The translations under genes and the position numbers were made by a program. From Phoronis australis (Eukaryota > Animalia > Phoronida): a stretch of 64,000 nucleotides of DNA. The stretch's first letter is position 1. Each line of letters begins with the position of its first letter. The notes under the pieces were generated by a model that did no database searches, was not told where the DNA came from, and worked only from the letters and a program-made list of their open reading frames with translations. The DNA is taken from positions 179,863 through 243,862 of the forward strand of contig NMRA01000227.1 of NCBI GenBank assembly GCA_002633005.1, read 5' to 3'. Below are positions 1 to 64,000 of this stretch, one piece after another.

Positions 1-154
1 ATAAAGGAAGTTGTTACCTCCGAAAATTTCAAATTTCAGTTGATCCATTCTTGTTGTTTTATTTACCGATTTATATTCTTCATTTCATGAAACAATAGTA
101 TCCTTGGGAGGATCTGGATCGCCTTATTTAGTTTCAGATATATTTTCTACGTTA
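1..154. repeat. Dispersed repeat; inverted copy at 26069-26222
   Basis: Near-identical reverse complement over ~150 bp. Confidence 0.85.
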
Positions 155-1902
155 TAAATGGACAAGGACGGAAGCCACATCGAACCATTTTTCAATACTG
201 AATTTTACTTCAAAACCATTTTCCAACTATGGCATGAGCCAGTGATTGCGCATTTTGTAGGTTTTGCCGAAACTCAGGTGAACTTGCGGCAAAAGGCCGC
301 CAATGTTCCAATCAGGTACTACCAAAGCCAATCTACTGTTAGGCCTATGCTGCTTCTTCAATTGACCAGAGGCTCAGAAATGTAAAATTATTCACCAATT
401 CAGTCCTGAGTTGCGTTGTGGAGTGAATGCTGCTGACTATATATTTAACTGCAGTATAGGCGTAGTACAGGAAACGCAAAACCTAGGTCTCCGTTTATCG
501 CAGGCCAAGTGCGACATGAGTCCTATTTATTACAGTAACAATTCGCAATTTATTCCAATAATACTTTAGCCAATCAGAAGCCACAAATAATTACTCTAAT
601 AAATATTTATTACTATAATTAATCATATATTTATTCCAGAAATAAATATTTATTACTGGAATAAATCAGCCAATCAGATGAGTACCAGGAATAATTACTG
701 TAATAAATACATCGGACTTACAGTGTTGCGGCTTGGCCTACCTCTCATGTGAATTGTCTCACTGAATGCGTTCACAAGTATGGATGAAAATACCTAAATT
801 TATTGTGGAAAAAGTAAGGAAGTTGTTATCGAACACCGCGGAAACATCGAGTACATCATTAAAAACATCGAACATCTAGTTATAGGTAATGTCAAACAAA
901 ATACTGACATCAAATGTACGTAAAATAAAATCAAATATTAATATGAAGTATGGAATATAAACATAATTTTTTGAACATCGGAATTTTGCAATACATAACC
1001 AACGCCTGAGACACTGTCAAAACACTGATTGCTACTATAACTGATATAGCCGCTTGAGCCATGCGCGCACCCATCCTTCAATATGGGGGGGCTCGAATTC
1101 CTGACGATGTGGGCCTTTCGGTAACAAAAAGCGGGCGGACTAAAATAAAAAAAAACGGGGACACCACCCTGAATTGCGCGTTTGTGCTTGTTTAGTGGAC
1201 TTAGCGGTCTCACTTTTTGTTTCTCAGGGGCGGACCTTTTGCCCGCTTCGCCCGAGCCCCCCTGGGTACGCACATGCCGCATAACCGGACGAGCGATACA
1301 ACTGTCTCGAACACATCGAGTCTCGCTGAGTTAACACTGCGGAGTGCATGAATCACCCCCTCATCCGATGACTTCACCACTAGGCTAACAGATGCGCTTC
1401 GACTCGGAATCAATCGCATCATAGACTATAGTCTGTGGTGGTACGGTTTGTCGCTTTAACGCTAAGAGGTGGCATTAGCGATTTCCGGTTGTAAGGAATC
1501 GACAATGCAATATGTGACTGTGAGTATATAAAAGAGGTGTATTTCACCGGTATGGTTTACAAACTGATAAACATTAAACGTGTGCTAGTCCCCTACAAAC
1601 ACTGAAGAAGTAATAGTCAAAAATTTTAGAGAACTTTCTACATATAGACACCGGTGACCTAAAGTGGTGAAGCATAAAATAAAAAGCAGTTGATTCAATG
1701 TCATACTGCTGTGAGTGTGAGTGCTGACTACGTGAACTTGGAATCCTGCTTAATCTCAAGATTAAGCGGTAGTGAGTGTTGCGTGAACTTGGAATTCCAA
1801 GATCACGCAAGTGATTGTGTGATCTTGAGATTAAGCAAACTGCCAAACCCCATACATGAACTCTTGCGTGAACTTGGAATTAAGGGGCTGCCTGCCACGT
1901 CG

Positions 1903-2830
1903 TAGGCAATGACCATCGCCTCTGTTGGCCCGAACCAGAGTTGATGCAGAGGCTATAGGCGCTCTGTACGCCGGAAGCTTTTCGGCGAATTATGCCTCGC
2001 ACCGACTAAACCATCAAAGTCACGTTGTTATAAATACCTGTTGCGCATAGAGGAACACCTGAGGAGGTTGTCGATGTGTTTAATTCCTTCCAACTCGAAC
2101 AAATACTCCCATTATCAAACTTTTTCTTCGAGCAGCCCTTATTTCAGTTCCCAAATTCGTGAACTCAACATTTTTATACTGCGCACGCTCCAATATTTAC
2201 CGCGCTGGCTAGGTGATGTGACTTCATGACCTCAATCTTTGAATAGGCCAAAGGTGAGCCATTGCGGTCTTGTCAGTCAAATGTTCGTTTCTAAAATGCC
2301 ACCACTTATACTTGTCTTTAATTGGCGTTACTTGAAACTGATTGTATTTCTATGAATTATTGTTCTTATTTGATAAAAATAAATGCTGTTGATATGACAT
2401 TTAATAGTCTTTGTGCACATATTTGACATTTTAATGTTTAACAACACGGCAAATGCACGACTGGTTCCCGGCAGCACGTACGCGAAGGGTGGGAACTTCA
2501 GCTTTCAAAGTTCGCCGGTAGGTCCGCAACTTCTGACCTTCGGCCTGTTAAAAAAGTGAAAATATTGATTTCACGATTTTGGGAACTGAAATAGGGACTG
2601 CTCGAAGAAAAAGTTTCATAACGGGAGTATTTGTTCGAGTTGAAAGGAGTTAAACGCATCGACAACCTCCTAAGGTGTTCCTCTATGCGCAAAAGGTATT
2701 TACAACAACGTGACTTTGACGGTTTAGTCGGTGCGAGGCATAATTCGCCGAAAAGCTTCCGGCGTACAGAGCGCCTATAGCCTCTGCATCGCCTCTGGTT
2801 CGGGCCAACAGAGGCGATGGTCATTGCCTA
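1903..2830. mobile_element. Foldback MITE with ~270-bp TIRs (TAGGCAATGACC termini)
   Basis: 1903-2175 is the inverted copy of ~2560-2830 at high identity; no clean TSD; related fragment at ~46407-46450. Confidence 0.8.
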
Positions 2831-2843
2831 CCTGCCACACAAT

Positions 2844-3394
2844 CACAGGCGTCCTCAGCTTCTGATCGTCCCTAATACACTACATATAATACTACAAGGT
2901 ATGACACTCCCGACCAGAAATTCCACGGGTGCTTCACTTCAGTTGTCCATATCAAACACAAAACTCAATAAATTTACACAAAACATGGTTTCAGCAAACC
3001 ACTAGTAATTGTTCTTTCTTTTAATACCATTCACAGTGTCCTATTCCGGCGACTTCTTAAGAAATTCGCAGTCAAAGAACAAAAATGTTCACAAAAAGCC
3101 CACACACACTTTTATCTTGGACCGCTCAAGGTCAAAGATGGTACGGAAATTGCCGGTTTGTCGCGTAAAGTCACGATGTCGATAACTCTACACTTAGCCT
3201 CCAGGAGAAAAACTTATTGAGTTCTTCCGTAACTCATTGGCAATTTCCGTACCGTCCTTGACCTCGAGCGGTCCAAGATAAAAGAGTGTGTTTGGTGGCT
3301 GAAGTGAAGCACCCGTGGAATTTCTGGTCGGGAGTGTCATACCTTGTAGTATTATATGTGTATTGGGGACGATCAGAAGCTGAGGACGCCTGTG
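2844..3394. mobile_element. Foldback MITE with CACAGG..CCTGTG termini
   Basis: 2844-2942 inverted vs 3298-3394 and 3102-3154 inverted vs 3238-3291; the left arm carries a ~155-bp extra segment. Confidence 0.75.
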
Positions 3395-3672
3395 CACAGA
3401 ACAAGGCGCTTGGGCTGAAATAATTACTGAACCGGTAGGCTACGGAGATAAAAATTTCTAAAAATCAAGATAAAGCTCCCATGGCCTGGTCATCAGTACC
3501 GAGGGACTGGAATAAAAAATCATTTAAAGGACTGTATTGTGATTACTGTTCCCTCAGTGATGCACTGAGCATTCAAGGTCATAGCCCTACGGCTACGGTG
3601 GCCATTTGAGTCGTATTATTTTCTGTGCTGCTGCTTATTCCAATATCAAAATAAAGCTTGATGTTTGAAATT

Positions 3673-4808
3673 CAGGGCTTGGAGTGACCATTTATTTATT
3701 TATCATTGTGATATTTAAAATGAGGATGGCCTCTTCAGTGATAGCACTGCTTTCCAAGAGGGCCCTCAACAAGAAAAACAGTTATATAATACAGTGAAGC
3801 AATAAAACAACAATGAAATATACGTAACAAAGATACAATTAAAACAGTTAAGGTTAAGAATTAAGACAATAACTAAATGACAAATAATGGTAAAAAATTA
3901 ACTAAGACAGGTGAAATAAATTAAGAGATGACTCTAGACAATGAGAGTATTTACGACAATGAAAAAATGACATCATTAAGACAGGCAGGGTATAAAAGTT
4001 TAAGTAAATTACAGCCACTTTTTAACATTAACTTTAAAGGTAGTAATTGAATTGGACCGTTTAATTTCTAGGCTAAAAGAATTCCATATTATAGCAGCTG
4101 CATAGATAAAAGATCTCTTGCCCGTCTCGGTTTTAATTTTTTTAGAAGAAACATTGCCAGCAACAGAAGAACGTGTAGAATAAACAGCCTGACTGCTATT
4201 GAATTTACTGCTGAGATATGCAGGAGCCACGCCATTGATACATCTGTATATACAACAGGCAGAGAGATATTTATTTCTTTGTCTTACTTTAATAAATCCC
4301 AGCTTAGAGTACAAGTCGTCAATGACAATGACAAAAAACGCGGAAACTTTTACGGCCCAAATCCTGCGCGCTACCCAGCCTTGAAATGGTCGATGTGAAC
4401 CTTTCGCCGACAAAAATCGGGAGGACTAAAAAAAACGTTACCACCATCAGTAGCATGCGTCTGTGCGTCCTTTTAGCTCGTCCGTCCACTCCCAACCCAC
4501 ACATTTTTGGCTGCAGAGCTGTAGTATTTGTCTCCGCGGTTTACAATAACACGAGACGCCATTGAAAATCCCACCACGCTATCCCAGATGCCCCGGCAAT
4601 GTTGACAATTTACGTTCCTCCGAAACATAAAGAGCAACTTCCGCTTTTCGAGGTGAACGTCGTCTGCAACACCGCGGTAAGAAAGGAATTTGCCACGGAA
4701 ATTTTATATCAAATCTGATTTTTTTTTACGCGGAAATATAATAAAATGCGCGGACAGAACGTTTGAAAAAGCGGAAATCTGCGTTTCCGCGGAAAATTCC
4801 AAGCCTTG
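3673..4808. mobile_element. hAT-like MITE (CAGGGCTTGG termini, 6-bp TSD GAAATT) interrupted by a LINE fragment
   Basis: GAAATT|CAGGGCTTGGA ... TCCAAGCCTTG|GAAATT; body homologous in inverted orientation to 51481-51962. Confidence 0.8.
3691..4326 (-). mobile_element. 5'-truncated L2/CR1-group LINE 3' end
   Basis: ORF 4009-4413 has RT C-terminal motifs (IYRCINGVAPAYL..YSTRS..GKRSFIYAAAIIWNSF..TFKVNVKKWL); 3' UTR ends in an (AATA)n tail at ~3691-3703. Confidence 0.8.
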
Positions 4809-4849
4809 GAAATTAGTGCTTGGTTGATGTTTGATCAAGAGGTGAATTA

Positions 4850-7530
4850 AACATTCACTAATTGGTTGCAATACATTTTATTACATTTTCTGTTAATTTT
4901 GGAAGACTTAGTGACGGAGTTTTTTTCTTCCCCGTAAATTCCAAGTTTAAGCAAGATACGCCCTTGATTTAAATTGGAATAATTCAATTTCTGCTTTACA
5001 AAAAATCACATAGTGAACCAAACATTCGGTAACTGGTTGCAACACATTTTAAATGTATTTTCTATTAATTTTGGAACACTTCTGAGCACATTCGCATTTT
5101 TTTCTACTCAATTTCAAGTTTAAGCAAGGGCGTGGCTCATTTAAACTTGGTATAATTCAATTTCTGCTTTACAAAAACTCACGTGGTGAACCAAAAATTC
5201 TCTGACTGGTTGCAATACAATTTATTACTTTTGGAACACTTCCGAGTGCATTCGCATATTTTCTACCTAATTTCAAGTTTAAGCAAGCCACACCGGTTGC
5301 TTTAACTTGGAATAATTCAAAGTTTACAAAAATCACATGACGGACCAAACATTCTTTAACTGTTTGCAATACACTTTAAATGCATTTTCTATTACTTTCG
5401 GAACACTTCTGAGCACACTGACTCGCAGTTTTTTCTACCCAATTCCAAGTTTAAGCAAGGGCCTGGCTCACTTGGAATAATTCAGTTTCTGCCTTACAAA
5501 AAATCACGTGGTAAACCGAACATTCTCTAACTGGTTGCAATACCGCATTCGCCGTAATAACTGCCCAGGGCGCTTAGAAAAGTTCGGTTCAGGGGGGGGG
5601 GCGCTTATTATAACCCAAGGCGGTTGAAACCCTGTCTCCGAAACGGGTGAAATCTGAAGCTAGAATTCATCAAATTTACGCTCTGTGACGTATATGTAAT
5701 CTATGAAAGACTCAACTAAACTGTGGTGCATTGCTATCAAACTTAGCTGCTAAATTACGATCATTTTACAGAAAATTGTGCTGAAATCCCAGGACGAAAA
5801 CTCGCCGACTGACTGCCTCGAAATCGCTGTCTTCGATATGGCGATATGGCTACTTCAATGCTTGAATAAAAATGGTTTCGACTCAAGCAAATTACCTGGA
5901 ATCCTCATTAAGTTTTATAAGTAGCGTCTCTAGGATTTTTTAAGTTCTCGTGGAGTCTGGATTAACGGCAGGTTTAAGTAGAGATCTGTGCAACATTGTG
6001 CCATCTAAATGTATGATCGGCAACACGGCGAGAAAAATGTCTGGACGAACACACATGTTGTTGTTACGTGACGTTTGTTTTGAAGTTCGTCTGCAGTAAG
6101 CGAGCGCGTGCGTGTCACCAGAGTTCATTTGCCAAAGCAGACCGTCTTTTGGCCAGAGCCACGCAATCTAACTAGCTAGATGTGTCTAAGGAAATTTGTA
6201 CAAGCAGTAGGCCTAAACCAGAGCGTGTTTCATTCAGCACTTGCCAGTCTCGTGCTAAAAACTTTCAACATTTTTCTCGGTAAGGCCCATATATTGGTTG
6301 CCGTTTAGTCATTTTTCGGTGTAAGGGTGTGTAAGCATTCACTGTCAGTTGTCATTTTATCGGATATTCGGCTTAAAAAAACACCAATTATGGTTAATCA
6401 AACAATCCATCTTAAAAATAACGCAAACGTGTTTTATAGTATTAGAAATTGTCAGAAATTAGTGCCAATATTCATTTCTTGCCGATGCTATGCTACCCGT
6501 TTCATGAATGGATAGTTCCCGACTAATGTCTTTGATGAAAAGTTCGTGTATGTAGCGCGCGCTTCCTGGCCACGTGCGTTTAACACCGAGTTATTTTTAT
6601 TCATGAAACAGTCGATGTGTCTACTGAAAGGTCAGACCATAGTGGGACACTGTCGTCGCGAGAGTGTAGCAACGCTGTTGCTTTCTTTTTGAAGCGCTGC
6701 GTTACTTTGAAGTGTAAAGTCACGGCTAAATACAAAAGTAGCAGTGCTCTGGTGGTCTAGAAGACCTGTGCAAAAATTTTTTGATAAATTGAAGACGTTA
6801 CTGTAGCCGAGTTTTAGGACTGTAGGTACGTCATTGTTCGCATGTACACGTTCATGGAGTGGGCACTTATTTCAGCAAAGTCTGAAAACGCGTGGGGGGG
6901 CGCTGATAGGTGCATGGGCGGTTATTACGGCGAATACGGTACACTGTAAATGCATTTTCTATTACTTTTGAAACACCTCTGAATGCACTTCGAAGTTTTT
7001 TTTTGTGCCCAATTCTGAGTTTAAGCAAGTCATGCCCTTGCTTAAACTTGGAATAATTCAATTTCTTCTTTACAAAAAATTGTGTGGTATACCAAACATT
7101 CTCTGACCGGTTACAGTATGTCATAAATGCATTTTCTATTACGTTTGGAACACTTCTGAATACATTCGCAATTGTTTTCTACCCAGTTCCAAGTTTAAGC
7201 AAGCCACGCCCTTGCTTAAACTTGGAATGATTGTATAGCTTTACAAAAAGTCACATGGTGAACCAAACATTCTCTGACTGGTTACAATATGTTGTAAGCA
7301 CAACTTTTTTCTTATCTTCAGACTTTACTGAACACGCTAACAATTATTTTCTTCCGAATTCCTTGTTTAAGCTGGCCACGCCACTGCTTCAACTTGAAAT
7401 AATTCTATTTTCGCTTTACAAACCCTATGTTGTGAAGTAAGCATTTTCTGAAAGATTACAAGCGTGAACAAGTTCTTATGTCCATGTAAATTATCGGCAA
7501 TTAATTTTTACCCAATACCAAGTTTAAAAG
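4850..7530. repeat. Degenerate ~170-bp satellite with an internal 17+7+17 palindrome, split by a transposon
   Basis: AATTCCAAGTTTAAGCAAG-like motif at ~4937, 5110, 5269, 5441, 7011, 7186 and 7357; further remnant at ~7950-8110. Confidence 0.8.
5543..6939. mobile_element. Non-autonomous Tc1/mariner-pogo type element inserted in the satellite
   Basis: TA|CCGCATTCGCCGTAATAACTGCCCA ... TGGGCGGTTATTACGGCGAATACGG|TA; removing it restores the satellite unit (TTGCAA-TA-CACT.TAAATGCATTTTC). Confidence 0.85.
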
Positions 7531-10500
7531 ATGACTGTAGTAAAAATAATGCCACAGTAAACCGGTTCTAACATTCAAATGAAACTCACATTTGCCCGAG
7601 TTATGCTCCAAACAAAAGCTGATTAATATTCATTGTAAAAACACTGATCCTGACAGCAATCTCTGATTGGCTGATATGTCAGTGATTGACAGGGCATCGA
7701 CTGCTTATCACATATTTCTGCTCCATATTGGGGCATTGAGTGGATAGAGTTTACATGGCGTTTTATCATTGTATCACAGATTCTTATTTACTGTTTGCCT
7801 GTGTTGTAAAAATTTTTCCATGCCTTTTTGTATGGCACCTGGTTGTTCGAACTCTTCGTCTAAGAGGACGGACATAGGATACCATCCGTTGCCCTTGCCT
7901 TGGTACAAAGCTGTGTGCTAAATTAATTCAGAACAAAATACTGTTCTCTTTAATAAGCAAACTTGGAATAATTGTCTTTTCATTTTACAAAAAACTAAGT
8001 GGTGAAGCACGCTTTCTCTCGCAGATTACAATAAACTGTAAACACAATTCCTGTTCTTGAGACTACTCAAACACATTAGCAATCGTCTTCTACATAATTC
8101 CAAATTTAACTAGTACTTAAAACAGAATTGGGTTTCACATTTTTAATTTTTTTTAATACCTTTAATGAGATACTTTCATAGACAAAAATGAAATCCTGGG
8201 CCCATTCCTTTTGGAAAGCTCAGAGGGTCAGAGAAAACATGTTCTCCATGTTAGTGCAGGTGGACCAGAGTCTCTGGACCTGATGAATGTTACCAACGAA
8301 AATGGTGGATAATTTTTAAAGATATTTAAAAATAAGTATGTGACTGCATTAACAATATCTGCATGGACAGGTCTAAGATTTTATTTTTTCCAACATACCA
8401 CCAAATTACAATACAACTTAAAACATACTGCGTAAAGGTACAAAGACTAGCACACACTGTTTTTCAAACTAAACTAGACAATGTCATAATTTGACAAGGC
8501 TAATAAAGTATTTGTTTCTTTTCCAATAGAATCCAATCCAATTCTAGCTAAATCTCAACAAAAACAACTTATTGTGGAAGTCCATTCACAAACAAAAAAT
8601 TAAGGACTAGACACAATGTCGGCATTAAACTGACAAAAGTGTGATTCGGTAAAGTGACAAATTATTCTGGTGAGAAGTTTATTCAAAATTAGCAGTCTTG
8701 GAGACTTCTGTTGAAGTCTGTCTAGTTTATTTTGAAATCTTTTGGTACATGTACCTTTAAAATGCAACGTCGCAACATCCCGACTTGCACAGATATTCTG
8801 TGTGGAATAACCTTTGACCTCAGTCCTGTTGTAATTGTATTTGTCTTCCCCGAATACAGCACGCTTGGTTTTTCTTGACATCAATAGTTGCGTTGTTTTA
8901 TTCATCTCGCTACAATTTCCACATTCTGCTGCAGTAATCAATAATAATTTTTTGATGACAACACTGAGCGGACTCCATGGGATGTGTGTTGCGTAAGGAA
9001 TGGCGGTCATTTGGAAAACAATCTATCCCCCTACACACTTATCATAACTTTTGACAAATTCAATACTGCAATAAATGCTTAAATGGTGCAAAAATTTTCA
9101 ATGCTTGCCTTATGTATACAAGAGCTACATGGAATATTGAAATGCACCCACGACTGCAACGCAATTCCAGTAGTGTTTTTGGAATCGTAAAAATGGTCAT
9201 TAGATGGTGTATAATGTCTTAGACCCATCCCAATTGAGAATGTGGCATCATCTCTGTAAAACAACTATTTGCCAAATTTCATGAAAGTATGCCAACGAAC
9301 TCCTAACATTCAGAGGCAAACGGAAAAAATTGACATTAGGGTGCACAGCTTTAGTCTGATTTGTCTGTTACTCATCGTCATATGTTTCCATCTCTATAGA
9401 AGCCCATCTCTGTAGAAGCCCATCTGCCTAAAAAGGGTTAAGGAGATCCTGCTCTAGATGCTAAAAAGCAAAATTGCCCCAAAAACATCCGAAAATTAAC
9501 ATCAGCAAGGGTCTTCTCATCAGGAACACAGCTGTTAATTTTCATAATCGTCCTTTGAATGGTTTGGCAGACAGAGATGCAGACGTCAAACACATACCTG
9601 AAAATTTTAAAATGGCCACCAGGTGGCACAGAATATTAAATCTGTCCAAAAATGGGAAGGCGTTGTGGTCTCCTTAATAGAAACCTATTTGCTGTATTTC
9701 TTGAAAATACACAACTGAAATTCGAAGGTACGGAGGCAAACTTAAAAAAGTTGATTTTGTCACAATAACAGATTCCATTTTTGACTAGAGTCTGCCCTAA
9801 CTTTAATTAAAAGGGGAAAAAATGTTAAAACTAAGAATAATACGTAAGCAAGAATTATTAATCTTTCCACTCCCCATATTTTGTTGGCATCAGGTGATAC
9901 ATAGTTACATCTAAAATGCTCTCTGTCCCCACCAAGGTTTGAAACCAGGACTCTCTGCTAGCCTGTTAGCCAACAGCTGATGTGATCAACATATGGCATA
10001 TGTGAAGGCCAACAGTTATACGATATCACTCACTGCGCAGTAAAGGAACAGTGTTCAAGCATCAGGTTAAGGTTATGGGAGGTCCTAGACAAATGTCCAA
10101 ACTTGGTAAAGCTGAAAACATATCTTGCAAATGGCTGATAGGATTCTAATAAAAACTTTCAAATCTTGTACTTTATGCACTGTTTCCCATCAGGCTTTTA
10201 GGGATTGCCATTTGACTGATCTACTTTGGCATGGGAGGGCTAGCTAAAATAGGGACTTTCAGTGGTTTCATGAAAAACTTAAAAATTGAATAAAACGAAA
10301 TGGGTTACTTAGAAAACAGAATCGGCATTTTTCAGATTTCATCTTGAACATTTATATAAAAAGAAAATTGGTCATGTTATCGACTCCACTGTTTTGCTAT
10401 GAATGTATTCTCCTTTTCCGAAATCTTATTAAAAATATGGTCAAGGGACCCAATTAATGGCAGATTGATATATAAAGACTTTAAGTCAATATATACAGAC

Positions 10501-13194
10501 TTTCTACTTTCATGAATTAAGGTAGTGTTTTAGAAAGTTAAATTCCAAAGTTTGTAGATATTTGTCTTTAAGGTGCCACATGAACCTTATGTCCTGACAT
10601 TAAATTTTGGGCTACTCATATTGTTTCATTACATGACTACTGATAGTACTTCTGTCCTCTGATTGTCTGGAACACAGTTTGATAATTTTGACCCACCTCT
10701 CTGTGGAATAACACTTTTCATTTACGCCACCAGGATGTCGCGCAACTTTAGGACCTCCGACGTTACTATCTGCTAGCCTATGCATTGCCATGGGCCGCGC
10801 AGCACTGAAAAAGGGGGGCTAAAGCCCCCCCTGCTCCCCCTGTGGTGCACTGCCTATAGACCATGGGTGGCGCAGCTCTGATAAAAGTAGGGGGGGCTAT
10901 AGCCCCCCAGTCCCCTATTGTGCGCCGCCATTAATTTGTCAGATATATGTTCCGGCTGACCAGTTTCGTCCATTGAATAAGCCAATAAGGGCCTGGTTCT
11001 CAAAATCGGGGACTGCTATATCCGACCAGTGCTCTAAAAACTAATTGAGTAATGAAGATATTTTCGGTGACACCGAGTTCTTGAACCCGGGTTGCATGTG
11101 TCTGAACCTAGTGTCTGTCGTGAACACCGAAACTGACCTCTGATCTTTCAGGTCAGCTTTGTTAGGTTTGCCTAATTAGTTGTTACGTGAACCTCTCTTA
11201 TGGCTCATTGGTCAATTTTTTTGGCCAATCAGGGCCTGGTGGTGATATTCGGGTTCTCCGCTGAGCCTACATGCTCAATTTTTTTCGTTCTTGTTGCGTT
11301 GAAATAAGGATGTGCTTTTTGAGTGAGGAGAGAACTAACGATTATCGAGAAAGTTTTGTACGGAATATTGCACCTAGTTGTTAAGTGACAACCATTGTGT
11401 GCTTTGTGACCTTTTGGCTTAGGGTACAGTTAGTGTAAACTGTTAATGAGAATTGTTGGTCCAGCAGAGTTCCTGTGCCAACGGAATGGGTCATCATTAG
11501 GAATGACATTTGTAACGTTGGAAGGTCTTTGATTTGATTTGGTCGCGTTGTTTTTTTTTTCTGTTTTAGGCTTTCAAACTTGCTGAATTGACTCTTAATT
11601 GCAAAAAAACAGAAGGTCAACTGAGCTCACGGCCTAACTCGTTGATCCTGGAAGTCTGTGCTTGTTGTATGTGCAGATCGAGTCGAGTTTGTGTAGACTG
11701 GTGGAGGGGTTTTTTGATCATTGGTCAAGAGGGTTGTGGGTCATGAGTCGAGGAGGTCGGGGTCGTGAGGTGAGGGGGTCGAGGGAGTTTAAGAACAATC
11801 CCATCGGGCATCCGCTGCTTCAAATCTTTTGCAAGATCTTGATGAAAATTTTCAGATGTGTTCCTGTAAAGCTAACAACGGATAACAAGCTTTGGAGGGA
11901 TCCACCTACAGCTGTGCTTCCTATTGGCTATTGATGGCAACAAGTAAGGCTGAATGTGGAATTTGTAATGCTTCCAATCATTGCGTCAGATCCAATTTCC
12001 TAGAAAAAAGTATTATCTTTATGCGAGTAAAACCTATTCAGATTTTTCTCGGAAACTTTGCACTACATTGTGGTATAGAGACTTACCCTCTCTAAAGTGG
12101 AAGTCAATTGGTTTTAGTGATATTTTTGATTAATGTTTAATTTTCTGGGTTCTAATTAGTTATGCCATGCATCACTTCGGAATTGACATTTGCTTCCAGA
12201 ATCATTCCTCCCCTGTTTTGTGCAACAATTCACTGGACATCTGTTGATTATATACTACCATAACTGTTTGCTTTTGAAGATTATTCTTGGACAATCTTAG
12301 ATTGAACTAGAACTCTCTTAAGAGTGGGATTTAACAATTATTTGATCTGCAATGGATGGGAAATGGCTGAAGTCAGTGTTGGTTGCTGGCCTTGGACACT
12401 GCAGCAAGTCACTACAGTAGTTGCAACCCGGGATGCTTTGCATTTCAAAAAAGCACTCCTATCAGGTGGTGATGGAGCAGAGAAGGGAAATACTTACAGT
12501 AAAGCATCCTTTTTCAGAACATGATTATTGGGTACCTTCATGACCTTTGCGTTCATATGTCCCTTTTGTAATCTGACAGTAAGAAATGTTTGCCACTTAT
12601 AGTTTTGGACAACTTTGGACATGGCATGAACAGGTAGCGCTGCACCTTTGAAATGGATGAGTCAACACCTGCAAATCTTACCATCCACGAAAAATTGGTG
12701 AAACGGATGTCATATACTCTTCTGGAATTCATGATGCTTTCATTCCAGTATACCCCATTCAAAAAGGAAAAGTTGAGTTTCAATTGAGATTCAAAACTTT
12801 CAGCCATGAACTTGAAAATAGGTATATAAAGATCTAACTTGTTACAATCTGTCATACACAATGAGGCATCTGATCACAGTCCGAGCTGCCTGCAAACAAT
12901 CATTTGGTGCATGCATAATTAATTAGGAGTGCAGGGAATCAATTATTTTAAACAATTGTCCAAGATATCTAGAAAAATGTAATTTAACCTAAAATGACAC
13001 TAAACCAGTTGTCTTCCTCATGGTAACATTCACTAACAATCTGTTCAGCAGTAAATTGTTACAATTTGATTATTAAATTTCCAACAGTGAGTAGAAAGCC
13101 TATGCAAGACACTGCTAAATTGGTATTATTTCTTAGAAGTTCTTCCGTACAGGATACCTACTCGCAAGTTAGGATCGGAAACGTATTACTTGCA

Positions 13195-16100
13195 ATGGCT
13201 TCAAGTACTGGAAAAAGTTCCGAAAATGACATTTGGATGAGCAGACGAACAGAGAGCTTGTGGCAGCAGAGTGTAGACTGTTCAGAGCTTTGTGATGTAG
13301 TCATTACTCTCGAGGATGGCAAGGTATGTATGTGTGATATGTGATGGACTTTGTGGAATACTTTTGAGAACATCGCCATAATCAGGACTGGTGTAAACTC
13401 CAGACATTTTTGTGGTTTTATAATACGTTTAATGAATGTGAAGCGTTTTTTTTCTGTTGTCTATGAGACATTGGCTGAAATCAGGGCTGGTGCCTTAACA
13501 TTTGATTACACTTAAGATATTCCTACAGTTAACAAATAGGGTTTACATGAGAGTCAGAGTTTTGGGCTGTGATTAAGAAACAACCGAGTTAGATCCTATG
13601 CTGCACCTTATGTCACAAAAATTACTTTTTAGCCTATAATGTGCCTTTCAAGTATCCATGTGTGCATCATGCCATGAAGCCAAATGCTCAATTGCATGAT
13701 TCAAGCAACCTTGCTTAACTCGTCATCGTATAAATTGTCAGTCTGCATAACTCAACACTTTATCTTGGTCCTGATTGGACGCCCATTCACTTACATTTAA
13801 AAGTTTGTGGTTGGGTTGTCATTTTTTCTTAATTTGTCTCTCAAAAGAAGAATCAGTCATGACATTTACATGCAATTTTTTGCATAATTCCATCATTGGA
13901 CTTAGTGTCCTGTCATTCATATTCGCCACAAGTATGATTGTGATAGCTTAAGCAAAGTAGCGCTCATTGTATCAAGAAATGATGTAAAGAGGTGCCAATC
14001 AGATTCAGACTTCCCTCCTATAGAAAAGTTTCTTCATAACAAAGTCTCCAAAGCATTTTCAGTTGGTAGCAAAGAGACCTGCATGGGCCTGATTGTGGAG
14101 CTTAGATGCACTGCCTATATGCGGAACATTTTCAATAAAAAAATTTTGTGAAAAAGCTTGAAATTTTGCATAGAGGCGTATGTGCTTACTTGGTGTGTTT
14201 TACGGTAGTTGTTTTTATTTAAACTCTACTGATGCAGCAAAACCATTGGTAATCAAATTAGCTTTGAATGATTAATTATGATGAAAACAACCTTTATCTA
14301 ACTTATCAACCAAGTTACAGATTCTTGATATACCTGGTCATCATTGCTGTGTCAGTACAGGTACATATACCCGGTCATCATTGCTTTGTCTGTACATGTA
14401 CATATACCTGGTCATCATTGCTGTGCCAGTACAGATACATATACCCTGTCATCATTGTGTGCCAGTACAGATGCATATACCTGGTCATCATTGCAATGCC
14501 AGTACATGTACATATACCCTGTCATCATTGTGTGCCAGTACAGATACATATACCAGGTCATCATTGCTGTGCTAGTACAGGTACATATACCCGGTCATCA
14601 TTGCTGTGTCAGTACATGTACATATACCCGGTCATCATTGCTGTGTCAGTACAGGTACATATACCCGGTCATCATTGCTGTGTCAGTACAGGTACATATA
14701 CCCGGTCATCATTGCTGTGTCAGTACATGTACATATACCCGGTCATCATTGCTCTGCCAGTACATGTACATTATACAATATAGAAATCATCAAAATGGCA
14801 ATTTGTGTGTAAGTCCTTGTTGGCATGAGTCATCGCTTTTTTCACAGTCCCATCAGTTAACAAGGTCACTTGTATGACTTTGTGTTTTCCCTTAAAAGCG
14901 TACTGTTTCACAGTGACAGTTTGATTGTAGGAACTCAAGGCTCATTGGTGCATTTTGGTCTTGTGTCCATTTTTTGAAGCTTTGAATCGAAGTGAAATGT
15001 TGGAGTCAGCATCAGGTGCGTTTAACAGATTTAAATTGTTAGAAGAGTAGTTGAGTTTTTTGGCAACACTTTATGTTGGGTTTACCAAGATACTTGATTC
15101 TGTGTGCCCTGTTTATTTCTGTGTATTTCATTTGTAGATGGATTATTGCTCATTTCTCCATAAAACCATTATTGATATACTTTGAAAAAAACATTTCTCC
15201 TATCTTATAGATTTGGAGGCTATGTTGCTATTGTTTCAGGGGGAAAGGGGACATGTACTCATGAGTTCTACCTTACCCTGGGTTAGGCATATTTTAGTCA
15301 AGTATAATTACTCAATTAAGAGAACAATGCTTTTAGTCACGACTAAATTAAAAGTTGACGATGGATTTCCCATGATACATTCGAATGGAGTTTAGTTCAT
15401 ATCGTTTAGTCACTGCATTTGCATAATTGAGACACACTATTAGTAAATGCCTAAATGTCCTGCAGCCATGACTAGAGCTTTTTAGTCAGCTTTGGTAAAT
15501 CTCAGTTATGCAAATAGGGTGACGAGAAGGTCATTTGTGGCTGGAGCTGGGGGCAAATTAGTTATTATGGGTTTAGACACAAATAATGGAGATGTAGTGT
15601 GGAGAGAGCTTTGGTCATAAATAATGTTTCCATGTAGTCTACATTATATTGAAGCACAACTGATATGTCTAAAGCTGTTTGTTAAGTAGAAGAAGAATTG
15701 ATAACTAAATGGAAATCAATAAATATAAATCCAAACATATAAAAATGTTTATTGATTAAAACGGTTGTAATTGCTATCAATTTGTACAATATGGTAAATA
15801 CAGAAGGTAAAGAGAAATCAATAACAGTATGATACACAGAAATATAAAAGATCTTCCTAAAATTTCCTTTAATTATAAAATACTATTAACCAAAGCTAGC
15901 TTCAACCAAATGGATTTGAGTTTTCATGCTGCTCCAGGTCGCTGGACGAGACTGTAAGACATGATGCTTTTATTTAATGATTATCTGTAAGTTTTACCGA
16001 CTGATTTAAAGGTATGGACCGTTGTAATTAAGTATTTGATTTAATGTTAAAATTGCAGTGAGTGGAAATTGCAGTAAAATTCATGTTACCACACTAAAGT

Positions 16101-19100
16101 TGTGAAAAGTTCACTAGACCCCCCCAAAACCACGGCGGCCATTTTAAGGAAAAAGTTCATTGCACTGCATACAATGATCACATTAAAGCATTTTTATGTC
16201 ATGCCTAATTATTTTGTCAAAGATTACTCAAATTTTAGTCATGACTAATTATTTTGTCAAAGATTACTCAAATTTTAGTCATTACTAATTATTTTGTCAA
16301 AGATTACTCAAATTTTAGTCATGACTAATTATTTTGTCAAAGATTACTCAAATTTTAGTCATTACTAATTATTTTGTCAAAGATTACTCAAATTTTAGTC
16401 ATTACTAATTATTTTGTCAAAGATTACTCAAATTTTAGTCATGACTAAAGTTTTAACCATGTCTAGTCTGGGATAATATATTTAAACAAAGATAATTTAA
16501 GTTAATTTCTCTTTAAGGTACCATCAACTTGAGTCACTTCGATGTGTCGACTGTGCAATTTATTCTTAAATACATGTACACTGGGCACTGGGATTTAGGC
16601 AATCAGTGTAAGGAGAGTGTGATCGAACTGGCCGACTTTCTGTTGCTTCAAAATCTTAAAGCACACCTAGAGGATGGTGATCTAACACACCCACAGGATG
16701 GTGATTTAACACACCCCGAAGACTGTGATCAGACACACTCAGAAGACAGTGATCTGACACACCCAGAAGACCATGATCTGACACACCTAGAGGACAATGA
16801 TCTGTCGTCTTACCATGGCTCCATGTTCCTGAATAAGAGTTCAGTCGACAAACAGTGGCTAGTGAACTGTGCGAGTGCTTTGTGGAAGCAGTGCTTAGAC
16901 AATGCACCATACTGTGATGTCATCATTAAGGCCAAAGAGTGGGTAAGAGTGAATAGTTGATAACATTTACAATATTTACACGGACGAAAGCATGACTAAC
17001 GTGCCCAAGCAGACGTTCTTGCATCACCAGAAACTTCTGCTTCATCGTGCTTAGCAATGATGGTTAACTTGATAACCAACAACTTTGCCAGATGTTGTTA
17101 CAAATGGCACAATTTAAATGATTACTCATTTGTTCCTCTCACAGCAATTTTCGGCTCATCGGTGTGTCCTCTCTGTCTGTCCGTATTTTGAGACCATGTT
17201 CACCAATGGTAACAAAGGTCCGGATTCAGGTAGGAGAATGTTCCTAATATTTTTCATAAATGTTTATTAATGGCCAATTTCTTCCCTGATCAAATTCAAA
17301 CCTTTTTGATTTAGCCTGCTAATTTCTCACCGCAATAATAAATAACCACTTTTTTATTGCCCAAATTGTGTGTCAGTCTTTAAGCACGTTGCAATTCGAG
17401 GGATTTCGTCTAAAAGGCAAAACTTTACTTATTAGCAGTGCTAATTAGATGACCGTTTTTCAAATGCTGCGTGGGTTGGTTGTGGGCTTGTAAACCTCCG
17501 CTGACATCACTGAAAACGACTTTTGGACAGATCAGACTACTGCTGTGCCCTTTAGTTGCAAATTTAATGTAACAGTTGTACGTTTGCCTCAGTCTGTATC
17601 TTCAAAGTTCCTTGACCTCAGTTGACGTTCATTTTTGGACGGTCTGATTGCAGTGGCATTCCCTAATGGCAATTTTGTTTTTGTGCACCTGTGATTGTAT
17701 CTCTTTAACCCCTTGCTTAATCTTTGTGAAATGTGAGTACCAATAAAGGAAGACGACAACTTTTGGATGGCTATGACTACTGCTGTGCCTCCTTGTGACA
17801 ATTGGATTTTAACTCAGTCTGTATCTTCTGATCTGCCAGACAAATTATCCTCATTGGGTGAATAGGTTTCTATTAGGGAGATAACAATGCCTTTCCATTT
17901 TCAGATGGGTTTGACGTATTCTACACTACCGAGTGGCCATTTTTATGGTACTAATAATTGCCCCTAGAAACATACCATTTGCGATGCAGTCATGGGTGAA
18001 TTTTATTACTTTGCTAACTCTTGTTTATTTTTCTATTATTGTTGTTTAATCATACCCACAAAATTATAAAATGATGTTTTAGTGGACCCATGCTTAAAGT
18101 TATGGTGAGCTCATACTGTTTACAAGTCACCAAGTTTTCTGTGATATGACCGGATGTGTACAAGCCAGCAAACATCACATTTCCCTTGAACTGATCTTAG
18201 CTGGGCATTATTTGTGTACTGGTATTTTTCTGAGATTGCTGTCTGTCTTGCTCATGAAAAGAAATTTTATTTTCTACTTTATTCATAAACAATGAGTAGC
18301 ACAAACTAAAGGTAGCCTAATTGTCAGTCTCATCTTGTTACCATGGCAACCGCCTGACAATGTTTTCAGTTTCAACTTGCATGCCATTCCTATCATAAGA
18401 CAATTTCTTTTGAGAAACTGGACATTCACAACAATGTCAGGAGCCTTAAAAAATGAGAGAAGGTCAAATTCAGTAATTATTATTTTTGTCCAAAATTTGT
18501 GAGAGTTTTTAGTGCTCTCTTTGTATTACTTTCTCATGAGCTAATAGCCATGGGCAGTATGAATATAGTTTACTGGAAGTCCAACATACCAGAACAGTTT
18601 AATTCAGATGTTGGCAATTAGTCTCCATCATAGTTCAACACCATGTTAGATAATTTCTGCAAGTGGTTAAAGATGTGCATAAACAGTAAATTGTATTGAT
18701 ACAATGCCTTAATACATTTCCACTCAGGTGTGGTGGACTTGTCTGAAGTTGGACAGGAATTGGTGAAGTTTACCTTGGAATATATCTACTCCGGGATACT
18801 TGAACTAACGTTGTCCAACATAGAGTCAATTTTGAAGCTAGCTAGTGTTTTGGATATAGAGACCCTATTGACACAGGCCAGGCAATATTGCATGGAATCC
18901 ATTGATGAAGACCATTGTCTTCAAATTCGTTCATTGGCAAAAAGGTTGAATTTGGACGAGGTGTGCGAGATAGCAGAGACATATTTGTATGAGCAGTTTT
19001 CACGGATTTCAAAGACCAGTGCTATTCTTGACGTGTCGTATGATGATTTAATGGGATTTGTTACTGATTTGAAATTGAGTTATTTCACCCCAGCTGAATT

Positions 19101-20163
19101 TTTTGAGTTAATTGTAAGTTGGGTGAAGCACGCCATGAATGAAAGACTGGGATATTTTGATGAATTGTTCTCTGCAATTAAACTAGAATTGATCGCGCTA
19201 GATGACATGGCAAAAGTGAAAGAGAATGAATACGTTAAAAACAGCGCTGTGTGTATAGCCGCCGTCAACAAGTACGAATCTGATTCAAAAGAAGGTCGCA
19301 TTAACCCGGGTTTGAAAGATGTTGTCGTTGTGTGTGGTAGTTACTATGGAAACAAACACTTTGTGTATTCTATAGGCGAAGAACGTTGGGTGAGACTCCC
19401 AATACCATCGTTATATTTTCCAAAAAACTACATGACGGTCGTAGACGAACAAATATATTTATTTGATCGGCATGTGCGTGGTGATTTGGTACTCCAACTT
19501 CATGCCTACTCAGAAAGTTGGCGACATCATCAGTTGATGGAGTTTAACTGTTATGGTTTGGAGAACATGGCAGTTGTGTCATGTGCTGGTTACATATGTT
19601 GTGTCTCCGGAAACAAGCGTTATATCAAGCTTTATCCCACAAGACCAAGTCTTAGATACCGTTATGTAGAGATGGCTGTCTTGAAGGACCCATGTATTGT
19701 TTCCGCTTTCGCAATGAAAGACGAAGCCATTTTGATTGTTGGCAAGGGGAAGGGACGTAGACGAAATCGAGTTGACCTATGCTTGCTGTACAACATTCGA
19801 GCTAGCGAATTCTCACAATATCCGTTAGGGGCAAGGTATGGAGAATTTATGTGCTGTGACGAAAGTGGTGGAAAAGTGTTTGTATTTCAAAGTGGTTGCA
19901 GCTGTATGTTTGATTACACTGACCGACAGTGGAAGAAAACCAACTGTTATATACCACCACCGGAAGGTCTCAAACATAAAGGTGCACTGATTGGCACATA
20001 TTACAAAGATCAAGTATATGTTGCTGTTGGTGGACAAAGCAATGGTTCTTTGGTCAAGGGTCAACTTTATAGGTACAAGAATGGTTGGGAAAAACTTACA
20101 CAGGTACTTTACCCTTTCTTACTTGGCGAAACAAATTTTTCCAAATCTGCTGCACTGTCATGA
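13195..20163 (+). CDS. Tandem BTB-BTB-BACK-divergent kelch protein (KLHL/KBTBD-like), 5 coding exons, 719 aa: join(13195..13323,14931..15015,16518..16942,17145..17229,18728..20163)
   Basis: All introns are GT-AG with consistent phases (0,1,0,1), total 2160 nt. BTB1 motifs: LCDVVITLEDGK/ELKAHWCILVLCPFFEAL/FILKYMYTG/VIELADFLLL. BTB2 motifs: YCDVIIKAKEW/QFSAHRCVLSVCPYFETMF/LEYIYSG/ILKLASVLDI. BACK: HCLQIRSLA..FELIVSWVKH..LFSAIKL. Kelch-like beta-rich C-terminus (Y...W motifs, VYVAVGG). Confidence 0.9.
14325..14770. repeat. 37-bp minisatellite, ~12 copies, intronic
   Basis: Unit TCAGTACAGGTACATATACCCGGTCATCATTGCTGTG. Confidence 0.95.
16198..16448. repeat. 39/40-bp minisatellite, ~6 copies, intronic
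   Basis: Unit ATTATTTTGTCAAAGATTACTCAAATTTTAGTCAT(G)ACTA. Confidence 0.95.
16662..16805 (+). repeat. Coding 24-bp repeat x6 (H-x-E/Q-D-x-D-L-T) between the two BTB domains
   Basis: HLEDGDLT HPQDGDLT HPEDCDQT HSEDSDLT HPEDHDLT HLEDNDLS. Confidence 0.9.
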
Positions 20164-21779
20164 AGTTTTTTTGCTTGTTTTTTCTTTGTATGTGTACAAC
20201 AGATCGCCTTTTTGTCCATCGGCATCGTGAAAGTCTCAGACTTTGGGGGTGATTGGATGCAAGATGGCACGTTTTTCATATTTTTTCCCTTTGAAGGATT
20301 CTTCTGAAATCTGTTTCATCGAGAGCTAGCTGAAACGTGTCATCTATTTCCCACTACGAATTACCGTTCTCGAGTTATTTGGGATTTTTGTTGACTGCTC
20401 TTTATTGATTGACTTCTCATACCTGCAGGTTTTTCATTCTTCGATTGAATTTTCTGAAACTTGGTATGTGAATAGATCTTGCTAAGAGCTACCAAATGTG
20501 TTGCATTCGTTTCATGTTACAAGCTAAGAGTTCTTGGTATATTCGAGATTTGTTGATAACTAAAGTCTGACATTTGTCTGCAGGCTTGGAGTAGTGGTAT
20601 CAGGGTTCAAGAATGACATGTTCTAGACCTTTCCTATCTTTTTCATGGCACATGTCTTATTTTTGTGTTTTTAAATTTTTTTAACCTATGTACTGAGGCA
20701 TATGTTATGGTTGCGAAACACATTCAATAGGAAATTATTGATTTTTGAACTTGCACCAGTGTGTGGGCACTTTCTGAAGTCCGATTGCAACTCATTCATA
20801 CATTATCTGTCTCCTCATCCCTAGTCTGATGTAACATAAGATGCTCTTTAACAAAAGGTGCTGTTTGGTGTAAAGAGGCCATTATCGTGCATGCACAGTG
20901 GTGTCCTCATCGGAAGTACCTGGTGTCAGGGTGTTGCATTTCTTGATTTTTTTGAGATTTGCTAATGAGTAAGGCACGTCATACGCTGGTACATTTTCTC
21001 AGCTAGGCTTGCAGTAGTTGTCTCAGCTAGCTTACAGTAGTTATTTCAGCTATTCTTCCAAAGTAATATGATGTACCGTTTTTCATTTGATCAAATTTGC
21101 AATATGTGTCTTCTGGTTAACTCTTGGTTATTGTGTTGTTTACCGGTAATGTTCAGGAGACAGTCTTGATCTTATCAATATTGTGGTTTGCAGCCCATCT
21201 GGTCCTGCTAAATAAGCTGGAATGTCCCATCTCTCGGGCAATATGTGCATGACTTTTGTGGTAATTTTAGTGTTTGTCAACCCCCATAACTTGGAAGCAT
21301 TTTCTTGGAGCGTGGATGGCTTTGTTGTTCAGGTTGGTAGGAGAAGTCAAATCCTATCATGGTAAGGAATAGTATGAGACCATTTGATGAGCTTAAATGC
21401 CTTTTTTCATTTCTCATTTTTGGCAGTTTGTTTGAGAAGGAATAAATTTTTTTTTCTCAAGTGTTATTTGCCCGTTGATTTTTATAGATTTATGTTCACT
21501 AATGCATACATGTTATCACAACTGTTCACTTCAAGGTCATTTTGTGAAACATTAAAAGATCTTCTGAAACATCCCACCATTTCTCCATTTATATTTACAG
21601 ATGCCTGTTGAGCTCTACTTTCGAGCTCGTCCAGTCATGATGAAAATTTCAGCGTCCTCAGCAACATGCCCACCAGACTGTCCCCACTGTGATTTTTTGG
21701 ATTGTTCTGAAAGTCATAGTACAGGTATGAAGTTGACTTGATTGCAAACATCCCAATGGAAGACCGTTACATGAGATTT

Positions 21780-22960
21780 TTATTTGCCTACATGTGTATA
21801 TGTGGGTGCATATTGCCCCCATCTCTGTCTGGGCATCCTGTGTTCATTTCTGTGTCCCCTAAACTCCTTGCAAAATCCTAATGTGATTTGGCAAACGTTT
21901 TCCTATAAAGGGAGACGACAACAAATTTCAGACCACTCTGACTACTGCTATGCCCCCTAGTAGCAATTTTTATTTTTTTATGTTTACCTCAGGCTGTATC
22001 TTCGGAGTTCCTTGATAGGTTTATATGAAATTCCGTCATTCACCTTCCCATTTTTGGAGAGATTTGACGTTTCATTTTTTAAAAAATTTTCTGTTCATTT
22101 TTGTGTCCCCCTCTCTATACCTCAAACGGCTTGTGATAAGAAGACGACAGTTGGCATTGATTTTCAGACAGCCTCGACTAATTTGGCACCCCTTATTGAA
22201 AGTTTTGTTTTTGCATGTATGGATGTAACTCGTTAACACTTCGCATAATCTTTATAAAACAAGGCTGTCATGCTCCTATGACCAATCCGACTACTGCTGT
22301 GCCCAATAGTGGCCGTTTTATTTTATCTCTCTATTGTATTTTGCACCACCTAGTGGCCATTTTTAATTTTCTTGAGTCCGTTTCTGTGTCATCGGCCTCT
22401 TCTACCTAGTAATTAACATTTTTATTACTTCAAGTTTTTGGCATCTACCTCTTTCTTTATCCACCATACAGCTTAAAGGATCATTATGCATTCCTGATGA
22501 GAAGAGCGTGGCTGATGTTGATTTTTGGACGGGTCTGTTGACTGTGGCACCTCCTGGGGGTGATTTTGTCTTTTTTGCATATCTCCTTAATCCTTTGCAG
22601 GATCGTGAAATTTTATGTTGTCTTACGAATTTGGATGGCTCTGACTACCGCCATACTCCTAAGTGACAATTTTATTTTTTGCGTTTGCCTCTGTATAGAT
22701 CTTCTTTGATGGTTTTTATGCACCCAAGTATTTATATGTGGACGCATTATGCCGTCATCTGCGTCTGTCTGTCCAGGCGGCATCCGTCTGGCGTCCGCTG
22801 CTCTATCCCCAAAACCGATTGACGTATATTCATGAAATTTTGCACGTGTTCCATTCATGGATGGGACAGCGTGAGCAAACTTTCGGACGAATGCGACTAC
22901 TGGTGTGCCCCCTGGTGCCAATTTTAGTTTTTTACATTTACCTCTGTATCTCATAAAAAT
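21780..22960. repeat. Cluster of degenerate interspersed repeats (Helentron/DINE-like non-autonomous type)
   Basis: TTTTTATGCACCC..GCAT..GTCTGTCTGTCC start at ~22713, CATGAAATTT and GACTACTGCTGTGCCCC motifs; similar pieces at ~9260-9750, 17480-17830 and 60300-61600. Class is inferred. Confidence 0.45.
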
Positions 22961-25339
22961 TTACAAAAATAGATGTGTTCTGTGTTATGTTTTAGTTTTC
23001 CAGTACTTGTTGATGAATGGTTTTAGTAAGTCTGTTTTTGCTTGTTTTCCTTGTTATTTCGGCCAGTATCTGTGATGCAGTTATATCGTTTCAGAGACAT
23101 ATTGCCCATTTTGCAACTCTGACTGGATTGATTGTTTCTGTGGATGATTGGTCACGGTCGCCCATCCTCCTTTACAGCCGATGATTGGTCACAGTCGCCC
23201 ATCCTCCTTTACAGCTCATATTTCAGAAGACAGTTATGGTTGACTGCCCTTTATGGAAGTAACTGAATAAAAAGATATCCATCTTAATTTCTTAAAAACT
23301 GCATAAAACCTGTTTAGCGAAAACAATTTATCTACTAAGTCTATACACATATTCTCCAGAAATCAATTCCTGTCTGTTCATTTTATGTGCCCATCTCAAA
23401 TTCCCAACTGACAGATAGAGTTTCGGAGACTTGTTTATATATCCCCTGGCAGCATGGAATTTGCATATTGTGTGATATGAAGCTTGTTCAAAGTGAAAGG
23501 AGGCGGAAGCAAGATTGGTATATGTGATTTATCCTTAAGGATAGTTGAAATGGATATAAGGTGTACAAACAAAACATGTCACCTAGATGGGTGCGAAAAT
23601 GCCACACTGAAGTAAATATACCTGAAACAAACAGACCCCATTGAAAATTGACATAAAATTGATGAATGAAAGTCTTGGGGATTGTAGGAACCTGGTTTCA
23701 CTCAGCTTTCACATGATCAAAGGAAATGCTGAAGTACTAGAACATATTTTGATTAGTCTTGTTATTAGGATTTATGTTTTTTTTTTGATACTATTCTTGT
23801 TTCCTGGCAACTTTTCGTATCTTATTTACCCATAGTTATCTTCCTTTATCACCACTCTACTGAATATATATTGCTTGTATTGTACTTCAGTCCCAATAAA
23901 GTATTCAGTAAAACATAATATAGTCTTCATATATCAGAATAAAATCAAATGACAACCACACGAAAGTACATGATGAGTGGTTAAGTGACTGAATGCCTAG
24001 CTGAGTTGAGAGTGTTGGCGTATTTTTTTTAAAAATAAAGATAAGGAGATGATGGACATGGTGGCGGGAAAATGTGTAATCAGCAGTGCGGCGTGTTTGG
24101 GGTCAGTGTCCCAAGTGTTTCGTTTTTAGGTGTGTTCGCCCTATAGGTTCGCCTTGAAGGTGCAGGTGGGTGTTTGTTAAGGTTCATGCCAAGTGTGAGT
24201 ACAGATACACGCGTTCTCCTGGACAAAAGCGAACAATTTTGCCCGTGCAAATCACTTTTAGGAGACTAGTGAGAGCACGTTCTATACGTGAATAGTGAAA
24301 AGCAGCGTTAAACCTAGACAATGACCATCGTCTCTATCCGATCGTCATTGTCTAGTACTAATTTCCGGGCTTAGAAGGAACTGAGCGTTCTTTCCTCGGA
24401 CGAATTGAATTCAGGTCATGGCGTAGGCTACCGTGCTGGCAGCTGGGCATATTAGAAGATCCAGAGCCGCGAACACGAACCGTTGTCATTCTCAGCCAAA
24501 TCACGTTATTGGCAAAAGTGATAGATCAGGCTCGCGCGGAATCGAACCTGCAATTTTCGCAACCACTCGGTCGTCAATGGAAACCCTGAAGTTCGCGGCA
24601 TCTTTAGAGTTGTGAGAAAGCCTGCGACCGTGAACCATACAGCGATAACCTCCAGAATGCTTTTTTCACGCGTAAAACTGATAAGGATCCTTTAAAAGCC
24701 GCGGTTAGACGGCCGGTGACAGCAGAGCCGGCAATGGCCGTGTTTGGTAACGGGAGGCCAGGCAGTGGTGGCTGCATTGCCCGGTGGTGGCCGAAATCTG
24801 CGACCGGCAACGCACTAGGCACTGGCAGACACCAAGGAAGCCCACACCATTCACTGTTGGCTTTTAGTCTCGGGCTGCCAGGAAACATATCCCGAGCGTC
24901 GCCGGCCACCGGTCGAAACGTAGGCAGCTACAGAAATGCCGGGTAGCAAGGATCGAGGTCGTGAGCGGGTACACGTACCGGCCAGTCATGTGGTGCCAGT
25001 GGCAGGGTTGCCGTGAAGGACGGCCACCAGCCGGTGCACCACCGCAGACGCGTGTTGGTAGAAGACCCGGGAGGATTGTCGCCCTGTTGGATGGCAGGAC
25101 GGCCTTCGACCGGCACTGACAATGACCATCGCCCTGCTGCGAGCAGCCAGCACGGCAGGCCATGGTCAAGACTGGCAGTGGAAAGGTTGTCAGTTTACAC
25201 ATGACAAACAGCAGGTGGATGCAACGCAATGGGCAAACTTTTTGCCAGGTAGCAGGTCGGCTGTCATCCTGTGCACCGGTGGCGCATGCGCAAAGTCGGA
25301 TTGCAAAGAAATTTCACGGGGAAGAAATTTCACGCGACA

Positions 25340-26397
25340 CCGGCCTGCACCGCTCCGGCCTCGACACCGCAGACCCCGCAAGCTGCCGGACTTGACACCG
25401 TGGACCGCCGGGACACTACTAGGGCTGTATCTTGCCGGCCTGACCATCGACCCCCTTGTATGCTTACCTTTGTTATATTTTCAAAGCACCTTTGAGAAAG
25501 CGACACAAATGGCCAATAACCGACACATTTTCTCGGAACTTAGAAAATTTTGCTCATTTACGCAGGGTACAGACTGGCCTGCACCGCTCCGGCCTCGGCA
25601 CCGCAGACCCCGCAAGATGCCGGACTTGACTCCGTGGACCGCCGTCTGGGGAGTTTTTACAGAGTACCCGGGACACGACTAGGGCCCTATCCCGGCCTGC
25701 CAATAGACCCCGCTGTATGCTTACCTGTGTTATATTTTCAAAGCAACGTTTCTGAAACCGACACAAATGGCCAATAATCGACACATTTGCTTTGAACTTA
25801 GAAAATTTCGCACATTTAAGCAGGGGACAGACCAGCAGCCGCGCTCCGGCCTCGGCATCATCCCAGACCCCCGGCGCAAGCTGTCGGACTTGACACCGTG
25901 GACCGCCGCCGTCTGTGGAGTTTTCATAGAGTACCCGGGACACGACTAGGGACTGTATCCCGGCCTGCCGATAGACCCCACTGTATGCTTACCATTGATA
26001 TATTTTCAAAGCACCTTTTAGAAAGCGACACAAATCATTGGCCAATAATCGACACATTTCGTGGGACTTAACGTAGAAAATATATCTGAAACTAAATAAG
26101 GCGATCCAGATCCTCCCAAGGATACTATTGTTTCATGAAATGTAGAATATAAATCGGTAAATAAAACAACAAGAATGGATCAACTGAAATTTGAAATTTT
26201 CGGATGTAATAACTTCCTTTGTCAACAAAAACAGAAATAAATGTGGGACTAAGAAATTTTTCAAAGCAACGTTTCTGAAACCGACACAAATGGCCAATAA
26301 TCGACACATTTTCTCGGAACTTAGAAAATTTTGCACATTTAGGCAGGGGACAGAACGGCCTGCAGCACTCCGGCCTCGGCACCCCAGACCCCGCAAT
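25340..26397. repeat. GC-rich ~235-260-bp tandem repeat, 3-4 copies, with a ~180-bp insert
   Basis: GGCCTGCACCGCTCCGGCCTCG..GGACTTGACACCGTGGACCGCC..GACACAAATGGCCAATAA.CGACACATTT recurs at ~25342, 25576, 25835 and 26357. Confidence 0.85.
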
Positions 26398-27559
26398 GTG
26401 GTGTAATCAAGTTATTCAAACCTTGTAGTATTCTCCGGGTCCCATTGATGGACTACAGACACCAAGATTCCTCCAGGATCACCTTCCCCTCCCATCACAA
26501 CATTCAAGACTCTGAAGATGTTATCCAAGATTTCCCAAGAAAATCAATTATACTTCCAAAATCTTAAACACCCAATTAACCTGAACAAGATAGGAACATT
26601 CTGAAACATGTGTGCATCATTTGTTAGCAGGAAAAGTATATTATGGGCCATATTTCAAAAACAGGTAGGCCTACGTGTTTTTGAAAGTTACATCTTGGTG
26701 TTTTCCATGTGTGTTTCAGTATTATCACCAGTTGTTTTTTTTAACTTGTTCAGCCCCTTGGCTGCCTAGGTCTTGGACGGTACCGCTGACCCAGTAGAGA
26801 CGGTGATCATACCATATGCCGGATGCTTTTCGGCAAATTATGTTCCTATAAGTTTAGAAGTACCGTGTAGAGAGATGCCTCTGAGGAGGTCGTTAATGTT
26901 TTCATTTGTTCCCACTTTATACAAATACTCCTGCAATTCTGTTTTTCAGGCACTCCATTGTTCAGTTGCCACATCGACACTGCTTGCGCTAAGGGATAAT
27001 CATATGGCGTTATACTGTGGGTGTGATTTTAAAGCACTTTATGTCAAAAATTTTTGAGAAGGTTAAATGGAGTAGATGGTTGCAAACAACATGCCCAAGT
27101 GGCCGTCATCCCCTACCGTAGTCCTGGGATAGGGGGGAACATCTTCTCAATTTTTTGTAAACATTAATTACTTAGGTAGCTGCAGTGATAATTAAATTAA
27201 AGTGTCTTAAGTGGCCATCATCACCGTTGTAATTTGAGGACGATGGAAGCCACTATCCTTTTCATCAAACGTCGATTAACTTAAGTGTAAATCGATTGAC
27301 TACTGTTTGAGCATCTGATTTAAAAAAAATTAAATTTCAATCACTGCACTGGTATATCAGCTGATTTATTTTCAGTTGCATCAACTAATCTAATTATTAG
27401 ACGATCAACATTTTTAGGCGACAGATCAGACGGCATATAAATTTGTTAGGCTGGTGGTGGATCAGTTCCTGATAAGTCCGTCTGAAAAAGTTGCATGCCA
27501 ACTCACTCATAGTTGAATGTTAAATTAGTGTTAACAGTTCGGGGTTTTTTCAGTTGGAC

Positions 27560-29043
27560 TTGTATCGCAAGCAACAGCTCAGTCCAGAGCCCTGAATATG
27601 CAAATGAAATTAAAAGATAAAGACTTTGTGTCTTAGAAGCCAAGTACCACAGATCATCATGCTATAAAAAATAGAAAGACAATGATTGTGAAGAGTAACG
27701 AATCCACGTATGCAGTTTTCAGAGATGTTTTTCTACAGTTTTGTTTGGAGTTCATTGAATCAATTGAAAGCTTCTAACACATGGAGATGTCATTTGCCTT
27801 TCAAAACTAAAGCAAGACTTTGAAGCTGTTCTTCAGAAAGCTGACGTGCATGAAGTTATTTGGACAGGCAATCTTAAGAAATATTGTTGAAGCTACTCAC
27901 TGTTGTAGTTTGTGCCCGACTAAGAGATACGAAAGTGAATTGAGGCTAGTGTTCAATAATTCACTTGCTGACTCTAATTAACACAGCCCATTATAACATA
28001 TTTTGAAACAAGGACTTAGTGTTTGACCCTTCATTGCCTGCGGGCCAATCATCAGTGTGCAGTGCTGTACCCTCTCTAATCGACCGTAGTTGGCTCCTTG
28101 GCGGTGGAGCTTTGCAGTTAAAATGTATGGCAATCCCCGCACCTCCAATGACAGTACTAAACGATGAACGCTGCAAGTGCAAAAAGAACATGTGTGCTGG
28201 GAAACTGAGTTTGTGCTGCAATGCTGGGTCAAGCTGTACAGAAATGTGCAGCTGTGACAACTGTAGTAACATCACCAACACTGACTGCATAAAATTGGAT
28301 AGTTCTTTGACAAGTCAACCCTAAATAGACCTCCAACCCCGTTATTTCGTTTTTTTTTTGTGTTAAAAAGTTAATTTTATTTGCTGATTAAGTCATAGAA
28401 AGTACATACTTTGATCATTGTCATGTATTTGTCTCATACTGCTTGATAAACACTGTCAGAATAATCTATTATTTTCATACAGTCTGTGTGCACATTCACA
28501 GAGATCATTCAACTATATTGTTTTTGTACTATAACGTATCTCTGGTGTATTATGCAAACAAGCTGTATTTTACACCATTAGTCAATGTTTTAGTCATTGA
28601 GGCACAAATTTTGCCCAGTCCCAAGTGTTTTGTGTTATTTTTGTTGCCAGACAATGCCAGAATAACTTCCTAGTAACATTCAGACTTAGTTTGCATTTTT
28701 GCCACTAGGTGTCTTTACATTTTTTAAATTTCACTGTTTACAATTAATCTACAATAGTAAAACATGTAATGCGAGTGTAATATTGTTCAATACAATGGCA
28801 CTGATGGGACCAAATTACTTGTTTTACAAAAAAAGTCACCAAAACTGTTGTTTTTACAAATATAAGTTTACCGTTCTTTGGTGATTATTAGGTAACTTCA
28901 AACTCAAATTTCTCAAAAATGTGCAACTTTATATGTGGGAACTTTTTAGATTTTGAAAACACTCTAATAAATGAATTAAAAAACACCAAAATAAAATTGC
29001 CCCTCTAAAGTACTCACAAAAACCATTTTCTAGAGGCGCCCTA
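27560..29043 (+). mobile_element. Degenerate DNA transposon 3' part with a Cys-rich CXC domain (Academ-like)
   Basis: ORF 28019-28324: W..PAPP..RCKCKKNMC..CCNAGSSCTEMCSCDNCSN; putative terminus ..GAGGCGCCCTA at 29043. Left boundary is approximate and the superfamily is inferred. Confidence 0.5.
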
Positions 29044-30259
29044 CAAATTCTGCCCCACTGACTATTTGGGCCAACATGGTTTGATATTTTCCGCCCATAT
29101 AACGAAAGGCGTTCAAATTTTACAAATACTCAATATTAACTGATGACTAAGTTTGTTTATAACGTTATAAATGCGTGGATGATGAGTTGAGTTGGAGCCA
29201 CAAACCTCGAGATCTGAGTCAAGTGAGTGCGATTTTGTTCCCAATGGATCTTCTGTGTAGTAATTACAGAGCGATTAGATCAACCCCAGATGTCAAATTT
29301 CTTTCTCACGAGCACCCGTTGTTATGACTGAGAAATTAGTCAAACGACTCACTGTGGATTATATTGTGTATGAATAAAACCCGAGGTGATTCGAAGAGAA
29401 AAATACTTGTGTTCGGTATGATGTATTAAAATCTACTGGTGTGATAGTATAAAAGAACATGCAAGTGAAGAACCTCAAGTGAACCTATTCGACCAATCAA
29501 GTGCGCCAAATATAAAACTAACCAATGGGGAAGATTAGCTTGGGCTGGGATGTTTTGTAAATACATGTACAGGAAACACCTAAGCTAAATATGTGTCAAG
29601 AGGTAACAATTAATAACTTTAAACTGAACATGTACAGTAAATACCTAAGCTAATTAACCTTGAAAACCTGTCATAAACACATTCCAATACACACAAACAC
29701 TGCCAAATACAAGTAAAGACGGCGGGTTGGTCTTGAGAGAGATGGTCAGTTAAGCAGACATTTTAATATGATGACCGTCGCAATATATAAGTGTTGTTGT
29801 GTACAATTGGTGTTGAAAGGAAGCCTGTGATCGCGTTAGAATAGAAAAGAAGTGCCTTAATTATTACAGATTCTCCGTAAAACGTACAGTTGTCCATATC
29901 CGAAATACAATAATGAAATGTGCTAATTAAGAGAATATACCTGACCTAACAACTAGACTTTAAACAAGCTAAACAACTGAGAAAAACTAAACTGGGTAAT
30001 GAACGCAACCAGTACAGTGGTGGATCTAGGATATCACAAGGGGGGAGCCAACATTTTTGTCTGTAACGGTGCATTCATTGCGCAAAGCACGATTGTAGAT
30101 GCGCATAGCACCGAATGGGGGCTTGGCCCCCTCCCGCCCAGGAAATTTTTCTGTTTTTTCCTTTAAAAATCAAGCATTTTCCTTCATTCCTGAAGTATTA
30201 CCCAAGGGAAAAGGAAAAAAAACGGAGAACGTGTCAAACAGGAAAACTGCAAATACCAC

Positions 30260-30318
30260 AGACTCGAACTCACGACCTGTCGGATAGAGAGTGCGTGCTT
30301 TACCACTCCACCACCACG
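30260..30318 (-). mobile_element. tRNA-like SINE head or pseudo-tRNA
   Basis: Minus strand GGTGGTGGAGTGGTAAAGCAC..GGTCGTGAGTTCGAGTC has A and B boxes but no complete acceptor stem. Confidence 0.5.
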
Positions 30319-30994
30319 ATTTAACTCCTACGTTACTAAGAGACCTACTTGTTTATGTTCCGTGCGAAATCTAATTCTTATTGTAAGAGGGGGGGTTCAC
30401 TCTGAAAATATATTGTCAAAGTTTGCATTGTGAATTGCTGAGTCTTCGTGATTCATCGGCAAAACGCGCGGGGATTAATTGTGCGCGCGCTTCCGTCGAC
30501 ACTTATGAAGTAGCCAAGCATAGATGGATTCACCGCTGAAAGAGCAGTTCTATAGCTGATTTCTTTAGGTAACTAGCTTCTTTACTCTTAGATATATTTT
30601 GATTTGATTAGGGGAAATACTGCGATGCCGCAACCCTGATATTCAGGCGAATTGACGTGCAACGTTTTTACCTCATCTGTCAAGCCGTGTCATTCTATTA
30701 GGCCTACACTCCACACGTTTGTAACTGATGTATAGTAAAGTTGTCTTGCGCAATATCATACAATGTACATGTAATATTGTGTACATGTACATGTAATATT
30801 TTTGAAAAAAATTCTTTTTCCGAAGAATTGCTATTGTGGCGGGCGCCGTGGTCTGGTCGCGCGTCCGTTTGAAGATACACTCTAACAAGTGATGTCTATA
30901 CAAGGAATGACCAAGGGGGCACTCACATTGAGAAAGTGACCGTATTCGCGAAAAGTGTACAGTACCAGAAATTGCGGGGAGGCTGTTCTTTCAC

Positions 30995-31545
30995 AACAAA
31001 ATCTTGCGGGACTCGTGCGATGTTCAATAGGCCTCCTCAGGAGCCCTAGTTCCGACCTCAACACCTACCGTCTTTCTACCTGCAACAAGCACACTGCCGT
31101 CTTCTATACTGGGAATTTCCGCAGAAAGGCCCACCCGATGAAACGCTCATGCCCATGGCATTTATTTGATATTAGTACTTCGGGTTTCAAGCGTTCAGAC
31201 ATTGGGACGTTTATTTCGAAAATTGCAAGAGATGCAAATAGGTCCTGGGATACTTCATCAAGGTTTGAAGCAGTCCATGATGAACGGATCAAATTTAGTT
31301 GCGCATGTAAGTCTTTTGAATGGACTTGGCAACCTCAAGGGTTTTAGTGTCAACTGAGCTGCGAAACGAGATGCTGACATTGTAGAGGCTTACAAGCTCA
31401 TTGACACAGCAGTTGACGAAGTGCAAGCTTTGGGAACAAACATCGGAGATATCTGGGTAGAATGGTTCCAAGACGAGCAAACCATTGGATCCGATATACA
31501 AATTCCTCGGCAGTCTAGACAACAGAAGGATAGGACTAACGTATG
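30995..31545 (+). pseudogene. hAT transposase fragment (ZMYM1/PRKRIR-like type)
   Basis: Hand translation: WDTSSR..; LLNGLGNLKGFSVN*AAKRDADIVEAYKLIDTAVDEVQALGTNIGDIWVEWFQ..IPRQSRQQKDRTNV resembles the hAT insertion-domain region; contains stops and frameshifts. Confidence 0.6.
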
Positions 31546-33650
31546 AGTAACCACTGGGGATTAAAATTTTAGAGAGAAGTTTTCAATTCAATTTTTTTGC
31601 ATAGTACACTTTAGGTCTCGCGACGGACCAGGCCAGCTTAATTTGTGTAGATGTTGAGTTTCAGTGCACTTCTGGTCCCTCGGCGAACTAGTCTTGTGAT
31701 TTTTTACCAAAGTGTGTTTGTAAAACTATTTATCTCAGCCAGTACTGTTTGGTCCCGCGACAGAGCGACTATTTTTATAGGGATAATAAGCGCAGGTGTA
31801 CTCTTGGTCTCGTGACGGACCAGGTCAGCTTTCTGTGTACTCTCAGTGTACATCTGGTCCCTCTGCAAACTAGTCGAGTGTATCTTTTCACCACTGTGCA
31901 CAGGATGTTTTGGTTTCGTGAAACTCAGTGTTTTCAGATGATTTGTTTCCTGATAGATTTGACGTTTTTCAATTGTTGTCAACGTGATTCAGCTTAATAA
32001 AGTGATACCTAATTATTTATTGTCGCTTTTAATAATAGATTATAAGTTGAGAGCACCATCGTTCGCCAGTTTTTCTCGTAACGAGACAGAACACATGTTT
32101 ATTTCCGGACTAACAGTACAGTCTTCGTTCTTAAACAACTTGAGGCTGCTGTTACGCGATCATCTGATATTCAAGTTTTTACGCCCCGTCGGTGCTCCTT
32201 ATGCTCTTGAATATTTGGAAATTGTCTAAACCCCTGTATACACACTACACTTTTTCGTATACGACTTTTCTTATGCTAAAAAAGGTGCGTGTAAGCAGAT
32301 GTTCCAACAAAAGTTTTTGATGGTGGCGTGACTCATACCCAGATGTGCGCAATATGGTTTCACGAAACTTGTGAGCCAAGTTCATGTGACGAAATCGAGA
32401 AGGGTTTTTAATTATCTTAACTCCAGAGAAATGTTAAGTGCCAGAAACTTACCAGGATGCAGGAAATATCACTATTTGGCTACAAAAACAAAAAAATATC
32501 TTACACGGGAGGGGAAACCCCCCTCCCGACCGCNACAGCATCGTGTATTTTTTAGTTCATTCGTATCGCAAGCGAAAGAACCTTGGTGGCATTTTACAAA
32601 AAAAACAGAGATAGGATAGATAAAAGACACTAGTACTAAATATAAAATACAAAACACTAAAATTACAATTCGAGGCTCAGTCCCCGTCGTCATCGTTCTC
32701 AGTTATTTTAGTTTGGTTCAATTAGAATTGTCCAAGCCTTCAAAACCACAGTTTTAAAAGTAAAACTTAATTTTGAAAGATAAAGTTAAAGCCAAAATTG
32801 TAAAGTTGAGATTCTTATCGGATAGAAACTAGATCTGATGGAATCGGAAGTCATCTGCCCGAGAGGCCCGTTAAATACTCTATGCCAAGAACGCCAAAAT
32901 TGGCGCTAATTTAGAGGTATGAATTTTAAGGCAAAAACCAATAAAAATAGAAAATGACGTTTCGTCATGATAAAAAGTACCAAATATGGGTTTTTGGTAA
33001 TAGACGACCCTTGTACAATGAAATGGGCCAGTTCTTGAAAAAATGAGAAATATGTTCGTTCTCTCGGCACTTCCCGGCAGTAGACCACGACGGCGTTCTG
33101 TCGTTCAGCAACTTTTCCACACGTAAGGGGTTCTGAACGTGCGATAACACCTGGCTCCTAACTGCCCAGCCTAGTCTTTTGTCCCGTATGACAACAAGAA
33201 GGCCAATTATCTCCCAGGCTTCAAAGGGTTACTGAAACCTGGCAGAATGGATTGTCTTAACTTCTGTTGTAGTTGGGCGATTTTGGTGATTCAAAAACTA
33301 AACATGATCAGCATTTGACAAGGAATTCAGAAATGCTATTGGTTTTATGTTCAGATATGTTATAACTTTCATTTTTAGCAGCACAGCCCAGTCAGGCTAG
33401 ATACGATCTGATCGGAGATTAGAGCAATTATCGAACAAAAGAGAGCCGGCCCTCCAACCAAATGCCAGAATGGAGTTAATCAGTCGTGTAATTGGCTACA
33501 GGGGTAAACTTCCCAACTTGTTGTTGGGCTAAAGAATCGAACAAGTTGGGAGCAACGGGAAAACGCCGTAATGCCGTCGGACGGCGTGACGCCAGATATT
33601 AGAGGGGTTTCGCTAAGCGACCTCGAAATGGAATTATGACGCATACTTAA

Positions 33651-34993
33651 AGGCGGAGGCAACCTTTTTTCATGTCATTTTTAGAAAAAATAAGGTTCGT
33701 TGATTATCCCAGACATATTTTTCACTTATTTACTGCTTTTCGTAATTTAATTAATTACTCGTCGTCTACTCCGGAAGTGACGTTTTGGGAGGCAAGAATT
33801 TCGCGCCAATTTCTTTTCATACAGTCTGACTGTGAGAGCTGTCGTGTCAGTCATTGTTCTACCTCGGTTGTGATAAGTACGGTCGTCGTTTGCTTTTGCT
33901 TACGAGTCAGTCAACACGCCACGCTGTTGCTGTGTACTGGGGTGTACTCATTATCGTCTCGAGTACAGACTGGGAAGAACTGTCCCACTTGCCCGAGTGT
34001 CCCGCGACACACTCCCACTGGAGGGTGATCTGAGCAACCAAACTGCTTACATCCCGCCGTGTGACTCCCTCGTCACACACCTGGCACCTTCCAAATAGCT
34101 CCAATACAAGTCTACAATAAACTTATCAAACTTAGGCTCACCGATCTGTTCATTGGATGACGAACTGTCGTCTTCACTGGGTGTCGAACTGGGCCTGTAT
34201 TCACTCCCACTACTCAACATCGCTGAAGGGCTGCTTACAAGTTCTGGGCTAGAGACAACAGCACAGGGCGAATCACTGCTAGTTCCCGGAATTGCACGCA
34301 ATTGGGTACGTTCGGAGGCACGGGTGACAGTAGATGAAGTGCCTCCAGTCACTGTATATAGTGGCCACAGCTCGCGAGGCTTCTCGTTTCAAAAACGCAC
34401 TTCTCGGGGTTGGCGACGGGGCACTGCCGGGAATCAACAGGTATGGTGCCCCTTCTTTCAAGCGTTGTTTCGCAGGGACCTTTATCAATTCAGCGTACAT
34501 ATCTGTCATATATAATCTTACCGCAGGAAATGCTTCAGTGCACCACACTCGGTAACCCTCCACTGCTTTGTACGTTGCGTGGACGGGTAGCGCTGCGTTC
34601 TTCACATGAACGAGCTAGCCAAGTACGGCGAAGTGTGTCATCCTTCGGAAAGCGACGCAAGGTACCCAAAACGCGTGTGAGACGATAATGAGTACATCCC
34701 GGCACGCAGCAACAGCGTGGCATGTTGACTGACTTGTAAACAAAAGCAAACGACGACCGAACTTATCACAACCGAGGTAGAACAACGACCGACTCGACAG
34801 CTCTCCAGCACAGTCAGACTATAACGAAAAGAAATTGGCGCGAAACTCTTGCCTCCCAAAACGTCACTTCCGTAGTAGAGGTCGAGAAATTAATCAAATT
34901 AAGAAAAGCTGTAATTAAGTGAAAAATGTGTCTGGAATAATCAACGAACCTTATTTTCGCTAAAAGTGACATGAAAAAAGGTTGCCTTCGCCT
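33651..34993 (-). mobile_element. Kolobok-like non-autonomous DNA transposon with degenerate THAP/zinc-motif transposase 5' part and ~310-bp TIRs
   Basis: TTAA TSD (33647-50, 34994-97); termini AGGCG..CGCCT; inverted arms 33651-33960 and 34679-34993. THAP-like MPRCCCVPGC..FPKD..W..RVWCTEAF..LKEGA(P) is frameshifted. Downstream KFIV..LFGRCQVC..WECVAGHSGKWDSSQ. Confidence 0.8.
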
Positions 34994-37341
34994 TTAATTG
35001 CGCGTCCCGCGCCGATTCACGTTACAAAAATGGGTTTTGCACTAACAGGCAAATTTTTACGTGAACGTGAAAGTAGTGAACTGATCTGAGCTTAGGGGTC
35101 TCCAGTTATCGTAATACATGTGCGCTTGATAGACTAAGTTGAATGTGCGTTTTTACCCCTCCTGCAAAGAATGGTCATTGGATCGAATGCGAAATTTATT
35201 TGCAGATTAAAATCTGATGCATGTAAAAAATCACAGCCCGCAACGCAAAATTATTGTGTACTAACTTCATATCCAACGAACCCCGGCAGAATAAGGATTT
35301 TGGAAAAAGTAGGCCCCTTGAGAATCCTATCAAAAGATGTCTCACCAAATAAGAATTAAAAACGGGAGGTTAGTTCCGTTCGCGTTTCAAAGCGATGCGA
35401 ATTTCCTTCGCGTATCATCGCTCAAACACTCGATCGGGATTACACAGCCAACACTGGCATGTATGACGGGGTGTTATAAATGCGTAAAAATTCACGTTCA
35501 CGTCGCTTTGCGAAACATCAAGTGGGTACTTTCAGACGAAAAAAAAACCCCGGTAGGACCTATTATCTTCGCCGGGGCAGCCGGGCTGTCGAACGATATG
35601 CGCCAAACGACCATTTATTTTCTGGTTTTTATAACTTCTGTTTCCTATTCCCTTAAATCGTCTCATTTATGAACTGCCTTTGGACGGACTCACGAGATTT
35701 TCGCTACATGTTGTTTGGAAGTTCTTGGACGAGTCAACTCGTCTGTCGTACTGAGGCACAAGTACTGAGGTGCAAGTCAGCTGGCGGATAACATAGTTGC
35801 AAGCAGCGACAATCACACACCAGGAGGCAGTGTGCAGCATGTCGTAAAAGCGTGTCGTAAAGTGACAACTAAAATTCGTGGCGTTCGCTCATTTGTTGAC
35901 ATTTGCATCAACAACTTTTTACCTATTCTACCAGCTTACTTGTTGTGTAAACTTCAGTACAGCGTTATGACGTGTACGCAGTATTTCGGTAAGTATGTAT
36001 CCTTACCTGCTCCATCACCCCTTTTCCAAACATTTACATTCACGCCTCATAGTCTGTTACTGTTACTACTATTAGTATTAGTGCACAGTAGGACAGGTAC
36101 GTGAACTTGGAATAACGCTTAAAAAGTTAATCTCAAGAGTGTTGCATGAACTTGGAATGCGCGAGGCAACTTGACAAGTTCGCTCAAATAATCACGTTAA
36201 TGTTCATGAAAATTTGCACTGCACTAAATCAAGTTACATTTGAATAAGAATAAAATAATGTTAGTTGTAACCAACCTTTTCAACTAAGGGCGATCAGTTT
36301 CACCAAACAATTACTGATTTAGCCATTCACATATTCCTCCGGTTCAGCGACACGAGTTACGGCAAAGGAGAAAATGGTTGATCGCGAGGTCAATAATTAC
36401 AAAAATTCTTTTCACCAAACAAAAATTTCATCTTTTTGCCTTTTAAAAAATATTCAATAACAAGTTCACGCAACACTCACTTCCCGCGCTTAATCATGCA
36501 CAGCAAACTCAGTCACATCATAGACTATATATAGTACTTGGACCGCCAACTCCGTATACTTTCAATGGACGAAATCTGTGATCTTATGCATAAGCCCTTG
36601 CGTCATTATTCACTGGCGACACCTGGCTAAATTTTCTGGTGCAGTTTCCAGCAAGTACGTCATCCGCTAATCATGGTGGGCTACTGTGTGGCCGGTTGTT
36701 TGGCCACACACGTGAAATGCAAAGGAATTAGCTTCCATACCATCTGAAGACCTCATAATCGGCTGTGGGAAGAAAAGCATACTTCTTGTGTCAACGTGAA
36801 TGGCAGTTGTTTCAGCAATAAGACTTTATACATTTGTTCAAGGCACTTCGAAGATGCATGTTTTTTAAGAGGCTCTACTACTTAATCCTGTCCTCACAAA
36901 TCCATTTTTCTTTTCTCCGTTTTGGTGAAAACTATCTGGTAAACTTTTTAAGAAAATTGTCCGCTAAATTTCTTTCAAAGGTAGTGACTCATGGACTCCT
37001 GTCCTTACGAGGAACTTCAGTCATGGTCTAGTGTGCGAATTAACCAAATTACTCTTCGCTGGCCTTGATCAGACAGTTGGTCTCAGCAGAATGCGCACAT
37101 TTGGTCAGGATTTGGATCAGCGATTTCAACAAATTCACATTCGTGTACAAATAAATAGAACGCCGGTAAAACCTTTAACGTAAATAAAGATAACATTAAT
37201 ACTTCAGAAATAACCACCTGGACCGGTCAAACTCTATCTCGCAATTCAACAGCAGGTTATACAATTTATGCTGCACAAAATCTCACCAACTTCTTTGAAA
37301 ACATGGTACAGGAACACCAGAGGGGTGTGAAGGTTGTTTTT

Positions 37342-37661
37342 TAGATAAGTATTTGACCTTTTTCGAGCTTTATTTCAACGATTCAGTGCGTCTTGGAATG
37401 AAGACAATCTACAACAAAGAGAAGGATAGCCTTCACTAAAATGGCTCCTTTTACTTGCATTTTAATTATCCGTAATTAGCGAGCAACGTAGTGGAAATGC
37501 TGCTAAAACACTTAAATCTGATATCTAGCTTATACCTCTAAAAATGTCCATACAATGTCCAGAGAGAGAGAATGCTTTAATTTAGCGAGACTCGTTAGTT
37601 GTGGAATCCACTTCCTGTCCGTGACTAGTGACCTCTATTGGGTAAAGGTGAATATTCTATA
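37342..37661 (-). repeat. 3' LTR (320 bp)
   Basis: Direct repeat of 42662-42981; adjacent PPT; TATAAG and AATAAA on the element strand. Confidence 0.88.
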
Positions 37662-37709
37662 TCTCCCCCAGGTCATTAAGTAAGGAATGACTGACAAAAT
37701 ATTGGCTAC

Positions 37710-39607
37710 TCAAGGGGATACATAGTCTCTGAGCCAGGAGGGTTTGGATTTGGGTCTGACGGATCGGCGTAATTGGGCTGGCGTCGATGGTTCTCCCTGG
37801 CACGGTTCTTGTGGATCTTTATGGTCATGGTCATCTGCCGTCGAAGGGTCATCGTCAGCTGCTGACGAAGGGTCATCACTGGCATGTGCTGGCTGTGGCA
37901 CGTCGGGTGATGGCTCCACTTGTGAAGGTTTTCGAGGGAGTGTCGCAGCGGGCAATGCTGGAGACGAGTCATATGTGCTTGAAGATTTGGGCAGACTAAA
38001 TTGCCGGCGGTCAAGGAGATCATCCTCTACAGATCGGCTGGGCGGAGGCNTCGTCAGCTGCTGACGAAGGGTCATCACTGGCATGTGCTGGCTGTGGCGC
38101 GTCGGGTGATGGCTCCACTTGTGAGGGTTTTCGAGGGAGTGTCGCAGCGGGCAATGCTGGAGACGAGTCATATGTGCTTGAAGATTTGGACAGACTAAAT
38201 TGCCGGCGGTCAAGGAGATCATCCTCTACAGATCGGCTGGGCGGAGGCGAATAGACGGGCGTATATTTCCGGAGAAACTGTCTGTTCCGTAAAGTGACTC
38301 TCCCAGATCCGTGAATGCGAACGACATGCTGGTCGAATTGGCGCACTTCGATGACGCGTCCAGTTTTGTCCCAATGACGAGGGTGGTAGCCCATTTGATT
38401 CTGCACACGGACATAATCGCCAACAACAAGGGGTGGGAGCCGCTTTGTGTGTGCCATGAGTCGTTCGCTTGTTCTCAGGTGACGGTGTCGCAGGGCAGTT
38501 TCTCGTTTCGATAGGGTATCTCGCCACGTCTCATGAGGTTTGTATCGACCGGGAGATATAGGGATGAAATCTCTGATGGCATGACCAAAGACGCACATGG
38601 CAGGTGACATCTTGGTGTCGGGCGCAGGAGTATTGCGATACTGGAGGACAGCGCGTTGTACCGCATCGGTGTCGAGGTCTCCCGATGGACTGGTGTGGTC
38701 AGTGATGAGGCGCTTCATGGTTTTCACTCCTACCTCAGCTCTGCAGTTACTATGCGGAAACGCCACAGAGGATATTCGATGATGAACAACCCACGTCTTA
38801 AGGAAGTCGCGTGTTGCTGAGGCTGTAAATTCGGGGCCACCATCGCTTGCGAGCTCGTCGGGGATGCCAAATGTCACAAAGCAGCGGCGAAGACTGTCGA
38901 CAAAACCAAGTGCTCCATGTTTGGCACGTTCTATGATAGGCCAGTTAGAGTAGCGGTCCACGATTACTAGGTATGCAACGCCCCGGTATGAGAAGAAGTC
39001 GGCACAAAGGCACTGAAATGGATACTCCACCATGAGTGGGGGTGTTGGAGGTGCACGAGGTTGGGATGGCGCCATACGGTTGCAGTGGCCGCAACGGTTT
39101 CTCATGTCGGCAATGTCGTTGGTGATGCCTGGCCAGAAGACTGATGTTTCAGCACGAGATAACATAGACGACACCCCTTGATGAGCTGAGTGTAAAGTTT
39201 CCAGGACTGTTTGCCTGAGGCTTGGAGGCACCACAATGCGGTCGTGGTACAGGATGACGCCATCAAGAGTGGAAAGATTGTCACGAAATCTGTAAAACTT
39301 GCGAATCGCGGTNGCAGTGGCCGCAACGGTTTCTCATGTCGGCAATGTCGTTGGTGATGCCTGGCCAGAAGACTGATGTTTCAGCACGAAATAACATAGA
39401 CGACACCCCTTGATGAGCTGAGTGTAAAGTTTCCAGGACTGTTTGCCTGAGGCTAGGAGGCACCACGATGCGGTCGTGGTACAGGATGACGCCATCAAGA
39501 GTGGAAAGATTGTCACGAAATCTGTAAAACTTGCAAATCGCGGTGGGTAGAGAGTGGTGTGTATCGGGGAACCCTGATTCCACATATTCCGTGAGTTGCA
39601 TCATCAT
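37710..39607 (-). CDS. Gypsy integrase region (HHCC zinc finger plus DDE core), broken by single-N assembly joins
   Basis: LHSAHQG..CGHC, CADFF..VDRYSNW, SDGGPEF, SNCRAEVGVK, YRNTP; overlapping duplicated segments flank N at 38050 and 39313. Confidence 0.88.
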
Positions 39608-42240
39608 GGAGTCGCTGGTTGTGGCTTGACGGACTGCATCCCATGTGACACAATGGAGCGATTCCCTGGTAGAGACAGGTGCAATATCGTCCGGGAGATG
39701 TAATTTCTCAGGAGCGCCGTGTGGGTGCCTGGAGAGCGCGTCGGCTGCTCTGTGTTTATCCCGGGGATGTGAACCACCGTGAAACGGTAGCGTAATGTTT
39801 TCTCCTTAAGATTTCGCAGTCTGGAGTTGGGTAGGTCGTCAAGGCTGCGATCGGAGAGAACTTTTAAGAGTGGTTTGTGGTCGACGGCGACCAGCAATTG
39901 CTCACAGCCGAGTACAAAGTAGCGGGTTTTGTCCAGTGCGTCTGCCACGGCGAGAGCCTCCCCTTCGATGGGTGCGTAACGAGATTGTGCAGGGTGGGTG
40001 AATCTGCTGCCGACCAAAGTTACTCGCCAGCCACCGTTGCAACAAAATGGCTTGATGGGGCGGCAATGACAATGTTTCTGCAGGAGCCAGAAGCCAATGC
40101 CATGCTTCGACCAATCTGTTGCGAGGCACGTGGGACGCGTCTTGTCATATATCTGCACACCTTGTGTGATCTCGTTGACAATGATCTGCTTCGATTCGTC
40201 AAAAAGCCGGTCCAATTCCTCGTTCCATTTGAATGGCACGTCTGCCTTGAGGAGGCTGCGAAAAGGTTGCATTCTATCAGCCATGCTGAAGGCGTATGAA
40301 ACTTGGTTTAGGAGGCCGAACCACGACCGCATGTCTGTTATATTGGTGGGTGTTGGAAATTTCAGAATGGAGTCTAAAAAGTGTCGGCTGGGGCGTACGG
40401 TCTCGTGTGTTATCTCAAAGCCCGCAAAATCTACCTCATCGCAGCCAAACACAAATTTTTCGGGGTTCAGAATGATACCGTTACGACCGCAGATGTAAAG
40501 CCAGCGGCAAGCCTGGAAAAAGCTTTCAGCGAGGTTGTCAGCCCACAGGAGAGTATCGTCAATACACTTAGTCTTGTTGGGTATGTCACTCACTAACTCG
40601 TCAAAACGGCGGGTGTACGCGTCTCCTGAAGCGATGTAGCCTTGGGGCGCCCTACAGTATCTGTAGCGGCCCCAGGGGTTAATGAAGGTTGTGAGATGAC
40701 GATCATCGGGGTGTATTGGGACGGAGTGGTAACCGTTCCAAGCGTCAAATATTGTTTTCTTTTTGCCCGGAGGAACTGAGCGTGCTTGGAGGAATGGGGA
40801 TTGCGTATGGTGGGTTTCACGACTTGCGTGGGCGTTCAACGGCTGAAGATCAACCGTGCGGCGTGGCTTGCCATTCTTTTTGGCACAGATGACCATTCTG
40901 TGGCACCAAGTGACTGGTTCTCCGACAGGCACGGGCTCTATCACCTTGAGACGGACATCTTGGTCGAGCCCGGCTTTGACGGCGTCCCGCCAGTGGAGAG
41001 GCACTGGGATAGGTGTATGGTACGCAACCGGTTTTGCCGTAGGATCAACATTCAAGCGCATTGGAGGCCCAGTCATGGTGGGCAGGGGTTGATGTTCACA
41101 TGTATTGAATGTGCTGGAGCCGTATAGGTCTAAGATGTATTGCTGGAGTTTCTCGCGGTTTTCTGTTGTGGCCGGGAAGGGTAGCTCTTTCGGGACTGGT
41201 GGTGGGGCCTCGCGCTTACGGCATTGGCATGTGTGCTGCTGCGGAGCCTGCACGTTTGTGTCAGGGTCAGGGGACATGATGCCGTTCTGAGCGACTGTCA
41301 GCGTGACGGACTCACCAATTGTGGGGAAGTCCGGCGATATTATGCCAAGGTTGGTACATACCTCTCGGCTGAGGAACACTTTTCTGGTTGTGTCAGTTAT
41401 GTACACTATGGCTTTCGTGTGCATCGGTTTCTGCGATGGTCCGCGACCAGAAAAGCGGAGTAGAGTGGCACCAAGGATGTTAATGTCGCCGTTGTTGGCC
41501 GCGTGCATCTTCATGGTGACATGGAGTAGGTCACGCTGGGAGAGACCTAGTTGTTGAAGCGTGTTGAGGCCGGCGAGGCAGCTCTGGCAGCCTGTGTCTG
41601 CCAGGCAGTGTATAACGACTGGGGTGGCCTTAGTGCAGTGTGAAGTAGGGAAGCCAAGTTGTTCGAAGTCGCTGTTGTCAGCCAAGGTAACTGAGAGTTG
41701 TACCGTGGGTTGCGGTTTCGATGCTTGGCGTCGCCATGTGTCGTTAAGACTATCGTACAGGTAATGGTCGAGTTGTATCATTGTGTGTGACTGTGTATTA
41801 CCTGTCATGTGGCAGAACACTCCACAGAGTTGGTCAAAGACTGCACTCTCATTGTTGGGAGGGGGCTTGACTTTGGGGTTGTCCTTACTCCGACATACGG
41901 ATTCGAAGTGGTGGGGTCTGTTGCAAGACAGGCAGGTGTGCCCGTAGGCGGGACAGTTCTGTCGACGGGCTTGTGCAGGGGCACTACGACCATGCCCTGT
42001 TTGACCACAGTAGGTGCAATTTGTGCTTTTGTGGGATGTCGTATCTCTTTTGTTGCAGCGGTATGAGCTGGTGGCATCTGTTTGGACGACTGGGGGGTCT
42101 AGTAGACGTGAGGCAGACCGTTTGCCAGATTCTTTGGCTTCGACAAACTGGAACACTTGCTCAAGAGACATGTCCTGGTTTTTGTCACCGAGGAGATCCA
42201 GCTGAATCTCTGGGTCGGCTAAACCCCTTATGAGAACATC
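39604..42240 (-). CDS. Gypsy gag-pol: Gag zinc knuckles, aspartic protease, RT, RNase H (frameshift near 39757)
   Basis: CTYCG..H..C and CLSCNRPHHFESVC knuckles; LADTGCQS protease; RT RYCRAPQG..CIDDTLLW; RNase H LATDWS..YAPIEGEALA..DHKPL. The expected KHRAADALSR after VHIPGI is in a shifted frame. Confidence 0.9.
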   Translation of the reverse strand, partial: DVLIRGLADPEIQLDLLGDKNQDMSLEQVFQFVEAKESGKRSASRLLDPPVVQTDATSSYRCNKRDTTSHKSTNCTYCGQTGHGRSAPAQARRQNCPAYGHTCLSCNRPHHFESVCRSKDNPKVKPPPNNESAVFDQLCGVFCHMTGNTQSHTMIQLDHYLYDSLNDTWRRQASKPQPTVQLSVTLADNSDFEQLGFPTSHCTKATPVVIHCLADTGCQSCLAGLNTLQQLGLSQRDLLHVTMKMHAANNGDINILGATLLRFSGRGPSQKPMHTKAIVYITDTTRKVFLSREVCTNLGIISPDFPTIGESVTLTVAQNGIMSPDPDTNVQAPQQHTCQCRKREAPPPVPKELPFPATTENREKLQQYILDLYGSSTFNTCEHQPLPTMTGPPMRLNVDPTAKPVAYHTPIPVPLHWRDAVKAGLDQDVRLKVIEPVPVGEPVTWCHRMVICAKKNGKPRRTVDLQPLNAHASRETHHTQSPFLQARSVPPGKKKTIFDAWNGYHSVPIHPDDRHLTTFINPWGRYRYCRAPQGYIASGDAYTRRFDELVSDIPNKTKCIDDTLLWADNLAESFFQACRWLYICGRNGIILNPEKFVFGCDEVDFAGFEITHETVRPSRHFLDSILKFPTPTNITDMRSWFGLLNQVSYAFSMADRMQPFRSLLKADVPFKWNEELDRLFDESKQIIVNEITQGVQIYDKTRPTCLATDWSKHGIGFWLLQKHCHCRPIKPFCCNGGWRVTLVGSRFTHPAQSRYAPIEGEALAVADALDKTRYFVLGCEQLLVAVDHKPLLKVLSDRSLDDLPNSRLRNLKEKTLRYRFTVVHIPGINTEQPTRSPGTHTALLRNYISRTILHLSLPGNRSIVSHGMQSVKPQPATP

Positions 42241-42661
42241 NNNNNNNNNNNNNNNNNNNNNNNNNNNNNNNNNNNNNNNNNNNNNNNNNNNNNNNNNNNN
42301 NNNNNNNNNNNNNNNNNNNNNNNNNNNNNNNNNNNNNNNNNNNNNNNNNNNNNNNNNNNNNNNNNNNNNNNNNNNNNNNNNNNNNNNNNNNNNNNNNNNN
42401 NNNNNNNNNNNNNNNNNNNNNNNNNNNNNNNNNNNNNNNNNNNNNNNNNNNNNNNNNNNNNNNNNNNNNNNNNNNNNNNNNNNNNNNNNNNNNNNNNNNN
42501 NNNNNNNNNNNNNNNNNNNNNNNNNNNNNNNNNNNNNNNNNNNNNNNNNNNNNNNNNNNNNNNNNNNNNNNNNNNNNNNNNNNNNNNNNNNNNNNNNNNN
42601 NNNNNNNNNNNNNNNNNNNNNNNNNNNNNNNNNNNNNNNNNNNNNNNNNNNNNNNNNNNNN
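42241..42661. other. Assembly gap (421 N)
   Basis: N run. Confidence 1.
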
Positions 42662-42981
42662 TAGATAAGTATTTGAACTTTTTCGAGCTTTATTTCAACG
42701 ATTCAGTGCGTCTTGGAATGAAGACGATCTACAACAAAGAGAAGGATAGCCTTCACTAAAATGCGAGGAAAATGAACGTAAAATTAATAGGCATTAATCG
42801 CTGCAACGTAGTGAAAATGCTGCTAAAACACTTAAATCTTATATCTAGCTTATACCTCTAAAAATGTCCATACAATGTCCAGAGAGAGAGAATGCTTTAA
42901 TTTAGCGAGACTCGTTAGTCATGGAATCCACTTCCTGTCCGTGACTAGTGACCTCTATTGGGTAAAGGTGAATATTCTATA
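42662..42981 (-). repeat. 5' LTR (320 bp visible, abuts gap)
   Basis: Direct repeat of 37342-37661 with 6 substitutions plus a 39-bp complemented tract. Confidence 0.88.
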
Positions 42982-43209
42982 TTTTTATTCTTCAATGTTA
43001 AATTTTTGTAAGCGGACAAATGGTTTTTAAATTTCCGCCTGAAGTCCTAACATTTCCAAACTTAAGCCATTCAAACGAACGTTTATGACGAAAACAAAAT
43101 TCTTCAACCAGTTTTGTTAAATCCTATGCCACCTGTAGGGTACGTAATGAGCCAATCCCACTCATAATGTAACATAAAGGATACTAAGTATTGCCCTTCT
43201 GAAATATTA

Positions 43210-43460
43210 CCTTATTCGCCCTAATAAGCAGCCAGGGTGCTTAGAAAAATCCGCCTCAGGAAGGGGGCGCTTATAGCCCAAAAGTGGTTGAAACTCGGTC
43301 TCTGAAACAGGTGAAATCGTAAGCTAGAATTCATCAAATTTACGCTCTGTGATGCATCTGTAACCTATGACAGAGTTTCTACAAAACTGCAGTGCATTGC
43401 TATCAAACTTTGTCAACTTACGAGCATTTTTCAGAAAATCCCACTGCCAAAAATTGCCGT
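43210..43460 (+). mobile_element. Truncated copy of the 5543-6939 mariner/pogo-type element (left end)
   Basis: Homologous to 5543-5800 (e.g. AAGCTAGAATTCATCAAATTTACGCTCTGTGA). Confidence 0.75.
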
Positions 43461-44078
43461 GAATCAGGTTTCAAGTCCTCACCTTGGTTTAACTATGTAT
43501 TAATAAACCATAAAAATGGTTCCAAGTGATCAGTGCAATGCCTGCGCACGTCTAATAAATGTGTATCATACAGCTCCTGATTTAAACAAAGGTCGGGGTT
43601 TTTTAATTTTGGTCCCGTAAAAATTATAACAACAGAGACCTGGAAATCCAGCGAAACACTTATACCGTACAAATCTGACAATCCCTATTCTCAGAAAAAT
43701 TGAGCACCCGGCAAAAGATACTAATGATGAAATTCTGGTGATGATAATCACCCACTTTGTTTATTTACTTCACCTCAATTTGAAATACTTGGTAAAATGA
43801 AGCCCATTTGAGTAAGCATCATGTGGGTCCCAATGCCAACCCAATATATGATAGAACCCAACAAGCTGAAGTTGCAGTCAAATCAGGATGGGCACAAATA
43901 AGGAAATTTACTGTATCAACAGATTGGCCAAATAAGAATAAGATACAAAGTGTTGCTACAGTGCACACCAGATACTTGGTCTTGGTCTATTATTTTCCCG
44001 CCTTACATGCATGAACCAATCAGATCACCAATGGCGCAAAGTTTTCGAAAACAGCTCGATTTTTAGGGAGTCCTGTTA

Positions 44079-44869
44079 GGGCTGTTCCAGCAAAATCTGT
44101 ATGGGAAGGGGGGAAGGCACTTTTATTTCGTACCCACCGCCCATATTTTTCATTTACTTCTCCAACCCATGACCCATAATTTTTAAATTATTTTTAATAG
44201 GTTAAAATATAAAATCCAACACTTGCCTCCAGGAGGACCTGTTAAGAACTTAGATGATTGACAGACAAGAACTAGTTGTCCAATATTGTCAAAAACTAAA
44301 GTAGCCTGTGAGCAATACTTTTGGCAGCCACCAGGTGTCTCTGTTCACCATGTGTCTATAATTTCAATGAATTTTTTTTCAGTTATAAGGATCTATGAAT
44401 CTCAAACAGTCTCCACAAACTCTTTTATACTTCTATGTCAAGTGAATATTGGAACTTGTTTATCTTACTCCTCATACTTTATATTTAAAAATCATCAATT
44501 TTCTTATATGTGTTAACACCAGTTTAGTGTTGCATAACTTTTCAATTCAATAGGACTGCAGACAAACAGTTGGCTCAAATGAAGTTGCCCATGACTTGAT
44601 TAATGGCTTAGTGAACATATTACACTCTGATCACTGGAAATATGGGCTTTTTGTATTGGGATAAGTTAGGATATATGCCAATTGCATTTTTTTTTAGGCT
44701 GAAGTAACCAACATTAACAGGTCAAAAAATATCACCCATTTTTAATGCATCTCTTCTTACAGGAACGACCACCCATAATTTGAGTTTTTTTTCTGAAGAC
44801 CACCACCCATGAATTTTTATTTCTACTGCTGTCCCCCCCCCTCCCACATGGATTTTACTGGAACAGCCC
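44079..44869. mobile_element. PIF/Harbinger-type MITE, 791 bp, TTA TSD
   Basis: TTA|GGGCTGTTCCAGCAAAATC ... GATTTTACTGGAACAGCCC|TTA. Confidence 0.85.
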
Positions 44870-47160
44870 TTACTGTTCTATTTATTTTCAAAACGTTATT
44901 GTATTACATTTAATTTATTTTCTGTTCAACTCAATGAAGCCACCTAATATGAATGCATTCAACACAATTAATGCATTGTAAAAACCCAAAGTTATGCTCT
45001 ATCAACGTTAGACAAAATCAGTACACCCCTTTCTTAAAAAATGGGTTAAAAGTTAGAAACAAAGGATGCAAGTTTCCATCACTTGTAACATTGATTTTCG
45101 ACATTGATGTTGGGGAGGATCATTAGTCTGGCGACAGCAACACGGAATCATACGAAGGCTATGATTTTCAAAATTTGATTCGTTTTCGTTGTGTGTCTTT
45201 TTTCCCTATGGTTCAGGGTTACTTCTGAATCCAGGAACAAGAACTGAAAGAGGCAGGGTTCGTGATAACGTTGGAGAACGGTAACATTTATGTAAGGTGT
45301 TACAACTGTCATGGATATTGTCATCTCCTCTGTTTTCATCCAACCTTCCCAGATGAAAACTTGAATGAAGAGGACCTTCAGTACTTGAGTGAGCATGGTA
45401 TACTGTGTGATTTATGTTGAATTATTCAATGGTTCTTTTAAGAGCCATTTCACGCTATACCTACAACCAACGGCCCTTTTAAGGGCCACTCAACACTTCC
45501 CAGAAGAACTGCTCACTTGAGAATATTGAATTATAAACATGCAAAGGTTAAAATAGTCAAATCGTTGCAGAGCCGCATTTTTTAATTCGAACAAAATTGA
45601 TATTTTTCTAAACCAAAAAGGTTATTTAAGTATCTTTTGCATCCACAGGGTACTCCTTGGAATTTGTGCACAAACATGCTTTCGTAGTTTTCTCAGTAGG
45701 CCTATGTGAACCATAAATTACAAACTGTCCGATAACTATGCTGCTATGCTATTGGGCAAGCAGACGACATAATCAGTCGGCACCGAAGTTTGAATTTTGT
45801 AATTAATTACCAGTACATTGGCAAAAGTACTCACTATTAGACCAACACTTCTACTATTGAAAGACTTTGAACAGCGTTTCAATGTCAAAATTAATATTTT
45901 TTTCGTTGTACTGGACTGTAATTTAGATGCAAATATTTCTCGTCAAAATACACTAACCGGAAACTGCACCAGAAAATTTAGGAGAGTGGCGGCGCTTCTT
46001 GGCTAGCACGGAAGAAAATGTCGGAGTTGCGAATCTGTTGTCTGTAATATATGGTCACAGCCAAGCCACAGGCATGCAGTCGTTCGCGAAACATATAAAC
46101 GCACAGCCTGGGAGCCCTGCTGGGACTTGGCCTAGAGCTGTGGAGTTTATATAGTCCTGAATCGTATCCACCTTTGACGCAAAGTTGCACTAACTGTAAT
46201 AAAACATATGTTTCTTGTATGGACTTGGTTATGACTGAATCATTGGGAATTTCACCTCCCTCCGATTGCCTGCTCAACATTGTCATTGAGTGACCACCGT
46301 CTAGCCAACTAGAGACGGTGTAGCTCGATCCTGGGGGCTGGGGGGGGACTATAGTCCCCCACTTTTTTCAGTGCTGCGCTGCCCATATTATCCTATAGGA
46401 GCTTCATACGCTGGAAGCTTTTCGGCGCATGATGCCTCACATTGACTAAAACTCTTGCAATTCGAAGTGTGTTCAAATGAAAATGCCCAAAGGCAAAGTT
46501 TATAGTTCTAAATGTTTGAGAGACAAGATTTTTAAAAGAAGATCTTAAAGTACTTGCAATCACTCATTTCATATCAAAACACCAAAAAACAAATCAAATG
46601 GATGCCGGAAAGCAGTACAGTTACCGGCAGATAAGAATATAAAATAGTAAAAACAGTAAAAATAAAACGACGATTGTCGGTTCTACCATCATTAAAATAT
46701 TCCCCACGTTTCGAGCCGTCGAGAATTCTCGAAGTTNCTCCGATTGCCTGCTCAACATTGTCATTGAGTGACCACCGTCTAGCCAACTAGAGACGGTGTA
46801 GCTCGATCCTGGGTACTTGCAATCACTCATTTCATATCAAAACACCAAAAAACAAATCAAATGGATGCCGGAAAGCAGTACAGTTACCGGCAGATAAGAA
46901 TATAAAATAGTAAAAACAGTAGAAATAAAACGACGATTGTCGGTTCTACCATCATTAAAATATTCCCCACGTTTCGAGCCGTCGAGAATTCTCGAAGTTT
47001 TAATAATAAAAACTGAAACTCCTGACATAGATTCCCCCAAGATACTGGGTTCCATCGTACCTTGTTGTTATTTAAATAATGTACATATGTTGTAACACCT
47101 ATGTATTTTTATTAAATTTTACAACGCTTTCCATGACAATTCCTTCTGTAATTGTGCTCT

Positions 47161-48065
47161 TATATATATGATGATGTGGTGTCATCTCCTTAAAGGTCGA
47201 CTTGAAATGACCCGCCATTCTGCTCTGCTCTTTGCCTTTCTGGTACATTCTTGCAGTGATAGATTCGTCCAGTCCTTGGTGTCGTCCAGCCACATTCTGC
47301 GATGTCTACCTCTTACTCTCACCCCTTCTGTTTTTCCTTCCAGTATGTTCTTGCAGATGGTGTCATGCCTTTCAATGTGGCCAAAGTATGTCAGTTTTCT
47401 TGTTTGGGTTGTATTTAGGAGTGATGGTTTAATTTTGAACAAGTTACAAACATCTTCGTTGGTCTTTCTTTCTGTCCAGCTGTTTCTTGCCATCCGTCTG
47501 AATGTCCACATTTTAAAGGCCTCTATTTTTTTCTCCATGTTTTTATTCATTGTCCATGTCTCAGATCCGTAAAGCAGTACAGAATGTATGTAGCATCTCA
47601 CAAGTCATATTCTAAGAGCGAAGGAGATGTTCTTTGATGTTAGCACTCCTGCCCTAGAGATCAACCTTGATTTTGCCATTTCGATGCGTATTTATTTCTT
47701 CATTACTTCTGCCATCCTGTGTGACATGTTGACCTAGATATATAAAATGCCCCACTTGCTCCAGTCTCTTTTCATTCATCTCTGTGTTTGCCTTGAGACC
47801 ATCCTTTTTTGATATCACCATCACTTTTGGTTTCTTAATGTTCCTGTCCAGTCCATTTTTGCTGCTTTTGTTAATGACACTGACAAGTTGTTGCAGGTCC
47901 TGCTCATTATTGGCCATGAAAACTGTGTCATCTGCATATCTCAAATTATTTATATTTGTTATTGTAGGTCCTGCTCATTATTGGCCGGGAAAACTGTGTC
48001 TTCTGCATATCTCAAATTATTTATATTTGTTATTGTAGGTCCTGCTCATTATTGGCCGGGAAAAC
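47161..48065 (-). mobile_element. RTE-like LINE, 5'-truncated and degenerate
   Basis: RT motifs RYADDTVFMA, FIYLGQ, VLLYGSETW, RKLTYFGHIER, ILEGK..RGRHRRMWLDD; short (CAT)n-type tail; frameshifted. Confidence 0.85.
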
Positions 48066-48478
48066 NGACAATGTCCGAAATTCGAGGATCTTTGAAAAAC
48101 AGTTTTTGGACCTTGTACGAATTTCGTGGACTATGAAAAACTTATTTCGTAAATATTTATTCTTGGTCGAAAATGGCGGGCCGTCCGAAAATCACGCGAC
48201 TTTACCGTATCTATATATATTGTGATTTTTGTTTTCCTTATGGTTTATGTATGGAGACACTCTTAGGTTGGTCAAATAAAAAAATCAAGCCTGTTCAAGT
48301 GCATTATGTCAAATATCGTACATGACAGCCAAGAGTGCTCTGGAATGGCATGACAGTGTTTCAGCTAGGCGTGAGTTACATACGTCAAACATACATTTTA
48401 GCTTAGACTACCTGGCTGTGTGGCAGTGTTTCCCTCTAGCCTCAATTTCTATGTTTGAATTATTTATTTCAGCTTAGA

Positions 48479-51400
48479 ATGCCCGACCGTGTGGCAGTGT
48501 TTCAACTCGGCCTGCTATTGTTAGCTGTACCTCTTCAGTATTTCATCTCTCGTCATTACTCACATAGTCAAGCTGAAAGAAGTCAAACATTGAGGAAGTG
48601 AGTTACTATTGCGAAGGAAGTAAATCTGTTTCAGCTGAGAATGTAGATACTGATAAGCGATATGTAAAACAAAAAATTTGTGAGCGCTGTCCTGATTTAT
48701 TGAGAAGTACAGTACATGACAAAAGTAATCAGACAAAGTATTGCGTAGTAATGGCTAATTCTGTGAACGGCAAAAATTACTGCTAATAACTACTGTGGTG
48801 ACAAAATTCTACAAAATGGCTACCTTTAACATTCCTGTTAATTCCCTCCATTATCGATCATCGAGAAAAGACAACGAGTTCAGCTTCCGGCCAGCCATCA
48901 TGACGAGGAATTCCAAATCATTTTGTCTGAATACTTTTGACTTGTACTGTAGTTTACTGTAGTTTACTACCACTACATAATTAGTCTTCATTTGCTAGTC
49001 CTAAGTTTGACCTCCAGTTGGGACAGAAATCTTTTTGGACTTTACACATGTCATGTGGTTTGACCATGGAACTACACAAATGAAGACTAGTAAAGCTTAC
49101 TGTAAATATAATCATGTGGGTTCATTTTCACCTTATTCCATTATCTACTATTTACTCTTCAATGAATAGACTGTATTCATTATAACCACAATTTATGGTA
49201 GTAAGTCAGCTTTCTGTGGTGATGCCAGGTAAAGTGAGCTATATATTGTAGTGTTGTGATTAGATAGAACATGTGGAACATTGCATGGTGTTTCTAAATA
49301 TGCTGTCAAAGTGCAAAGGACTCGGCTTGTATTCTTTACCCAAGTTTTTAATATTTGACGGTTTTTTTTTCAGGCTGCTTAACGGAGTTGGAAATCTGAA
49401 AAAGAGTTATTTAACATGGGAATCGTGGGAGAAATGGTGCCGATCCATTCTGGGAAGTTTAGAAAAATATGGCAAGCGAGGTAGCAAAGGAAAGAGAGTT
49501 GTGGTGAACACTGATTCAGCTGGTGACCTGCAGGGGGAGTCGCCGGCTGTGGAGGTTATGAAGTATAATGACCCTAATGGATACTTTGCTGGTGATTGTT
49601 CTCTCTACTTAGTGTTGAATCGTGGAAGGGGTGTGGGAGAAAAATGTCCCAAGTTTTAAATGTGTTGCGTGTCTACTTTTTCTGTTATTCATTTCGTGCA
49701 CGTGCTGTTGAACAAAATGTGGCTTCTCGTACCTATTTTAGCCACCTCAGAGTCCTCTCATTAGGTGGAAATGACACAACAGGGGGACCTCAGATTTATT
49801 TGGAGACTTGGTAAAATTCCCAGGTCGCTATGAATTCGCCACGCCACTTCCAAGCATGTATTCAGAATACTGCAGGTAGTAAACAGGCTTAAGTCAGAAT
49901 TGTTGGGCAAAACTCGTAAGGGTCTGGTCACGTTCGTCTGCCTCAAGAGCTTTGTGCAGGCAGGATATTGGTCTCAAGAATGGGGAGCGCACGAGGCAAT
50001 CTTAACTTTCGGTTCAAGCAAAAAATCTGTTAAAAATCGCCATCCGGACAATCTCGGGTACTCCGGCAGACATTTGCTGAGCTTTCTGATTTTCCGCTAG
50101 AGGTTTCTAGTTTGTTTTATTTTCCACTCAGTGTCAATGAGCTTTGACAATCTCGGTTCCCATTAAGTGACCTGGGAATTTGCCAGGTTGCATTTGACAA
50201 GTTGACATTATGTCAAGTGTCAAGTCCTGCACGTGCTCTTGTGTTGNNNNNNNNNNNNNNNNNNNNNNNNNNNNNNNNNNNNNNNNNNNNNNNNNNNNNN
50301 NNNNNNNNNNNNNNNNNNNNNNNNNNNNNNNNNNNNNNNNNNNNNNNNNNNNNNNNNNNNNNNNNNNNNNNNNNNNNNNNNNNNNNNNNNNNNNNNNNNN
50401 NNNNNNNNNNNNNNNNNNNNNNNNNNNNNNNNNNNNNNNNNTATTGTAGTGTTGTGATTAGATAGAACATGTGGAACATTGCCTGGTGTTTCTAAATATG
50501 CTGTCAAAGTGCAAAGGACTCGGCTTGTATTCTTTACCCAAGTTTTTAATATTTGACGGGTTTTTTTTCAGGCTGCTTAACGGAGTTGGAAATCTGAAAA
50601 AGAGTTATTTAACATGGGAATCGTGGGAGAAATGGTGCCGATCCATTCTGGGAAGTTTAGAAAAATATGGCAAGCGAGGTAGCAAAGGAAAGAGAGTTGT
50701 GGTGAACACTGATTCAGCCGGTGACCTGCAGGGGGAGTCGCCGGCTGTGGAGGTTATGAAGTATAATGACCCTAATGGATACTTTGCTGGTGATTGTTCT
50801 CTCTGCTTAGTGTTGAATCGTGGAAGGGGTATGGGAGAAAAATGTCCCAAGTTTTAAATGTGTTGTGTGTCTACTTTTTCTGTTATTCAGTTCGTGCACG
50901 TGCTGTTGAACAAAATGTGGCTTCTCGTACCTATTTTAGCTCAGAGTCCTCTCATTAGTTGGAAATGACACAACAGGGGGACCTCAGATTTATTTGGAGA
51001 CTTGGTAAAATTCCCAGGTCGCTATGAATTCGCCACGCCATTTCCAAGCATGTATTCAGAATACTGCAGGAAGTAAACAGGCGGAAGTCAGAATTGTTTG
51101 GCAAAACTCGTAAGAGTCTGGTCACGTTCATCTGCCTCAAGAGCTTTGTGCAGGATATTGGGCTCAAGAATGGGGAGCGCACGAGGCAATCTTAATTTTC
51201 CGTTCAAGCAAAAAATCTGTTAAAAATCGGGTTCTCCGGCAGACATTTGCTGAGCTTTCTGATTTTCCGCTAGAGGTTTCTAGTTTGTTTTATTTTCCAC
51301 TCAGTGTCAATGAGCTTTGACAATCTCGGTTCCCATTAAGCGACCTGGGAATTTTCCAGGTTGCATTTGACAAGTTGACATTATGTCAAGTGTCAAGTCC

Positions 51401-54400
51401 TGCACGTGCTCTTGTGTTGACAACAGCGACCCAATATTCACTGAGTGCAGAGAGTGATGTTGTGCGCCTTGTGTTGTTATCAGGGCTTGGAATTTTCCGC
51501 GGAAACGCGGATTTCCGCATTTTTCAAATGTTCTGTCCGCGTATTTTATTATATTTCCACGTAAAAAAAATCGGATTTGATATAAAATTTCCGCAGCAAA
51601 TTCCTTTCTTACTGCCACGTTGCCGACGACTTTCACCTCGAAAAGCGGAAGTTGCTCTTTATGTTTCGGAGGAACGTAAATTGTCAACATTGCCGGGGCT
51701 TCTGGGATTGCGTGGTGGATTTCCTCAGTGGCAGCTCGTGTGATTGTAAACCACGGTGACAAATACTACGACTCTGCAGCCAAAAATGCTTGGAGGTGGG
51801 AGTGGCGGACGAGCTAAGACAGACGCACGCTTCCGGAGGTGGTACTGTTTTTTTTTAGTCCTCTCGGCAAAAGGTCCACACCGACTCTTCAAGGCTGGCT
51901 GCGCGCATGTTTTGGGCCGTAAAAATTTCCGTGTTTTTCGCCATTGGTCATCCCAAGCCCTGTGTTATGATAACTGATCATTAAATTTGAGAACTCGAGT
52001 GAACCGCCAAAAAACTTGGTAAAAACGCATCTTCACATTGTATGGTTAGTCTTGTGTGTGTGTTCTGTAGTGTCCACTAGGGGTCTCCACATGTTTGTAG
52101 TTTTTCACACCTTTCTGTACGTTTTCACAATTGCTGAAAAAGGTTTAGCCAAGTAACGAGCATTGAAAAAGGTAAGAAGTGATTAGTAAGTTACAGTACT
52201 AAGTAAATGCCACCTAATTATTTTTGGGGGCATTCGCATTTTAATTTTATTTGACTGGGTCCAATAGACAAAATGACATCATACTAAACAATCGAATACA
52301 AGAGCGTTTATGAGAGGATCCTGAGAAGGCCATAATGGACAGAAGCCAGACAGTGTTTTGCTCAATAGAACTTACATTGCTCCCCGAGTACACTAATATT
52401 AATTTGGTGAACTTGTGTGAACTTTGAACGTGGGTAAATGTGGTACTTAGTGACTACTTCTACATTGGTCGCAGGTAAAGCTGTTGTAATTCTTACTGCT
52501 TGTAAGGAATTTGCAGGACATAGTTTGATCCCAATCTGTTGTATCTGTGTAGCTTAAATTTGTGGTGAATCGTGTTTTCCAAAAAGCTCTCTTTACACTT
52601 GATATTAGACATGGCAAACAACTTAACATGGACTGAATGTGAAGTTGTTTAGTTTTGTTTGTTTTGTTTCTGTCCTACTTATAAATCCTGGTTTCAAGTG
52701 ACACAAATATTAATGGGCTGATCTTACATTTTCAGGCTCACCTGAACCACGCACAGAACGACCTAGAGAGGTCAAATACAGAGTAGGACAGGTCATACGA
52801 CATAAAAAGTGGGGGTATAGAGGCGTCATAATTGGATGGGATTTACATGCAAGGGTAATGCACTGCACTATCAGAAATATTCTTGGAATTATAACCATAT
52901 TCCTCAATATTGTATTCATCTAAATTATAACCTTAAATGTTGTTGACTTGTGTTTGCATTCAAAAGTTGCCATGGTTGAAAAGAAGTGGAAAGGACAAAG
53001 AAGTATATAGAGCAAAGAAGTATTAGGACAAAGAAATATATAGGACAAAGAAGTATATAGGACAGAGAAGTATATAGGACAAAGAAGTATATAGGACAAA
53101 AAAGTGTATAGGACAAAGAAGTGTATAGGACAAAGAAGTATATAGGGCAAAGAAGTATGTAGGACAAGTCAGTTTCTTCTGTAATTATAAGTATGCTGTT
53201 AAGCAATTCAGCTGTTGCTGTTTGGTTGTACCTTTATACATTGTGTCTGGTGTAATGTTGACCTGTTGCTGCACCAAGTTAAGGTTGCAGTTACCCCCTG
53301 TGTATGGTCATCTGGTTGGTTGTGACTTCATGAAATATTTGTTTCATTGCTGTAGGCACCTGAACATTGGTTAGCCCAAAACCACCCAGCAGCGAAGACC
53401 AGCTGGCGTACACAACCAAACTATGCAATACTTGTAGACACCCGTGACCGCATGACTCCACAGATGACATATGTTCCTCAGGAAAACATTGAACCATTGG
53501 TCAATGTGCAGGTATGTCGAGGATAATCTTAATTCAGAGGTGTCTAGTATCCCTTTGGTCTCCAACTCTACACTCATGGTGTTATACTATTTAAATAAAA
53601 AATATTCTTCACTTGGAGCAGCATAGATGATCCAAGACACTAACCAAATGTTCAAGTGAGTTTTGGTTCTTTCATTTGATTTTGTTACTTGTGACCAGAA
53701 AACTGACTTCGCTAAAGACAGGTCTTAACTTTCAGTCGATTTTAAGATAAGACTTAAATCTGTCTCAAGATCATTTCAAAAAAGAGATCTTAAGTTTGAC
53801 TTAAGTTTTTGACTGAAGATTTGTCTTAATTTTTATTATCTTATTAGATGTAGAAGTTTCAAAGTTCGGAATTTGAGACAAATCTAAGACTTAAGTCAAA
53901 AATGAACTTAAGTCAGTTTCTTGGAACAGGCCTATTGTCTGTTGTGGTTTGAGATACTCCTTGAGGATGATGAATTGAACTTCATTGAAATGCTGGACTC
54001 ATACATATGTAAATAAAGAATGTTAACAGTTAAACAAAGCAAGTCCCCAGTGTGTCGGCACCCTCTCCTGCAACAACGTTATTTTTGGCTTTTTTGATAA
54101 AAAGAAAATTTTAAAAACATTGTTTCATTATTGGGTAAACAGTTTATTTATACCCAAAAGTTTGGATCAAAAAGATTACTTCTAAGTACATTTTTTAACT
54201 TCATCAAAGAATATTATATGAGTGAAAAGTATAATGCTCGTAAGGATTTGAATTTAGAATTTATACAAAAAAGATTGTGTAACTTTGAAACGGTTTTTCT
54301 TAGCAGTAAAGAGCATTAGTTGTGGGGTGTGTGCGCGTGCGTGTCTGTGGTGTTCTTTGTCTTTTTGTGGTATTGTAATTTTTTCTCATTGCCAATAAAT

Positions 54401-54735
54401 GTATAAAAAAAAGAAAGTTAACAAGAATTCTGCTGGGTTTTCTACTTCTTATTTGGCCCAAAACCAACATCATCAACATTTCATAGACTAATGAACTATG
54501 AACAAAAGATACAAGATCCAAGACATAACTCTGTAAGTTCATACACTATGAACAGAATAGTTTTTAAGTACTGTAGATAATACAATATGTATAACTAATT
54601 GAAGAAATAGGACAAAATTAATTTTTCGTCTTGTTGTAGGTAATTCATCCTAACATAGAGAACTACTTTGAATCCTTTGATGGGGCACAGTATCTACCTA
54701 GGCCAAGTTTGAGAAAGATTTATCCAAGAGATTAA
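48479..54735 (+). CDS. Standalone YccV/HspQ-like (hemimethylated DNA-binding-like) domain protein with hydrophobic N-terminus, 235 aa: join(48479..48597,49374..49591,52736..52854,53356..53511,54640..54735)
   Basis: GT-AG introns with phases 2,1,0,0, total 708 nt. Motifs VKYRVGQVIRHKKWGYRGVIIGWD, QPNYAILVD, TYVPQENIE and HPNIENYFESFDG..YP.D* are typical of YccV-like domains (as in the FBXO21/POLDIP2 domains). N-terminus MPDRVAVFQLGLLLLAVPLQYFIS. Confidence 0.88.
50247..50441. other. Assembly gap (195 N) between two haplotype-like copies
   Basis: N run flanked by a ~1 kb direct duplication. Confidence 1.
50572..50789 (+). other. Second copy of coding exon 2 of the YccV-domain gene (probably an allelic duplicate in the assembly)
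   Basis: 218-nt exon matching 49374..49591 except a synonymous GCT/GCC change; lies within a ~1 kb duplication (49244-50246 vs 50442-51419) that flanks an N-gap. Confidence 0.8.
51481..51962. mobile_element. Intact hAT-like MITE, 482 bp, 6-bp TSD TGTTAT, intronic
   Basis: TGTTAT|CAGGGCTTGG ... CCAAGCCCTG|TGTTAT. Confidence 0.85.
52990..53168. repeat. 17-bp minisatellite, ~10 copies, intronic
   Basis: Unit AGGACAAAGAAGTATAT. Confidence 0.92.
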
Positions 54736-56284
54736 CTTTACAGTGAAGCCACATATTGCCGCAAGGTCAAAGCACAAAATACACCCACTTCAATCTAGAC
54801 GTAATCACGTTTGTGGTGGAGAAACAAAGTAAAAACAATCCCTGAACTTGGCTGTTGAAGTAAATGTACCAAGTAGGAAGACTGGCACATCATATGAAAA
54901 ATCTTAAATGAATCGGAACTTTTTATTGATTTGTATCGGTGATGCAGAGTGAGGCTTCATATTAACCAGCCACTTGACTCATACGTCTCTAATATTGACT
55001 CATACGTCTCTAATATTGACTTTGGAGGTTTTCTAATTTCCTATTTTATTGTCCTTATGCTCATGGAAATGAAAATGGCTGTGAGATTTGTGGATGTCTA
55101 CATGCAAGTTATAAATTTGAATTGACAAAGTGCATATTAAATGTTCACTTAACTGTGTGCAATCATGAATGTTCCAATAACTGTTTACTGTTGCCGGTTA
55201 TCTATACACTGTCAATCAAGTGAACACAGGCAACAAAAACTCTGTTGTTAAATAATGTCACTTTTTGAGCTAAAAAAAACTGTATACTATCCTGTCTCAG
55301 TGTTCTAGTGTATATTGGCCTAATAATCCCAATGATAGGCTCTTTGTCTATTTTCCCACATTAGAGTACAATGTCCCAAAACCACACGCTAAAAAATCTT
55401 TAATAATTGTTAAAACTGCCCTAGTTCAATTTTGAGAGGCTTACCACATTGTTGCTAATGTTCAGATTTAACCAGTTTTGTTTGTTAATAAACACGCCAT
55501 ACATCATACATGATAAAAACAAAGTAAGCTTTCCGTTATTTTTGTTGAAAAATTCAACAGAGAGGCTCACCTGTCCGCCATATTGTGTCCTAAGCTGAAG
55601 AATCTTTGCTGCATACTGTGGAAGGAGTGAAACTTCAGACAATCCTATGAAGGATCGACTTTTGTATTTTGTTGATGAACGTAACTGTAAGGAAACTCTT
55701 GTTGTTGAAAATGAGCGATAGTAATAACGTTCAGAGCACAACCTATCCAAAACTATGTTGGTTAGCCTTAGACTGTTGCCAGTAAAGTGGGTCACTTTCT
55801 TTGCTCTTAGATTGATAAAGCTGCTGGGTTGGTCACATCTGTGCTTATGTAAGGATTGAAAATCTTTGCTTATCATTGATTTGGGTAATAAATCTTAATA
55901 GACATGTGTTTAGGACCTGTTTGGAATGCTATGTTAGAGATGCTTGTAACAGTGTTTTGTAACTAGACATGTAGGATGTGTAAGGTTAATGAGCACATGA
56001 AGCTAGAACTGTTGTCGTCTGCCACAATCAGTCAACTTCTTCAATATATTTGTTTACTGCTGGCTCTTGAAACTTTAACGTGAATAACATCATGCATTAG
56101 TGAAGAGGGATGATAGATCATGTCCATGGGGGCTATTGGGGGCTTTGTGGCAGTATTTGTGCACTGGCAGACTATGCAAAACTCTTATCTTCACAGCATT
56201 TCCAAGTTATTTCATGGGTTACAATTTACAAAGAGACTAAACTGAAATCATTCCGTAAGCATCTAAGTCTCAAGTCGTCCACCA

Positions 56285-56612
56285 GAGGATCTCCCTCAAG
56301 GTAATCTCTGGTCATGGCATGTATATCTTGATTCGCCTCAAGATGATCGCTGGTCATGACAGGATATTTCAATTCACCTCAAGATGATCGCTGGTGATGA
56401 CTGGATATCTTGATTTGCCTCAAGATTATCGCTGGTTACAGCAGGATGTCTTAATTCCTGCCAAGATGGGCGCTGGCTGTGACTGCAATATCTTGATCTA
56501 CCTAAGCTGAACATTGGTCATGGCTATAATGTTTATATTCACCTCAAGATGGTTGTTGGTCATGACCAGGATATCTAGAATCGCCTCTAGATGATTGCTG
56601 GTCATGATAGGT
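56285..56612. repeat. 41-bp degenerate minisatellite, ~7-8 copies
   Basis: Unit CTGGTCATGACAGGATATCTTGATTCGCCTCAAGATGATCG. Confidence 0.85.
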
Positions 56613-57668
56613 GTCTTGTTTTTAGTATAGTATAGAATAAACCATGTTTTTCTGCTTAATGTCATTGATGGTTGAAAGGTACCATTTAATAAATTATTTT
56701 TCTCTTAAAAAACAAGTGGTTTTGAGCTTTCAATTTTCACTGATATCTACTAATTGATGAACAGTCATTTACTCAAGTGATAACATGTAAAAGTGTATAA
56801 TTTCACAAACATTTAAAACCAGTGAAATTTAATTTTTGACAATTTTGCAAGAATGGTAAAATTTAAGAAAAAAAGATAAAGGTTCATTTATAGCAACTTG
56901 TATCCACAAAATGTCCAAATTTCTTTTCAAGTATTTGAAATGAAATCTCAAAGATACTGCTACTGTTGTTCTAAATCGTTTTCTTGAGGTTTGCATAAAA
57001 ATTAATTTTTTTGTAACACCTTATGCAAAAGTGAAACATGTCAAAAACTATCCGTTTTGAAAAGCAGCAGTTTCATTTGAATCTGATCAGCAATTTCTCA
57101 GATGTAACGTTCTCAAGTTACAAGTTATTAATGTGATGCAATTATCGAGCTAGGTCATACAACAGTTACTAATCTGATATACTTTTCAAGCAGGCTCGTT
57201 TTATTTACTTATCAGTTGACGACATTACAGACGAATACATATTCAAAAAAATGACAGGCTTGTAACGTTTCTGATGAACAAGGGAAGGGACTCATCATTT
57301 ATTTTGCACTTGATCAGCCCACAGTACATATACACAGTACATATACACAGCACATAATTATACACAATACAATACATAAGTATGCATACATGCACGTAAT
57401 ATTTTAGGCACCCATAAGTTTCGTCAGAATCCAGAAACGTGGTACACAAACTTGATCAAGTTTTCAGCACACAGGGATCACAAATTCTCATTAATCTCAA
57501 AGTGGAACAATCACTTGGGTTGGTCCAATAGGAGTAAGGCAGCAATCTTATTCTCAAATTATTTTAAAAGGGAAACACACAAATAAAGTGAAATTCATCT
57601 TCCGCAAAATTTTGACCAGAGCTATGTTTACAAAAAGAACATATTTATCAACAGTCTTCCCAGAGGAG

Positions 57669-57900
57669 ACAGTGTGGCCTGGTTGATAAGTGCCCGCTTT
57701 CCTTACTCGAGGTCGTGGGTTCATGTCCCACCAGGTCACACTGCTAAACCATTGAGCCAGGTTTCTAGCCCCTCAGCTCGGTTTTAACCATGTATTAATA
57801 AAGCATAAAAATATTTTCAGGTGATCAGTGCAATGGGCCCACAAGCGAGGCCTGCGCACGTCTGGTACAACGTGTATCAGACCGCCTGGAATTATTTTTT
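57669..57900 (+). mobile_element. tRNA-derived SINE-like element
   Basis: A-box-like TGGCCTGGTTG and B-box-like GGTTCATGTCCC; body homologous to 43470-43575 (ATGTATTAATAAA.CATAAAAAT..GTGATCAGTGCAATG..CCTGCGCACGTCT). Confidence 0.6.
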
Positions 57901-58671
57901 TTAACAGTCTTCCCACCTCGACCAACCATTTATGAACGTCGTTTTCAATGTGCAAAACGGTAATATTACTATAGCTGCAGCTAACACCCAGCAGACTTTT
58001 ACAAAATGTAATAATCTCTAGACAGTGATACTTTTTGAATTCCCACAACTGAAGTAAAAGAGGACTCCCAAAATGTAATTAATGATGAAACTATAGAATA
58101 AATTAAACACAAACTACAATATACATATACAAAACAAAGGACACAAGTTTTCAAATGAAAATATAACTTAAATTAAGGTTATGTAGAATCATATCGTATT
58201 CAACAAAATATCTATAAAACCACGGATGTTTTCTGAACATAGCCTGCAGAATTGGATTTTTGACTTTATACCAGTGTGCTATTAATTGGATCATGTGATC
58301 ATGTCTTTTTAATAAAATTTAGCAAAAAGAAAGGTACATCCATAGCAAAACATGGTATCAATAACATGATTGACCAAATTCTGTTCAATATAAATGTTCA
58401 AGATGAAATCTCTAAAATAATGTTACAGTTTTCTAAATTATTTAGTTTTTGTTTTATGCAACTATTGACTTTTTCATAAAAATCATAAAAGTCCCATTTT
58501 TGATACCCTTTCATGCGAAAGTGGAAACTTTTAAAAACAATTCCTAACAGAGCATAAAGCATAGTATCTGAAAGTTTCGTATGGATCTGATTGGCTACTT
58601 TTGAGATATGATGTTCCGAATTTTGCCCTATTTGGCCACTTATAGTTCTATGGTCGTCTCACTAGGGAATA

Positions 58672-58900
58672 TCAATGTGGCTTAGAGAGATTTGAACCTG
58701 CAAGCTATCTGACTCAAGGGTCTACCAGTGTGGCCTTGTGAGACTTGAATCTGCAAAACATCTGACTCAAGGGTCTATCAGTGTGGCCTTGTGAGACTTG
58801 AATCTGCAAGATATATGACTCCAGGGTCTACCAGTGTGGTCCAGTGGGATTGGAACCAACTAGATATCTGACTCGAGGGTCTAGGAGCGTACTCTAGTAG
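58672..58900. repeat. 53-bp tandem repeat, ~4 copies
   Basis: GTGTGGCCTTGTGAGACTTGAATCTGCAA..ATCTGACTCAAGGGTCTACCA at 58728, 58781 and 58834. Confidence 0.8.
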
Positions 58901-59405
58901 GATATCGAGCTGCAGCAATAGTACTAGACCACACTTACCAACTTCACATTAATTTTGTCAATGACAAAAACATTGTAGAAAGTGAGTTATAAAGCAACAT
59001 ACCTAACTCATGGGTCTAATAGTGTGGTCTAGTAGGATCAAAGCACACGGGAGATTTCACTCAATGGCCTAGGAATGTGGTCTAGTGCAATTTGAACCAA
59101 TCATCTACCACTAGGACATTGTCAGACTATACACAATATTTTTAAAAAAGCAAAACATTGTTCTTGCTCTGTGTGACCAGTATTTTAAATGTCATTCCCT
59201 GTTTCATTTAAGCGAATGCCTTTTCTATTAACTGAGCATACAAAATAAAAACTACACAGTGAAACAGGAAAAAAGAAGCCGTAATGCTTCACTTTTTGCT
59301 GAAAACACTTTTGTAAAGGATAATCAAGTGTTTTGGCTAAAACCGAACAACAATAAAGAGCATACAAGATCATATATTTAAGCTTCAGAAAGTTAGGAAG
59401 TAACA

Positions 59406-62400
59406 TCAATAGTTCTTTGCAAGAGATGCAGGTAATTTTTGTGCTGGAAAGTCTTCCTTTTTGACACCAGGAGGCAGTGGTAGATCGAATATGATAGGTG
59501 GGTTCTTGGGTTTGTAAGACACTGTCATTATACTTGCATTCACATATGTTGTATTGCCGTCTGTTGTCACACCATGACCTGTAAAATTGAATGAGGATCA
59601 ACTGCATTATTAGTGGTGTGGTGATTGGCACATCAAGATGGCTTGTGCCTACCTTGATCAGGGCTGTTCCAGCAAAATCTGTATGGGAGGGGGGATGGCA
59701 GTTGACATAAAAATTTATGGGTGAAAAAAATTTAAATTATGGGTGGTCCTTCTTTGAAAGAAGTATATCATTAAAAGTGGGAGGTATTTTTTTGCCCTGC
59801 AAATGTTGACAGGTGGGTATTTTCAGCCAAACACAGACCTTAATACCATCTGAAAAAAAATTCAATGTTTCCACTTAAAGAATTCACTTGACAGATACCC
59901 AAAAATACCCCCAAAACAACAAAACAAGCCCATGCTGCTACTGTACAGAGTGCAATATGTACACTATGCCATTACTCAAGTCATGGGCAACTTGATTACA
60001 GGCACATGTTGTACAGTCATATTACTATGAAAATTACTGGTATTAATACATCTAAGAAAATTAATGAATTGATGAATTTTTAAATAAAAAGTATGAGGAG
60101 TCAGATAGACAAGTTCCAGGATTCACTTGGCATAGCAGCGTTCATGAAAACATTTCGAGATTTGTAGATTCTTGAAATTGAAAAAATCTTATGATTGAAA
60201 TTACAGACATATGGTGGACAGAGACACCTGGTGACTGCCTAAAGTATTGCTCACATGTGTCTTTGAAAAGCCAGTTTCTGGTAATTGACACGAGTTGTGA
60301 TCTCAAGGTCGAATATAGTCGGCATAGTACCGTCCGTCCCTTCATCTGCTTGTCGATCGGTCCGTCTGTCATTATCATTTCTTGCAACGCAATTATCTCA
60401 AGAACTGCTTAGCGGATAATGATGAAATTTTGTATAGAGGTTATCAGCGTGGATGTATCAGGACTAGTTGATATTAGGATAGATTTGACTACCATGGTAC
60501 CCCATGATGGACGTTTTAGTAGTTTTCGACAAGCCATTCCTTGTGGGTCAATTATGCCAAATTTTAATATATATTTAGCGGTTTGGTGGATGGAGATGGC
60601 GATGTCAAAACCATACTTGAAAACTTTTAAAATGTCCAGAACAGTCAAATCTGCCCCACAATGAGAAGGCATTGTTTCCTTAATGGAAACTTGGTTGCAA
60701 AATTTCATAATAAAAAAGGCTGCTTTATGTCAAATCTGTACGAAAATGGGAACCTGTCGACTTTTTAATAAACTTATTCATTAAATTTCATAAAAATCTG
60801 CCGAGGAGTTTCAAAGATGCAGAGGACAACGAAAAAAATTGCCATTACGTGACACAGCGGTAGTCTGCTCCATCCAAAATTGTTGTTTGTTGCCACCTTT
60901 ATAAAAATATGTTTACTAAGTTTAACGATGACCCTGCAGAGACTTTGGGAGATACAGCAATAGACTAAAAAAACTGCCACTAGGAGGCAACACAGTAGTC
61001 CGAGTCGTCTGAAAATCATAGTCAGCCATTCTCTTCACAGTAGAAACATAAACGCCAATTTTCAAATCATCCTTGGAGTGGTTTGGTTGATAGAGGGGCA
61101 GACACCAGAAACAGACTCAAAAACAGTAAAAATAAGCCACTAGAAAGCACAAAATATGTTGAATCCATCCAAAAACATTGCCATTTCTTTAATAGAAAGC
61201 TATTAACCAAATTTCATAAAAATCTGTCCGATGAACTTCATAGGAACAGATGAAAATGGAAAAAAATGAAATTGTCACAAGGGGGTACAGCGTTACTCAG
61301 ATCCGTTCGAAAGTCGTCTTCGTCAATCGTCAACTTCGTATAAATGCACTTCCTAAATTTAATAAAAATCCTTCAGAAAGTTTAGAGATATAGCCATGGA
61401 AAAAAAAACAAAACTGCAAATAGCCAAAATAGCCAAAACCATATTGTCAGCTGTCCCCTTCATAGTAGGAATATATGTGCCAATTTTCACAATCATCCTT
61501 AGAGTGGTATGGTTGTTAGAAGAGTGGATGCCAAAAAAACAGTAAAAGTGACAACTAAGAGGCGCAAAATACCTCGAATCTATACTTTCCAACAAATACA
61601 GCTATGCAAATGTGCCTACAACTGCATCGCAAACAGTATGCTTCTAGGAGTATCAGTTTCACTGTTTAGATGCAATCCCAACCCACAAAAACATTTCGGC
61701 CACAATCTGAGCTGAGCTGTGCTCACAGGCGCTTAATAACTGGTGCCAGCACATGCACACCATATAACTTTGTATCAAAACTGATCATGAATCGTCAAGC
61801 AATTTTGGATAACCAATCGACAAGCAAACTTGATGTAATGCAGGCAAAAAGTGACGGATGTAGCAGTTGGTATGCATGCATTCCCTTAAGCTAACATCAC
61901 AGTGGAGGGATGATCACTTTATCGTTAGAACATTCAGATGGCTCATGAGTCCTACCTTCATGAATGTGACCAAATACGTGATACTTTGGTTTGACTCTCT
62001 TTTGAATAGTGTTGAGTAGTTCAACACACCCTGCCCTGTGACCACCACTACACAGATCACCATGTCCTAGAATGAACCAATTGATTACAATAACATCAGT
62101 GCACAACTAAAAATTTAGATAACGCTCCCTGGCACCCCAAGTTGTCACCACTTTACAACTCCAGTATTTGTGTTTGACAGTGATCCTTAACATTGCACCG
62201 CACTGGGGGTAGTGAAAGGGAGTGGGGTAAAACAGTTATGTTAAGACCCCAATGACAACTGTATGTACACCACGCCCCCTATTCAGTACCTCTGGGCCCA
62301 GGGTCTAATCATTTTACTCAAAATCAAACTCGAAATTTTTTTGGCATTTTATATTTTATTTTTGTACAAATAACTAAAGTGTCTATTCTCCTATGCTTGA

Positions 62401-63992
62401 TTAGATGACGTGCATGAAGAACTGTCAAATGCTGGTTTTCACTTGATGACCTGGGCTTTTAGTCTTAATTCAAAATTTTAAGTTTTTACTCCAAATATCG
62501 AGTTTTTAGTCAATCTTGTAGCTCAAATCTAGGGGTCATAAAGTGCAAATTTGGACTAGAAACTAATATGGCTACTGAAACCATAATGTACTAGCACAGA
62601 CTGGTAGGCACTTACCTTCAGTTTACATAGAAGTAGAATTAGAACATTTCAAACAGAATTTCGAGTTCGATTTAGAGTAAAAAGGTTAGAACCCTAAGCT
62701 CTGGGTATGCCAGTGCCCTAGGTATGCCAGTGCCGTGGGTATGCCAGTGCCCTGGGTATGCCAGTGCCCTAGATATGCCAGTGCCCTTGGTATGCTAGTG
62801 CCCTGGGTATGCCAGTGCCCTTGGTATGCCAGTGCCCTGGGTATGCCAGTGCCCTGGATATGCCAGTGCCCTGAGTATGCCAGTGCCCTGGGTATTCCAG
62901 TGCCCTGGGTATGCCAGTGCCCTGGGTATGCCAGTGCCCAATTAACACTACTTTAAGAGCCTAAGCCTATCTCACACCCTCTGTGGTGCATCGTTCAAAA
63001 ACCATAAAATACATTACTATCTGCAGTTAAGACCGAACACTGTATCACACTAATAACCATACAGTGAGCATACCACTGGTTTTTGTGATATTGGTGAGAC
63101 ACAAGACAGGATGTGACCTGCAGAGACGCACCTAGTGGGGGGCCGTGGGTGAGAAGAACATCTATTCCGTCGGGGATTTTATTCCACACCTCCAAAATGT
63201 CTTTTCCTCTGTCTTTATTGAATCCCCAGTCACCAAAGTATGGCTGCCTATCAAACAAAAGAACTTCGCTTTCTAATGCAATCATAACACATTACCTTTT
63301 TGAGAAGGAACTGCATGGTTACGTGACACAAGATCAAGAATTCTATGAATTTGAGAAAACAACAAATGAACACATGCTCACAATAATCCGTTATTATAAA
63401 GTTTAAATTACAGCACCATACTATTCACTTTTGTTAATTGCCAGCACAAAAGTCAATCTTTATAGTGGATAAACCAACATGTGAACATACTTTTATCTAT
63501 ATTATAAGCTATAGAAGAATGTAAAAATACAACATCAGCAATTTTGTAGTTTGAATTTGAAAAATCTTCACCGTTAAGCAGTGTAAAAGTACGTCATCAA
63601 ACAGGTCTCACCAACTCACCATGGTGACTCATAGATACAAACAGGCCTCACCAACTCACCATGGTGACCCATAGATACAAACAGGCCTCACCATGTCACC
63701 ATGGTGACCTGTACATATAAACAAGCCTCACCAACTCACCACGGTGACCCATAGATACGGAAACCAAAGGCTGAGGACTCTTGGTCTTCTAAGTATTCAC
63801 AGTTGTAAAGCAACTCTTTGGGATGCTTAATCTTGTGATGGTCCATAAAACTGTGAAACTGATCAAGATTTAGGCCAAACCGGTATTGCAGGTCCATTCC
63901 TCTTTCACCAAACAAGCCTCCATTGGGTCCAGTCTCCATGGTGAGATCATGGTTACCAGCTATGACAAACTTGTACTTGTGAGTAAGGGAAG
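59406..63992 (-). CDS. MPPED1: Metallophosphoesterase MPPED1/MPPED2-like, 3' partial: complement(join(59406..59578,61956..62066,63132..63247,63740..63992))
   Basis: Calcineurin-like phosphoesterase motifs VIAGNHD, IYGSPWQP, DVLLTHGPP, HVFGHIHEG and TTYVNAS..NPPIIFDLP. GT-AG junctions are frame-consistent. The 5' exons lie outside the window. MPPED1 vs MPPED2 orthology cannot be resolved. Confidence 0.9.
59661..60290. mobile_element. Inverted, truncated copy of the Harbinger-type MITE in the MPPED intron
   Basis: Same GGGCTGTTCCAGCAAAATCTGTATGGGA terminus; 60090-60260 is reverse-complement homologous to 44305-44515. Confidence 0.75.
62700..62940. repeat. 17-bp minisatellite, ~14 copies, intronic
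   Basis: Unit GGGTATGCCAGTGCCCT. Confidence 0.95.
63598..63758. repeat. 40-bp tandem repeat x4 spanning the MPPED exon/intron boundary
   Basis: ACAGGCCTCACCAACTCACCATGGTGACCCATAGATACAA. Confidence 0.9.
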
Positions 63993-64000
63993 CTACAAGA

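Follow-up and report, generated by a model that had tools for sequence, protein, structure and literature searches.

The window analyzed here, a 64,000-nt stretch of genomic DNA from Phoronis australis, contains on its minus strand a Ty3/gypsy LTR retrotransposon that is ordinary apart from a short tract in one of its two LTRs. Between the LTRs, and in minus-strand order, Pfam recognizes reverse transcriptase, RNase H and integrase domains (PF00078, PF17917/PF17919, PF17921 and PF00665). The gag-pol reading frame is broken near 39,760, and no env-like frame is present among the ORFs of at least 80 amino acids. Positions 37662 and 42982 agree only by chance, through the target-site T, and fall outside the 320-nt LTRs. 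Coordinates of the features are collected in Table 1.

Table 1. Features of the retrotransposon and its insertion site, in window coordinates.
Feature	Position	Strand	Basis or remark
Target-site duplication TTTTT, left copy	37337..37341	+	Empty-site contigs
3′ LTR, 320 nt, TA...TA ends	37342..37661	-	Tract A plus 6 substitutions relative to family contigs
Version A, anomalous tract, in-place complement of the family sequence	37444..37482	+	LTR comparison and run depth; likely assembly error
Polypurine tract adjoining the 3′ LTR	37662..37672	-	One C fewer than in X1 and X2 contigs
Integrase region, zinc-binding and rve domains	38051..39312	-	Single-N gaps at both ends, with duplicated overshoots of ~200 nt
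Gag-pol reading frame	39643..42240	-	Reverse transcriptase and RNase H by Pfam; CCHC knuckles and DTG protease motif by eye
421-N gap over the primer-binding site and gag start	42241..42661	.	X3 contig has 424 letters before the LTR
5′ LTR, 320 nt	42662..42981	-	Identical to majority contigs; begins exactly at the N-gap edge
39-nt span bounded by the 4-bp inverted repeat GCGA/TCGC	42763..42801	.	One base left of the tract
Version B, run-supported family sequence	42764..42802	+	0 differences in contigs of X1, X2, X3 and X4
Target-site duplication TTTTT, right copy, within a high-copy host repeat	42982..42986	+	X1 depth up to 11,372 beside the LTR

The site of insertion (about 37300-37341 and 42982-43111) is itself a high-copy interspersed repeat, whose summed contig depth reaches 11,372 in sequencing run X1 and whose spectrum of variants differs between samples S1 and S2. 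Loose contig ends at 42982 read into the sequence that lies to the left of 37337 (12 contigs in X1, nine in X4 and five in X2), which places the element in a host repeat of which the other copies lack the insertion. With its depth near 10,000, the flanking repeat is one that a plain contig would be unlikely to get across.

The assembly of the element is patched. There are three gaps inside it, of which the nearest is 568 nt from the tract, and the single Ns at 38050 and 39313 are each accompanied by a duplicated overshoot, of 198 nt with three differences in the first case and of about 230 nt with four differences in the second. Duplicated overshoots of this kind are commonly seen after scaffolding and gap closing with short reads. 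For the largest gap, a 744-nt contig of the DNA run X3 carries 424 letters ahead of the LTR, close to the 421 Ns allotted, and these would belong to the internal side. The final 12 of them are the reverse complement of LTR positions 42719-42730, and, read in the sense of the element, the primer-site position does not start with TGG; to go by this one contig, the element looks like a member of the self-priming Gypsy lineage. One of the 3′ LTR substitutions considered below, at 37406, lies in the 12-mer corresponding to 42719-42730.

Elsewhere in the window near-identical duplications lie beside N gaps, at 46550-46999 (187 nt, 99% identity) and at 49244-51419 (about 1 kb, 95%, across a 195-N gap), and these are likely unmerged haplotypes or overshoots. 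Long inverted repeat pairs at 1902-2831 (273 nt, 94%) and 33638-35006 (about 320 nt, 89%), together with a dispersed inverted copy (4326-4808 with 51481-51946), are probably non-autonomous DNA transposons. Minisatellite arrays are found at 14291-14825 (37-nt unit), 16153-16472 (40 nt), 52957-53193 (17 nt), 62664-62986 (17 nt) and 63558-63797 (40 nt).

When the two LTRs are compared without gaps, at an offset of 5320, the stretch 37444-37482 of the 3′ LTR (version A) is the Watson-Crick complement, in place, of 42764-42802 of the 5′ LTR (version B) at 39 of 39 positions, and the remaining 281 positions contain only six substitutions (37357, 37406, 37494, 37520, 37600 and 37601). Both counts, and the lack of any indel, agree with the earlier note on this DNA, which had been made from the sequence alone. 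Because no base equals its own complement, the borders of the tract and its length of 39 nt are exact. With the composition of the window, the chance of a 39-nt in-place complement is about 1e-23 per alignment position. An exact-match search of the whole window under complementation, reversal and two other fixed base permutations returned the A/B pair with its 39 nt, all other matches being no longer than 19 nt and the runner-up among same-direction complement matches being 16 nt. No second in-place complement tract exists in the window, nor between anchored repeat copies, where the scan covered 1,915 bases in direct pairs and 2,354 in inverted pairs and the longest other run of a single substitution class was five (direct) or eight (inverted), each in misaligned or loop sequence. 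Runs of 6 and 8 nt in the inverted pairs proved to be alignment by-products, arising from a one-base misalignment and a self-compared loop.

Template switching leaves a reverse complement behind, and neither LTR contains any 10-mer of A's reverse complement, so that the tract lacks this mark and is, as already remarked in the earlier note, not a microinversion. The further remark there that no inverted repeat lies at the tract needs amendment, since GCGA at 42763-42766 and TCGC at 42798-42801 enclose exactly 39 nt, an interval displaced by one base to the left of the tract. Folding gave no stable hairpin across the tract (-1.9 to -3.9 kcal/mol). Two attempts to recognize the native version by sequence statistics were of no use: Markov models of order 1-5 favor B by 0.2-0.9 bits, a likelihood ratio of 1.1-1.7 that is too weak, and the longest word held in common with the rest of the LTR is 7 nt for A and B alike, which does not discriminate.

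Ten sequencing runs were listed, and seven of these, with no RNA run among them, contain part of the query. Comparison was with the DNA runs X1-X4, which come from one study and at most two samples and were used in the form of Logan contigs, and with the RNA run X8, used as raw reads; X5, X6 and X7 (small shares), X9 and X10 were left out. X2 was compared with the 5′ LTR (B) only and X8 with the 3′ LTR (A) only, so that the 3′ LTR was set against X1, X3 and X4 as contigs and X8 as reads. Version B is present with zero differences in contigs of all four DNA runs and at repeat depth, the values over the tract being 404 in X1, 58 in X4, 34 in X2 and 12 in X3. The contigs concerned (152 and 167 nt in both X1 and X4, a single one of 320 nt in X2 that runs from 42662 to 42981 end to end, and the 744-nt contig of X3) are unbroken at either border of the tract, and a 59-nt X3 contig crosses the junction of the 5′ LTR with its flank, again with 0 differences. 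Contigs that look single-copy have a depth of about 30-48 in X1, and the depth of B beside them suggests, very roughly, some ten copies of the LTR. Version B is joined to both alleles of the 37494/42814 site and so is common to several copies. With B in contigs of all four DNA runs and A in none of the four runs compared with the 3′ LTR, B is the real norm of the family, and it is the 3′ LTR that deviates. It follows that 42764-42802, where the earlier note had located the anomaly, is normal family sequence and that the deviation is at 37444-37482.

Version A was found in no listed contig of X1, X3 or X4 and in the aligned letters of no RNA read of X8, keeping in mind that contigs drop minor alleles. 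The depth at 37448-37473 is zero in X1, X4 and X8; the X3 contig is forced across A with 24 other letters and six gaps; and the listed X1 and X4 contigs break off at 37443 and 37483, the loose letters beyond these points spelling B. As described in a portion of PMC12424806, Logan contigs collapse minor alleles, and a single-copy A would consequently vanish from them. Depth is also zero at 37318-37330, and no contig of the junction between the 3′ flank and the LTR at this locus appeared, so that this very 3′ LTR is unsampled by the contigs. The X8 evidence consists of eight RNA reads (from the 18% of the run that was read) of another study, apparently from other loci, and these show the base of the B copy at 37357 (4/4), 37406 (4/4), 37494 (3/3), 37520 (3/3) and 37600-37601 (1/1). 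At 37495 (equivalent to 42815) three of three X8 reads have A>G, a change present in none of the DNA contigs, and this reflects either another individual's allele or A-to-I editing, the reads being few. In all eight the first mate maps to the minus strand; with most stranded library protocols this indicates transcripts antisense to the element.

Apart from the tract, the differences of the 3′ LTR look natural. Its substitution at 37406 converts CpG to CpA, and 37600-37601 is a case of CA versus TG, both of which look like CpG decay. Such natural-looking substitutions make it seem that the 3′ LTR was built from a real, slightly diverged copy. Two of the six substitutions of the A copy recur in contigs, namely G37494 (depth 138, joined to B) and G37520 (depth 48 in X1). 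The latter is on a 93-nt contig (depth 48 in X1 and 8 in X4) that has both G37494 and G37520 and, unlike the window's copy, departs from the LTR at 37525; the 57 letters beyond that point have no match in the window, and to judge from its sequence this contig is a truncated or interrupted LTR copy located elsewhere. The contig that holds the end of B together with G37494 has less depth than the two that follow it, 137.9 versus 168 in X1 (an 18% shortfall) and 14.2 versus 20.0 in X4 (29%). Should the G37520 copy make up what is missing, its last difference from B would lie near 37479-37482; the shortfall is a weak hint. A Poisson test of the shortfall gives p of at most 0.0005 for X1 and 0.001-0.03 for X4; its result is discounted because another branch point in X1 is off by 12%. 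Contig abundances carry an error of up to 5%, according to a section of PMC12424806, and any private change or truncation in the G37520 copy would give the same shortfall.

That B is supported, that A is unseen, and that the region is patched with gaps and duplicated overshoots together argue that A is likely a software error, a complement written without reversal during assembly, and most likely no feature of the DNA at all. The leaning of the earlier note toward a technical artifact is thereby borne out, B alone having been found in the run data. In outline, 39 bases of real LTR sequence, as at 42764-42802, would have been written as their complement and left unreversed. All six substitutions relative to the majority contigs are on the 3′ LTR (p = 0.03 if they were split at random), and the 5′ LTR, being equal to the majority at all six sites, is likely the collapsed repeat contig, with the 3′ LTR perhaps supplied by a local gap-filling or variant-applying step, and it would be this step that complemented and skipped the reversal. 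To our knowledge no copying mechanism dispenses with reversal. The study of template switching in PMC5453318, in the part that bears on this, takes non-complemented reversal as its null for the very reason that no mechanism for it is known. Besides the loss of minor alleles from contigs and the unsampled 3′ junction, it counts against the software error that a general bug should recur, yet the window has a single tract; that the other differences of the 3′ LTR look biological; and that the contig joining B to G37494 falls short in depth, as would be the case if a copy with A-type alleles lacked B up to about 37479-37482.

A particular form of the software error, possible and on present evidence somewhat doubtful, would have been triggered by an inversion. 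In it one LTR copy carries a micro-inversion between GCGA and TCGC with a span of at most 39 nt (42763-42801), or chimeras in the library mimic one, and the step that applied it had a start one base off and a complement that was left unreversed. A misapplied inversion of this sort would account at once for the abrupt borders, the tract length and the depth hint, and the shortfall, with a last difference at about 37479-37482, is within its noise also compatible with an inversion that has an inner part extending to 37477. The listing for the LTR (arms of at least 4, spans of 25-60) contains 30 inverted repeats, and of these GCGA/TCGC alone has a span of 39; it is one base off both borders. An arm of this kind with a same-length shift occurs by chance at 3 of 275 LTR positions and 950 of 62,980 window positions, and with any shift of 1 at 5 of 275 and 2,533 of 62,980, or 1-4% overall. 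Template switches that invert a short spacer are documented, as set out in part of PMC5453318. Against this, the inverted repeat was found after the fact and has an arm of only 4 bp, the 42763-42801 span does not fold through that arm, and two slips are required. No inverted contig, joint or loose end is among the matches listed, the depth hint is weak in view of the 12% deviation and the error of up to 5% just described, and the G37520 contig departs from the LTR at 37525 where the window's copy does not. The inverted repeat and the depth shortfall are thus weak hints that an inversion signal set off the error.

The same sharp 39-nt block, without indel and with one case in the window, would result if the record had been edited or corrupted after assembly, by a script or by hand and unconnected with gap filling. 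No positive sign of this was seen, and the block lies in the one region that was already patched and in an LTR with further departures from the family contigs, which makes such an origin improbable. An instrument origin is less probable still. In color space A and B differ at exactly two colors, both at the borders, and, as explained in a passage of PMC4569514, one wrong color alters all later bases, so that two compensating SOLiD errors could have turned the block into its complement. The arithmetic is the same for any in-place complement. The other two permutations that color errors should produce (A<->C with G<->T, and A<->G with C<->T) have longest matches of 14 and 18 nt in the window and of at most 8 between anchored repeat copies, a small sample. 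The records of X1-X4 name no library type, so that SOLiD data may or may not be involved. Of the earlier note's suggestion of paired color errors it can be said that two color changes suffice, and that the window shows no tract of the other two permutations.

There is only a very slight probability that A is a real mutation, in which 39 nt of this LTR were copied via a parallel-stranded duplex or a flip of polarity, during reverse transcription or repair. The earlier note had offered parallel-strand or reverse-polarity copying as its biological option, for which no positive support emerged. In favor of a real mutation, the rest of the 3′ LTR has the look of a genuine, diverged copy, and the point where the depth shortfall ends is close to the border of the tract. 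Parallel duplexes form in vitro, and parallel synthesis by Taq is claimed in one paper (PMC4304224). That claim is a single report on one synthetic template, with a Ct of 23.3 versus 33.2 without template (PMC4304224), and PMC4304224 also relays that amplification of L15253, a candidate taken earlier from a database, did not succeed. Version A is in no read or contig examined, and a real event of this kind needs two switches of polarity in exact register. Were it true, in-place complementation would be a class of mutation beyond antiparallel 5′-to-3′ synthesis, and A in raw reads would overturn the assumption that copying does not occur without strand reversal, and with it the null model of template-switch studies.

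Read as a software error, the tract matters little for biology and has its interest as a clean signature for quality control, namely assembly k-mers that are absent from reads and whose in-place complement is present there. It also has a practical consequence, since tract A would inflate estimates of age based on LTRs, with 45 differences counted in place of 6.

A literature search, which took in few subscription journals and no supplements, yielded no report of a block complemented in place, whether in an assembly or in a genome; one query gave 14 hits, and the 8 of these listed were, by title, mostly designed controls or benchmarks of repeat models. The LTR flanks with a 39-N gap between them, used as a pattern, gave 0 matches in metagenome_contigs and viral_contigs, collections from which the family is absent and which are therefore uninformative. 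Natural 'parallel-complementary' sequences were reportedly claimed by Tchurikov in 1992. They were also the subject of Veitia and Ottolenghi (2000), as far as relayed in PMC4304224. In distinction to the parallel-complementary DNA and PD-PCR claimed there (PMC4304224), the block here is perfect, lies within otherwise collinear LTRs and has only one of its versions supported by runs. Template-switch micro-inversions (the Ripley model, and its four-point form of Loytynoja and Goldman 2017, as presented in parts of PMC5453318) have in common with it a short block replaced without indel, collinear flanks and an inverted repeat near the borders; they yield a reverse complement, whereas A is an unreversed complement with the repeat one base off. 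SOLiD color-space errors, on the partial account in PMC4569514, give the same pattern from two color changes and should give the other two permutations equally often, of which there are none in the window. The host element, with its LTRs, 5-bp target-site duplication, polypurine tract and order of reverse transcriptase, RNase H and integrase, is in keeping with known Ty3/gypsy retrotransposons.
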